Source: an uncultured delta proteobacterium
GTDB taxonomy: Bacteria; Desulfobacterota; Binatia; Binatales; Binataceae
NCBI GenBank assembly: GCA_963842085.1
Contig: CAWJET010000001.1
Span: 896,001-960,000, forward strand
Length of the DNA stretch: 64,000 bases
Direction: 5' to 3'
The notes under the pieces are model-generated. The model was not told where the DNA came from. It saw nothing but the letters and a program-made list of their open reading frames with translations, and did not search any database. Positions 1 through 64,000 of the stretch are shown piece after piece (the stretch's first letter is position 1; each line of letters begins with the position of its first letter). A program made the position numbers and the translations under genes.

Positions 1-3682
<3,682 letters not shown>

Positions 3683-3703
3683 CTCTTTATAACTCCCTGG
3701 CCC

Positions 3704-7813
<4,110 letters not shown>

Positions 7814-8001
7814 CAGCTACCTCACCGTGCGTGCGCCACATTCTTCGGCGCCGTGAAGCAATAGAGGACGCGGGCGCAGGAGTCTCCCCCGTGCCCACGG
7901 CTTCATCGATAAAGACCGTTTGAAATTCGCGCGCGCCCGTCAGTGCCGCGCCGCGTGAATTTCCCGACCCTTTGTTGTGCGTCAAAAAGACTAAATCCTT
8001 C

Positions 8002-8394
8002 CTACTTCAGCTCCACGCTGCCACCGGCGGCTTCGAGCTTCTTCTTGATCTCTTCCGCTTCGGCCTTGTTGACGCCTTCCTTGACCGCCTTCGGCGCGCC
8101 GTCGACCAGGTCCTTGGCCTCCTTGAGGCCGAGTCCGGTCAATTCGCGCACGACCTTGATCACCTGGATCTTCTTGTCGCCGGAGCCCGTCAGCACGACG
8201 TTGAACTCTTCCTTCTCGGGCGCCGCCGCGGCCGCACCGCCGGCCGCCGGACCAGCGGCAGCCACCGCGACCGGAGCCGCGGCCGATACGCCGAGCTCGG
8301 CCTCGAGTTCCTTGACGAGCGCCGCCGCGTCGATCAGGCTCAGGTTCTTCAGATAATCCTTCACCTGATCGCGGCTGAGTTGTCCTTCTGCCAT
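8002..8394 (-). CDS. rplL: 50S ribosomal protein L7/L12
   Basis: [23 protein letters not shown]. Confidence 0.98.
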
Positions 8395-8497
8395 GTTACC
8401 TTCTCTCCTTGTTCACGCATCCGGGGAGATGTGGGAGCGCTTTTTCAGCGAAACCTCTACCGTGCGTTGTTCACGAATCAAACTTAGTCGCCTCTGC

Positions 8498-9085
8498 TCA
8501 TCCCTCAGATGCGGGCGCCGGTGCTTCAGGCGCAGGTTCCGATGAAGCTGCGGCTGGAGGCGGTGCGCCGGCGCCGTTTTTCTTTCCAATCGCGTCGATC
8601 ACGCGCGCCAGGTACGAGCCCGGCTCGTTGAGCAGGCGGACCAACTGCGTCGCCGGCGCATTGAGCAGTCCGAGCAACTGGCCGAAAACCACCTCGCGCG
8701 ACGGCAACGTCGCCAGTGCCTGCACTTCCGCGGGCGTGAGCGGCTTGCCGTCGAGCACCGCGCCGCGCAGCTTGAGCTTCTCGCCGAGAGGCCCGAACGA
8801 CGTGAACGTCTTCGCCAGCACGACCGGATCCTCGTAGCTGAGGATAAGGCCGACCTGCCCGCCGAGGTTGCTGTCGAGCGCCTCGAACTTGGTGCCCTTG
8901 ATCGCGTGGCGGACCAAGGTGTTCTTGGCGATACGCATCTCGCCGCGCACGGCGCGCAGGCGCTTGCGCATCTCGGTCGATTCCGCCGCCGTCATCCCGC
9001 GGTACTCGGATACGAGCGCGATACTGGCGCGGCCGAAACTGTTCGAGAGGTCTTCGACCAGCGCGGTCTTTTCTGATTTCTTCAT
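8498..9085 (-). CDS. rplJ: 50S ribosomal protein L10
   Basis: MKKSEK start; AKNTLVR, LATLPSRE; position between rplA and rplL; Ala/Pro-rich C-terminal tail. Confidence 0.95.
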   Translation of the reverse strand: MKKSEKTALVEDLSNSFGRASIALVSEYRGMTAAESTEMRKRLRAVRGEMRIAKNTLVRHAIKGTKFEALDSNLGGQVGLILSYEDPVVLAKTFTSFGPLGEKLKLRGAVLDGKPLTPAEVQALATLPSREVVFGQLLGLLNAPATQLVRLLNEPGSYLARVIDAIGKKNGAGAPPPAAASSEPAPEAPAPASEG

Positions 9086-9122
9086 TTCAATTATACCGAC
9101 CCAGCTCCAACGAACGAAAAGC

Positions 9123-9836
9123 TCAAGCGGCCGCCGCGAGTGCCTTGGGCGCCGCCTGCGCCGTATCGACACGCACGCCGGGACCCATGGTTGAGGAAAG
9201 CGCGACGCTGCGAACGTAGTTGCCCTTGGCGCTGGCCGGCTTGGAGCGAACGATCGCGCCAAGCAGCGCGCGCACGTTGTCGAGCAGCTTCTGCTCGCCG
9301 AAACTCAGCTTGCCGACACGCGCGTGCACGACGCCCGCCTTGTCCACGCGGTAATCGACCTTGCCGGCCTTGATCTCGGCGACGGCTTTCGCCACGTCGA
9401 AGGTGACGGTGCCGACCTTGGGATTGGGCATCAGGCCGCGCGGTCCGAGGATTTTGCCGATACGTCCGACCTGGCCCATCATGTCGGGCGTGGCGATCAC
9501 GCGGTCGAAGTCGAGCCAGTTCTCTTCCTGGATCTTCTTTATAATGTCGTCGCCGCCGACGAAGTCGGCGCCCGCTTCGCGCGCCTCGCGCTCTTTCTCG
9601 CCCTTGGCAACGACGAGCACGCGCGCGGTCGAGCCGGTGCCATGCGGCAGCACGATAGTGCCGCGCACGTTCTGGTCGGCCTGGCGCGGATCGACGCCGA
9701 GCCGCACCGCAATCTCGACGGTCTCGTCGAACTTGGCGACCTTGTTGTCGATAATCAACTTGACCGCTTCTTCGAGCGTGTAGCGCTTTTCGCGATCGAT
9801 CTTCTTGAGCGCTTCCCTGTATTTCTTGCCTGCCAT
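9123..9836 (-). CDS. rplA: 50S ribosomal protein L1
   Basis: [22 protein letters not shown]. Confidence 0.98.
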
Positions 9837-10261
9837 TAATCCGTGACCTCTATTCCCATGCTGCGCGCGGTGCCCGACACCGTGTTGACGGCGGCAGCGA
9901 GGTCGGCCGCGGTCAGGTCCTTGAGCTTGGTCTTGGCGATTTCCTCGACCTGCGCGCGGGTGACCTTGCCGACCTTGTTCTTGTTGGGCATCGGCGAGCC
10001 TTTTTCGATACCCGCCGCGCGCAGCAGCAGGATCGACGCGGGCGGACTCTTGGTGACGAAGGTGAAGGAGCGGTCGGCGTAGACGGTGACTATCACGGGA
10101 ATCAGCAGGCCCTGCATGTTCTGGGTCTGCGCGTTGAAGGCCTTGCAGAATTCCATGATATTGACGCCGCGCTGGCCGAGCGCCGGTCCCACCGGCGGCG
10201 AGGGATTCGCCGCGCCGGCCGGAATCTGCAGTTTGATCGATCCGACTACTTTCTTGGCCAC
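9836..10261 (-). CDS. rplK: 50S ribosomal protein L11
   Basis: [23 protein letters not shown]; GTG start. Confidence 0.98.
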
Positions 10262-10347
10262 TTTAAATTCGTTCCCGGTTTACTCAAGTCGTGAACACCG
10301 CCGGCGTGCTTGGTCGCGCGCATCCGGCGGATCGATTGTTGTTTTTC

Positions 10348-10914
10348 TCAGGCCTTCTCTACCTGCACAAAGTCGAGCTCGACCGGAGTTGCGCGGCCGA
10401 AGATCGAAATGAGAACTCGGACCTTGCCCTTCTCGGGCTTGACTTCCTCGACGGTGCCGTTGAAGTCCTGGAACGGGCCGTCGACGACTTTGATCGCCTC
10501 GCCCACCTCGAACAGCACCTTGGGCTTGGGCCGCAGCGCCCCTTCTTCCATCTGCTGCTCGATCTCTTCAACTTCGGACATCGGAACTTCGGGCGGGTTG
10601 GTCGAATGCCCGACGAAGCCGGTGATTTTCGGGGTGTCCTTGATGACGTGCCAGGTGTCGTCGTCGAGCACCATCTGCACGAAGATGTAGCCGGGGAAAA
10701 ATTTGCGGCTCGACACCTTGCGCGCACCGCCCTTGCCGAGTTCCTGCACGCGCTCGATCGGCACCAGCACCTTGCCGATTTTGTCTTCCTTGTGCAGCGA
10801 GCGCACCCGCTCCTCGAGCGCGGCCTTGGCCTTGTGCTCGTAGCCCGAGTAGGTATGGACGATATACCACTTCATCGCGGGCTTGGCGGCAGTTTCGGTA
10901 ATCGGTTCAGTCAT
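10348..10914 (-). CDS. nusG: Transcription termination/antitermination factor NusG
   Basis: WYIVHTYSGYE, FPGYIFV, KOW domain, IFGRATPVEL. Confidence 0.98.
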   Translation of the reverse strand: MTEPITETAAKPAMKWYIVHTYSGYEHKAKAALEERVRSLHKEDKIGKVLVPIERVQELGKGGARKVSSRKFFPGYIFVQMVLDDDTWHVIKDTPKITGFVGHSTNPPEVPMSEVEEIEQQMEEGALRPKPKVLFEVGEAIKVVDGPFQDFNGTVEEVKPEKGKVRVLISIFGRATPVELDFVQVEKA

Positions 10915-10962
10915 CTGAAGTGACGGTCCTGAATGAGCAATCCTGCGTTTGGTCGTCAGTCC

Positions 10963-11166
10963 CTAGCGGAGCAGCATCTGCACGCCGCGAACCGCGAAAA
11001 AGTCGATCACCCCGAGCCACAAAGCCATCACAAACGTCAGACCGAGCACCACAATCGTGGCCTGCATGGTTTCCTTGGGCGAGGGGTAATGGACCTTGGA
11101 AAGCTCCGTCCATGCTTCGGTGACGAAACTTACGCCCTGATTGAAGTAACTTTTCAGACTATCCAT
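10963..11166 (-). CDS. secE: Preprotein translocase SecE
   Basis: ELSKVHYPS followed by one TM helix; between tRNA-Trp and nusG. Confidence 0.92.
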   Translation of the reverse strand: MDSLKSYFNQGVSFVTEAWTELSKVHYPSPKETMQATIVVLGLTFVMALWLGVIDFFAVRGVQMLLR

Positions 11167-11222
11167 TTTTCGTGCCTAAATCAAGAACCGTGTGATTAAT
11201 TCGGTTAAACCGCTGTCATTTT

Positions 11223-11299
11223 TGGCGGGCCAGCCAGGATTCGAACCTGGAACCCTCGGATTTGGAGTCCGATGCTCTGCCAATTAGAGCTACTGACCC
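11223..11299 (-). tRNA. tRNA-Trp(CCA)
   Basis: Cloverleaf, anticodon loop CTCCAAA, GGTTCGAATCC, CCA end. Confidence 0.96.
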
Positions 11300-11428
11300 G
11301 TTTTTCACTGTACCAGCGTGCGTCGTGGCTCAGTCGAGCTCGAACCCATCAGGTAATTTTTCCCTTTTTGCTCCGATGTACCAGCCGGCGTTCGCGGCTC
11401 AGTCGACCCCGAACCGAACCTCGCATTA

Positions 11429-11584
11429 TCAGGTGATCTTCCCTTCCTTGTGGACGGTGTGCGCGCGGCACTTCGGACAGAATTTCTTGATGGAAAATTT
11501 GTCGGTCTGCGTCTTCTTGTTCTTGGTGGTCGTGTAGTTGCGCGATTTGCAACTGTCGCATGAAAGCGAAATCAGATCTCTCAT
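11429..11584 (-). CDS. rpmG: 50S ribosomal protein L33 (Zn-binding type)
   Basis: Manual translation [24 protein letters not shown]...[16 protein letters not shown]. Confidence 0.95.
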
Positions 11585-11627
11585 TGTCGTCCGCCTCGAA
11601 AGAACTTCTTCGTCACTGGCGCAAGTC

Positions 11628-11703
<76 letters not shown>

Positions 11704-11776
11704 ATCCGTCGCACTGCTCAACCGGAATATTTCAGTGAAAAGTGACCCACAAAACTCGTTGCCTCTTCAGATAATC

Positions 11777-11852
11777 TGGAGCGGGAAACGGGACTCGAAC
11801 CCGCGACCCCGAGCTTGGAAGGCTCGCGCTCTACCAACTGAGCTATTCCCGC
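11777..11852 (-). tRNA. tRNA-Gly(TCC)
   Basis: GCGGGAATAGCTCAG start, anticodon arm GAGCCTTCCAAGCTC, CCA end. Confidence 0.96.
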
Positions 11853-11878
11853 TCTCCCAGTCCAACTCGTTATCATAC

Positions 11879-11964
<86 letters not shown>

Positions 11965-11987
11965 TCCCAAGCCAATCGTGCCGACCA

Positions 11988-12059
11988 AGCCGATGGCGAG
12001 AATCGAACTCGCAACCACCTGATTACAAATCAGGTGCTCTACCGTTGAGCTACATCGGC
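11988..12059 (-). tRNA. tRNA-Thr(TGT), CCA not encoded
   Basis: GCCGATGTAGCTCAA start, anticodon loop TTTGTAA. Confidence 0.93.
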
Positions 12060-12078
12060 AAACGACGTTAAGGAAGCA

Positions 12079-12107
12079 AAGCTATTCGGCGCCGCGGCGA
12101 CTGTCAA
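12079..12107 (-). promoter_or_regulatory. Sigma70-like promoter of the tRNA cluster
   Basis: TTGACA-17 bp-TAGCTT about 20 bp upstream of tRNA-Thr. Confidence 0.7.
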
Positions 12108-12217
12108 GCTAAACGGCGTTTCGGGGTCTGCTTCTTGCATCGCGGCGCCGCTCGATCCGCCGACCAACCTGCGATCGCCCGCGAGAAGCCATGACCGTTG
12201 AGCGCGGCTGGTATGCG

Positions 12218-13129
12218 CTAACCCGCCGGATTCGCGGCGGCGCGACGGCGGGCGATTTCGAACAGCGCCACCGCGGCGGCGACTGAGACGTTGAGCGAGC
12301 CAACTCTGCCGCACATCGGGATGTCGACGACGAAGTCCGCCGCCTTCCTCACGATGTCGCGGACGCCGCGCCCCTCGGAGCCGACGATGATCGCGAGCCT
12401 GCGCGAGGTGTCGAGCGCGTAGATCGACGTATCGCCGCCGGGCGCGAGCGCCGCCGTCCAGTAGCCCGCCTCCTTGAGCTGCTCGATCGTGCGCGCCACG
12501 TTGCCGCATCGCGCGATCTTCAGATGGATCCACGCGCCGGCCGACGATTTGACTGCCGCGGGCGTGATGCCCACCGTGCGGTCCTTCGCGATGACGATCG
12601 CGCCGACGCCGGCGCCTTCCGCCGAGCGCATCAGGGCGCCCAGGTTGCGCGGATCGGTGACGCCGTCCACCAGCACGATCGGGTCGGGCTGCTCGGCGAG
12701 AATATCCTCGAGCGGCGTGTACTCGTACTCGCGCATCAGGGCCGCGATTCCCTGATGACGCGCGGCCGGTCCCGCCAATCGCTCCAATCCGGCTTCATCG
12801 GCGAACTCGACGTGGCCGCCGCCGGTCCTGACGAGATCGATCTCGGTGGCGAAGCGGCGCTCGTCGCCGGATTTCACGTAAAGCACTCGAATCGAGCCGG
12901 GCGCCGCCGCGACCAGCTCGCGGATAGGCTCGACGCCGTAAACTATTTCGCGATCGTTGCCGCCCACCCGCCGAGTCTCGCGCTCATCGGTATCCGCGCG
13001 TCGATAATCGCGCGCAGGGGCCGGCGCCGCCACCGGTTTGGCATGTGACGCTGGCGACTCGCGGCGCGGCGGCCGGGGCGCGTTGCGGTTGAAGCGTGGG
13101 TTGCGGCTCTTGTCGCGAAAGTCTCTCAT
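12218..13129 (-). CDS. rlmB: 23S rRNA Gm2251 methyltransferase
   Basis: SPOUT motifs DPRNLGALMRSA, GSEGRG, SLNVSVA. Confidence 0.92.
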   Translation of the reverse strand: MRDFRDKSRNPRFNRNAPRPPRRESPASHAKPVAAPAPARDYRRADTDERETRRVGGNDREIVYGVEPIRELVAAAPGSIRVLYVKSGDERRFATEIDLVRTGGGHVEFADEAGLERLAGPAARHQGIAALMREYEYTPLEDILAEQPDPIVLVDGVTDPRNLGALMRSAEGAGVGAIVIAKDRTVGITPAAVKSSAGAWIHLKIARCGNVARTIEQLKEAGYWTAALAPGGDTSIYALDTSRRLAIIVGSEGRGVRDIVRKAADFVVDIPMCGRVGSLNVSVAAAVALFEIARRRAAANPAG

Positions 13130-13356
13130 CAGCGGCGATACTATCAGAGCGCGGCGCGAGTATCGCGCACTTCTCTCAACGGATGCAGCAACGCAAAACC
13201 GGAACCGGCTGCGCTTACGCGCAGCTGTCCGAGATCCTTCCTGCCGTTCGCGTTGCTCGCTTCGTCGGGATGACAAAAGAATGAACCAGAGTCGCAAGTT
13301 TCAATCGCGCGGCGGGATGTCTAAACTTGGATGCGGCACCTGGCGCCGATCGAACC

Positions 13357-14547
13357 ATGAAACTAGCAATCCCCGGATTCGCGATCATCGACCGCTACGT
13401 CGCGCGCGAAGTGCTGGCGCCGTTCGCCGTCGACGTCGGCCTGCTGACCTTCGCGCTGGTCACCGGCAAATTGCTCAAGCTGATGGACATGGTCGTCAAT
13501 CACGACGTCAGCCTGGGCGAGGTGCTCGGCATCATCGGGTACATCATGCCGGCCTTCCTGGAACTGACGTTCCCGATGGCGCTGCTGCTGGGCGTGCTGA
13601 TGGGATTTGGGCGGATGTCGAGCGACCAGGAGATGACCGCGGCGCGCGCCTGCGGCGTGAGCCTGTATCGGCTGGCAATCCCGGTGATGTTCGTGGCGCT
13701 GGGGGTGTACGCGCTGTCGAGCTACTTCGCGTTCTCGCTGCGGCCGTGGGCGAATTCCAACCTGCGCAACAAGCTTTACGAGCTCAGCCAGACGCGGACC
13801 AGCGCCGGGCTGAAGGAAAAAATTTTCAACAGCAATTTCCCCGGCCTGGTCGTTTACGTTGACGAGATGTCCGACAGCGACTCCAGCATGAAGGGCGTCA
13901 TGATTTCGGACGCGCGCGATCCGCACAACCAGAACACGATAATCGCCAAGCGCGGAGCGATGTTCCCCGACCCCAAGAACAAGACGATCACGCTGCGGTT
14001 GTTCGACGGTTCGATCTTCGGCGTCGAGCCCGAGAACGACGCGACGCACGTGACCAGCTTCAAGATCTACGACCTCAGCGTCAATCCCGAGGAGTCGCTC
14101 GGCGTCAGCGATGTGGAGCCGGACGAAATGAAGTACTCGGATCTGCGCGCCGACATCGCGGCCGCGCGCGCCAAGGGCAAACCCGACTACGACGCCGAGA
14201 CCGAGCTGGCGAGCAAGTTTACCGTCCCCTTCGCCACGATTCTGTTCGCGCTGCTGGGCATCTCGCTCGGGCTCAAGCCGGCGCGCGGCGGCCACTCGGA
14301 GCGCTTCGGCGTGAGCGTCGCGCTGTTCTTTCTCTATTACTCGCTGATGCGGGTGGGCGAGACGCTGGCGCAGCGCGGCCTGCTCAACGCGTGGTTGGCG
14401 ATGAGCATTCCCGACATCGTCTTCACGGTGCTGGCGTTGCGGTTCTTCTATCGCGCTGCGTCCGACAAGGCCGACCAGGGGCGCGGCCCCGGCGACATCA
14501 TCTGGGATCTGGTCGAGCGCTACGAGCGCAGCAGGCAGGCGGCATGA
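13357..14547 (+). CDS. lptF: LPS export permease LptF
   Basis: YjgP/YjgQ family: IIDRYV, GRMSSDQEMTAARACGVS. Confidence 0.88.
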   Translation: MKLAIPGFAIIDRYVAREVLAPFAVDVGLLTFALVTGKLLKLMDMVVNHDVSLGEVLGIIGYIMPAFLELTFPMALLLGVLMGFGRMSSDQEMTAARACGVSLYRLAIPVMFVALGVYALSSYFAFSLRPWANSNLRNKLYELSQTRTSAGLKEKIFNSNFPGLVVYVDEMSDSDSSMKGVMISDARDPHNQNTIIAKRGAMFPDPKNKTITLRLFDGSIFGVEPENDATHVTSFKIYDLSVNPEESLGVSDVEPDEMKYSDLRADIAAARAKGKPDYDAETELASKFTVPFATILFALLGISLGLKPARGGHSERFGVSVALFFLYYSLMRVGETLAQRGLLNAWLAMSIPDIVFTVLALRFFYRAASDKADQGRGPGDIIWDLVERYERSRQAA

Positions 14548-15644
14548 GACTTCGCCCGCGCCTTTCGCCCGTCATTGACCGCTTCATCGCGGCCCAGTTC
14601 TTCGGCCCGTTCATGGTTTGCCTGGCGGCCTTCACGGCGGCCTATCTGCTCGGCGACATGTTCGATCGATTCGACGATTTAATCCGCTACGGCGGGCTGG
14701 GACTGCTGGGCCTCGAGTACTTCGCGCTCAAGCTGCCGCTGATTGTCTCGCAGGTGTTGCCGGTGGCGTGCCTGGCCGGTGTGCTGCTCGGCTTCGCGTT
14801 GCTCAATCGTTCGGGAGAGGTGCTGGCCTGCCAACAACTCGGCATCAGCCGGCTGGAGATGGCGGTGCCGGTGCTGTTGGTCGCGGTGTTGATCTCGGGT
14901 TTTGATTTTCTCATCAGCGAAACGGTCGTGCCCGCCGCGACGCGCCAGGCCAAGTACATCTATTCGGTGGAACTCAAGAAGCGTCAGCTCAGGGCAGTAT
15001 TCGCCAACCGGCGCATCTGGGTGCGCGTGCGCGACGGCTTCGTCTCGGCCGACCGCTACGACAAGAGAGACGCGCAACTCAAGGGCATCACCCATTATCA
15101 ACTCGACGACGATTTCGGCCTCAAGGATCTCGTGCATGCGGCCAGCGCGGAATGGAACGGTCACGTCTGGGTCGCGAAAGGCTTGAATTCGTTCCAGGTC
15201 GCCCCGGGTGGCACGGTGACCACCACCGACGCCACCCGGCTCGACCTGGGACTGACGCCGGCCGATTTCGGACTGCTGCGCTTCGACCCGGAGGAGTTCA
15301 GCCTATGGGAACTCGACCGCTACATCGCGGACCTGCGCAGCAAGGGACTCGACCCGGGCGGCTACGTCGTCGATCGCGATTTGAAGTATGCGATGCCGCT
15401 GGCGTGCTTGATAATGGTCGCGCTCGGGATGGCGCTGAGCCTCGACCCGCTGCCACGCAATATGAGCCTGGGCCGCAGCTTCGGGCTGGCAATCGTGATC
15501 GGTTTTGCCTACTGGACCGCGCTCGGAATCACGTCGGCGCTGGGCCGTTCGGCGCTGCTGCCGGCGGCGGTCGCCGCATGGATTCCAAATTTCATGTTCG
15601 CGATGATCGCGATCGCGATATTCCTGTTCGGCGAAGAACGGTGA
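14544..15644 (+). CDS. lptG: LPS export permease LptG
   Basis: YjgP/YjgQ family; ATGA overlap with lptF; AAWIPN near C-terminus. Confidence 0.86.
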   Translation: MRLRPRLSPVIDRFIAAQFFGPFMVCLAAFTAAYLLGDMFDRFDDLIRYGGLGLLGLEYFALKLPLIVSQVLPVACLAGVLLGFALLNRSGEVLACQQLGISRLEMAVPVLLVAVLISGFDFLISETVVPAATRQAKYIYSVELKKRQLRAVFANRRIWVRVRDGFVSADRYDKRDAQLKGITHYQLDDDFGLKDLVHAASAEWNGHVWVAKGLNSFQVAPGGTVTTTDATRLDLGLTPADFGLLRFDPEEFSLWELDRYIADLRSKGLDPGGYVVDRDLKYAMPLACLIMVALGMALSLDPLPRNMSLGRSFGLAIVIGFAYWTALGITSALGRSALLPAAVAAWIPNFMFAMIAIAIFLFGEER

Positions 15645-15669
15645 CCACCGCCCAGGCGCGCGGCGGGAT

Positions 15670-15957
15670 CTATTTGGCGCGATTTTCGATCAACTTGCTG
15701 CGCACCGCGATGTCGTAGGGGAGTGGCGCGCCGGGACAGAGCTCCGCGAGCCACTGTTTGGTGATTAGGTCAGGAAGTTTGCGAAAGCTAAATACTGAAA
15801 CGTAAACGGCGTCTCGCTGACCGGAGGACGGGTCTTCGATGAAATCACGACGGCATCGGGAACAGTGATATTGAATCACCGGTTTCCCGCGTTCGATCTC
15901 TATTCGGCGCCCGTGCGCACTGGACCATTTGTGGCTGTTCCATACGTCGCGGTCCAT
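15670..15957 (-). CDS. Small hypothetical protein with CxxC
   Basis: GGAGG RBS upstream; YHCSRCRRDF. Confidence 0.6.
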   Translation of the reverse strand: MDRDVWNSHKWSSAHGRRIEIERGKPVIQYHCSRCRRDFIEDPSSGQRDAVYVSVFSFRKLPDLITKQWLAELCPGAPLPYDIAVRSKLIENRAK

Positions 15958-16135
15958 GGGAATTTCACCTCCCGAGGCAAATCGTGTGCGACGTGCCCGA
16001 TGCAAAACTAATATTCCGTTTGTTGTCCAAGCTCAAGGAAATCGGCCCTTAGAGAACGACGAACACGGATTTTTTGTGACCAAAAATCCTGGCGACTTCT
16101 TGAGGTGGGGATAGGGTCTCGATTACGAAGTTTTT

Positions 16136-17029
16136 TCAGTTCGTATCCGGAGATTGCCTGTTCGCCAGTGAGCGGTTGGCCCAGACGGGCGATTCTAACC
16201 ATCGATTGTCTTGAAGCGCATCCCGCTGCGTTCCGTTTGCCATCTTGTAGTTTTCGACTTCCTTCATTCGCGAGAGCGCGTAGCGGAACGGCTCATTCGA
16301 GATCGTCACAACGCCCTGGTACGGATGCGCCAGTTCGACAATCGCCAGGATCGTCATGCCGAGCAAGATTGAAAAGAACCCGCACATTATCTCCTGCGCG
16401 CGAAACACGTTGCTGCCGAAGAAATAGCTGAAGCCGATCGTCATCGCGCATCCGAGGTAGATTACCATCCACACCACCGAGGGAAGATCGTCGGCGTAAA
16501 AGAGAAATCGGATGCTGCGCGCGTCGTCGATGATGTTGAGCTGGTCGATCGCCTTGTCCACCAGCATCTGCTCGCGGCTGTCGGCGGTGTGATATGAGAG
16601 CACGACCGACCAGAGCTTGAGGGCGCTGCCGGTGTCCGCGTGAGCGCGGTTAGTGGCCATCTGCGGCCATTCTTTTTCGATCACTCGATGAGTGTATTCG
16701 AGGACAGCCGATTCGAGCTGGGTCCGCATCGGGTCAGAGAACCCTGCGCCGAATTTGTAAAGGCTCTCCAGCGCCGTTGCTTCCTGGTGCGTGTTGGTGT
16801 TGGCCAGGCTGAACCGCTCCCACGTTGCAACAATAACAAAAGCAAGCACCAGGCCGTAAAATGCCCCGAGCACTCCGAAGGTAACCGAAGCCACCTCGTG
16901 GTTCTTCTGCAGACGGTCGAGAGGAACCAGTTGCCTGACGACGTAGAGACCCGCCACGCTGCCGCCACCGAACACCACCAGCACGAACAGGATCTGACCG
17001 AACGTTCCCCAATAGAGCAGAAAATCCAT
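16136..17029 (-). CDS. DUF4239 / bestrophin-like membrane protein
   Basis: GAFYGLVLAFVIVATW, ELAHPYQG; GGAGG RBS. Confidence 0.75.
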   Translation of the reverse strand: MDFLLYWGTFGQILFVLVVFGGGSVAGLYVVRQLVPLDRLQKNHEVASVTFGVLGAFYGLVLAFVIVATWERFSLANTNTHQEATALESLYKFGAGFSDPMRTQLESAVLEYTHRVIEKEWPQMATNRAHADTGSALKLWSVVLSYHTADSREQMLVDKAIDQLNIIDDARSIRFLFYADDLPSVVWMVIYLGCAMTIGFSYFFGSNVFRAQEIMCGFFSILLGMTILAIVELAHPYQGVVTISNEPFRYALSRMKEVENYKMANGTQRDALQDNRWLESPVWANRSLANRQSPDTN

Positions 17030-17195
17030 CTCCCAAGTCCCTCCTCCTCCGCCGCACAACGGATGCCGGTGACCAGAGAGAGTATTGGATTCACAGGCGA
17101 AGTTCATCCCGCCCCAACCAGCAACGCGATTCCCGCAAGAAAGTGTGAACCCCACAGCAGGGCTTCACATTCAATTAAGTGACCGCATCCAACCA

Positions 17196-18251
17196 CTACA
17201 GATTCGCGATTACGGCGCGCGTGAACTCTGACGTCTTCGCGGTGCCACCCTGGTCGGGCGTCAGCACGCGGCCGTCGGCGTACACCTTGCGCACGGCGGC
17301 GTCCAGGCGCGAGGCGTCGGCGCCGAAACCGAGGTAGTCGAGCATCAAGGCGGCCGAGAGCATCGTTGCGGAAGGATTTATGATCCCCATCCCCATGATA
17401 TCGGGCGCCGTGCCGTGTACCGATTCGAAGTAGGCGTAGTCCGCGCCGTAGCATCCGCTGGGAGCGAGCCCCAGCCCGCCGATAATTCCGGCAGCCGCGT
17501 CGGACAGGATGTCGCCGTACAGATTCGGCGCGACCACCACGTCGAGCTCGTGCGGCGATTGCACGAGCCGGCGCGCGAAGTCGTCCACGATAAACTGCTC
17601 GTACTTTATTTCAGGATACTTGCCCGCGGTTTCCTCGATGATCTTGCGGAACAGGCCGTCCGACTCGCGCAGCATGTTGTACTTCGACGTGCACGTGAGC
17701 TTGCCCTTGCCGCCGGCGCGCTTGCGCTTGAGCGCAAGCTGGCAGGCGAACTCGGCGACGCGCCGCGTCGCACGCTCGGTGATCACCTTGATCGCGTAGA
17801 TGCCGCGCTCGGACGTGTCGAGCGGCGCGCGCAGGATTTTGCTCATCAGTTTCAGCGGAGCGAGCGCTGCGAGCGGACCCTCGAGCCCGAGATACAGGTC
17901 TTCGAGATTTTCGCGCACGATCACGAAGTCGATTCCCTCGGGCCGGGCCAGCGGGCTTCGAAACCCCTTCGAGTAGCGCACCGGGCGGACGTTGGCGAAC
18001 GTCTGCTTGCCCCATCGCAGATAGGTGATGGCGGTGGTCTTGCCCGAGGTCGAGCCGAACAGCGTCGTATCGGACGCGTCGATTGCCTCGCGCGCGGCGG
18101 CGGCGGTCTCGCCGCGCACCCATTTCTCACCGGGCGGGAACTCGACGTAGTCGAGCGGAAGTTTCAAGGCGCGGATCGCGTCCATCGTGGCGCTCATCGC
18201 CTCCGGCGCCGCGTCGTCGCCCGGCAGCACTACGACTCTTTTGTTTGCCAT
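17196..18251 (-). CDS. Isocitrate/isopropylmalate dehydrogenase family protein
   Basis: NLYGDILSD, FESVHGTAPDI, TPDQGG. Confidence 0.9.
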   Translation of the reverse strand: MANKRVVVLPGDDAAPEAMSATMDAIRALKLPLDYVEFPPGEKWVRGETAAAAREAIDASDTTLFGSTSGKTTAITYLRWGKQTFANVRPVRYSKGFRSPLARPEGIDFVIVRENLEDLYLGLEGPLAALAPLKLMSKILRAPLDTSERGIYAIKVITERATRRVAEFACQLALKRKRAGGKGKLTCTSKYNMLRESDGLFRKIIEETAGKYPEIKYEQFIVDDFARRLVQSPHELDVVVAPNLYGDILSDAAAGIIGGLGLAPSGCYGADYAYFESVHGTAPDIMGMGIINPSATMLSAALMLDYLGFGADASRLDAAVRKVYADGRVLTPDQGGTAKTSEFTRAVIANL

Positions 18252-19297
18252 GTCGTTGTCTCAAGCGCCTCGCTGAGCGCCATCATGCATACGCCGGTTG
18301 CGAACGGCGCCGTCCCGATTTCGATCGAATTGTAAAAGGCAAAATCGCACGGCGGCGTTTGCTGCGACACGCCGGTGAAGGCGCCCTGCGCGTCTATCTT
18401 CGAGCAAATGGCGGCAAGTGCGCGCGTGTACGCGTCGCGCGCGCGCGCCTCGTCGAGACCGGCAAGCCGGGTCCGGATCGCGCGGCCAAACGCGAGCGCG
18501 AATCCGGCCGCGGCTGACGCCTCGAGGTACGAATCGTCACGATCAAGCACCGTGTGCCACAAGCCTGACTCGTCCTGCAGCGACGCGACCTTGTTCAGTT
18601 GGAGCGCCAGCGCCGCTCGCAGCTTCTCGACCTGTGCGGCAAGCCGTTGAGTCAGGCCCGCGGCCTCGATTTCGGCGAGCACTTGCGGCACCGCGATCGA
18701 AAACCAGCTATTGCCGCGCGCCCATAAACACGGCGAATGCGAGTTCCGGTCAAGGTAGGCGACGTGCCAGAAAAGTCCGGTGCTGGCGTCGGCCAGCTGA
18801 TCGCGATGAAGGATCATCTGAACCGCCGCACGCTCCAGCATCGCTGGGTCGCCTGAGATGCGGCCGAGCAATGCGAGCGCGGGCGCAGTGAAGTAGCAGA
18901 CGTCGATCCACACTTCGAGTGCCGGCGGATGCGGGATGAAGGCGCCATCGGGAGTCCGCGCGGCTGAATGCTCCATGAAGCCGACTATCGCGCGCGCATA
19001 GTCCAGGTAGCGCGGATCGTTCGTCTTCAGGTGCAGGTCGAGCGCCGGCAGCGCTTCGGCCGCCCAGAACCAGAACCATCCGTTGGTGCGCGGACCCGAA
19101 GCGAGCTTTGGCGCGAACCATCGCTCTGCTGCCTCGATCGGTCCGTCGGTCTTCAGCGCGCGCGCAGCGTAAATGAGCCCGTCGCACAGGATTGCGTCGC
19201 CCCAGTGCGGCTGCTTGGCGGGCAGCTCGCGGCCGGCATTCGCCGTCAGCCGCTCTAACGCGTGACGAACTTCGTCGAGAGAAAACTCTGGCCGCAT
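18230..19297 (-). CDS. Glycoside hydrolase family 88/105-like protein
   Basis: VWIDVCYF, WARGNSW, GLWHTVLD..SYLEAS. Confidence 0.8.
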   Translation of the reverse strand: MRPEFSLDEVRHALERLTANAGRELPAKQPHWGDAILCDGLIYAARALKTDGPIEAAERWFAPKLASGPRTNGWFWFWAAEALPALDLHLKTNDPRYLDYARAIVGFMEHSAARTPDGAFIPHPPALEVWIDVCYFTAPALALLGRISGDPAMLERAAVQMILHRDQLADASTGLFWHVAYLDRNSHSPCLWARGNSWFSIAVPQVLAEIEAAGLTQRLAAQVEKLRAALALQLNKVASLQDESGLWHTVLDRDDSYLEASAAAGFALAFGRAIRTRLAGLDEARARDAYTRALAAICSKIDAQGAFTGVSQQTPPCDFAFYNSIEIGTAPFATGVCMMALSEALETTTWQTKES

Positions 19298-19333
19298 CTT
19301 GTCTTAGTACTGGGTGCAGGGATCATCCCCTGC

Positions 19334-19810
19334 TCATCCGCCGTAGGTCCATCCGGTCTCTTTCATTGTCAACGCTTCGGCGTCCCGCTTGACGTGCGCC
19401 TCGGTGACCTTGCCGACGACGACGCTGTGATCGCCGAGCTCGTAAAACCCGACGACGTCGCACTCGACCGACGCGGGCGCATCGCTGATGATTGGCGCGC
19501 CGTTGGCGCCGTTCTCGAACGCGAAGTCGCCGAATTTGCCGTCCTTGGGTTCGACATGACGAAAGAACGCGCCCGCGATCGCTTTCTGCCCGGCCGCGAG
19601 CATCGAAAGCGCAAACTTCTTCGAGTCTTTCACCATCGTGTGCGAACCCGAGTCCTTTTTGATCCCGACGACCACCAGCGGCGGGTTGAAGCTTGCTTGC
19701 GTGACCCAGTTGACGGTCGCCGCGGTGGCGTTGCCGCCGTGGGACGCGCCGAGAACGAACAATCCGTAGGGGATCATCAACAGCGATTGCTTTTTTGCTT
19801 TTTCATCCAT
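19334..19810 (-). CDS. Flavin reductase family protein
   Basis: QASFNPPLV, GDHSVVVG, WTYGG. Confidence 0.88.
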   Translation of the reverse strand: MDEKAKKQSLLMIPYGLFVLGASHGGNATAATVNWVTQASFNPPLVVVGIKKDSGSHTMVKDSKKFALSMLAAGQKAIAGAFFRHVEPKDGKFGDFAFENGANGAPIISDAPASVECDVVGFYELGDHSVVVGKVTEAHVKRDAEALTMKETGWTYGG

Positions 19811-19898
19811 GGTACAGGGCTCCTTCTCTTGAAGATTTTGAAGATCACGTCTCCACACCAGGCGGCGCGGGGATTATACTCAGGCAAAGACTGCACCG

Positions 19899-20234
19899 AT
19901 GGCGCTTATCAAGTCAAAGAGCCCGAAAATCAAAGCGCTCCACGAGGTGGGGCGCTACGCCGTCGGCGTGCAATGGGTTGACGGCCACGACAGCATTTTT
20001 CCGCTGGACAACTTGCGCCGCGGATGTCTGTGCGACGCTTGCAAGGGCAGCGTGAACGGCGAGGTGCCGCCTGCGAGCGTGCGCATGCGGCAGCTTTCGC
20101 GACTGGGCGAGGCGGCGGTGTTTATCGGATGGGCGGACGGGCACGAGACTATCTACACGATGCCGCAACTCAGAAGTCTCTGCCGATGCGCACACTGCGT
20201 GGCGGAGCCTGAACGCCCGATCACCGGCGGTTAG
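19899..20234 (+). CDS. DUF971-type Zn-binding protein with tandem motifs
   Basis: Two W.DGH..I....LR..C.C..C repeats. Confidence 0.78.
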   Translation: MALIKSKSPKIKALHEVGRYAVGVQWVDGHDSIFPLDNLRRGCLCDACKGSVNGEVPPASVRMRQLSRLGEAAVFIGWADGHETIYTMPQLRSLCRCAHCVAEPERPITGG

Positions 20235-20264
20235 AAGCAAGTAACCTCCCGGGAGGATTCATCG

Positions 20265-20864
20265 ATGAATGGCAAAGCAATCGCGGGATTAGCGGCGGCG
20301 CTGGCGTTTGCGATGACGGCCACGATGGCGGCCGCGGCAGGACCGGGTGGCGGCGGAGTGGGTGGCGGCGGGGTCGGCGGCATGCACGGGATCGGCGCGA
20401 TAGGCAGTATTGGCGCGATCAATATGAGCGGAATTAGGTTTGGCGGAGGTGGAGGACGGACCGGTGGGATTGGCGGATCCATGACGAATGGACCGTTTCC
20501 GACCAACGAACCGGAACATTACCATGAGATTAAGCTTGTCGGACGCCTGGCGAAAGACGAGTCAGGGTTGACGATAGATCAGCAGATCGTGCGCATGCGC
20601 GTTGACGGGCGGACGATCCCGATGGCGATTAACGGCGATGCTATGAGCAACAGCCTGCAGCTCGATCAAGGCGACGAACTCGGACAGGAGTTGTATCGCC
20701 TTATTCTGAGCAGGCAGTTGCAAGTGGTTGGAGACCAGAAACTGCGCGCTCAGATTGCCGACGCGGCGGCGGCCAACCCCTCGAAGCGGATACTGGTGGA
20801 CGGCTTCGTGTACGATCGCATGACGCCGTACCTGGTGCTGGTCTCGGTAGGCGACGCTCCGTAG
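20265..20864 (+). CDS. Exported Gly-rich hypothetical protein
   Basis: Signal peptide followed by Gly tract; GGAGG RBS. Confidence 0.7.
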   Translation: MNGKAIAGLAAALAFAMTATMAAAAGPGGGGVGGGGVGGMHGIGAIGSIGAINMSGIRFGGGGGRTGGIGGSMTNGPFPTNEPEHYHEIKLVGRLAKDESGLTIDQQIVRMRVDGRTIPMAINGDAMSNSLQLDQGDELGQELYRLILSRQLQVVGDQKLRAQIADAAAANPSKRILVDGFVYDRMTPYLVLVSVGDAP

Positions 20865-20882
20865 CGAGCAAGTCGCGCCTTC

Positions 20883-21539
20883 TTAACGCATCGGGTTGGA
20901 TTGCGACTGCTGTTGCGGATGCTTGCTGATGCTGCCGCGGCCGTTCGAGCCGCCGTTTAGCGCATTGAGATTGACCTGCGCGACCTTCAGGTTGGGGTCC
21001 AGCCTGAGGGCCTTCTCCCACGCTTCCTCGGCTTCGCCGAAGCGCTGCAAATCGTTCAGCGCCATGCCCTTGGCGTTGTAGAGCCGCGCATTGGAAGGAT
21101 CCTTGACTATTCCGGCGTTGGCCGCCAGCAGCGCATCTTCGGAGTCGCCGACGCGCATATAGATGTCGGCCAGCTCGATGAAGTTATTGCCCGACGGATT
21201 CAACTGGGTCGCGGTGCGGTACATATCGATCGCAGTGGCGCCGTCGCGCAGCAGGCCGTAGCAGAAGCCGAGGTCGACGTACGCCGAGTCGTTCCGCGGA
21301 TCGATTTTCAGCGCCAGGCGCAGCTTGTCCATCGCCTGGTGAATCAATCTGGTATCGACCGGATCGGACTGACCGGCGTGCACGATCGTTTTTTCCGCCT
21401 CGGCCACGACCGCATCGGATTCGGCGCGGTTGACCTCGGCTGCGTGGCTCGAAGATGTGATCGCGCAGACTCCCAACGCAACGATTGCGATCGCAATTGC
21501 CAGATTCAATCGTGCCTTTCCGTAGTATCGAGTAACCAT
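20883..21539 (-). CDS. Exported TPR protein
   Basis: Signal peptide and several TPR motifs. Confidence 0.8.
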   Translation of the reverse strand: MVTRYYGKARLNLAIAIAIVALGVCAITSSSHAAEVNRAESDAVVAEAEKTIVHAGQSDPVDTRLIHQAMDKLRLALKIDPRNDSAYVDLGFCYGLLRDGATAIDMYRTATQLNPSGNNFIELADIYMRVGDSEDALLAANAGIVKDPSNARLYNAKGMALNDLQRFGEAEEAWEKALRLDPNLKVAQVNLNALNGGSNGRGSISKHPQQQSQSNPMR

Positions 21540-21658
21540 GTTTACGCCACCGTTCACCCGGACACATCGATAATAGGCGCCGCGGGCGAATTGGCAAGAT
21601 TGAACCGTCCGGCACGACGAAGTTGTTTCAATGCGGCTGCTCCGATAACTATGGGTTC

Positions 21659-22654
21659 GTGCCCCGCGACTCGTTCAATCGTGAGATAGATTACCTGCGG
21701 TTGTCGGTAATCGACGCATGCAATCTGCGATGCGTCTACTGCATGCCGCTGGAGGGGTTGCGCTTTCTGCCCAAGGACGAGTTGCTGACGCCGGCGGAGT
21801 TCGAAACCGTCGCGCGCGCCGCGGTCAGCGTGGGCTTTCGAAAATTCCGCCTGACCGGCGGCGAGCCTACCCTGCGGCTCGATCTCGTCGAGATCGTCGA
21901 GCGGCTGGCGCAGGTCCCCGGAGTGGACGGCCTGGCGCTGACGACCAACGCACTCCTGCTCACCGAGCTTGCGCCCGCGCTCAAGCGCGCCGGACTGAAT
22001 CGAATCAACGTGCATCTCGACAGCCTGGACTCCGCGACTGTCGAGCGGCAGATGCGATGGGGCAGCTTCGAGAAAATCTGGCGTGGGATCGTCGCGGCCG
22101 AAGAGGCCGGACTCACGCCGATAAAGCTCAACGCGGTGGTGACGGCCGGCTACAACGAATCCGATGTTGTCGAGCTGGCGCGGCTGACGGTCGGGCGCGA
22201 CTGGCACGTGCGATTTATCGAGCTGATGCCGCTCGGCGGCGGCGAATGCGCGCGGCTGTCGATGAAACGCTACGTGTCGAACATCGAGACGCGGCGCAGA
22301 ATCGAGTCGGCGCTCGGCGCGCTAACTGAAGTGCCCTCGGAGAACCTGGCCGACGAATCGCGCAACTTCCGGCTGGCGGGCGCACGCGGCGTGGTCGGCT
22401 TCATCAGCCCGGTCAGCGAGCCCTACTGCGGGACCTGCAACCGGATGCGGCTGACGGCGGACGGAAAGTTCCACCTGTGCCTGCTCAACGACGACGAACT
22501 CGACGTGCGCAAAGCGTTGCGCTCGCATTCGCGCGACAGGATCGCCGACGTCGCGCGAATCCTCAAACGCGCAGTCGAGCTGAAGCCAACTGGCCATCAC
22601 CTGCTCGAGGGCCGCTCGACGCAGCATCGCTCGATGTACCAAATCGGCGGCTAA
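21659..22654 (+). CDS. moaA: GTP 3',8-cyclase MoaA (core copy)
   Basis: GTG start; CNLRCVYC, LTGGEP, CGTCNRMRLT..C, terminal IGG. Confidence 0.95.
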   Translation: MPRDSFNREIDYLRLSVIDACNLRCVYCMPLEGLRFLPKDELLTPAEFETVARAAVSVGFRKFRLTGGEPTLRLDLVEIVERLAQVPGVDGLALTTNALLLTELAPALKRAGLNRINVHLDSLDSATVERQMRWGSFEKIWRGIVAAEEAGLTPIKLNAVVTAGYNESDVVELARLTVGRDWHVRFIELMPLGGGECARLSMKRYVSNIETRRRIESALGALTEVPSENLADESRNFRLAGARGVVGFISPVSEPYCGTCNRMRLTADGKFHLCLLNDDELDVRKALRSHSRDRIADVARILKRAVELKPTGHHLLEGRSTQHRSMYQIGG

Positions 22655-22837
22655 TATCTTAATTCTTTAATATATTCAGATACTTAGCTGCATACTACGA
22701 CGTTCTGACCACCAGATTTGACCATCGCCAGACCTTGGAAAAGGGGGTCGGGGGGCCGCTTTGAGCTAAGGGCCTGACGGTCCCTTTGAAGGGGACCATC
22801 GCCCGGGCTAATCGGGCCTAGGAAACATATACGGATT

Positions 22838-22935
22838 GCGAAATAAGCGTGTAAAGCGAAAAAAGGAGGGCGCTGAGAGGCCGACGCCCCTAGCTGAAGG
22901 TTACTATTGGGAAAAAAGCGAAATACGCGAAAAAA
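22838..22935 (+). repeat. Two triplets of 9-bp iteron-like repeats (GCGAAAWAA)
   Basis: GCGAAATAA-GCGTGTAAA-GCGAAAAAA and GGGAAAAAA-GCGAAATAC-GCGAAAAAA. Confidence 0.6.
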
Positions 22936-23356
22936 GGCGCCGTCCGAAGTTAGGCTGATGCTCGCTGACGCTCACCTGCGGCCCGCATCATCCAGTCGAG
23001 CGCTCGCCACCGTGGCACTGCGGTAGCGTGACGTGGTGTAGACGTGGTGTAGAGGAGTTCCAAAATGGAGACAGAAGAGAAGTGCAAAAATTGCGGCACA
23101 AGCTGTCTGAACATGAGACCGCACCTCCGGCTCCTAGGGTCGTTCCGTGGGCGATGATTACAAGTATCCGGGCAGTTGCAAAATTCCCGGCTGCGCGTGC
23201 GTCGTCTTTCGGGGGGAATAGGTCAGGTCGCCTTAAAGGCGGGATCGTCTCTTGGGGTTGGTCTCGGCCCCGCATCATCCCGCCGAGCGCTCGCCATGCG
23301 ACACCTGTGGCACCTTGCACTCCAGGGATAGCCCCTGTCGCCGGGGTTGATCCGTG

Positions 23357-24013
23357 TCATTCTTTTCCCGCCCTTATCTCCTCGACCGTGATGCCGCCAA
23401 TGCGCTCCTCGGGCGCGGATGCCGGCAGCGCCTTCGTCTCGATCGCCTCGAGGTCATCGCCGAGCGCCCAGATCGCGCGCAGCTGCTCGACCGTGACCTT
23501 GCCCTCGACCTGCAGCACCGGCTGCGGCGGGGTCGGGAACAGGCCGAGGTGATCCCCCAGCGCCTTGAGCGCCGGCAGCTTCGCGTTGAAGCGGACCTCG
23601 CCCTCGGGGGTCTTGTGGAAGGTCAGGGCGCGCGCGACCGTCTCGGGCATCTGCCTGATCGGCAGCAGCCTGTTCTCGTCGTCGAAGGCGTCCTGCGGGT
23701 TGGCGAAGCCCACCAGCGCGATCTCGCGGAGGACGCGTTCCCGGCTCACCTCGGCGCGGGCGAGGACGCGGCGGTCGGCGGCGGCCAGCGCCTCCTGGAT
23801 TCCAACATTGTCCAATAGGCGAGGGCCGATGGCATGGGCGGTCTTGCGGCTGTAGCCCGCGCGCCTGGCGGCCTGGGTGGCGTTGCGGTCCTTGAGGTAT
23901 TCGGCGACGAAGAGGACCTGGCGTCCGTTGAGGGGCCGGAGCTTTCGCCTTGGTTTCGCCGGGGCCTTGGTAGGCGGCTTGGGGGCGGCCTGGAGCCAGG
24001 CGCCAACCGTCAC
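23357..24013 (-). CDS. Phage terminase small subunit-like protein (start uncertain)
   Basis: LNGRQVLFVAEYLKDRNATQAARRAGYSRKTAHAIGPRLL, typical TerS N-terminus. Confidence 0.8.
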   Translation of the reverse strand: MTVGAWLQAAPKPPTKAPAKPRRKLRPLNGRQVLFVAEYLKDRNATQAARRAGYSRKTAHAIGPRLLDNVGIQEALAAADRRVLARAEVSRERVLREIALVGFANPQDAFDDENRLLPIRQMPETVARALTFHKTPEGEVRFNAKLPALKALGDHLGLFPTPPQPVLQVEGKVTVEQLRAIWALGDDLEAIETKALPASAPEERIGGITVEEIRAGKE

Positions 24014-24295
24014 ATAGTCTTGTGTGTTGAGGCTAGACGGGGCACGTGCATCGGTGGCAGTCCAATTCTGATCTGCCGCCAAATCAATGAGCTGGTTAGA
24101 GGCCGGACTCGTGACTGAGAGCCAGTTTGACGGAGGACCCAACAGATTTTACGGTGAGGAGGGAGACTCTTTCTTTTTTGGACCGTCTTCAAAGGCGTCA
24201 TTCCCGTTTAGCGACACGTTCTTGAAAACGACGGCGTTGATTGGTGAATCGCGGAGCGATTGCGGTTCGAATCGCCGACGGATACCCTCTCGCCG

Positions 24296-24703
24296 ATGCA
24301 CATCCCGCGCTTCATGCGACGCATAAACCGAGTGTGCACCAACCGCATCCTGGGCCCGCTTGCGCGGGTGATGCCGCCGTTGGCCGTGGTGCACCATGTC
24401 GGCCGAAGGAGCGGACATGGCTATCATACGCCGGTGGTCGCTTTCCGCCACGACGAGACGTTCGTGGTCCCCATGACCTACGGCCGCGACGTCGATTGGG
24501 CGCGCAATATCGTCAAGGCGCACGGCTGCCAGATTGAGCAAATGGGCCGGCGCTTCACCGTGTTGAACCCCCGCGTGGCGGACTTCAAGACCGCCGAGGC
24601 ACACCTGCCTGGCGCGGTGCGCGCGACGCTTCGCGCCGCGAACCTCCCAGGGTACATGCTGCTCGATCTCCAGCCAGAGCGGACGGACGGCAACCGAAGA
24701 TAG
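24296..24703 (+). CDS. Deazaflavin-dependent nitroreductase (DDN)-like protein
   Basis: HHVGRRSG..Y.TPV, MTYG..VDWARNI. Confidence 0.78.
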   Translation: MHIPRFMRRINRVCTNRILGPLARVMPPLAVVHHVGRRSGHGYHTPVVAFRHDETFVVPMTYGRDVDWARNIVKAHGCQIEQMGRRFTVLNPRVADFKTAEAHLPGAVRATLRAANLPGYMLLDLQPERTDGNRR

Positions 24704-24725
24704 TCGCCGAAGTTCTCGAATCGGT

Positions 24726-24756
24726 ACCGTCAGTTCAAATTTACTTCCCTCCGCCA
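24726..24756 (+). other. Degenerate tRNA 3'-end-like sequence (possible att remnant)
   Basis: ACCGTCAGTTCAAATTTACTTCCCTCCGCCA. Confidence 0.5.
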
Positions 24757-25072
24757 CCGAGTCTCACGGTTGAGGGATTCTCCAGGGAAGTGCGTAAACC
24801 GCGCGCGTGTAGTGGCGATGCGCACGCGCCATCGGCACCGGAGAGCGCGCACATTTCGAGCCGGGCCCGGTCACTTCGATTTTCTCTCTGTGGGCGGGTA
24901 ATTCGGTGCCGATGCCTACCATTGCGACGCTACGTCCGGCGGAAGCTGTCGAGATCGCGAGCGACGCGAAGGCACGACGAGCTTCCGATGAGAGAAAGCG
25001 TTTCGCCCGACGCTCGCCTTATGATGCGTCATCAAGTTGAGAACGAGGAGGCCCCAGTACGAATGTTCCCTG

Positions 25073-26758
25073 CTACTCAGCATTCAGAGCGGTTCTCTGT
25101 GCGCACCATGAGAGCGGAAGCTCGATGCGTCGGGTGAGCGCTTCTGCGCTAAGAGTGGTCGGCTGCCGGCCCTCGACAATGGACTCAACGATATCCGGCG
25201 CCAGGAAAGCCAGGCGGATCAAGCGGCCTACGTAGCGGACGGATAGTCCCTCGCGTGCAGCGATCGCAGCAAGAGATCTGGCCTTGCCGGTGCTAATCTC
25301 GTCGAACCAGCGATGTGCCCGAGCGACGGCCTTCAGTAGCGACAGATCGACGATGGCCGCTGAACGATTGTGATCGCCTACGATCAGCCGCAGCTCAACT
25401 CCACGCCGCTTCAGTTGCATTGGGAACGATCGTGCGATTGCGATCTGGTCTGAAAGCTGAGCCCCGGACTTTTCCGCGCCTGCAATGGGCAGCTTAATCG
25501 ACACCCTTATGCCGTCAGATTTGAGCTCCACCCGATCCACCAACGCGGCAAGCGCGGAGGTTTGTTCGGCTTCCGACTGAAGTAGGCGACTCCAGCTGCG
25601 TGCTGCGTGGAGTACTCGTTCGATTCGGCCAGAGTCGTGGGTTGTATTCTGAGCGGCTTCAAGAACAGAAGACTCGTCGTCGAGCATTTCCCGAATAGCA
25701 GCCGCGACTCGACCTTCGAGTTCTCGGGCAGGCAAACGCCAGCCGAGGTGCGCTGGAATGGCTCCCTGGGCCGCGATGGTGTGCGACACGTAGTAACGGT
25801 ACTTTCTCTCTCCCTTGCGTGCGTGACTGGGCGTCAGCCCATGGTCATTCTCGTCGACCAATCGCCCGATGAGGGGACTCTTTTCGAAGCCCGCATCGTG
25901 GCTCTTGGTGCGGACCCGGCGCTCCTGAAGCTGCTGCTGGGTTCGGTTCCACACAGCTCGATCGACGATCGCATGATGCTGACCCGGATGGCGGAGGTTC
26001 TTGTGCCGGATCTCACCTATGTAAATCGGATTTGAGAGGAGGGCGTAGAGTGCCCCTCGGGAGAACGAGTGCCCGCCGGACTCGATTCCGGTCTTTGAGG
26101 TTCGGCGCTTGGAAACGACGCCGCGGCGGTCCAGCTCTTCTTTGAGCAGCCGAACGCAGCCGAGCTCCTGGTAGCGCCGGAAAATATATCGGACGGTCTC
26201 CGCTTCCCGTTCGTCGATCACAATGCGACGGTCGCGGACGTCATATCCCAATGGAACGCAACCGCCCATCCACATCCCTTTGCGTTTGGAGGCCGCTATC
26301 TTGTCGCGTATCCGTTCCCCTGTCACCTCGCGCTCGAACTGGGCGAAGGACAGCAGTACGTTGAGGGTCAGACGTCCCATCGATGTGGTCGTGTTGAACT
26401 GCTGAGTGACCGCGACGAACGAGACTCCATGCGCGTCGAACACCTCGACCATCTTGGCGAAGTCGGCGAGCGAGCGGGTCAACCGGTCAACTTTGTAGAC
26501 CACCACGACATCGATCAGGCCTTGATTGATGTCGGCCAGCAGCCGCTGCAACGCTGGTCGTTCCATCGTTCCGCCCGACAGGCCGCCATCGTCATAGGCC
26601 GCCTTGACCAGACGCCATCCTTCACCAGCCTGGCTCTTGATGAACGCTTCGCACGCCTCGCGCTGCGCCTGGAGCGAGTTGAAATCTTGCTCCAACCCTT
26701 CCTCAGAAGACTTGCGGGTGTAGATTGCGCAGCGCCTCGAAACCTTAGCGGGTTCCAT
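25073..26758 (-). CDS. Large serine recombinase
   Basis: CAIYTRKS catalytic motif, VYKVDRLTR, FAQFEREVTGERIRDK, recombinase domain. Confidence 0.93.
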   Translation of the reverse strand: MEPAKVSRRCAIYTRKSSEEGLEQDFNSLQAQREACEAFIKSQAGEGWRLVKAAYDDGGLSGGTMERPALQRLLADINQGLIDVVVVYKVDRLTRSLADFAKMVEVFDAHGVSFVAVTQQFNTTTSMGRLTLNVLLSFAQFEREVTGERIRDKIAASKRKGMWMGGCVPLGYDVRDRRIVIDEREAETVRYIFRRYQELGCVRLLKEELDRRGVVSKRRTSKTGIESGGHSFSRGALYALLSNPIYIGEIRHKNLRHPGQHHAIVDRAVWNRTQQQLQERRVRTKSHDAGFEKSPLIGRLVDENDHGLTPSHARKGERKYRYYVSHTIAAQGAIPAHLGWRLPARELEGRVAAAIREMLDDESSVLEAAQNTTHDSGRIERVLHAARSWSRLLQSEAEQTSALAALVDRVELKSDGIRVSIKLPIAGAEKSGAQLSDQIAIARSFPMQLKRRGVELRLIVGDHNRSAAIVDLSLLKAVARAHRWFDEISTGKARSLAAIAAREGLSVRYVGRLIRLAFLAPDIVESIVEGRQPTTLSAEALTRRIELPLSWCAQRTALNAE

Positions 26759-26769
26759 GATTTTGCTCC

Positions 26770-27228
26770 TTAGCGGCGGGTTTTGAGGCCGAAGAATAGC
26801 GGGCCCGACCAGCGCGCGCCGGTTATGATGCGTGCAACCTCGGAAAGTGACTTGTATCGTTTGCTGCGAAAGAGGATCCCGTCTTCGAGCACCTTGGCCT
26901 GATGGGTGACTCCGCCCCATTCGCGCACCAACAAGGTTCCGGCTCTAGGACGTAGGATCGGACGGTGCGGTGAGGGTCGAGTGGTCGCTGGATTGTTGGC
27001 GGCCTGCATGAGATGGCGGCGGACGGAAGGCTTGAGTGCGCTGTGTGCATTCTCCTGCATTCGGTGGGCAACCGCCGCGATCAGCAGAGAGCGGTGAATC
27101 TGCTGCGGGGGCTTCGTGCCATAGAGATTGCGCCAGCAGTCCTTCAGCTCGTCGTCGCCTCGCCTTTCCAGATCCTTCAATTCCTGTGCGAGTTTTTCGG
27201 ATTTGACGTCCGATACCATGCGCTTCAT
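26770..27228 (-). CDS. DUF2924 domain protein
   Basis: GTLLVREWGGVTH, YKSLSEVARIITGARWSGPLFFGL; directly upstream of the recombinase. Confidence 0.88.
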   Translation of the reverse strand: MKRMVSDVKSEKLAQELKDLERRGDDELKDCWRNLYGTKPPQQIHRSLLIAAVAHRMQENAHSALKPSVRRHLMQAANNPATTRPSPHRPILRPRAGTLLVREWGGVTHQAKVLEDGILFRSKRYKSLSEVARIITGARWSGPLFFGLKTRR

Positions 27229-27505
27229 AGCCAGTGATTTAACCCTTCCTATACACACACACATTGCTCGATTCGCGCCGTGTAGCCAGTCCTAGGAGGG
27301 GTTCACCTCGCGTTTGTCTGATGCGATTTCGCTGGCCCATTCGCCTTCCAATCGCCACCATCGTGCGGACCGTTGATGCGCGCCCAATAGCCGGCTTCTC
27401 CCTTTCCGCGCGAATGATGCTGGGAAATGGGGAAAACGCTCGCTTCACGCGCCGACCAGAGCAAACATCCCGACGAGCCCTTATGGCTCAAGGAGATTCA
27501 GAAGA

Positions 27506-27787
27506 ATGGAACACGCGAAACTGGCGAAGGGAAGCGGGCATAAACTGCCGATCGGACACTCTCAATCATCGGTCCGGAAGAAAGCTGACCGGAAAAAGAC
27601 TGAATCCGAACGGTCGCTCCGGAAGGAGACCGGCAGCAAGTCGAAATCAGAGAAACTGGTTTGCCGCTATTGCGGGAGCGGTGACCTGGCGCCGAGTTTC
27701 ATCAAGCGGCGGGATCGCCGCTGCCGCAAGTGTTTTAGTAAACGCTATGGATCGGCACGTGCGACTAAGACGAAGCTCAAGAAGTAG
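27506..27787 (+). CDS. Small basic Zn-ribbon protein
   Basis: AGGAG RBS; CRYC...CRKC; Lys-rich. Confidence 0.65.
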   Translation: MEHAKLAKGSGHKLPIGHSQSSVRKKADRKKTESERSLRKETGSKSKSEKLVCRYCGSGDLAPSFIKRRDRRCRKCFSKRYGSARATKTKLKK

Positions 27788-27810
27788 TTTTGGCACCGAC
27801 TTGAGGCGAA

Positions 27811-27840
27811 GGGCCGGCTCGAAGAGCCCGGCCCCTTTTC
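27811..27840 (+). terminator. Rho-independent terminator
   Basis: GGGCCGGCTC...GAGCCCGGCCC hairpin followed by TTTT. Confidence 0.6.
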
Positions 27841-28069
27841 GTTCAGAGCTACATCTGAAGACCATGCTGACTGACAAATGCTCTAGATCCACAACCGCCC
27901 GACTACGGAATCGGGCGGGCAACAATCGAGATGACGGACCGCTCGAACTTACGCATGCTGGCGATTCAACGACGGCCAATCTCAAAACTCTTGACTTTTC
28001 CCCGCGTTCTGAGCTTTTGCAAGCCAGCGGTGGCAAGGGGCCTTGGTTGGTGTTTTGCCCCCGCTTTGC

Positions 28070-28126
28070 ACCTGTGTGTGGCGAATTACTGATTTCCCCA
28101 GAATCAGCAATTCGCCACGCACAGGT
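28070..28126. repeat. Palindromic element copy 1
   Basis: ACCTGTGTGTGGCGAATTACTGATT-TCCCCAG-AATCAGCAATTCGCCACGCACAGGT. Confidence 0.92.
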
Positions 28127-28251
28127 AGCGATACAGAGGTAAACCCTGCCGCCAAGCGCGCCAGGAAGTCCGCGCAGGCTAGCGCGGATTGAGTTTTTAG
28201 AAGCCAAAGGACCAATTTGTGATGACTCGCGGACGCCGACAACGGAACTCG

Positions 28252-28659
28252 CTACCGGAGATCGACTTTGTGGCGGTGAAGAAGTATCGCCGCGCCCCAG
28301 CTGAAAGCGAAAGCAAAAATGACATAGACAGTGTCAAAGATCATCTCGCTCTGCGAAGCCGGCGGTGGATTCCTCGCCGAAAAAAGCACCAGGTTGAGCG
28401 TGACGTAGATCGCATATGCGTAGCCGAGGTACATCGCATAGCGGCGCATCCGCCAGATCCCGGCCGCATAAATCAACAGAACAATTCCCAGCAGCGGCCC
28501 AAGGATCGCATCCGGTGTGCCGCTCAGCCGTTGGCCAAAAAAGACCAGGCCCGTGGTCGGACCCTCGAGATGAAGCGGCTTCAGGATGTCGGTTGATGCG
28601 AGAATTGCGAACAGGACCGCCAAGGTTGTCAGCATTCCGCCACGCCTGGAATCAGCCAT
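28252..28659 (-). CDS. Hypothetical membrane protein
   Basis: About four hydrophobic helices. Confidence 0.7.
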   Translation of the reverse strand: MADSRRGGMLTTLAVLFAILASTDILKPLHLEGPTTGLVFFGQRLSGTPDAILGPLLGIVLLIYAAGIWRMRRYAMYLGYAYAIYVTLNLVLFSARNPPPASQSEMIFDTVYVIFAFAFSWGAAILLHRHKVDLR

Positions 28660-28816
28660 CGCATGACCCTCTGCGGGTATCGATCTAATATGTTCCAAGC
28701 GGCAGCGATAGCCCCCGGCCAACCCGGTACGGACTCCAGCAGGAATGCCTTTTATTCGGGCCGAACAGCGCACCAAACACGGGCTGAATTGCGCCCTTCT
28801 AATCCTGAAGGTTCTC

Positions 28817-28844
28817 GGGGGTTCGAATCAGCCTCTCCCAGCCA
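28817..28844 (+). other. Degenerate tRNA (Gln-like) 3'-end fragment
   Basis: GGGGGTTCGAATCAGCCTCTCCCAGCCA. Confidence 0.5.
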
Positions 28845-29222
28845 GCGGGCACGAACCCTCCTCGCCGCTACCCGGGTTGCCGCCTCGTAACAGGTACCAC
28901 ACAGGTACCACCGGCCGCCCGGGGTCGGCGCGCGCACCGATGCGCAGACTCCACGCCAGGCGTGGTTTCTGGGGTGCGAACCGGGACAATGGGAAAGAGG
29001 CGGTCGATGGAGAGTCGCGGTTGTGCTAGCGTCCCGCGACGGAGGGTCGGACAATGGCGAGCGCCATAACTGATCCGGTCGCGCCGGCGCCACCGCGCTC
29101 ATCGCCGTTTCGGTTTCGAAAAGAAGCGCGTGCGGACATCCCGGGGTTCCTCACCAAGTGAGCCGAGCTCCGTGGAGTCGCACAGTACTGTCGCGCACCT
29201 TCGTCGCGTACCTGGTGACTCC

Positions 29223-30083
29223 ATGAAAGATACCAATCGAAACATCGAGGGCAAGACTTGCCTCATAACAGGCGCCACAAATGGGATCGGGCGCGTTACC
29301 GCCGTGGAATTGGCCAGGATGGGAGCGGAATTGTTCCTGACCTACCGGGACCAGGCGCGTGCCGATGAGACAGTTGCCGAGATACGAAAAAAAACTGGCA
29401 ACGACAAAATTCATCTTCTTCACGCCGATCTAGGGTCGCAGAAGCAGATTCGCGGTGTAGCCGCGGAGTTCCTGGCCACGGGAAAGCCGTTGCATGTGCT
29501 GGTCAACAACGCCGGTCTGGGCAACACAAAGAGAATCATGACCGAGGACGGGATCGAGATGGTGTTCGCGGTCAACCATCTCGCTTACTTTCTGCTGACC
29601 ATCCTCCTGCTCGACCGAATCAAGCAGAGCGCGCCGGCGCGCATTGTGAACGTCGCCTCAGATGCGCACCGGTTCGGAACGATCAATTTCGACGATCTGG
29701 GCGGCGAGCGGCGTTACAGCATGTTCGGCGCGTATGGCCAGTCGAAGCTGGCCAATATCCTCTTCAGCTATGAACTGGCGAGGCGGTTGGGAACCGGCGT
29801 AACGGTCAACTGCCTCCATCCGGGCGGTATCGCCAGTGGGCTGTGGGCCAACAACGGGCCGTTTGCTCGGTTCATCATGAAGGCTGGAACGCTTTTTCTT
29901 AAAACACCGGAGCAGGGTGCAGAAACTACGATCTATTTGGCCTCCTCGGCCGAGGTCGAAGGCGTCACCGGAAAGTACTACGCCAACTGCAAGGAGAAGA
30001 CTTCCAACAAGGAATCGTACGACCTGGATGTCTCTAGGCGGCTGTGGGAGGTCAGTTCGCGGATGACGGGAGTCGGCGCGTAA
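29223..30083 (+). CDS. Short-chain dehydrogenase, retinol dehydrogenase-like
   Basis: TGATNGIG, NNAG, YGQSK. Confidence 0.9.
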   Translation: MKDTNRNIEGKTCLITGATNGIGRVTAVELARMGAELFLTYRDQARADETVAEIRKKTGNDKIHLLHADLGSQKQIRGVAAEFLATGKPLHVLVNNAGLGNTKRIMTEDGIEMVFAVNHLAYFLLTILLLDRIKQSAPARIVNVASDAHRFGTINFDDLGGERRYSMFGAYGQSKLANILFSYELARRLGTGVTVNCLHPGGIASGLWANNGPFARFIMKAGTLFLKTPEQGAETTIYLASSAEVEGVTGKYYANCKEKTSNKESYDLDVSRRLWEVSSRMTGVGA

Positions 30084-30230
30084 GGGGGCCCGGGTAAAGG
30101 CGTCCGTCACCTGACCCGCCATTCAGTTGGCGGTCGGATTATTCGTCAAGCCAAGTCAGCGCCGACGATGGAGGGCATCGTGTCCGATGTTTTCGCGGCG
30201 CTACATTCTCGCCGCTGGGAGGTAAACCCA

Positions 30231-30440
30231 ATGTTCAAGAGCAGATTCATCCGCGACAGCCGCGGTTCGCTGGTTGGAAGGATCGACGACGACGATCACG
30301 GCTCTCGTGCGTTCGACTCACGCGGCAGCTACGTCGGGCGTTACGATCGCAAATTTGATCACACGTATGACAATACCGGCCGGCTCGTCACGATCAGCGG
30401 CGATGCGCTCTCATCCTTAATTTTCGGTCGTAAGCGCTGA
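30231..30440 (+). CDS. Small hypothetical protein with repeated DSRGS beta-hairpins
   Basis: GGAGG RBS; RDSRGSLVGR / FDSRGSYVGR / YDNTGRLV. Confidence 0.6.
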   Translation: MFKSRFIRDSRGSLVGRIDDDDHGSRAFDSRGSYVGRYDRKFDHTYDNTGRLVTISGDALSSLIFGRKR

Positions 30441-30549
30441 CCCCGAAAAACCGGAACATCTTGACCTGTGGATTCAACTGGTAATGTCGAGGAACCGGCT
30501 GTCCACTAATCAGCGACAAAATGACGCCGCAATCGTGGAGCGTCGCTCC

Positions 30550-30870
30550 TCACTTTTGCACCGCCGGTCCGTAGTCTCCCACGCGACGACTGAAGCTCCG
30601 TGCGACTGCTTCGTGCGCTGATTCGGTTTCTGGCGGCACTCTCAGAAGGTGACGTCGCGCACCTCCGTCTGGGTCGGCGGTCGCATTGATCACCTCCAGC
30701 ATGAGAAGAGGCTCGTAATCGTTGAACTGAATTCGCCGGAGCCGCCCGAAACCATCCTCTTGCACGAGTCGCCCTTTGGCTGCCGCCAGGAAACACTCGT
30801 GACCCAGCATTTCGATTGTCGCCTGTACGACTTCAAGGCTCTCATCCAGCGGCAGGTCTTCCAGCCCGAC
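30550..30870 (-). pseudogene. DUF6745-like C-terminal fragment
   Basis: EPLLMLEVINATADPDG..RRHLLRVPP...AHEAVARSF; N-terminus missing. Confidence 0.55.
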
Positions 30871-30982
30871 TTCGTTGGGATGCATCACCTGTTCGGCGAA
30901 TTCAAAAAGCGCCGGGCAATAAGTTATATTTGGCCCTGGCGCCGGATTATCCTTGCGCCGCAATTCCCAAGGAGTTCGTACC

Positions 30983-32410
30983 ATGCCCAAGGCAGCCAGC
31001 AAGCAGCAAGAGCCCTCCGGACCTTTTGGGGATATGTTCCCCTATCGCGAAACCTTCGAGACCTACCACGAACTACCCAAGAAGGGCCGCCCGCACGAGG
31101 AGATCATGCGCAAGTTGCGCAGCATCGCGCGCCAGGAGGACGCGCGCTGGCAGAGCGGCCAGATCTCGGGCACTTACTTCCACGGCGGGATGGAGCACTA
31201 TGCCTACCTCAACCGCGTGTTCGCGCTCTTCTCGCACGTCAACCTGCTGCACCGCGACATGTGCCCGAGCGGCACCAAATTCGAGGGCGAGATAATCGCG
31301 ATGACCGCCCGGATGCTGGGCGCGGAGCTCGCGCGCGAGAACGACCCGCAGGCCGACGTATGCGGGGCGATCACTTCGGGCGGCACCGAGAGTGTCATCC
31401 TGCCGATGCTGGCGTATCGGGAGAAAGCCAGGGCCGAGCGCGGGATCACGGCGCCCGAGATGGTGGCGCCGGAGACGATTCATCCGGCGTTTTCCAAGGG
31501 CGCGCATTTTTTCGGCATCAAGTTGATTCGCGTGCCGGTCGGAGCCGATTACCTGGCCGACGTGGACGCGATGCGGCGCGCGATCGGGCCCAACACCATC
31601 GCGATTGCGGGTTCGGCAGCGAATTTCCCCCACGGGTTGATCGATCCGATCGAGAAGTTGTCCGAGCTGGCGCTTGAAGCCGGCGTCGGCCTGCATGTCG
31701 ATAGCTGCTTCGGCGGTTTCATCCTGCCGTGGATCGCAAAGCTCGGTTACGATGTTCCGGCGTTCGACTTCCGCCTGCCTGGCGTCACCTCGATGTCCTG
31801 CGATACGCACAAATGGGCTTACGGGCTCAAGGGCGCGTCGGTCGTGCTATATCGCAATCGCGCGTTGCGCCGGCGCATGTACTTCACAATGAACGACTGG
31901 CAGGGCGGGTTGTATGCGGCGCCCACAGTGGCGGGCACGCGCTCGGAGGGAATCAGCGCGTCAACCTGGGCGGCGATGGTCACGCTCGGCGAGGAGGGCT
32001 ACCTGAAGGCGACCCGCAGCATCATGAAGGCTGCTGACACGATCAAGGCGGGAGTCGCAAAAATCCCGGAGCTCAAGATTATCGGCAAGCCGACCTACTG
32101 CATCGCGATTACGTCAGACAAGGTGGACATCCGCCACGTCCACGATTTCCTCGTGGACCGCGGATGGCGGCTTAACGGGCTGCAGCGGCCCGCCGGCTTT
32201 CATATGTGCGTCACCTTGCTCCAGACAATTCCGGGGTTGGCGGCGCGTTTCGTCAGAGACATCACGGCCGGGGTCGAGTATGCGAAGAATCCGCCGGCGA
32301 CGCCCGCGCGCAGCGGCGCGATGTACGCCGGCAGCGCGGCTTCGCTTGACCCATCGATGGTGGATGAACTGATGCTGGCGTATCTCGACGCGAGCGCCGA
32401 AGTCCCGTAA
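30983..32410 (+). CDS. PLP-dependent sphingosine-1-phosphate lyase-like enzyme
   Basis: TSGGTES, LHVDSCFGGF, DFRLPGVTSMSCDTHK. Confidence 0.85.
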   Translation: MPKAASKQQEPSGPFGDMFPYRETFETYHELPKKGRPHEEIMRKLRSIARQEDARWQSGQISGTYFHGGMEHYAYLNRVFALFSHVNLLHRDMCPSGTKFEGEIIAMTARMLGAELARENDPQADVCGAITSGGTESVILPMLAYREKARAERGITAPEMVAPETIHPAFSKGAHFFGIKLIRVPVGADYLADVDAMRRAIGPNTIAIAGSAANFPHGLIDPIEKLSELALEAGVGLHVDSCFGGFILPWIAKLGYDVPAFDFRLPGVTSMSCDTHKWAYGLKGASVVLYRNRALRRRMYFTMNDWQGGLYAAPTVAGTRSEGISASTWAAMVTLGEEGYLKATRSIMKAADTIKAGVAKIPELKIIGKPTYCIAITSDKVDIRHVHDFLVDRGWRLNGLQRPAGFHMCVTLLQTIPGLAARFVRDITAGVEYAKNPPATPARSGAMYAGSAASLDPSMVDELMLAYLDASAEVP

Positions 32411-32823
32411 CCGGGCCGGCTTCCGGGGAGAACGGCCTATGTCGGCGATTCGGCGGATTTGAAAATAGTACGCCAGACAGTCGCGAACGGATTCCGGGCG
32501 AATCCTTTCACTCCCAGCACCGCCGCTTTCCCCCGCGTTCGAGTCTGCGCAATTTACGGCTCCGATGCCAGCAGTAGGGGCACATTACGATCAGAATGAA
32601 TTCAAGAAAAGGAAATCCAGCATCTTTACACCACGGCTTTTCCCTGCTTGTCGGCTGAGATCTCGGTGATCTTGATGTCGACCTTGTCCCGATCAAAATT
32701 GTCTGCCACGCCATCGGTGAGCCGAATTCGCTTTGTGGACGAAGATGACCCATTCGTCGGCCCCTGCATCGGCGCTTGCGTACTAAACCGCGATTCTCCT
32801 TTTACCAGAAAATGAAAAGCCCG

Positions 32824-32914
32824 TGTGTGTGGCGAATTGCTAATTCTGGCACAGGACCTGTGTGTGGCGAATTGCTGATTTTCCACCCAAATCAGCAATT
32901 CGCCACACACAGTT
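32824..32914. repeat. Internally deleted copy (32824-32855) plus palindromic element copy 2 (32856-32914)
   Basis: TGTGTGTGGCGAATTGCTAATTCTGGCACAGG, then ACCTGTGTGTGGCGAATTGCTGATT-9 nt-AATCAGCAATTCGCCACACACAG. Confidence 0.9.
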
Positions 32915-33095
32915 TCCCGCATTGACACAATTCGGGCGCCTTTCATAACTTTCGAGCGATCACATTTCGCACCGTTTGTCACGAGTTCGCACCGCGCCAA
33001 AAGGGGAGAATCAATGGCCCCATCTTCCGAATCGCGGCGCGCACGCGCCGATTTCGATCGATTCTCTGACATCTCCAAAAATCTGGAGACTGAAA

Positions 33096-33125
33096 TGTGG
33101 AGAGGGGCGGGTTCGAACCCCCGGT
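33096..33125 (-). other. Degenerate tRNA 3'-end-like fragment
   Basis: Minus strand ACCGGGGGTTCGAACCCGCCCCTCTCCACA. Confidence 0.5.
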
Positions 33126-33419
33126 GCCGCGAGGACCGATACGGGTGAAATTCGGCCCGAGCTTGGCGCACTATTTGGCCCCGAATAAAAGCATCCGTGC
33201 TGGAGAGAATTTGTTCGCCTTGGATTCGGCTCTGCTTCGGAGCTCTCGGGTTCCCTTCGTTCGTCAGGCGAATGCGAGGAATTGGGCGATGCAGAGCATA
33301 CGGCGAAGGCTCGGGGTCAAATCTCCCCTTAGCGAGCTGGCAGACAGATGTTTGTGCTGGATTGCAGAGTTCTGATTGGCCGACTCGGGAGGTCCACCAC
33401 ACAGGTCCGGTCAGGGTAA

Positions 33420-34739
33420 CTACAACTCTTCGCGGGCGCGTCTCGCCATGTAGGCCAGGCCCGCGCGCACCGCCACTCCCGACACGGGCTCGGGCGGAAT
33501 CCAGGACGGTCCGGGCAGCCGCCGCATGTCCTCAAGGAGGGCCGAATCTGCTCCCACGGCGAGGTCGGCGAGCAACTGTCCCGCGATGGTTCCCAGCGCC
33601 ACTCCCACGCCGTTGTAGCCCGCGGCCACAAACAACTTGTCATCAAGCTCCCCGAAGAAGTGCGCTCTGTTCAGCGAAATGCCGAGCACACCGCCCCATG
33701 TGTACTCCAAGTCCACGTCCGGCAGCATCGGAAAGCGCGCGCGGAAGGCGCACCGATGCCCCTCGCATACGTGTCTCCGCTGCGCCTCGTGAACCTCGAG
33801 GGATCGGGAGTAGATCACGCCGTTGCGAATGAGGATGCGGCCGTCGCGCGTCTTCCTGACGGTTGTACCCATCGTCTCTTCCGGCACGAGCCCCCACTCT
33901 GGCTCGCCCCCGAGGGCGCGCAGTTCCGCGTCGTTGAGGCGGCGCGTCAGGCTCGCAAACGTCAGCATCGGCAGTATGCGGCTCCTCAGCAGGCCGAGCC
34001 CGGCGGTGTAGCCATTTGTCGCCACGAACACGCGCTCCGCCGCTATGGTGCGGTCGCGAGTTTCGATCATAAGCTTTCCGTCCAGGCGCTGAATGCCGCG
34101 CACCGGGCACTCCTCATACAGCTCGACATTGGCGGGCAACGTGGCTGCCAGCCCGCGAATGAGTGCGGCGGGCTGCACCAGCACGGTCCCGCGGGTGTGC
34201 ACAGCAGCATGGTAGTGGGCTGTGCCGGTGATCGCCGTCATCGCAGCAGCATCGAGCTTCGTGTAGGGTTCGTCCATCGCGTCGAGGCCGGCGCAGAACG
34301 CGTCGAGGGCGCGCCTTCCGACGTCGCCGACAGCGCCGTGCAAACGGCCGCATTCCGCCCATTCGCACTCGATCGCTTGTGCGCGCACGAGCGTTCGGAG
34401 CGCGTCTTGGCCGGCGCGCTCCAACCGTACCAGGCGTCGGTTTTCCTCGACACCCCGCCGCGGTTCGTAGTGTGGAAGGTCAACCACGAATCCGGAGTTG
34501 CGACCCGAGGCGCCAGCGCCAACGCGCTGTGCCTCGACCACGATGATCCGCCAGTCTGGCCGATGCGCAGCCAACTGGCGCGCCACGGCGAGGCCGGTAA
34601 AGCCGGCGCCGATGACCGCGGCTTGCCCGTGCTGATTCGAGAGCAGGTGCCGCGGCGGCGCGGGAGGCGGAAGCAACGCCAGCCAGCCGCAGCCGTTATC
34701 GTCGGCAGGCAATCCGCGCGTGCGCCAGCTGCTCGTCAC
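33420..34739 (-). CDS. FAD-dependent oxidoreductase, PuuB/OrdL-like
   Basis: IGAGFTG, GASGRNSG, GYNGVG. Confidence 0.85.
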   Translation of the reverse strand: MTSSWRTRGLPADDNGCGWLALLPPPAPPRHLLSNQHGQAAVIGAGFTGLAVARQLAAHRPDWRIIVVEAQRVGAGASGRNSGFVVDLPHYEPRRGVEENRRLVRLERAGQDALRTLVRAQAIECEWAECGRLHGAVGDVGRRALDAFCAGLDAMDEPYTKLDAAAMTAITGTAHYHAAVHTRGTVLVQPAALIRGLAATLPANVELYEECPVRGIQRLDGKLMIETRDRTIAAERVFVATNGYTAGLGLLRSRILPMLTFASLTRRLNDAELRALGGEPEWGLVPEETMGTTVRKTRDGRILIRNGVIYSRSLEVHEAQRRHVCEGHRCAFRARFPMLPDVDLEYTWGGVLGISLNRAHFFGELDDKLFVAAGYNGVGVALGTIAGQLLADLAVGADSALLEDMRRLPGPSWIPPEPVSGVAVRAGLAYMARRAREEL

Positions 34740-34997
34740 TCTTAACCCCGGGCGGTACGAGCTTACTTTACATAACACCAAGCTCAAGCGGCTATATCGT
34801 GGTCGATCACCGAACGGCGCGGCAGCGTTAAGTTGCGCAGAGCGTCAGATGGCCGGACCAAGTTTTGAGAAGCGACAGGGATTGACCTTCGATAACGATG
34901 TTGCCCGTTGGCGAGCCGAGTAAATCGGTCGCAATTTATAGTGTTTCAAGTCGCGTCGGCAAATTTTTGCGGAGGAAAATTCGCGGATGCTCTCGCC

Positions 34998-36698
34998 TCA
35001 GGCGCCGTGGCCGTGGCGCAGCAGCCGCCCCGTCGATGCGCCCGTCTGCTCACCGTCTCGCATATTGATTTCGCCGTTGACCATGATGTACCGATAGCCG
35101 TCGGACTTGCGCACGCGACGCCATTCGCCGCCGGGCAAGTCGTGCGCAATTTCCATCGGCCGCACCGCCAACTTCTCATAGTCGTAGATGACGATGTCCG
35201 CAGGCGCGCCCTCGCGGATTACTCCGCGATCGCTGAATCCAGCGCACATAGCGGGCAGCGCGCTCAGTCGCCAGTGCGCGTCCTCGAGACTCAGCATTTT
35301 GTGCTCGCGCACGAGCGACGCTAGAAATTCAGTCGGGTACTGCCCACCGGTGAAGAACTTCGTATGTGCGCCACCGTCAGAAACGCCGGGAATCAGATAC
35401 GGATAATCGATCATCTCTTTCATGTAGTCCATGTTCTGGTTGGGTCCCGGCGCGTAAAACTCGGTCCGAAGCTCGTCCGCGACCGCAAGATCAAGCATCG
35501 CGTCCACCGGATGCTGGCCGGTGCGCTCGCCGAACTCACGCAGCGTGAGGCCTTCATATTCTTTCATGTCATCGCGCGTGACCTGAGTGACGAAAATCTG
35601 ATCGAACTCCTCGGTGATGACACGCGGCAGGTGGCTGCGAAGCGCCTCGCGCCGGGCGGGATCGGCCAGCTTCGCCTTGCGTTCGGCGCAAGTGCCGGTG
35701 GTGGCGTCGCACCACGCCTGGCATTCGTCGAACAGGTTCCAGTCAACGAACGTGAACGCCATCCCGGTATCGGCGGTGACGGCTTGCCCATAGACGGGAA
35801 TCCCACGCTGGCGGCAACTCTCAAGCCACTGAATTTGCCCGCGATGCACGTAGGGATGCGAATCGCGCGGCTGCACGACGTTGTAGAGCACCGGCCGCCC
35901 ACTTAGCGTGGCAAGCTGCTCGAAGTGATTTAGATCGTGCATCGGATCGGCACTCACCAGCGTCATCTGGATGAAGCCCTCGTTGCGCTGGCCGAGCACG
36001 CGGGCCAGCGCGAGGCAGGTCTCGTCGGCCATCAGGTCGGAAACCATCGGCGTGCCGTCAAAGTCGCGCTGTACGCAAGCAGGCCCATTCGGATCGAGAC
36101 GCTGCGCGGACCATCCGCATGCGCCGGCGTCCATCGCCTCGTCCAAGAGGTGGCAGATCTCGCGCGTTTCCCGCTCGGTAGGCGGTCGCGTCTTGGCCGC
36201 TTCCAGGCCCATCACCCACGTCAGCAGCGGCGAAACCGGAACGTACGGCAGGATGTTCACCGCCTTGGGATGGCGTTCGATGCTGTCGAGAAATTCGGGA
36301 AACGTGATCCAATCCCACGGCATCCCAGCCTTCATCGAAGCATATGGGATCGCCTCCACGCGCGTCATCGTAAGCATCGCCCGCTCGCGGCCATCGGGAC
36401 GCACCGGCGCGAAGCCGAAGCCGCAGTTGCCGATTACGACCGACGTGACACCGTGCCAACTCGAGATCGAGCAGTATGGATCCCAGAACAACTGCGCATC
36501 GTAGTGGGTGTGCAGATCGACAAAGCCCGGCGCTACGATCAAACCCGAAGCATCGATGGTTTGTCCGCCGTCGGTCGAGCGCAGCCGACCGATTTTCGCG
36601 ATGCGACCGTCCTTGATGCCGACGTCGCCGCGCAACCGCGGCATCCGTGTTCCGTCCACGACCATTCCATCGCGAATGACAAGGTCGAACTCCGCCAT
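34998..36698 (-). CDS. N-acyl-D-amino-acid deacylase family amidohydrolase
   Basis: PGFVDLHTHYD, GNCG, SDGGAH. Confidence 0.88.
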   Translation of the reverse strand: MAEFDLVIRDGMVVDGTRMPRLRGDVGIKDGRIAKIGRLRSTDGGQTIDASGLIVAPGFVDLHTHYDAQLFWDPYCSISSWHGVTSVVIGNCGFGFAPVRPDGRERAMLTMTRVEAIPYASMKAGMPWDWITFPEFLDSIERHPKAVNILPYVPVSPLLTWVMGLEAAKTRPPTERETREICHLLDEAMDAGACGWSAQRLDPNGPACVQRDFDGTPMVSDLMADETCLALARVLGQRNEGFIQMTLVSADPMHDLNHFEQLATLSGRPVLYNVVQPRDSHPYVHRGQIQWLESCRQRGIPVYGQAVTADTGMAFTFVDWNLFDECQAWCDATTGTCAERKAKLADPARREALRSHLPRVITEEFDQIFVTQVTRDDMKEYEGLTLREFGERTGQHPVDAMLDLAVADELRTEFYAPGPNQNMDYMKEMIDYPYLIPGVSDGGAHTKFFTGGQYPTEFLASLVREHKMLSLEDAHWRLSALPAMCAGFSDRGVIREGAPADIVIYDYEKLAVRPMEIAHDLPGGEWRRVRKSDGYRYIMVNGEINMRDGEQTGASTGRLLRHGHGA

Positions 36699-36788
36699 GG
36701 CTCAACCTCCGTACAGCTAATATTCAAGATTACCGCGTCTGCTCACAAGTCGCACCGCCCGCCCGCTGTGTCAATGAAAATGGACGCT

Positions 36789-37250
36789 CTAAGCGTACGG
36801 GCCAAATCGCTCGAAGTCGTCTCGGGTGCCACTCCGAAACCACTCGAGTTCCAATTTCTTTCTGGCAGCATGCTCGATGGCGAGTGCACAGATCGTGACG
36901 ACCTGGGCAACGCCGCGAGCACGAGCTTCCTGCTTGAGATGCTCGAGCGCGAGTCTGACGGAGTTCCACTCGCTTTGATCGTCAACCATAAGTCAGCGAT
37001 TTGAAGCGTCAGGCCGCCAGGATCATAGACTTCCAGTAAGCGTTGGGACGGCGAAGCCGCGAATCTTGCGGGCACTTTCGTCCACCGCCGCAATGACGCG
37101 TTTCGCGCACAGCCGTGCTTTGAAGAACATTGCCTTCAATCTCTGCTGCTGCTTTCCTGCGCAAGACCTGGGTTCGAGCCGGCTCACCCGCGCTTGCTTT
37201 CTGAAGTCCTCCTGGATTACGCGTTTATTCTGAGTTCTCAGCTCGCGGCC
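36789..37250 (-). pseudogene. Frameshifted GNAT acetyltransferase remnant
   Basis: Pieces in different frames: IAAVDESARKIRGFAV / VYDPGGLTLQIADLW / LEHLKQEARARGVAQVVTIC. Confidence 0.5.
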
Positions 37251-37401
37251 GCTCGACAACTTGCCGCGCAAGCTATGGTGAACCCTTGATCTGTGCTATG
37301 GCTGTGACCGCGAGCCATGCCATCGGAAGTGCTACTGGGGTGGCGCACCTTCGAAGTCTCGTCGAAGACCGCGGATCAATCCACACTGGGGAGGTAGATT
37401 G

Positions 37402-38097
37402 ATGGCTCATGAATTCATTCTGAAATCGTTGGTCGACGGTCTCGAGAATATGGCCGGCGACTTTGAGAAATTCGCGGTCCTTCTCAACCAGCGGGCGGAG
37501 GTTTACGGCTTTTCGATTCGCTTCAAGCCCACGCCGTATCACACGCCCAGGGCACCGAACTATCCGAGTAAAGAAGAATCGTTGGCGAGAGCAGCTGATT
37601 TTGAAGAGAAGATAGCCGACAACTATGGTCTGGTAGTTTCGTACTTTCGAATTCAATCAGACCCGCCTGCCACGCTGAGTCCGGAGTCATACGGCGAAGA
37701 TGGCCTGTTGCACCTGATAACTTCATGGCAGGGACTGTGCGCGGGAGTCTTCAAAGCGACTCTGAATCTGTACGGAGAAAAGCCTCTCCCGCCGCCACCC
37801 GCGTCCCAGCCCGGCGCCGCCTCGGAATTGAGATTGTGCGCCGAGATCGCTGCGTGGCTCGAGAAAATTGCCGCCGATTCGACTCTATTTTCGGCCAGTC
37901 AAGAGCTTTCGGAGGCGAGCAAGTCGAGATCGAAGAAGATCAACCCAGCTCCGGTTCTCAACTCTCTTGCGCGCCTGGAACAAGCTTTTCACAGAACGAC
38001 TTCGAATGCCCTACTGGTCGCCAACAAGTTACCGCATCATCTTTACCGGGCCGCTCACAAAAATTACGGAGCCACTTCCAAGAAAACGCCCCGGTGA
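37402..38097 (+). CDS. Hypothetical protein
   Basis: 231-aa ORF with GGAGG RBS; no recognised motif. Confidence 0.6.
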   Translation: MAHEFILKSLVDGLENMAGDFEKFAVLLNQRAEVYGFSIRFKPTPYHTPRAPNYPSKEESLARAADFEEKIADNYGLVVSYFRIQSDPPATLSPESYGEDGLLHLITSWQGLCAGVFKATLNLYGEKPLPPPPASQPGAASELRLCAEIAAWLEKIAADSTLFSASQELSEASKSRSKKINPAPVLNSLARLEQAFHRTTSNALLVANKLPHHLYRAAHKNYGATSKKTPR

Positions 38098-38235
38098 TTG
38101 CGTCGAGCCCGTTCATCGAAGGAGCGGATTCCCCTATCATTGGGTGCCGTGCTTCGTGCACCGGCGAAGGGCTGAGCGGCTTGCGCATCGTGGCCCTTGA
38201 GGTTGCCTGATCTGGTTCTCAAGGAATACGCGTCA

Positions 38236-41200
38236 ATGAAAGAAGTTTCGCCTACACGCACAGCGGTCTCTGATTCAATGCCGGCCATTCACCCCCATAG
38301 TGCATTCGTCGGACGAGCGCGCGAATCCGAGATTCTGCGCTCCGCGGTGACCGGCCTGCTTGCGGGACGGGGTGGGTTGGTCATGCTCGCCGGAGAGCCC
38401 GGCATCGGCAAGACTCGCCTCGCCGAAGAATCCGCAAATTACGCAATCGCCAAGGGCTCGCGGGTAATATGGGGACGATGCTGGGAGGGTGGGGGCGCGC
38501 CGGCGTTCTGGCCGTGGATTCAACTGATTCGTGAAAGCGTTCACGCCTTTTCAGATTCGATGCTCGCTGAGGCAGGTTCCGGACTCAGCTGTATTGCCCA
38601 AATGGTTCCGGAACTGCGCTTGTCAACCGCCGCAGTGGAACCCGGCCGCAATCCCGTTTCAGCATGGCCGCTCGCTGAAGACTCGATGGCAGCGGGGCCC
38701 GAACGCTTCCGTCTTTTCGACGCCGTCACGGCCCTTTTCAAACAGCTTGCGGCGAACACACCGTTGATGATGGTGCTCGACGACCTTCATGCAGCCGACG
38801 AAGACTCACTCATGCTGCTGCGGTTTCTAGCGCGCGATTTGAAACAGACTCATATCCTGATGGTCGCCACTTATCGCGAGGTCGAATTACGGCAGTCGAG
38901 GGCGCATTCCACGTTGCTTTCGGAGATTAGCCGTGAGGGCAGCACCATTCTGCTTCGGGGTCTCAGCGTCGATGAAGTAGCGGATTTCATCGGACTCAAC
39001 TCCAGACTCGGAGCGGATGAATCGACTGTCTCCTCGCTCTATCATGCGACCGACGGAAATCCGTTTTTCCTCGACGAGATCGTCCGTTTGATTGTTGCCG
39101 AGCGCAACCTTGGTCACTCGATCAGCCTCGATTCAGGTTTTACTGTCCCGGACTCGGTCCGAACGATCATCCGGCGGCGTATCGCGCCGTTTGCAGAGCA
39201 AACGAAATCCGTCATGACGATCGCGTCGTTGATAGGAAAGGAATTTGACCTCGCCTTGCTCGCAGAGGTTACCGGAATTAGCATTGAGCAGCTTATCGAG
39301 TCACTCGAACAGGCCGCGGCTAATTCTCTAATTGTGGAAGTGACGGAAACATTCGGATGCTACCGTTTCGCTCACGAGGTCATCCGGGAAACGCTGCGCA
39401 CCGAGCTCGGCAAAACCGCAAGCGCGCGGCTTCATCAGCGGATCGCAGCCGCAATCGAAGAGCTGAATTCCAGGGACCTCGAGCCACACCTCGCTCGGCT
39501 CGCTCATCACTACGTTGAAGCGCTCCCGCTCGGGACGGCGGCAAAGGCTGTTGAATACGCCCGCCGGGGGGGCGAGCGCGCTCGCAAAGAATTGGCATTC
39601 GCGGAAGCGTCGCGTCTCTACGCGATCGCGCTCCGGGCGCTGGACTCCGTGCCGAGACGCGATGAGGTACAGCGCTGCGAAGTGCTGCTCGCGATGGGTG
39701 AAACCCAGGCCCAGGGCCGAAGCCTGAGGGAGGCGAGGCACAGCTTCGAGCGAGCTGCCGATATCGCTCGCAACTTGGGCCGAACAGATCTGCTGGCGCA
39801 AACCGCACTGAGCCTGAGCGCATGGTTCGGTGGCTTTTTCAACAAGGGTCGGCCACTGATCGGGGTCATCGCGGAAGTGCTGTCTTCGATGGATCCCGGC
39901 GACACTGCGGTTCGCGCCACACTGACTGCCAAGCTTGGCGGCGAGCACTACTGGACTGGTGAGCGCGAAAAGGGCCTGTCTCTTTGCCAGGAGGCCGTGG
40001 CAATGGCACGGCGGATCGGGGACCCTCGCGCGCTCGTTTCGGCGCTCTGGGATCGCAGTCAGATCAGTTGGGGCCCCGAAAACGTGGAAGGTCGTCTCGC
40101 GACCGCGACCGAGATCGCCACACTGGCCGAATCGATCGGCGATTATCAATGCGCGCTGAGGGCGCGCGAAATGCGGTTTACCGCGTTGCTCGAAATCGGC
40201 GATATGGCAGGAATCGACGCAGAAGTGCGCGCCTACGCGGCACTTGCTGAGAAATCTGGCGAGCAGTTCGGAATCGTTGAAAGATTTCACGCCGCGCTTG
40301 CCCTATCGAGAGGGGACTTCGAACTGGCCGAGCGGAAGACGCGAGAATTGTCGCGGCACGCTCAGAGAAGGCAGGACCCGGCCTTACTTGCATGCGCCAG
40401 CTACCTCACGGAAATCTTGGGCCGCGAGCGCGACGGGATCGATCTGGCGCAGTTTGAGGGGCTTCGAAAAGCGAGGATCGCGCGGTCTTTGACTACCGCT
40501 GCTGTGTTCCGAATTGAGTTGGCCATCTTTTTCACGGCTATCGGGCGGCGGGCCGAAGCTCTGGCTGAGATGGGGTCTCTCGAAAGAAACAACTTCGCCG
40601 CTATTCCGCGCGACTGGAACTGGCTCTACAACATGTGCGGTCTCGCGACCCTGTGCGTAGGTCTGCGCGACGCTCAACGCGCCGCTGCCGTTTACGAACT
40701 TCTTCTTCCCTACGCCAATCGCAATGTAACTGCGGGCTGGGGCGATCTAGCTTACGGTTGCTCGAGTCGATTCCTGGGCATGTTGGCAGGGGTGATAGAT
40801 CGGGCCAACGATGCGCAAGCTCACTTCGAGCAGGCTTTGGAATTCGATGATCGCATGGGATCCCGACCCTGGGCCGCTTACGCGCGATACGAATATGCCC
40901 GGGTGCTGCTAAATCGGGGCAACCAGGGCGATCTTGAACACGCACTCAAGCTGCTCACAGAAGCTCGGGAAATCACGTCCGCCATCGGGATGAAGCCGCT
41001 CGGGGGGCGCGTCAACTCGCTCATCGCCAAGGCCCAGGCACCCAAATCGAATCTCGCGGCCGCAACCGCCCGGCCACCAGCCGGCGCGAATACGGGCGAA
41101 CATTCGCAGCGCGTCATTGCCACGATTCTCTTCATCGACATCGTCAGCTCAACCGAGCACGTCACCGAGCTAAAGGACCGGCGATGGGTTGAACTCCGTG

Positions 41201-41595
41201 CCCGCTTTTTCGAGAGCGTCCGCAAAGAACTTGCGAGTTTCGGGGGACGCGAGATCAACACGGCCGGCGACGGGATGTTCGCGATATTTGATCGGCCGGA
41301 CACCGCGATTCATTGCGCGTTCGCGATGTCGGACGGCGCGCAGAAGATCGGCCTGCAGATAAGAGCCGGCATTCACACCGGCGAATGCGAACTGGTCGGC
41401 GGTGATGCTGTCGGCATCGCGGTACATATCGGCGCGCGGGTCGCCGGCTGCGCCGCCGCGACCGAGGTGATGGTTTCAAGCACGGTAAGGGATTTGTTGG
41501 CCGGCGGCGATATATCATTCACCGACCGGGGCAGCCGTGTGCTGAAGGGGATTCTGGGCGAGTGGCGGCTCTACGCTGTCCAGCCGATAGAATAG
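38236..41595 (+). CDS. STAND ATPase-TPR protein with C-terminal class III nucleotide cyclase (start uncertain)
   Basis: GEPGIGKT, VLDDLH, GNPFF, helical repeats, then ILFIDIVSST..EINTAGDG..RAGIHTGE..VHIGARV. Confidence 0.88.
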   Translation: MKEVSPTRTAVSDSMPAIHPHSAFVGRARESEILRSAVTGLLAGRGGLVMLAGEPGIGKTRLAEESANYAIAKGSRVIWGRCWEGGGAPAFWPWIQLIRESVHAFSDSMLAEAGSGLSCIAQMVPELRLSTAAVEPGRNPVSAWPLAEDSMAAGPERFRLFDAVTALFKQLAANTPLMMVLDDLHAADEDSLMLLRFLARDLKQTHILMVATYREVELRQSRAHSTLLSEISREGSTILLRGLSVDEVADFIGLNSRLGADESTVSSLYHATDGNPFFLDEIVRLIVAERNLGHSISLDSGFTVPDSVRTIIRRRIAPFAEQTKSVMTIASLIGKEFDLALLAEVTGISIEQLIESLEQAAANSLIVEVTETFGCYRFAHEVIRETLRTELGKTASARLHQRIAAAIEELNSRDLEPHLARLAHHYVEALPLGTAAKAVEYARRGGERARKELAFAEASRLYAIALRALDSVPRRDEVQRCEVLLAMGETQAQGRSLREARHSFERAADIARNLGRTDLLAQTALSLSAWFGGFFNKGRPLIGVIAEVLSSMDPGDTAVRATLTAKLGGEHYWTGEREKGLSLCQEAVAMARRIGDPRALVSALWDRSQISWGPENVEGRLATATEIATLAESIGDYQCALRAREMRFTALLEIGDMAGIDAEVRAYAALAEKSGEQFGIVERFHAALALSRGDFELAERKTRELSRHAQRRQDPALLACASYLTEILGRERDGIDLAQFEGLRKARIARSLTTAAVFRIELAIFFTAIGRRAEALAEMGSLERNNFAAIPRDWNWLYNMCGLATLCVGLRDAQRAAAVYELLLPYANRNVTAGWGDLAYGCSSRFLGMLAGVIDRANDAQAHFEQALEFDDRMGSRPWAAYARYEYARVLLNRGNQGDLEHALKLLTEAREITSAIGMKPLGGRVNSLIAKAQAPKSNLAAATARPPAGANTGEHSQRVIATILFIDIVSSTEHVTELKDRRWVELRARFFESVRKELASFGGREINTAGDGMFAIFDRPDTAIHCAFAMSDGAQKIGLQIRAGIHTGECELVGGDAVGIAVHIGARVAGCAAATEVMVSSTVRDLLAGGDISFTDRGSRVLKGILGEWRLYAVQPIE

Positions 41596-41699
41596 ATCTC
41601 CAGGTCTCCGGAGGCCAATGGCCTCGCGCGGCTTCTCCGAGCATGACAAGCGCGACGAGGCGAGCGCGACGCACACCGTGCACGCCGCCGCCCCGAATC

Positions 41700-42629
41700 T
41701 CACATGAGTTGGAGTTTTGCGCAGGCACAAGGTTCCTCGCGATGGCACTGAAACTGACCTGTGTCTGGCGAATTGCTGATTCTGGGAAAATCAGTAATTC
41801 GCCACACACAGGTGAATTTCGGCTCCCGGCGCTGCAAAAACGCCTGCAGTCCTTCTTGACGGTCCCGGCTTATCTCCTGCGGATGGGTGAATAGGATGTA
41901 TTCCCGTTCATCTACACGGACTTTGTTGTCCGTTGTCTTGTAGTGCCCGTACTTGACCGACTTGATGTAAAGCGGCGGAATCTTCTTGAGCAAGTCAGCC
42001 CAGCGGATCGCCTCGTCCATCACCTGCTCATCCGCAACGACCCTGTTGACCAGCCCGACCTCATAGGCGCGCTGCGCGTCCATGATCTGCCCGCCATTCC
42101 AAGCTAGCAGCATGAACTCGAGGCTGATCTTGAAGGGCATATAGGGAAGATACTCCACCGGTGGGATCGGCGTGCCAATCCGTGCTTCCGGAAAACCCAT
42201 CAGCGTGCTCTCGCCGGCGATCGTAATGTCGCAGCCGCGAACCGCGAGCGCATAGCCGGCCCCCAGCGTGTAGCCCTTGATCGCGCCGACGATCGGCTTG
42301 AACACGGTGATGCCGTTCTGCGGATAGCCTTGATGGACTTGAAATGGCACTTCGCGATCGATCGCACCGGGGCTCACGTCCGCGCCGGCGCAGAAATGCT
42401 TGCCAGCGCCGGTGAGGATGGCGACTTTGGCGGCAGGGTCGGCCTCGAACCGTTTCCAGGTTGCGCACAAGGCGTCACTGAGCGCGCCGTTGAGCGCGTT
42501 GACCTTTTCTGGCCGATTCAACGTGATGAAGGCGATTTGATCCTTCACCTCATAGAGCAGCACATTCTCTGACTTCGCCGCCTTGAGCTTGGCGTTGCGC
42601 TTCTCCTGCGCGCTCAACACACTAGCCAT
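41700..42629 (-). CDS. Enoyl-CoA hydratase/isomerase with C-terminus interrupted in frame by the palindrome
   Basis: ITLNRPEKVNAL, FCAGAD; ends REPKFT-[CVWRITDFPRISNSPDT]-GQ... Confidence 0.85.
   Translation of the reverse strand: MASVLSAQEKRNAKLKAAKSENVLLYEVKDQIAFITLNRPEKVNALNGALSDALCATWKRFEADPAAKVAILTGAGKHFCAGADVSPGAIDREVPFQVHQGYPQNGITVFKPIVGAIKGYTLGAGYALAVRGCDITIAGESTLMGFPEARIGTPIPPVEYLPYMPFKISLEFMLLAWNGGQIMDAQRAYEVGLVNRVVADEQVMDEAIRWADLLKKIPPLYIKSVKYGHYKTTDNKVRVDEREYILFTHPQEISRDRQEGLQAFLQRREPKFTCVWRITDFPRISNSPDTGQFQCHREEPCACAKLQLM
41757..41813. repeat. Palindromic element copy 3
   Basis: ACCTGTGTCTGGCGAATTGCTGATT-CTGGGAA-AATCAGTAATTCGCCACACACAGGT. Confidence 0.92.
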
Positions 42630-42860
42630 GGCGTCTCTCCTCTGATTGGTCACGCGGCCTCAGCGCCTCCACCGCCGTCTCTGCGATCGGATCTGCCGGA
42701 TTGGTGTAAACCGGGATCTTCACTTCGAAACTTGATTCAGACTCGCACCGGTACCGGGCGGTTTGCAAACGCGCATACGAAAAGGCGCCTCCCCCCGGGC
42801 GCCGGGAGGGGCTGGTTTCGCATCTCGCGGCCGCGCAACGCATTCATTCGACGGTCAGCT

Positions 42861-42917
42861 TGGTGTGTGTGGCGAATTGCTGATTCTGGGAAAATCAGCA
42901 ATTCGCCACACACAGGT
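42861..42917. repeat. Palindromic element copy 4
   Basis: TGGTGTGTGTGGCGAATTGCTGATT-CTGGGAA-AATCAGCAATTCGCCACACACAGGT. Confidence 0.92.
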
Positions 42918-43716
42918 CGGAAGCGAATTTAAATATACCGTCAAGGCTGGCGATACCCTGGTCAGCATCGGCGCTCGTAGTGGAATCGAGAGCGGGACGC
43001 TGGCAGCAATGAACGGACTCAAACCAAGGACAGCCTTGAAGCCGGGTCAGGTGCTTTACATCGACAACCGCCACATCGTTCCGGCGGATTTGCCCGATGG
43101 CATTCTGGTCAATCTGCCGCAGCGAAAACTGTTCTTACTGAATGGCGGCAAGGTCCAGGGAAATTATCCGATTGGTCCGGGTAAGGCTGCCTTCGCTACG
43201 CCAATCGGCAGCTTCGCGGTTATTCAGATGCGCGAGAACCCGACCTGGTATGTACCGAAATCGATCCAGGACGAATGGGCGCGAGCAGGCAAGGTGGTCA
43301 AGAAGACCGTTCCACCCGGCCCTAACAATCCATTAGGCGGTTACTGGATCGGACTGAGCTTTCCGTCGTACGGGATTCACGGCACGAATGCTCCGCTCTC
43401 GATCTATGACTTTCAGAGCCGGGGTTGTATTCGGATGCATCCCGATGACGCGGGCGCGCTGTTCCGGCAGGTGAAAGTCGGCCAGCCTGGAGAGATCATT
43501 TATGAGCCCGTGTTGATGGCGCAACTCCAGGACGGCGAGATCCTTCTCGAAGTGCATCGTGATCCGTACAGAAAGAAGAGCAAGGACGCACTGCAATTTG
43601 TCCGCGACTTGGCCGCCGCCAACAATCTGGAACAACAGATCGATTGGAGGAAGACCACGGAGGCAATATCCCGCAACGACGGCGTAGCCCGCGAGATCAG
43701 TGCGATCACCCACTGA
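42916..43716 (+). pseudogene. LysM + L,D-transpeptidase (YkuD/ErfK family) lacking its signal peptide
   Basis: YTVKAGDTL LysM, PGPNNPLG, YGIHGT, SRGCIRM; recognisable homology starts at the palindrome. Confidence 0.78.
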
Positions 43717-43813
43717 TGATCCGCGGCCCCGCGTCGTCTCGTCTGCGCTTGGAATCGTCTGAGCATCGCCCGGTGGAAGTCCGCACTTAAGCGGGACCGT
43801 CGCTGTGCGAAGA

Positions 43814-45106
43814 CTAGAATTTCCAGATGATGTTGACCGCGACAAAGTTCAAAAGGTTCGTTGAATGGTGCCCCTGCAGAGTTCCGGCCAGCGGTCCGCG
43901 GCGATTGCTGTAGGGGCCCGGCCCGGCGTCCATCAACTCCCATGCGGTACCCGCCGTCACATTTTCATTGATCTGGTATTGGATGCCGGTTCCGTAGCGT
44001 AACTGTCGATCCAGTGGCAGCACGGCGTTACGATTCGCTTTCGAAACCGGCGAACTGTCATACGCGAATCCCGCTGACCACAGCCACCTCTCGGCGATCC
44101 GATATTGCTGCCCAATCGCTATCTGCCATGTGTTCGAGAAATGCAGATTCGTGTCGACATCCGTCGTTTGCGTGGGCGAGGAGATTCCGACTGGGAATTC
44201 CCCGAAATCCGCCCAGTTCTGCCATCCGACGTTGCCCATAAGACTGAGGTTCGGCAGGACCTCGTAGACCCCACTTGCCATCACTTGCTCCGGTTTCGAC
44301 AAAGGAAGATTGACTTTCACTCCGCCGATTTTTTTGCGGATAAAATTGAGACCGGGGCCGAGACCCGTCAGGTGCGTCCGAAAGCCGAATTTGTAATCTT
44401 CCGGCGACTGATAAGTGAGTCCGATGCGAAGTTTGGAAAACGGCCTGACCAATATGCCGACGTTACCGCCGAACGCTTCGTCCCACGACTCTAACGCCAA
44501 GCCGCCATCCGGTAGAGGAGGCCTAAGGATGCGAGGGGGGTTCTTAATTTTCGATTGAAACGTGAGACGCCCGACCCCGAAGTTGAAACCTGCTCCCACT
44601 GACAGCCAGTTATTCACCTGGTAAGCGATTGACGGGTTGACCTTGCCGGTGATGAGTTGGGCCCGGGTTATGTAATAGCGCCCGACCCAGGTTTTGCCGT
44701 AATCTCCGCTAAGACCGAAATCTGAAACGATCGCCACGCCGAGCCGCACTCGCTCGGACCATTTGTACACATAGAAGAACGAGCCGATTGGAAAGAACAC
44801 GCCGGAATTGCCACCACCGCCGCCCTGTGTTGTGGTTTGCGGCGCTACATCGAAGTTGGTCGAGGGCAGGAGCGCGCCGGACGCACCCAGCAGTTGCGAA
44901 CGATCGAGCAGTGTCATCCCGGCGGGATTGGCGGCAGCGGTCGAGGCGTCCGCAGCCATTGCGGCACGCCCGGCGCTCGCGGTGCCGAGGTCAGGTGCGC
45001 CGGTCTCATAGAGCAGAAGCCCGGAGCCTCGCGCAGACGTGGCGAGCGCCAGCACGGCCGCGATTGCCAGACAGATAGGCCTATGTGTCCGGCGCAACAG
45101 TTGCAC
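43814..45106 (-). CDS. FadL/OmpP1/TodX-family outer membrane transporter
   Basis: Signal peptide, ASTAAANPAGM, AYDSSPV, terminal Phe. Confidence 0.85.
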   Translation of the reverse strand: MQLLRRTHRPICLAIAAVLALATSARGSGLLLYETGAPDLGTASAGRAAMAADASTAAANPAGMTLLDRSQLLGASGALLPSTNFDVAPQTTTQGGGGGNSGVFFPIGSFFYVYKWSERVRLGVAIVSDFGLSGDYGKTWVGRYYITRAQLITGKVNPSIAYQVNNWLSVGAGFNFGVGRLTFQSKIKNPPRILRPPLPDGGLALESWDEAFGGNVGILVRPFSKLRIGLTYQSPEDYKFGFRTHLTGLGPGLNFIRKKIGGVKVNLPLSKPEQVMASGVYEVLPNLSLMGNVGWQNWADFGEFPVGISSPTQTTDVDTNLHFSNTWQIAIGQQYRIAERWLWSAGFAYDSSPVSKANRNAVLPLDRQLRYGTGIQYQINENVTAGTAWELMDAGPGPYSNRRGPLAGTLQGHHSTNLLNFVAVNIIWKF

Positions 45107-45227
45107 AGCCGTCCCCTGCTGTTTTACACAGCACGCTTGACAAAGACAGCCGGAACGGCGGGCATCAGACTGTCGATGTCCATCGTGCTAAGTGGCGATC
45201 CGACTCGTCTACGGCGCAATCATGGTG

Positions 45228-47609
45228 CTACTGCAGGGTCATCAACATGTTCACCAGGTCTTCGCGTGAGATGAGATGATCCACGTTTTCTTTCGTGTCC
45301 GCGTCGATCACTATGACTTGCACTGTCCCCGTGAACGCGTTGTTCTCAGTCGGCACCTCAGGCGTTACCGGTGCTCCGCGCTTCAGACCAACGTCGGAGG
45401 TTTCATCTGCAGAAAAGACCATGGCTATTGTATGTTCGACCCGGCCTGAACCCACCGGGTTACCGTCAATATAGAGCGTCACGGTTCCTCCCTTTCCTAA
45501 GCCGCCGCCGTCGTATGCAAACTCCATTCGCACCTGATGTTCGCCGGATGGGAGTGGCTGTGTCGCCGAGATGGTGTACTTCTCTAATCCGGCGAAGTTG
45601 TAGCAATACTTCAAGTGAGCGTCTTTGACATAGAGGATCCATCCTCCGGCAAAGCCCCCCTGCGATAGAATCGCGCCTTCACACGGTTTGCCATCGGGTA
45701 CAATCACTTGAGCAGTGATCGAATGACTCTTGTTCTTTATGTTTAGCACTGCACTTTCATTTAACCCGCCCATGCCTCTCGCGAGTATCTGTGTATTGCC
45801 ACGTACCAGCGTTGGCCGGCCCGCCAGATCAGAGTTGAAGCGCTCGATAATGCGATCGTCCATCGGCAAAACGCCATTGCGTGTCGCCTCGATAATCCAC
45901 AAGCGCTGCAGCTCATGCAGTTTTTCAGGCATCTGCTTCGAAAGGTCATGTGCCTGTGTCCAATCCTTATTTGTGTCGTACAATTCCCAAACGTCATCAT
46001 CGAATGGCGGCGTCTTTCCGGTCACTATCCACGGGGTGCGATGGCGGGTCACGGCCGTCCAGCCCTTATGGTAGATCCCGCGATTGCCAAACATCTCAAA
46101 GTACTGCGTCTCGCGCCGCTCCGCCGCTTTCGCGTCGTCGAAGCTATAGAGCATGCTGACGCCCTGCATCGGTACCTGCGCGACGCTATTAACCATGTAG
46201 GGTTCGGGAAGCTGGGCCGCTTCGAGAATCGTCGGTGCTACATCGATCACGTGGTGAAATTGATTCCTGATCTCTCCCTTGGCCCTGATCCCCTTGGGCC
46301 AATGGACCACTGTGCCGTTGCGCGTTCCGCCCCAGTGCGATGCGACCTGCTTGGTCCATTGATATGGCGTGTCCGTGGCGTGCGCCCAGCCCACGGCGTA
46401 GTGATTATACGACTCCGGAGTGCCTAGTTTGTTGATGTGAGCTTTCAGGAACTCCTTGGTTTCCAACGCGCTGAGGCCGTTGGCAACAAGAACCTCGTTG
46501 AAAGTACCCAGCGGAGTTCCTTCACCCGAAGCTCCGTTATCGCCGATGATATAGTAGATCATCGTGTCGTCGAATACCTGTAATTGTTTCAACGCGTCGA
46601 TTAGCCGCCCAATGTGATAATCGGTGAACTCCAGGAACCCAGCGAACACTTCCATTTGGCGAGCCAACACGGGTTTAAAATCCGCAGCCTGGTCGTCCCA
46701 TGCGGGAATCTCGGAAGGACGTTTTGTCAGATCGCAGCCCTCGGGAATAACTCCGAGCTTTTTCTGGCGCGCGAAAATCTCTTCGCGAAGTTTGTCCCAT
46801 CCTTGATCGAACTTGCCTTTGTATTTGTCAGCCCACTCCTTCGGAACGTGATGCGGCGCGTGGGCTGCTCCCGGCGCGAAGTACATCAAAAAGGGCCTGG
46901 ACGCTGCCAACACTCGCTGCTGACGCACCCAGTCGATCGCGCGATCGGTCATGTCAGCCATGAAATGGTAGCCTTCTTCGGGTGTAGCGGGAGGCTCGAC
47001 ACTCTTGGTGCCTTCGTGAAGCGACGGATAATACTGATTCGTCTCGCCCGCGAGGAATCCGTAGAAGTGTTCGAATCCTGAACCCGTGGGCCAGCGATCG
47101 AACGGGCCTACCGGACTCGCCTCCCACACCGGCACTTCATGGCACTTGCCGAACTGGGCTGTAGAGTATCCGTTCATTCGAAGAATCTCAGCGATGGTCG
47201 CCATAGAGTTCGGCCGGCGCGAGGTATAGCCCGGTGCCGAGGTCGCCATCTCCGTAATTCCACCAAACCCCAGCATGTGATGGTTACGGCCGCCTAGAAG
47301 CGCTGACCGGGTCGGGGAGCACAGCGCCGTTGTGTGAAATCGCGTATATCGCAATCCGTTTGCCGCGAGCTGTTCAGCAATCGGCGTCTCGCATGGCCCT
47401 CCAAATGCACTCGACGCGCCGAACCCAACATCGTCAAGGAGTATGAGCAAAACGTTCGGCGCACCTTGCGGCGGACGCAGCACCTCGATCGGCGCAAACT
47501 TGGAATCGGGATCCTTCGCGTCATACGCGACAAATCCGGCATATTGCTTGTCGGGAATGGGCAGGACGTCGCGCTGAATTTGTTTCGATGTGTTCTTGGA
47601 ATCGCTCAT
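45228..47609 (-). CDS. Arylsulfatase (AtsA-like)
   Basis: PNVLLILLDDVGFG, formylglycine motif CSPTR, GKCH. Confidence 0.92.
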   Translation of the reverse strand: MSDSKNTSKQIQRDVLPIPDKQYAGFVAYDAKDPDSKFAPIEVLRPPQGAPNVLLILLDDVGFGASSAFGGPCETPIAEQLAANGLRYTRFHTTALCSPTRSALLGGRNHHMLGFGGITEMATSAPGYTSRRPNSMATIAEILRMNGYSTAQFGKCHEVPVWEASPVGPFDRWPTGSGFEHFYGFLAGETNQYYPSLHEGTKSVEPPATPEEGYHFMADMTDRAIDWVRQQRVLAASRPFLMYFAPGAAHAPHHVPKEWADKYKGKFDQGWDKLREEIFARQKKLGVIPEGCDLTKRPSEIPAWDDQAADFKPVLARQMEVFAGFLEFTDYHIGRLIDALKQLQVFDDTMIYYIIGDNGASGEGTPLGTFNEVLVANGLSALETKEFLKAHINKLGTPESYNHYAVGWAHATDTPYQWTKQVASHWGGTRNGTVVHWPKGIRAKGEIRNQFHHVIDVAPTILEAAQLPEPYMVNSVAQVPMQGVSMLYSFDDAKAAERRETQYFEMFGNRGIYHKGWTAVTRHRTPWIVTGKTPPFDDDVWELYDTNKDWTQAHDLSKQMPEKLHELQRLWIIEATRNGVLPMDDRIIERFNSDLAGRPTLVRGNTQILARGMGGLNESAVLNIKNKSHSITAQVIVPDGKPCEGAILSQGGFAGGWILYVKDAHLKYCYNFAGLEKYTISATQPLPSGEHQVRMEFAYDGGGLGKGGTVTLYIDGNPVGSGRVEHTIAMVFSADETSDVGLKRGAPVTPEVPTENNAFTGTVQVIVIDADTKENVDHLISREDLVNMLMTLQ

Positions 47610-47789
47610 GATACTTCTCCCTCTGTCGCGTAGATTGAGGGTGCGGAAACGCGGTTAAAGCTGTGACTTTCCGAACCCCAAGCTTCTACAACCCTCGCGA
47701 AATCAGTGTCAAGCTGATGCACGCCACGGGTCCCCTTGCTCGCTGAGGCTGATGTTTTGGTAACACAACGGAAACCCATGCTTAAAACA

Positions 47790-48560
47790 TCACTTGGCTA
47801 TCCTGCCGATCAATTCTCGAATCGGCTCCTGGCTTACGCTTACCAGCCCGCGTGCGGGTTGGTTTAAATCGAGAATGACGGAGATCGTGAGAACTACGAC
47901 GAGTATGAAGCCCAGCGTGCCTCCCAGCTCCACTCTGGCGGCAATGCCTTGTTCGCGTCCAACCAATATCGTTGAGACAATCGCTGACACAAAGAGTAAG
48001 ACTATGATCTCCGGCGGGAGGCGGTCTTTCACTGCGGCGAGGCGCGCGGACTGGCTATTCTGCACGCGATTGAGGCTGCTCAGCAATGTTGCGCCGAGGG
48101 TCGGGTCCTCCTTTTTCATTGCCTCGGAAACTAACTCTCTCATCTGGATCTGCATCGTCTGAAAGCGTGGGAGCGCCACTCGCAATTCGGCCTCCGGATG
48201 GCTTGAGTCTCCGATCTTGAGTCGGAGCTCAACATACTCTCTGATCAGTTGAATCAGCTCGCTTCGCGGCGGTTCGTTAAGCACGCTGACACAGGTATAA
48301 AAGTCGCCGATCGAATTCGCATCGGCGAGGACCATATCCCTGCGATTGTCGTGCTTGTTCAACGACATTCCAAAACTGAAGGCGAGCAGCAGGCTCAGAA
48401 GTGCCAGGCTTGCATCATCGAATTTGCTCCCCGCCCGCGGGCTGGGGAGGTCGCGAAGCCTCGACCCGAGCCGCCACGCCACGCCCCATGACACAAGCAT
48501 TGCCACGGCAAGCAGAACAACTACAGTATGGGGATGATACTCTGTGAAGATGTCGTTCAT
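47790..48560 (-). CDS. DUF4239-like membrane protein
   Basis: LLSLLLAFSF, ADANSIGD, DLNQPARG. Confidence 0.72.
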   Translation of the reverse strand: MNDIFTEYHPHTVVVLLAVAMLVSWGVAWRLGSRLRDLPSPRAGSKFDDASLALLSLLLAFSFGMSLNKHDNRRDMVLADANSIGDFYTCVSVLNEPPRSELIQLIREYVELRLKIGDSSHPEAELRVALPRFQTMQIQMRELVSEAMKKEDPTLGATLLSSLNRVQNSQSARLAAVKDRLPPEIIVLLFVSAIVSTILVGREQGIAARVELGGTLGFILVVVLTISVILDLNQPARGLVSVSQEPIRELIGRIAK

Positions 48561-48651
48561 TTGTCAACGCTGGCGCGACCGGCGAGCCGGGCGGTCGGCA
48601 ACCGGGGAGGAGTCTCCACCAACGGAGGCTCCCAATCGCTCAAACCGACTG

Positions 48652-49332
48652 TCAACTTATCGAGCCACGGTCTCGAAATCTGATCTTGAGTTGCTCCGCG
48701 ATTGCGTCGGCGGTCGCTTTGGCTCTCCCCTCAAGCGTATTCCTGCCGCTCGCCTCGCCATAAACCTTCATTCCGCCGACCACGATCAGGCCTATCGGAT
48801 TGCCGGTCGCAATCGCGACCGCGGCCGGCGCGACCATTCCCGGCATCTTGTTTCCGGACGAGCTGAGCGTTCCGGACCCAAGCTTGCGCCAGCCCTCGGG
48901 CGTCACTGCATAGCCTTCGACCACCGTGTCCATCTCAGAACTCCCTGCGCCGAATCCGACGACGAAACGCTTGACGGCGCTGCCGCCCTCGACCGAAACG
49001 AGGTAGCCGCGGATTACGCCGTCACCAGCTTGGGGCGCCGATCCCGGCCCGGCCTGCACCGCTGAAAGACCCATGGCGTTGATATCCGCCACCAGGTCTT
49101 TGGCGATGGCCGCGCCAAGTTGACGGCCGCTTTCAAGCTCCTCCGCTGTCGGCGGCGTGCTCGGCGCACTGAGAGCGCCGCTGATGGAGGAATCGGCGGG
49201 CACTTTCGCGGGATCGGCGATGAAGTCGTACACCCAGATCTGATTCGGTCGCGCGAGTCCCGGGCTGACCATCGGTGTTTGCTGGGTGACGTTGGTTGAA
49301 GCGCACCCGGTAAGCACGATCACGGCCAACAA
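48652..49332 (-). pseudogene. DUF4410-like lipoprotein whose RBS and start are displaced by an inversion
   Basis: Lipobox LTGC, RFVVGFGAG; first 11 codons lie on the + strand at 49572-49604. Confidence 0.75.
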
Positions 49333-49333
49333 C

Positions 49334-50032
49334 AAGAGCGGCAATATGGTCACATTTCCGATTGGGCTCAGCGTCTCGAAGGTGCAGAGAATTGGAATCC
49401 TCCCGATACGCTTCGCCGTACAGGGACAATACATGCCGGTGCATCCTGATGCATTCGGTCAGAAATGGAACGTACAGGTGACAATTGCGCCGGTGATCCC
49501 CAAACTGATCAGAGGGAATTTACTCGAGGGTTGGTAAGAGGTTGCGCACACCGAATGATAGGAGGTTCCTTATGAGTTTTCGCAGCCGCATCGTATCATT
49601 CTTGGTGACGCGATGGAGATTCCCGCTCCGATTAACGTATGGATTGGAATTCAGTACCTGAAGAACCGGCCGATTGATCAGGTTCCAATCTTCAGTCAGT
49701 GATATGGGCAGCACCGGTTGAAACTGAAGATTTACCTGGTTCCTATCCGAGCGGCCTGTCGGCATGTTCAGCCAGTAGGTATTTTCCTGAAACGTGATCG
49801 ACCAGATAGTCGATATCGGATTGCTCAGCTCTTTGTTTAATTCCGTCACAGACTTCGCGTCATTTGGCGTATTCTCAGCCGCACGGTAGTCCACCGGAGC
49901 CGGCGCGGTCTGCGCTCGTGCGCGCTGCGTCCCGCATACCAGGAGGGTCGCGGCCAGGACGGCTATGGTCGCGCAGGCGACGAGAATCCGGGACCTTCCG
50001 GGAGGTGACCGGCGCGGTCTTTCTTCGGTCAT
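49334..50032. pseudogene. Split 'neuromedin U'-like outer membrane protein (N-terminus minus strand 50032-49605; C-terminus plus strand 49334-49537)
   Basis: ELNKELSNPIS..FQPVLPISL on minus; VTFPIG..GQKWNVQVTIAPVIP on plus. Confidence 0.7.
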
Positions 50033-50350
50033 AGTTCTAGCGTCGGGAACAGTAGCGTGACTTGGAACTTCAGAGCAAATTGCTCCGTCCGGGGAGCAAA
50101 TTGCCGATACACCATCCACTCCGCCAATACTTCAGGCAGCGCAGGCCGCTTTCCTTGCTCACCCGATTCGAGGGAATCGAGATAATCGGCAACGCCCATT
50201 TGAGTTTTTAGCGGAGGCGCGGGAATCGGATGACCGAGGAAGTCAGCGCGGCGAAGATGCATCATGCCGATTCCGACGACATTTTCCTGCATTTCGTCGA
50301 ATGATGCTTCGATGGCGTGTCGAATGTAGCAGATCGGTCCGGAGCCTGTG
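50029..50350 (-). pseudogene. Type I restriction-modification specificity subunit (HsdS)-like fragment
   Basis: HLRRADFLGHPIPAPPLKTQMGVADYLD resembles the HsdS motif IPLPPL.EQ..IA.YLD. Confidence 0.5.
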
Positions 50351-50370
50351 GCGTCGAACTATGGTCGTGA

Positions 50371-50895
50371 TCAAGCGGTCGTTTCGGTGATACGAAGGGT
50401 TTTCCGGCGCTGAGCCTGAGTAACCTGTCCGGGCATAGCGCGACCCCTAAGGGCTGGTCCCGGCCGGGCGCTCATCTCGCGAGCGTCAATTTTCAATTCG
50501 CAGCTCGGACAGATGAGTTTCGGTTTGATCGTGTGGCCGCAGGGCCGGTGGACCAATTCCACCGGGACGCCCGCGCGTCCAGCCATCCAACGATCACCCC
50601 ACTCGGTCATCGTGGCGATCAACGGATAGAGATCAAACCCTTTTTCCGTAAGCCGATACTCGAAGCGACGCGGGTGCATTTCGTACACGACGCGTCTAAG
50701 AACCCCATCATGCACCAGCTTACGCAGCCGGTCCGACAGCCGATGCGGCGTCAACTGCAAATCCTGCTGAATCGCGTCGAACCTCCGTATGCCGAGGAGG
50801 ACATCGCGGATGATTAGCAAGGTCCAGCGGTCGCCGACCACCGACAGTGTTCGGGCGACTGAGCATGTCATCGTGTCGATTTGTTGCCAGCGCAT
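50371..50895 (-). CDS. HxlR-family transcriptional regulator
   Basis: CSVARTLSVVGDRWTLLIIRD, EYRLTEKG, C-terminal CGH...CPSC. Confidence 0.9.
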   Translation of the reverse strand: MRWQQIDTMTCSVARTLSVVGDRWTLLIIRDVLLGIRRFDAIQQDLQLTPHRLSDRLRKLVHDGVLRRVVYEMHPRRFEYRLTEKGFDLYPLIATMTEWGDRWMAGRAGVPVELVHRPCGHTIKPKLICPSCELKIDAREMSARPGPALRGRAMPGQVTQAQRRKTLRITETTA

Positions 50896-50935
50896 CTGTT
50901 TAACAGCTTTGCACAACACTTGGCATGAAACTAGA

Positions 50936-50948
50936 TTCCAAATTAGAA
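50936..50948. promoter_or_regulatory. Putative operator TTCCAAATTAGAA
   Basis: TTC-N7-GAA motif about 40 bp upstream of the HxlR gene. Confidence 0.65.
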
Positions 50949-50992
50949 GTTAATAGACCACAATCGTCCAGCGACCTCGATGATCCTCGCGT

Positions 50993-51469
50993 TCATGCGG
51001 GGCCAATCGGCTCGAGAACCACCACCGGGATCTGCCGCGAACCAGCTCGCTTCTGGTAGTCGTCGTAGGGCGGATACATCGCCGCCATCTTGTGCCAGCC
51101 GCGCGTTCGTTCGTCGCCGCTCGCCGTGCGTGCGCGGGCGCGCATGCGCTTCGCGCCCACTCGGATCTCGCACTCCGGATTCGCCTTCAGATTCACATAC
51201 CAGGCCGGATGCGTCGGCGCGCCGCCCTTCGAGCCGATGACGACGTACTTCCCGTCTATCTCCTGGTATAGGAGCGGCAGCGGACGGAGCTTACCGCTCT
51301 TCGCGCCGCGCGCGATCAGGAGCAGCGTCGGCAGCGGGCCGGGTCCGCCGCCAATGGTCGAGTCCCACAGGTGCGCCTTCTCGGGCTCGGACAGATAGAG
51401 CTCCACGTGGTCCTTGATCCACTTCGGCATTGCTTCCGGCAGCTTTTCGAATTCTTCTTTTTCACTCAT
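50993..51469 (-). CDS. Deazaflavin-dependent nitroreductase (DDN) family protein
   Basis: GSKGGAPTHPAWYVNL, YDDYQ, RQIPVV. Confidence 0.88.
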   Translation of the reverse strand: MSEKEEFEKLPEAMPKWIKDHVELYLSEPEKAHLWDSTIGGGPGPLPTLLLIARGAKSGKLRPLPLLYQEIDGKYVVIGSKGGAPTHPAWYVNLKANPECEIRVGAKRMRARARTASGDERTRGWHKMAAMYPPYDDYQKRAGSRQIPVVVLEPIGPA

Positions 51470-51594
51470 GATGGTTCGTTTCGTCGAAATGTAACAGTGC
51501 TGCGAAGTGGGGTGCCTCGCATCTCCTACAACGTAACGAATTTACCGTCGAAGAAATATTCCCGGCCGGTCCTTCGCCACGAGCCATCGGCCGC

Positions 51595-52389
51595 TCACGC
51601 TGTCGCCCGTTCGATTTTTTGCATGTAGGGGTCGATATCGGGAGCGAATGCTGGATGTTTCGACAGTTTCGCGAAATGAGCCATAGCATCCGGAAACTGC
51701 TCGTCGACGTTCCCGCTCAGAATCGGCTCTAGTCCTCGCTTCTTCAGATCTCGGGCCCGCGGCTTCTCGTTATGGAACAGGCCGAGCTCAGCCACGAAGC
51801 ACACGTCGGCCAGGGTCAGGCGGTCGCCTACAATGAAACCTCGACCTGCCGAAAGTGCGAAGTTGATCCCGGCCATGTACACCGCGAATGCTTCGCGGGT
51901 TCGATGATAAATCTCCTCGGACAAGGATCCGCTGCCCAGCGCGAGCAGATAGATTTGTGAATCTCGCGCGAACACAAGACTTACGTCGAGAAAGCTGTCG
52001 ATCCGTGACGTTTCGTATGGATCCTTCCCATATAGCCCGAGCTTAACGTCACCGAGCCTGGCCACCGCGCGCATGATGCTGTTGGATTCGAAGATTCCTA
52101 CCTTGCCATCAGGGCTGAACGCCGCCGGCACGGTGCCAAACGGGTGCGCCTGGAGAAAGGCGGCAGTCTTATGGAGCTTGCCCTGGAAACCGGCGTGGCC
52201 GCTCACCTCGCTCGCCACCGTGGCGTCCGCCGCTGAGAACGGACGCGCATCGAAGTCCCATAGCCACGACTGAAGCTCTTTGGGCGAGGCTCCGCGCAAA
52301 TCGAGGTCGACGCCGGCCAGTCTCGCGACGATAGTTGCCTTCCAGATTCGCGGATTAGGCAAGTAGGAAAAAATTCGCAGTTGACTCAT
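51595..52389 (-). CDS. Glutathione S-transferase family protein
   Basis: HPFGTVP, IFESNSI, LTLAD. Confidence 0.82.
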   Translation of the reverse strand: MSQLRIFSYLPNPRIWKATIVARLAGVDLDLRGASPKELQSWLWDFDARPFSAADATVASEVSGHAGFQGKLHKTAAFLQAHPFGTVPAAFSPDGKVGIFESNSIMRAVARLGDVKLGLYGKDPYETSRIDSFLDVSLVFARDSQIYLLALGSGSLSEEIYHRTREAFAVYMAGINFALSAGRGFIVGDRLTLADVCFVAELGLFHNEKPRARDLKKRGLEPILSGNVDEQFPDAMAHFAKLSKHPAFAPDIDPYMQKIERATA

Positions 52390-52396
52390 ATCGCTT

Positions 52397-53107
52397 TCAC
52401 CACGTTTCCTGGAAAGGCCTGACTTCGACGTTGAACGACCACGCGGACCGGTCCTGGTGAACCACGTGCCAAATCTCATCGGCAATCGCGGACGGCTGGA
52501 TGAAGAACGGGTCTTCCGCAGGCTTGGAAGTCATCGCCCGGGTCCATTCCAGGTCGATAACCGCGTCGATCACAACGTAGGCGACATGGACGCCCTTCGG
52601 TCCCAGTTCTCGGGCGATGGACTCGGCAAGTATCCGCTGCGCCGCTTTGGTAGGTGCGAATCCGGCGAAGCGAGGTTTTCCGCGCAGGGCTGAGGTGTTG
52701 CCGGTTACAATGATGGCCCCTTCTCCGGCCTCGACCATCGCCGGCGCCAGCAGCCGCGCCAGATACAACAGCGCCATCGTATTGACTTGAAAATTAAGAG
52801 CGAGGGCCTTCGGATCGATCTCCAGAAAATTGCCGAATGCGCCACCCACCGCGTTGTGGACCAACACTTTCGGCGCGCCTAGATCCCGCCGCACAGCCTC
52901 GATTACGGAATCGAGCTGAGTCTCATCGGTGACATCGCAGCTGTAGCCCCTCGCGTTCGGAATCTCGCGCTGAAGTGCATCGAGACGCTCACGCGTGCGC
53001 GCCAGCATCGCCACCTTGTATCCTCCGAGTGCGAATTTGCGCGAGATAGCCGCGCCAGTCCCAGGACCGACCCCAGTTACCAGAACTACCGGACCGTTTT
53101 CACTCAT
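52397..53107 (-). CDS. SDR family oxidoreductase
   Basis: TGVGPGTG, ARELGPKGVHV. Confidence 0.88.
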   Translation of the reverse strand: MSENGPVVLVTGVGPGTGAAISRKFALGGYKVAMLARTRERLDALQREIPNARGYSCDVTDETQLDSVIEAVRRDLGAPKVLVHNAVGGAFGNFLEIDPKALALNFQVNTMALLYLARLLAPAMVEAGEGAIIVTGNTSALRGKPRFAGFAPTKAAQRILAESIARELGPKGVHVAYVVIDAVIDLEWTRAMTSKPAEDPFFIQPSAIADEIWHVVHQDRSAWSFNVEVRPFQETW

Positions 53108-53153
53108 GATGATTGAATCCTCGCGCCCTCGCTTGAAATCGGGGTCTTCGAGT

Positions 53154-53756
53154 TCACTTTTGCGATGCGCTTTTCTTTAGGGTCGCCTCGAGGAAATCAA
53201 GGCGATCGTTTCCGAAGAACATCTCACTACCCACGACAAAGGTCGGCGAACCAAAGACTCCGCGGTCGGCAGCGAACTGAGTGTTCGACGCCAGACGTTT
53301 CGCGTATTCGTCTCCCTCCGCCTTCGTCAGAATTGAGTTTCCGTCCAGTCCGGCTGCTTCCAGGTACCGAACGACTTCGCCGCGGTCCGTGACATTCACC
53401 GCATCGGTCCAGAATGCGGAAAATACAGCTCGGTTGTATTGCTCTTCCAGATTCATTTCCTGTGCAACCAGTGCACCCCTCAAGGTCAGACTGTGATCGC
53501 CTCGAAGATGAGGATTCGCCTTGAACGGAACTTGATAGCGGGCGCACCATCTTCCGATGTCCTGCCCGGCGTACTTACGCTTGTTGCCGCAGATCACGGT
53601 TGTGGGAGTATTGCCCACGATCTTCATCAGATTGAGGAGATGCATCGGCCACATCTTGAAGCGCGCGCCGGTGCGGGCGGCGATACCATCAAGTTGCGTC
53701 CGGGCCAGATATGTATAGGGACTGATAAAGTCAAAGAAGAAATCCACGTCCGCCAT
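53154..53756 (-). CDS. 2-hydroxychromene-2-carboxylate isomerase / DsbA-like (kappa GST)
   Basis: FFFDFISPYTY, GVFGSPTF, FGNDRL. Confidence 0.88.
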   Translation of the reverse strand: MADVDFFFDFISPYTYLARTQLDGIAARTGARFKMWPMHLLNLMKIVGNTPTTVICGNKRKYAGQDIGRWCARYQVPFKANPHLRGDHSLTLRGALVAQEMNLEEQYNRAVFSAFWTDAVNVTDRGEVVRYLEAAGLDGNSILTKAEGDEYAKRLASNTQFAADRGVFGSPTFVVGSEMFFGNDRLDFLEATLKKSASQK

Positions 53757-53829
53757 AATTCTTGCTCCTTGCTTGGTGATGGGCGCCGCGAGAGCCGGCG
53801 CGGTGTGACTGCCAATCAGCAACTCCGAG

Positions 53830-54303
53830 TCATGATGCCTCTGTCTGCGCGCCGTTATCCAAGAACTCCTGAAGCGCGAGCTCCAGGTTATGACTCGGTC
53901 TTTCCGAATCGCCGAGTTTAATCAGGGCGTAACGCTGGTCGTCGTCGAGAGCCGCCCATGCCTTGTCGTCGAGTTCAACACCGGCCACGCGTGCATGGTG
54001 GGCCAGTATCTGCGGCGGGCGATCGGGCGGATTGGCGGACCGGCGCGTATCGTCGGGGAGGGTCTTGGCCGGAGAGCCAGTACGTGCCAGCGCTACTTCT
54101 TCGATGAAGGTTCTCAGCGCACTCTGTTCCTCCTCTGAATCCGCGGGAGCGTGACAGATCATCAACCTTTCGCCGCGCCCGAGCTGCTCCCATTGCGCCA
54201 GATGAAGTTTAATCCCGACTGCATCCAGTTTTCTGCGTGCCGCCATCGGAAGACAATTGAGCCACTCGTAGATCTCAGCCTCAAACTTGAATTTCCGGAT
54301 CAT
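53830..54303 (-). CDS. Nitrate reductase-associated protein (NarM-like)
   Basis: FKFEAE....LNCLPMAARRKLD..GIKLHL..W, QRYALIKL. Confidence 0.8.
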   Translation of the reverse strand: MIRKFKFEAEIYEWLNCLPMAARRKLDAVGIKLHLAQWEQLGRGERLMICHAPADSEEEQSALRTFIEEVALARTGSPAKTLPDDTRRSANPPDRPPQILAHHARVAGVELDDKAWAALDDDQRYALIKLGDSERPSHNLELALQEFLDNGAQTEAS

Positions 54304-54341
54304 CTTGATGCTCCTGCTGCGCCCGAGGTTCGTTCGGCAGC

Positions 54342-54399
54342 CTTGACAGATACTAGGTTCCAAAATAGAAGTTAGTCAAGAGCGGGTTCTAAAATAGAA
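54342..54399. promoter_or_regulatory. Divergent promoter region with two operator copies
   Basis: TTGACA near 54343; TTCCAAAATAGAA 54358-54370; TTCTAAAATAGAA 54387-54399. Confidence 0.7.
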
Positions 54400-54433
54400 G
54401 CGACGATCCCCGAATGCAAATCACTGGAGACGA

Positions 54434-55222
54434 ATGATGGGTAAGGTGCGTTTCGAAACGTCGGATGCTGTCGGCTTGATCACTTTGGCAAATCCACCGT
54501 TAAATCTGTTCGATCAGGAATTAATCGAAGATCTTCGAGCGGCTGTGGGCCAAGCCCGGCAGCATCCGCTCAGGGCGCTGCTTGTCCGCGCCGATGGCAA
54601 AAACTTCTCCGGCGGCGCCGATGTCGCGATTTTCAAGGGCAAGACCGCGATGCAAGCGCGCGAGCTCTTCACCAGCCATCTGCGAACGATCGCCGATCTC
54701 GAAGAATTGCCGTTTCCAACCATTGCTGCCGTGCAGGGGGCTTGCATGGCGGCGGGACTGGAACTTGCCCTGGCATGCGATCTCATATGGGCGGCTTCTT
54801 CGGCCCGCTTCGGGCAGGTCGAGGCGTCGATTGGAACGACCACGCTGCTGGGCGGCGTTCAACGTCTGGCTGAGCGCGCGGGCCCGAGTCGCGCGCGCGA
54901 AATTATCTACACCGCCGATCAATACGACGCCGCGACGTTTGAGCGATGGAATATCGTGAACAGAGTTGTTCCCGACGAAAACTTTGAGGCGGATATACGA
55001 GCCTTTGCCGAGCGACTCGCGAGTGGGGCGACTCTCGCCTATGCGGCCGGCAAGAAGTTCGTACGAGCATACTTGGAGAGCGGCATCCGTGCGGCCGACG
55101 CCCTGGTCGACGAGATCGCACCCGCACTGTTCGAAACGGCTGACATGCGCGCAGGTGTTGATGGCCTGATCGAACATGGGCCTCGCCAGTTTCGCAACAA
55201 GATCGTCTTTCAGGGTCGCTAA
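54434..55222 (+). CDS. Enoyl-CoA hydratase/isomerase family protein
   Basis: FSGGAD, AAGLELALACD, ends FQGR. Confidence 0.88.
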   Translation: MMGKVRFETSDAVGLITLANPPLNLFDQELIEDLRAAVGQARQHPLRALLVRADGKNFSGGADVAIFKGKTAMQARELFTSHLRTIADLEELPFPTIAAVQGACMAAGLELALACDLIWAASSARFGQVEASIGTTTLLGGVQRLAERAGPSRAREIIYTADQYDAATFERWNIVNRVVPDENFEADIRAFAERLASGATLAYAAGKKFVRAYLESGIRAADALVDEIAPALFETADMRAGVDGLIEHGPRQFRNKIVFQGR

Positions 55223-55292
55223 TTATCTTGATGTCCACCTGCCAAGACCTGAGTCAATCGAGGATTGCGATTGATTGGAGGAGAGATCGAAC

Positions 55293-56057
55293 ATGAAACC
55301 TGTTTGTTTGGTGATAGGCGCCGGTGCGGGTATCGGTGGAAATGTCGCTCGACGCTTTGCACAAGAGGGCTATCACGCTTGTCTGTGTCGGCGCAGCGAC
55401 TTGGACGGGTTGAATAGAATGGTGGACGCGATCAAGAACGACGGAGGTTCGGCAACCGGATTTCTCCTCAATGCGATCGAGGCAAACTCAATCGAAGAGA
55501 GGGTTGCCACCATCGAAGCCGACATTGGTCCGATAGAAGTCGTGGTTTACAACCTGGGCGCCCAGATTGGCGACAGGGCATTGAAGGACACATCGCTCAA
55601 GGCTTTTGAAACAGGCTGGCGCCTGGGGACGTTCGGTCTGTTTCGCCTCGCATCGGCCGTATGCCCGCTGATGGAAGCGCGCGGCAAGGGAACAATCCTC
55701 GTGACCTCGGCGACGGCGGCGATGCGTGGGAACGGCGGGCAGCATTCCCATGCGGCGGCGATGGGTGGGCGGCGAATGCTGTGCCAGACACTCAACGCAG
55801 AATTCGCATCGAAAGGAATCCACGTCGTACATATCGTGATCGACGGCGCTGTGGATGCTCCCGACACTCTTGGGAAAATGCTCGGGCCGGAAAAGTTCCA
55901 ACAGCTGAGAGAAACCCGAGGCAACGAACATGATGGACTGATGCTTCCCACGCAGATAGCCGAGACCTACCTGCACCTCGCGCGACAACACCGATCCACG
56001 TGGACCTTCGAGATCGACCTGCGGGCATTCTCCGATCGTCCATGGTGGAATCACTGA
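55293..56057 (+). CDS. SDR family oxidoreductase
   Basis: GAGAGIG, QHRSTWTFEIDLR. Confidence 0.88.
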   Translation: MKPVCLVIGAGAGIGGNVARRFAQEGYHACLCRRSDLDGLNRMVDAIKNDGGSATGFLLNAIEANSIEERVATIEADIGPIEVVVYNLGAQIGDRALKDTSLKAFETGWRLGTFGLFRLASAVCPLMEARGKGTILVTSATAAMRGNGGQHSHAAAMGGRRMLCQTLNAEFASKGIHVVHIVIDGAVDAPDTLGKMLGPEKFQQLRETRGNEHDGLMLPTQIAETYLHLARQHRSTWTFEIDLRAFSDRPWWNH

Positions 56058-56117
56058 ATAACTCCGACCGAACCTGCCTCTGATTTATCTCCTTGAAGAC
56101 GCATAGGAGCACGGAAC

Positions 56118-56900
56118 ATGACTCAATCCGATCAACGCGACGCTCAACCTTCCGAGCAAGACGTTGCCCTCATCGTTGGGGGCGGCCCCGGCATCAGTTC
56201 AAGTTGCGCCAGACTGTTCGCTAAAAACGGGATGCGTGTCGCCATCGCAGCGAGGAGTGCGGATAAACCGGTCCTGCTGAGTCTTGAGAAAACGCACGGC
56301 GTGCGCCGATACGCATGCGATGCGAGCGAACCAGCGGCCGTGGAGCTGCTCTTCCAGAATGTTGTTCGGGACCTGGGGGTTCCCACTCTGGTCGTACACA
56401 ACATTGACGGCCGGGTTGCTGAGATATTTCGCAAGCAGATTATCGAAGCTGACCCGAGCGTCGCGCTCGCGACCCTTCGGAACTCAGCTTTCAGTGCGTT
56501 TTTAGTTGGTCAGCAGGCAGCTCGGCTGATGCGCGAAAACAAAGCCAATGCCAACGGCGCGAGAGGAACGATCATCTTCACCAACGCAAGCGCAGCCCTC
56601 AAAGGCTTCCCTTTGAGCGGCGCCTTTGCGATGGCGTGCCAGGCAAAGTCTGGACTCGCACAAAGCATGGCAAGGGAACTGATGCCACAGGGTATCCATG
56701 TAGCAAATGTGCCGATCGACGCCGCGGTTGGCTGGAGGCAGGAAGACGGTACCCGCGCGCATCGACTGGCGGGAACAAATGTCGACGACAACATGGCCGA
56801 CCCGGACCGCATCGCGGAAACCTATCTGCAACTGCATCGCCAGCATCGGTCAACTTGGGCGTTCGAGGTGGTGCTACGACCATGGGTCGAGAAATGGTAG
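56118..56900 (+). CDS. SDR family oxidoreductase
   Basis: GGGPGIS, QSMAREL. Confidence 0.86.
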   Translation: MTQSDQRDAQPSEQDVALIVGGGPGISSSCARLFAKNGMRVAIAARSADKPVLLSLEKTHGVRRYACDASEPAAVELLFQNVVRDLGVPTLVVHNIDGRVAEIFRKQIIEADPSVALATLRNSAFSAFLVGQQAARLMRENKANANGARGTIIFTNASAALKGFPLSGAFAMACQAKSGLAQSMARELMPQGIHVANVPIDAAVGWRQEDGTRAHRLAGTNVDDNMADPDRIAETYLQLHRQHRSTWAFEVVLRPWVEKW

Positions 56901-56988
56901 CTGGCGCTCGCAACGGCGACCAGATCTTCGCGCCAGATCCAAAATAGAACTGACGCTCTACCAATTAGCATTCCACGGAGGATTTCTC

Positions 56989-57801
56989 ATGCCGCAGAAC
57001 AATAAAGTGGCAATTGTGACGGGGGCGTCTACGGGAATCGGGCAGGCCTCCGCGAAGGCGCTGCATCAAGCTGGATTCCGCGTGTTCGGCACCAGCCGGC
57101 GGGCCGTCGCAAGTGTCAGCGAGGGGATCGCGATGATCACCTGTGATGTGACGGACGGGGCCTCGGTGAAGAAGGTCGTCGAAAAAGTGCTCGACACGAC
57201 GGGCAGGATTGACATCCTGGTCAACAATGCAGGGATGGGCCTGCTTGGAGGAGCTGAAGAGTCTTCGATCGACCAAGCTCAAGCATTGTTCGACGTAAAT
57301 CTTTTTGGAGTGATCCGCGCGACTAATGCTGTCCTGCCGGCCATGCGAGATCAGAAAGCCGGGAGGATCGTCAATATTAGTTCGGTCCTTGGCCTGATAC
57401 CTGCCCCCTTCTCGGCTCTCTACTCGGCCACGAAGCACGCCCTCGAAGGCTATTCGGAGTCGCTTGATCATGAGGTGCGGAGCTTCGGCATTCGGGTGTG
57501 CCTGCTGGAGCCGGCGTATACCCGCACGTCCTTCGAACAGAACATGGCGCTTCCCGATCGGACACTGGACGCATACGCCACGGCGCGAGCAGGGGCGAAT
57601 GCACTCATTCACGATGCGATGAATACGGCCGACGCTCCTGAGGTTGTGGTCGAGAGCTTAATCGAGGCCGCGACCGCTGCATCGCCGAGGCCGCGATACA
57701 CGTGCGGCAAGGTTGCCCGCCAGGTGAGCGTCCTTCGTCGTTTTGTCCCCGAGCGTATGTTCGACAAAAGTCTTCGCAAGCAGATGCGTTTGCCTGCGTA
57801 A
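56989..57801 (+). CDS. SDR family oxidoreductase
   Basis: TGASTGIG, NNAG, YSATK; operator-like ATCCAAAATAGAA at 56937-56949. Confidence 0.88.
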   Translation: MPQNNKVAIVTGASTGIGQASAKALHQAGFRVFGTSRRAVASVSEGIAMITCDVTDGASVKKVVEKVLDTTGRIDILVNNAGMGLLGGAEESSIDQAQALFDVNLFGVIRATNAVLPAMRDQKAGRIVNISSVLGLIPAPFSALYSATKHALEGYSESLDHEVRSFGIRVCLLEPAYTRTSFEQNMALPDRTLDAYATARAGANALIHDAMNTADAPEVVVESLIEAATAASPRPRYTCGKVARQVSVLRRFVPERMFDKSLRKQMRLPA

Positions 57802-57854
57802 TCCACTTGGTTCATCCGTTTGCGATCGGCGTTCGCTCTTGACTCGGCAGTGGG

Positions 57855-57893
57855 TTCCAAAATAGAAGTTATTAAGAAGCTTCCAGGATAGAA
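57855..57893. promoter_or_regulatory. Two operator copies upstream of the second moaA
   Basis: TTCCAAAATAGAA 57855-57867; TTCCAGGATAGAA 57881-57893. Confidence 0.68.
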
Positions 57894-57908
57894 GCCACTC
57901 TCGGGAAT

Positions 57909-58904
57909 ATGCCGCGAGACCTTTTCAACCGCGAAATCGATTACCTTCGCATCTCAGTGATCGACCGCTGCAATTTGCGCTGCGTTTATTGCATGCCGCT
58001 GAATGGAATTCGCTTCCTGCCCAAGGCCGATTTGCTTACTCCCGCTGAAATCGAGGCAGTCGTGCAGGCGGCGGTGAGCGTCGGATTCAGAAAGTTCCGC
58101 CTGACCGGCGGCGAACCGACGCTCCGTCTCGACCTGCTCGAAATCGTCGAGCGGATCGCAAGGGTTCCTGGCGTGGGCGATCTTGCCTTGACCACCAACG
58201 CGATACTGATGCGTGAACTGGCGGGTGCGCTCAAAGCCGCGGGCCTCAGCCGGGTCAACGTCCACCTGGACAGCCTCATCCCTGTCACCGTCGAGCGCCA
58301 AATGCGCGGGGCAACCTTTGCCCAGATCTGGCAAGGCATCGAAGCCTGCGAAGCGGCGGGGCTGACACCGATCAAGATCAACGCCGTCGTCACGGCCGGA
58401 TACAACGAGGCCGACGTGGTCGAACTTGCGCGGCTGACGTTGACGCGCGACTGGCACGTGCGGTTCATCGAGCTGATGCCGCTGGGCGGCGGCGAATGCG
58501 CCACGCTCTCAGTGAAGCGCTACGTCTCCAACATCGAAACGCGGCGACGCATAGAGACGGCGCTGGGGCCCCTGTTCGAGTTCGAGGGCGCGAGTTCGTC
58601 GGACGAAGCGCGCAACTTCGGGCTACCAGGCGGCCGCGGCGTCATCGGCTTCATCAGCCCGGTAAGCGAACCGTATTGCGGTACTTGCAACCGGATGCGT
58701 CTTACCGCCGACGGAAAGTTTCATCTTTGCCTGCTCAATGACGACGAACTTGACGTACGTCGCGCGCTGCGTTCGGCGCGGGGAGATGGTCTCGACGAAG
58801 TGGCGCGAATTCTCCTGCGTGCGGTTGAGTTGAAGCCGACCGGCCATCACCTACTCAACGGCCGTTCGACCCGCGAACGTTCGATGTATCAGATCGGTGG
58901 ATAG
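57909..58904 (+). CDS. moaA: GTP 3',8-cyclase MoaA (island copy)
   Basis: 331 aa, colinear with the first moaA; CNLRCVYC, terminal IGG. Confidence 0.94.
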   Translation: MPRDLFNREIDYLRISVIDRCNLRCVYCMPLNGIRFLPKADLLTPAEIEAVVQAAVSVGFRKFRLTGGEPTLRLDLLEIVERIARVPGVGDLALTTNAILMRELAGALKAAGLSRVNVHLDSLIPVTVERQMRGATFAQIWQGIEACEAAGLTPIKINAVVTAGYNEADVVELARLTLTRDWHVRFIELMPLGGGECATLSVKRYVSNIETRRRIETALGPLFEFEGASSSDEARNFGLPGGRGVIGFISPVSEPYCGTCNRMRLTADGKFHLCLLNDDELDVRRALRSARGDGLDEVARILLRAVELKPTGHHLLNGRSTRERSMYQIGG

Positions 58905-58984
58905 CGCGAAGGGAAAATCAACAATCAGCGTTTGCTGCTCAGGCAGGCGAGCGAGAAACAACGTTCAGGTTCATGGAGGTCGCA

Positions 58985-61318
58985 ATGTCAGCTAATCTCC
59001 CCATTTCCGGTCTCGCCAACTCAGATTGGAAGTCCACAGCGTGCATTCTTTGTGAGTGCAACTGCGGTGTCGAAGTTCAACTCGGCGGCAAAGACGGCCG
59101 CCACTTGGTGAAAGTGCGCGGCGACGACGCGCATCCCGCGTCAAAAGGCTATGCCTGCGAGAAGGCCCATCGACTCGATTTCTATCAGAACGGCCCCCAT
59201 CGGCTGACGAAGCCGCTACGTCGGCGCAGTGACGGGAGCTTCGAAGAGATCGAATGGGACATCGCGATCGCGGAAGTGGCGGAACGTTTTTCGGCGCTGC
59301 GCAAAGAGCATGGCGGCGAGACGATCTTCTACTACGGTGGCGGAGGCCAGGGTAACCACTTTCCCGCTGTCTATGGCAACACAACCCGCGCGGCCCTTGG
59401 CTCCGTCCATCGCGCGAACGCGCTTTCCCAGGAGAAGACCGGGGAGTTCTGGGTCGCGACGAAGATGGTTGGGTTCTATACGAGGAGCGACTTCCACAAC
59501 TGCGAGGTCGCCTTTTTCCTTGGAAAGAACCCATGGATGTCCCACAGCATCCCGCAAGCGCGGGTTACGCTGAAGGAGATCGCCAAAGACCCTGCGCGCT
59601 GCCTGATCGTAGTAGACCCTCGCCGCACCGAGAGCGCCGAACTGGCCGATATCCACCTGCAGGTAAAACCCGGCACGGACGCGTGGCTGCTGGCCGCGAT
59701 GCTTGGTGTCTTGGTGCAGGAAAAACTCATTGCCGGCGAGTGGCTGGCTCTGCATGCGAATGGACTCGGCGAGGTAATGCCTCACTTTGCCGACCTGCCG
59801 ATAGCGAAATATTGCGAAGCTTGTGGCGTGCCCGAGGAACTGGCGCGCAAGGCGGCGAGGCGGATAGCGTCGGCCGCGAGTGTGGCCTCTTTCGAGGATC
59901 TCGGCGTGCAGATGAACCGGCATTCCACGCTGGTGTCCTATCTTCACAAGCTGCTGATGCTGCTGACCGGCAATTTCGGAAAGAAAGGATCCTCGTACAT
60001 TCCGACAATGATGGCGCCGTTTACGGTCGGACATGAGGGCGGAGCGGGAACCGAAGTAATATCGTCGGATGACCGACAGGGGGCGGGACTCAAAAAAGGC
60101 ACTCCCGTTACAGGTTCGCGCCTGATCGGAGGTCTAACGCCTTGCAACGTGATTCCGGATGAGATCCTCACGGACCATCCGAAGCGATTTCGCGCGATGC
60201 TGGTCGAGAGCGGCAACCCCGCACACTCGGTGGCAGACGCCGCGCGCATGCGTGAGGCGCTCGCGTCGCTCGAGCTGCTGGTAGTAATCGACGTCGCCTT
60301 CACGGAGACAGCTCGCCTCGCGCATTACGTGCTCCCCGTCGCGAGCCAATTCGAGAAGGCTGAGGCCACGTTCTTCAATTTCGAGTTCCCGGAGAACTAC
60401 TTCCATGTTCGCAAGCCGCTGATGGCGCCATTGCCGGGCCTGTTCTCCGAAGCTGAACTACACTGTCGGGTTCTCGAAGCCCTCGGCGAGTTGTCCGCTG
60501 AACCGATTGCCGCGTTGCGTGCCGCCTGGAAGGAAGGCCGCAAATCTTTCAGGAAGAAGTTCACCGAGCTCGCAATGAGCCATCCTCGCGTGATCGCGCT
60601 CGCGCCAGCTCTGCTATATCGAGCGATAGGCGACCAGCTGCCGGAAGGATTGGCAGAAGCCGCGGGGGTATGGCTGCTATGCCAAAGCGCAGCACAAACC
60701 CAAAGAGCTTCTCTGGCCCGCGCCGGATTCACCGGCGAGCCGGGTGAGGCCGGCGATGCGTTGTTCGATGCGATCCTGGCCGCCAAAAGCGGAGTGGTAT
60801 TCGCGATCGACAATTGGGATGAGTGCTTCGAGCGATTGCGCACGCCCAACCATAAGGTGCAGCTGGCAGTTCCCGAACTGTTCGCGGAACTCGACGCGCT
60901 TGCCACCGCGACCCCGTCGCTTGCGACGACAGAGTTTCCGTTCATGCTCTCTGCCGGCGAACGGCGCTCCTTCACCGCCAACACGATCATCCGCAACCCC
61001 GACTGGCGAAAGAAGGATGCCGGCGGGGCGCTAAACATCAACCCTGAGGACGCCAAGAGCATCGGTGTTGCAGATGGCAAACGCGCGAGGCTCACCACCC
61101 GGCGCGGCAGCGTCGAGGTATTGGTGAATGTCTCTGACCGCATGCAGCGCGGCCACCTCTCCTTGCCAAATGGACTCGGCCTTGACTTTCCTGCAGCAGA
61201 CGGCCGGAGAGTCTCGGCTGGCGTTGGACCCAACGAGCTTACGCGCAGCGAGGATCGGGACTGGGTCGCCGGCACGCCCTGGCATAAGAGCACGCCCGCG
61301 CGGGTGGAGGCTCTATAA
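58985..61318 (+). CDS. Molybdopterin-dependent oxidoreductase (DMSO reductase superfamily)
   Basis: CILCECNCG..CEK Fe-S motif, VVDPRRTE, TETARLAHYVLP. Confidence 0.9.
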   Translation: MSANLPISGLANSDWKSTACILCECNCGVEVQLGGKDGRHLVKVRGDDAHPASKGYACEKAHRLDFYQNGPHRLTKPLRRRSDGSFEEIEWDIAIAEVAERFSALRKEHGGETIFYYGGGGQGNHFPAVYGNTTRAALGSVHRANALSQEKTGEFWVATKMVGFYTRSDFHNCEVAFFLGKNPWMSHSIPQARVTLKEIAKDPARCLIVVDPRRTESAELADIHLQVKPGTDAWLLAAMLGVLVQEKLIAGEWLALHANGLGEVMPHFADLPIAKYCEACGVPEELARKAARRIASAASVASFEDLGVQMNRHSTLVSYLHKLLMLLTGNFGKKGSSYIPTMMAPFTVGHEGGAGTEVISSDDRQGAGLKKGTPVTGSRLIGGLTPCNVIPDEILTDHPKRFRAMLVESGNPAHSVADAARMREALASLELLVVIDVAFTETARLAHYVLPVASQFEKAEATFFNFEFPENYFHVRKPLMAPLPGLFSEAELHCRVLEALGELSAEPIAALRAAWKEGRKSFRKKFTELAMSHPRVIALAPALLYRAIGDQLPEGLAEAAGVWLLCQSAAQTQRASLARAGFTGEPGEAGDALFDAILAAKSGVVFAIDNWDECFERLRTPNHKVQLAVPELFAELDALATATPSLATTEFPFMLSAGERRSFTANTIIRNPDWRKKDAGGALNINPEDAKSIGVADGKRARLTTRRGSVEVLVNVSDRMQRGHLSLPNGLGLDFPAADGRRVSAGVGPNELTRSEDRDWVAGTPWHKSTPARVEAL

Positions 61319-61444
61319 GCGCGCCGCGCCGGCGAGAATGCTCCGCCGAATCCCATAAATGGAGTGGGACCCTCTGGAACCGCTCCATTCGCGACCTTCG
61401 GCAGAGCACCTGAATCGTTAAGCAACCCGGAGGAAGGAAAACCG

Positions 61445-61797
61445 ATGCCTTGGATCGTCCGCGGCTGTGCCTCGATTGCATGGACACCGCTTGCGTATCG
61501 GTATGCCCAGTCGATTGCATCTACAGCTATGCGGGCGGAGACAAAGCAAGTTTCCCCAACCAGCTCTTCATCAATCCTGACGAGTGCATCGACTGCGGCG
61601 CATGCGAGCCAGAGTGTCCCTGGCAGGCAATCTTCGAAGAAGTCGCGGTGCCTCAACAGTTCAAAGATGATGTCACTCTCAACTATATGATGATGGATCG
61701 ATCGTCCCAGTTCGTCGTGCAGAAGCATGAGCCTGAGGACGCTCCGGCGCCGGAGCAGGTAGAGGCGAACAAAGCTAAGTGGGGGTTGACCGCATGA
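61445..61797 (+). pseudogene. Ferredoxin with a 1-bp deletion after codon 5
   Basis: RBS GGAGG, MPWIV, then shifted frame [32 protein letters not shown]. Confidence 0.75.
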
Positions 61798-62720
61798 GGC
61801 TGCGGAAAACGGCGCTCGCGCATCGCGCGAGCGCCGCGACAGCTGAGTGGGAGGCAAGGTCCCTGCCGAGAATGTAATCCGCAGCGTGCTGTGCTTGGGC
61901 GGCGGCGAGAATCACTAAGCGGCGGTCATCACGAAGCCGCTTGAGCCAGCCAGCCACGTATGCGGCCTGATTCGCGATCACCACGTTTGAGATTCCGGCT
62001 TCGGCGCAAAGGTATGCTGCTCCCATCTCCGCTATGAGTTCTTCTTTGGAGTACACAGCGGAACCGAACGCAGTTGCATACGGTTATGCCCTCGCGCGCA
62101 AGCCGCTTCGGATGTCCGCTGCTGTGGGTCAATTCATGCAAAAGCGTTGCGCTGTATTCTTCAGCCGATACGAACAGATTGCGCGGTGGCATGGTCACGC
62201 GATCGGTCATACTGTTGTAAAAAGCCTTCGAGCCTGCGTGCTGAATCTCGGGCGGCTTCGGCATTGCGGCGACTATCCGGTCGGCAGCTTCGATCCGATC
62301 GTGTTCGTGCGTTGCGATCTTCGGGAGTTTGTCGAGCGCGGCTTGCGGAAGCTCGCACTGTTCCAGATTGAAAACGCGATAGTAGCGCAATAAAAATCGC
62401 CGGCCCGATTTCTCGTTTGGCTGGTCGTTGTTGGTGTCTTCCGTCGTCTCTCCGGCGTCATCAACTTTCCAAAAGATGACGATTGTACTTTCCTCGCCCT
62501 TGCGAACGTGACCGCCCAATTCGTTCGCCTGGCGCATCGTCAACCAGAAGGGGGAAACGTACTTCGAGGCCGAGAGCAGAAAGTGATTGACGCCTCGATA
62601 AGGCTTCTTGCTTACGATATTGCGCGGCAGTCCGGTTGAAGTCCACGGCCTGCGCCACGGGACAAACCCCTGTTCAAGTAAATTGATTATCTTCTCGGTG
62701 ACAATTGCATAAACGTCCAT
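61775..62720 (-). pseudogene. ardC: ArdC (DUF1738) antirestriction protein, frameshifted near 62081
   Basis: VPWRRPW, YRGVN, HELTH; EELIAEMGAA lies in another frame. Confidence 0.82.
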
Positions 62721-62797
62721 GGTCGTAATCTCCGAAATTGAAATTGTTGGGTTTGAAGAGAGAGCCGCTTTCGCGGCTCTCTCCTGATCGGTGAAAG

Positions 62798-63178
62798 CTA
62801 GAATGGGATGTCGTCGCCCGCCTGCGCCTTGGGCGCGTTGCCGTTCGCGCGATTCCCAAGCAAGCGCATTTGAAGCGCGATGATTTCGGTGCGGGTGCGC
62901 TTTCCGCTTCCGTCCTTCGCCTCGTACTGGCGGGTTGTCAGCCGTCCCTTGACGTATACCTGGCGTCCCTTGGAAAGCAGGCGCTGGTAGTTGTCCGCGA
63001 GCTTCCCGAAAGCAACGATTCGATGCCATTCGGTGCGTTCCTGCTGCTCGCCGTTCCGATCCTTGAATCGTGCCTTGGTTGCGACTGAGAAATTCGCCAC
63101 GTTCTGCCCTGACGGCAGTGCGCGAACCTCGGGATCACGGCCCAGATTTCCGACCACGATTGCTTTGTTGATAGACAT
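62798..63178 (-). CDS. ssb: Single-stranded DNA-binding protein (mobile-element type)
   Basis: INKAIVVGNLGRDPE, TEWHR, ends DDIPF. Confidence 0.92.
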   Translation of the reverse strand: MSINKAIVVGNLGRDPEVRALPSGQNVANFSVATKARFKDRNGEQQERTEWHRIVAFGKLADNYQRLLSKGRQVYVKGRLTTRQYEAKDGSGKRTRTEIIALQMRLLGNRANGNAPKAQAGDDIPF

Positions 63179-63210
63179 GACACTTACCTCCAATTCCTTT
63201 CGCTGTTTGG

Positions 63211-63420
63211 TTAGAAACCGTCCTCGTCGATCCGGTGGGCGTTGAAATCGCGTTCGGCCGTTTCGCCGTGACCGCAACGAGTGCCGTAAACGGCCTTGTC
63301 GCCGGGGTAGTAGAACGCTCGCTCGCCGGAATTGATTTCCGCCTGGCAATTCGGCTCGGCACATCTCGCCGGATACCGGACGGTGATCCACTTGGGATCG
63401 CACTTGAACCTTCGTCGCAT
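63211..63420 (-). CDS. Small Cys-containing hypothetical protein
   Basis: AAGGAG RBS; DPKWITVRYPARC...C...GERAFYYP. Confidence 0.6.
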   Translation of the reverse strand: MRRRFKCDPKWITVRYPARCAEPNCQAEINSGERAFYYPGDKAVYGTRCGHGETAERDFNAHRIDEDGF

Positions 63421-64000
63421 TGTCGTTTCTCCTTTCCGCCCGCTTCCCGTCATCGGGCAGGGCGTGCTTCGCTTTTGCTTTCATCACCGCGCAACATTTT
63501 CGCGGGGACCTCTCAACCCGAACTGGAGGTCCCTGCGCAGATTTCTAGATGCGCGAGCGGAGCGGGCAGCAGGACGTGCCAGAGATACCGTCTTGCTGAG
63601 CAAGAGGATCGGTATCGTGTTCGCAGAGCGGACCTGGCGCGGCGTGCTAGTGCAGCGAACGCCACCACTTAGAGCGGTGCGAAGCGGAGATACCGTGTGG
63701 TCGATCAAGCGGGAGGGGGCTGCGGGGGAGGGAGTAGAACGCTACGACGGAACCCGACGGTATCTCACAGCGGAGAGCCCGGAAAAACGCCTTATGGGCC
63801 GGTTGGGCCAGAAGGCGTAGGGATTTTGCTGGGGCAGGGCTCTTTGAATCTTGGCGGGTACAGCGCTATATAAGCGCCAACGAGGCGACGCCAGGCGCGT
63901 GGCATGGAAGGAAAACTTGGCCGATTCGGGCCTCGACGTTCGTTTCAAATAAATGTTGTTCGAGATCGATTGAGGCGGGTGCCAGAGGGTTGGTGTTAGC

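Follow-up and report, generated by a model that had tools for sequence, protein, structure and literature searches.

The 64,000-nucleotide stretch of DNA that was analysed (the window) contains an island in which a large serine recombinase (25073..26920, minus strand), a DUF2924 protein (26770..27264, minus strand) and an enoyl-CoA hydratase module (41811..42863, minus strand) are accompanied by four near-identical palindromes of 51–53 bp and one 34-nt fragment. Copy 1 (28073..28123, 51 bp) has the C-rich spacer TCCCCAG and the flanks ACC/GGT (the slash standing for the element), copy 2 (32859..32911, 53 bp) has a 9-nt spacer and the flanks ACC/GTT, copy 3 (41760..41810) has the G-rich spacer CTGGGAA and the flanks ACC/GGT, and copy 4 (42864..42914), with a G-rich spacer and the orientation of copy 3, is flanked by TGG/GGT. 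The arms are 22 bp long and the spacers of copies 1–4 measure 7, 9, 7 and 7 nt. The coordinates, arm and spacer lengths and flanks given in an earlier, sequence-only reading of this DNA are all confirmed. Its observation that the asymmetric spacer sets copy 1 against copies 3 and 4 also holds, with copy 2 grouping with copy 1 (C-rich) opposite to copies 3 and 4 (G-rich). All four copies fold into near-perfect DNA hairpins (−22.3 to −29.3 kcal/mol, z −9.2 to −12.4). A 17-nt arm motif, allowing up to three mismatches, was matched 11 times in the window against 0.13 expected, a count reached in 0 of 100 shuffles; nine of them fall on the four copies' arms and on the half copy, and the remaining two (at 6860 and 63084, three mismatches each) lie outside the island. 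By this search the core DNA of the window is free of palindrome copies, as had been claimed.

When the consensus was searched for in this genome and in relatives, 13 copies were found in the 4.9 Mb of the window's own genome (G000), clustered in a few islands or regions, and exact copies were found at 53 loci outside it, 49 of which are titled Binatus, Binataceae or unclassified (delta)proteobacterial MAGs. The number of copies per genome ranges from 0 to 20, and 103 distinct copies were collected, each with different flanks. They concentrate in islands of the serine-recombinase type, often at gene ends, and are also found inside genes and inside other IS copies. Strong hairpins at gene ends may bring to mind REP-like elements spread by a RAYT-type Y1 transposase, or terminators, but we give such an origin hardly any chance: the 13 copies sit in few islands instead of being spread genome-wide, the single Y1_Tnp match is partial (33 bits) and about 180 kb from any palindrome copy, copies occur inside genes (one 8 nt before a hydratase stop) and within other IS copies, and no T-run follows the stem in copies 1–4. 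Membership of the REP/RAYT group was likewise rejected, with no Y1 gene flanked by palindromes and no genome-wide intergenic spread, and Rfam returned no family at gathering score for window positions 20000–50000 or for the loci L149 and L150.

Each palindrome arm proved to be the transposase-proximal terminus of an insertion sequence of ~1.2 kb, which has TGT...ACA termini and a single gene for a 362-aa HTH_32 + rve (DDE) transposase; a longer element with the palindrome's ends around a transposase gene, proposed earlier as something to look for, thus exists. The elements retrieved with both ends (n = 13; 12 from relatives plus the window genome's own) are 1,185–1,200 bp long, and in these the end upstream of the gene reads TGTGTGTGGCGAATTGCT(G/A)ATTCTGGC..., i.e. 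the palindrome arm and the first spacer bases, the arm being equal to the first ~26 nt of that end. The 51-bp palindrome is composed solely of this transposase-proximal end in two inverted copies (about 26 + 25 nt). The window genome's own element (C2:1569086-1570282, 1,197 bp) is bounded on either side by TGTGTGTGGCGAATT and carries, on the minus strand, an rve/rve_3 gene that is split into two frames; uninterrupted genes of the family encode the 362-aa protein with HTH_32, rve and rve_3 and no internal stop. No intact transposase gene was found in the window's genome, only four partial matches. The earlier view of the palindrome as mobile-element DNA with TGT...ACA ends of DDE type is borne out by these data, whereas the idea of a stand-alone minimal mobile palindrome or recombinase site is not, as the arms derive from the end of an IS that encodes a DDE transposase of its own. 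The 34-nt fragment (32824..32857, plus strand) had been taken for a deleted palindrome copy but represents the outermost 34 nt of the full-length IS on its transposase-proximal side; over these 34 nt it matches the corresponding end in L017, L034, L040, L044, L110 and L148 at 100% identity. It stops one base before copy 2, and this base (32858, position −1 of copy 2) is a C, while a G is found in every intact IS copy compared.

Transposase and palindrome tend to co-occur: in a screen of 24 genus genomes, the palindrome was present in 5/5 genomes with the transposase (E ≤ 1e-40) and in 6/19 without it, and among 46 relatives it was present in at least 11 of 12 transposase-positive genomes (the denominators of 24, 46 and 47 genomes include G018 and G023, both without palindrome and without transposase match). 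One genome, G009, holds 20 palindrome copies yet no transposase match at E ≤ 1e-40. Judged from these sequence data, the IS transposase is the obvious candidate partner of the palindrome. Compared to NCBIfam, it was most similar to IS481 and IS3 models, with 96.3 bits to the IS481 model NF033577 (cut-off 224) and 91.1 bits to the IS3 model NF033516 (cut-off 160), both below the cut-offs, and its N-terminal ~100 aa fall outside the coverage of the IS481 model. A protein search of PLSDB found no close relative, the best match being 31% identical. By its best matches the enzyme is distantly IS481/IS3-like, and the element shares with these families a length of ~1.2 kb, inside the ~1–1.3 kb range of IS481, a single gene for an HTH + rve DDE transposase and TGT...ACA termini. 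IS481-family members are described as making 4–15-bp target duplications (ISfinder/TnPedia); the element differs from them in having no target duplication at its ends and a transposase below the curated model cut-off. Membership of IS3 was rejected, as the NF033516 cut-off is missed and the 362 aa are read through without a stop; unlike IS3, intact copies lack the two-ORF frameshift arrangement.

As each arm is the end of the ~1.2-kb IS, the palindrome can be described as MITE-like, with one and the same IS end present twice in inverted orientation. Bacterial MITEs include the Correia element and MITEAba12 (PMC10969869), and the palindrome resembles MITEs as outlined in that source in being short (<500 bp), non-coding and multicopy, in sharing its terminal inverted repeats, base for base, with the ends of a full-length IS of related genomes, in occurring also in genomes without the transposase, and in forming a stable stem-loop. 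It departs from them in measuring only 51 bp with no internal sequence and both arms from the same IS end, in being neither AT-rich nor limited to intergenic DNA, in lying at junctions of unrelated DNA instead of being a simple insertion, and in having no flanking direct repeats, target duplication being part of the usual MITE definition (PMC10969869).

The same two-ended structure could arise without mobility, if an IS repeatedly inserted in inverted orientation into the end of another and the remainder was deleted, leaving a scar. Nested and closely spaced elements do occur (an IS within an IS in L021, a palindrome 16 nt from an IS end in L024, and the 34-nt IS end one base from copy 2 in the window), and deletions beside the element are common. 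On the other hand, more than 100 copies in many genomes share the 22-nt arms and a spacer close to CTGGGGA, many of them share the same G/A difference between the arms, and the copies lie in different flanks; this common architecture argues for one origin followed by spread instead of repeated independent scars, and renders the scar explanation unlikely.

The flanks of 167 distinct element ends, compiled as a logo, read RCC|TGTGTG (the bar marking the element edge), with a purine in 71% at position −3, C in 77% at −2, and C in 68% or G in 25% at −1; no signal extends beyond −4. CC was counted at 97 ends vs. GG at 14, and the flanks are inverted (RCC...GGY) and not direct repeats, which over 167 ends indicates that no target duplication is made. 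Both the ACC^GGT-like sites and the lack of a consistent target duplication in the sequence-only reading are thereby upheld. Sites with both halves present read RCC^GGY, and uninterrupted homologues at the exact junction read GCC^GG, ACC^GG, ACC^GG, GCGACC^GGTC, AGACC^GGTAC and GGAACC^GGCTAC, with the full RCC^GGY found in only about a quarter of native sites by our tally. In two cases the base at −1 is C where all native homologues carry G, and a simple blunt insertion is therefore not a sufficient account. A target duplication of 2–3 bp was considered and rejected, since it is seen only as isolated coincidences, e.g. GCC/GCC in L017, where the flanks map to different native loci. The reading had also been set against the possibility that the ends belong to a catalogued IS or MITE with regular duplications; this applies only in part, since they do match an IS, but one that is absent from PLSDB, NCBIfam (transposase below cut-offs) and Rfam and that lacks regular duplications. 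No description of the IS or the palindrome was found in the literature searched, which covered IS481-family MITEs with target-site duplication and Binatota transposases.

A search for empty ACCGGT sites at orthologous loci had been proposed as a check. With one genome per species compared, no two-sided empty site was found for the 103 distinct palindromes (compared with G000 and up to 148 loci), for 12 IS copies (compared with G000 and 148 loci), for paired ends taken together as composites (497 end flanks), or in L078 vs. L079/L082. Four genus-wide DNA searches around six G000 copies (window 27000–44500, window 41250–43450 and the surroundings of two solitary copies on contig C2) gave no filled/empty pair either. 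Insertion is thus not directly seen, and the claim of zero duplication rests on the flank statistics; at one genome per species, the lack of empty sites is weak evidence as to insertion polymorphism. A eukaryotic parallel is offered by the Spy transposons of invertebrates, which insert precisely in the middle of AAA^TTT without duplication, as verified by empty sites (PMC4122938). Like Spy as described there, the present system is a DDE element with terminal inverted repeats, a short palindromic target (RCC^GGY) and no duplication; unlike Spy, which is related to IS5/PIF-Harbinger (PMC4122938), it is bacterial and rve-type, no empty site was found for IS or palindrome, and both halves are present in only about a quarter of native sites.

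Nearly every copy is situated at a meeting point of two unrelated segments: the homology of each flank ends precisely where the element begins, the sequences on its two sides match loci that are not linked, and genes or further IS copies are found cut short there. Flank mapping thereby confirms the earlier placement of the copies at module junctions and gene ends within the island as seams between unrelated DNA. Among 210 flank alignments reaching the junction, the subject continues with other sequence in 180 and with an element end in 30, and where both flanks match one replicon they are more than 478 kb apart (6/6 cases). The hydratase module enclosed by copies 3 and 4 exemplifies this. Its homology to the hydratase loci of nine relatives begins at 41811/41812 and runs to the edge of copy 4 in two of the nine, none of which has a palindrome copy at the module boundaries (0/9); copy 3 is placed within the enoyl-CoA hydratase gene, 8 nt short of the native stop, and most relatives have GGCC^GGTG at this site. 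Of 50 segments between copies, none turned up again elsewhere with element ends on both sides; the full-length segment matches listed are parts of an IS1111-type element (see below) caught by a loose end motif. Misassembly at a 51-bp repeat was rejected as the cause of the seams, since G000 is a complete two-contig genome whose own copies show the same pattern.

Seven soil-metagenome runs, from two studies, contain at least half of the window's sampled words. In four soil metagenome runs, the depth over the palindrome (positions 41779–41784) is roughly 4× (two runs) and 30–40× (two runs) that of nearby unique bins, contigs break inside palindromes, and the element edges have many different loose ends. 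One contig in one run joins 28123 to 32858 with 50 letters on the short side; this joint and several loose ends are indistinguishable from other repeat copies. When metagenomes were scanned with the 20 nt adjoining copy 3 on its left, two unrelated contigs came up that share nothing but those 20 nt. The contigs of the four runs gave no clean case of excision, of inversion or of an empty allele; as the comparison covers contigs only, absence cannot be concluded.

Inverted arms around a 7-nt asymmetric spacer, copies at segment junctions and, in the relative L046, an array of seven consecutive copies in one orientation would also fit a recombination site used by the island's large serine recombinase with DUF2924, or by a tyrosine recombinase, for cassette-like exchange of segments. 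About seven LSR/DUF2924 pairs were found in the genome by our grouping of matches; a palindrome copy lies within ~50 kb of five of these, but another is more than 320 kb from any copy, and three copies on C2 are more than 50 kb from any pair. In addition, the arms correspond to the ends of an IS that encodes a DDE transposase itself, neighbouring copies are mixed in orientation (about 14 same vs. 12 opposite by our count), and homology breaks at the outer palindrome edges and not within the spacer, where a crossover would be expected. We therefore regard such a site as highly improbable, and the recombinase/DUF2924 module, once named as candidate partner, only shares islands with the palindrome, in a loose linkage over about seven pairs. 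An integron attC or directional cassette array was rejected as well, given the mixed orientations and no integrase passing the cut-off (best match to TIGR02249 78 bits vs. 265).

A second IS, located outside the window, is of the IS1111 type and encodes a DEDD transposase (NF033542, 342 bits vs. a cut-off of 140). Its ends are TGATGGG+ATGGACCGCTCCC ... GGGAGCGGTCCAT+ATA, i.e. 13-bp subterminal inverted repeats with 7-bp and 3-bp extensions, and its tnp gene ends at about position 1142 of about 1412 bp, followed by a non-coding region with target-matching stretches. The family features (DEDD transposase, subterminal repeats of 11–13 bp with 7-bp and 3-bp extensions, non-coding region downstream of tnp, fixed target; PMC11187229) are all present. 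In 6/6 visible cases its right end abuts the palindrome or IS terminus at a fixed position and orientation, and the element appears to carry a guide for the RCC|TGTGTGTGG junction (putative seekRNA). IS1111-family members target the repeats of other elements, such as IS4321/IS5075 at Tn21-family terminal repeats, ISPa11 at REP and ISKpn4/ISPst6 at attC (PMC11187229). The second IS resembles these in entering another mobile element's repeat at a fixed position, and differs from the cases described in that source in that its target is the terminus of the present DDE IS/MITE, with a predicted guide to match.

Taken together, we consider it probable (roughly 0.8) that the palindromes are MITE-like non-autonomous derivatives of the ~1.2-kb IS, moved in trans, forming seams and now probably immobile in G000, where only broken transposase genes are left. 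The 51-bp element is, or was, presumably moved by the 362-aa transposase, and each of its ends would be linked, in an event of its own, to a new RCC site. Such seams could form by intramolecular transposition leading to adjacent deletions and inversions, by cointegrate-type fusions, or by capture of the DNA between copies, and the element may in this way act as stitching of island cargo. A more far-reaching version is doubtful and put forward tentatively: the joining itself would be unusual, each end being transferred independently beside RCC without staggered cutting and, at times, with addition of a C at the junction, which would yield mainly seams (deletions, fusions, captured segments) and few simple insertions, would make the element the main cargo stitcher in Binataceae islands, and would have been followed by evolution of the IS1111 guide.

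An apparent orphan palindrome is thereby turned into an identifiable system, comprising a DDE IS of an uncultured soil lineage, new to the catalogues searched (PLSDB, NCBIfam, Rfam), and its minimal non-autonomous derivative. The IS family is found in the window's genus, in relatives titled Candidatus Binatus or Binataceae. An rve-type element with no target duplication over 167 ends should be of interest to transposon specialists, and the IS1111 case would, if the predicted guide is real, be a further natural case of one mobile element being targeted by another through an RNA guide. The present practical value lies in annotation, where these hairpins can be labelled as IS ends and as likely rearrangement or assembly breakpoints. 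For the organisms themselves, the consistent position of the element at seams suggests that it shapes the assembly of metabolic cargo in genomic islands.

The four palindromes described in the sequence-only reading of the window were re-inspected, and their positions, spacers and flanks were all borne out. The copies (copy 1, 28073–28123; copy 2, 32859–32911; copy 3, 41760–41810; copy 4, 42864–42914) have arms of 22 nt each, starting TGTGTGTGGCGAATT, and spacers of 7, 9, 7 and 7 nt, respectively. All four are predicted to fold as near-perfect hairpins, with the spacers of copies 1 and 2 oriented one way and those of copies 3 and 4 the opposite way. The arm motif matched 11 times in the window where 0.13 matches were expected, a number attained in 0 of 100 shuffles. 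The window corresponds to C1:896001–960000. The complete genome comprises two contigs, C1 (3.24 Mb) and C2 (1.69 Mb), and holds 13 full palindrome copies, nine on C1 and four on C2, with half-sites in addition.

Two inverted half-sites 1.17 kb apart bound a 1,197-bp element (C2:1569086–1570282) with an rve/rve_3 integrase-core gene on its minus strand, broken into two overlapping frames. Relatives of this transposase in the protein collection are 362 aa long, with HTH_32, rve and rve_3 domains, and share at most 91% identity over the compared part. The protein was found in 13 of 47 genus genomes at E ≤ 1e-40, including the genome under study, in which only broken genes occur; about 11 of the matches across the 47 genomes are near full length without a stop. 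Thirteen copies of the insertion sequence (IS) could be excised with both termini, giving lengths of 1,185–1,200 bp. In these, the terminus lying upstream of the gene has the sequence TGTGTGTGGCGAATTGCT(G/A)ATTCTGGC..., identical to the palindrome arm followed by the first spacer bases, and the opposite end, away from the transposase-proximal terminus, reads TGTCTGTGGCGAATTCCAATTCA.... On this comparison, the 51-bp palindrome is the transposase-proximal IS end present twice, in inverted orientation, with no other sequence. The transposase scored 96 bits against the NCBIfam IS481 model (cut-off 224) and 91 bits against the IS3 model (cut-off 160), and its best match among 72,556 plasmids showed 31% identity and was annotated merely as an integrase-core protein, which points to an IS481/IS3-like DDE element absent from these catalogues. 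The palindrome is best read as MITE-like and derived from this uncatalogued DDE IS, rather than as a new kind of recombination site.

Using a strict pattern, the palindrome was found in 11 of 24 sampled genus genomes, with 1–20 copies per genome, and in none of 16 genomes that represent other families in the class. BLAST contributed at least 15 further genus genomes, bringing the carriers to at least 26 of 46 relatives. When the 24 genomes screened for both features were compared, the palindrome was present in all five transposase-positive and in six of 19 transposase-negative genomes; since the genomes compared are kin, this amounts to no more than an association. Exact copies were found in 53 loci of a species-representative collection, 49 of them titled Candidatus Binatus, Binataceae or unclassified (delta)proteobacterial soil and peat MAGs. 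The remaining four (L107, L108, L115 and L142) are short contigs of 3.6–8 kb binned to other phyla (Gemmatimonadaceae, Terriglobales, Acidiferrales and Acidoferrum MAGs), and could reflect mis-binning or inter-phylum transfer.

The flanks were compared using 167 distinct ends of palindromes and IS copies from this genome and its relatives. The outer flank follows an R-C-C consensus (purine at −3 in 71%, C at −2 in 77%, and C in 68% or G in 25% at −1), with no signal beyond −4. The adjoining dinucleotide was CC 97 times and GG 14 times. A target duplication would place the same bases on either side, and thereby make CC and GG equally frequent at a given end; the observed flanks are inverted rather than direct. 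The earlier description of ACC^GGT sites lacking a duplication is therefore correct and can be generalized. Uninterrupted homologues of one flank, where available, already contain the dinucleotide that adjoins the element, and several of these native sequences carry the full site at that very point: GGCC^GGTG (enoyl-CoA hydratase genes of most relatives), GTGACC^GGTAGC and GTAACC^GGTCGG (present genome), GCGACC^GGTC (a relative, G004), AGACC^GGTAC (within another IS copy) and GGAACC^GGCTAC. Both site halves were seen in only about a quarter of the natives by our tally, the others having the retained half only, and in two cases the −1 base was C versus G in every native homologue. Spy transposons, DDE elements described as inserting centrally into a short palindrome and duplicating no target bases (PMC4122938), resemble the present element in both the short palindromic target and the lack of duplication. 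Two relatives' hydratase loci (L076 and L080) lack, relative to L075, 15 nt that include the hydratase stop codon and are present in six others; this difference ends exactly at ^GGTGAATTT, the site of copy 3 in the window.

A second element, a 1,412-bp IS, adjoins the left terminus of three palindrome copies in the genome, with full copies of approximately 1.41 kb outside the window (C1:550456–551866, C1:3241035–3242446 and C2:1664632–1666049) and partial copies in three other MAG loci (L137, L142 and L148). Its 361-aa protein scored 342 bits against the NCBIfam model for IS110-family (DEDD) RNA-guided transposases. The element has 13-bp subterminal inverted repeats with extensions of 7 bp (left) and 3 bp (right) and a non-coding region downstream of the gene, a layout matching the repeats, 7-bp/3-bp extensions and non-coding region outlined for the IS1111 family in PMC11187229. 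At all six visible right ends its insertion point falls precisely at the boundary of the RCC flank with TGTGTG, independently of palindrome spacer direction. In all three full copies, the non-coding region includes GCCACACACA, complementary to bases 1–10 of the terminus, with a copy of GAACCTG on either side; GAACCTG corresponds to the typical left flank plus TG. Any 10-nt match occurred in 203 of 20,000 mononucleotide shuffles. From this we infer that the IS1111-type element encodes a putative guide RNA (seekRNA/bridge-RNA) against the junction of RCC with TGTGTGTGG. Conversely, a palindrome in a relative (L050:3985–4035, genome G014; compared with C1:551664–551814) occupies an ACC^GGT site in an IS110-family element's non-coding region, so that each element type inserts into the other.

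A DUF2924/serine recombinase module had been put forward as a candidate partner of the palindrome. Both proteins are real, the recombinase having Resolvase and Recombinase domains, and their linkage to the palindrome amounts to co-residence in the same type of island. By our grouping of matches, the genome has about seven DUF2924 and large-serine-recombinase pairs, five with a palindrome within about 50 kb and one with none within 320 kb, and three palindrome copies on C2 have no pair within 50 kb. The pairs are 43–61% identical to that of the window where full length, some being degenerate, and their number suggests that this genome contains many islands of the same type. Searching the genome for a RAYT-type partner or an integron integrase turned up nothing close to the copies or passing the cut-off.

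Other repeats were observed in these surroundings. Beside the DUF2924 gene, a stretch of about 500 bp (window 27336–27850) inside an unannotated ORF (27264–28142) recurs at 79–85% identity in many genus genomes, often more than once per genome, and gave no Pfam or NCBIfam match. A 1,514-bp repeat, 100% identical across the replicons (approximately C1:533291–534804 and C2:1379761–1381274), is located 0.7–0.9 kb from two palindrome copies and is probably another IS. A 150–220-bp stretch within a minus-strand ORF (L150:605–821, corresponding to C2:1306934–1307150) occurs many times in every genus genome, gave no Rfam match, and resembles a fragment of the conserved C-terminal coding region of some large protein family.

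In the genome, the relatives' loci and genus-wide searches, no palindrome, IS copy or composite pair was found whose two flanks are contiguous elsewhere; homology of each flank ends exactly at the element edge. In 180 of the 210 flank alignments reaching the junction, the subject continued into other sequence, and in the remaining 30 it ran into an element end; where both flanks matched one replicon they were more than 478 kb apart (6/6 cases). Copies 3 and 4 enclose a 1,053-bp enoyl-CoA hydratase module. Nine relatives carry this gene and lack palindromes at the corresponding edges (in one of them a copy lies some 600 bp away). Homology begins at base 1 or 2 past copy 3, which is 8 nt short of the native stop, and reaches the edge of copy 4 in two relatives; both outer flanks are unrelated. 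Copy 2 abuts a 34-nt IS stump; the supposed deleted palindrome at 32824 is really these first 34 nt of the transposase-proximal IS end, 100% identical to several intact IS copies. In one relative, a palindrome separates a truncated IS interior from foreign DNA. Comparison of inter-copy segments revealed no module recurring with copies at both ends, and soil-metagenome sequencing data yielded no informative joint at the copies. A PLP-dependent decarboxylase gene, together with flanking stretches of about 65 and 40 bp, forms a discrete 1.56-kb module (window 30888–32449), 90–93% identical in many relatives, twice in several, and with a second copy in this genome (C2:74666–76142).

The palindrome differs from textbook MITEs by its minimal build, the lack of target duplication and its location at seams between unrelated DNA. 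In our reading, separate events would have attached each element end to a new RCC site; candidates are intramolecular transposition that deletes or inverts adjacent DNA, cointegrate-type fusion, and mobilization of DNA trapped between two copies.
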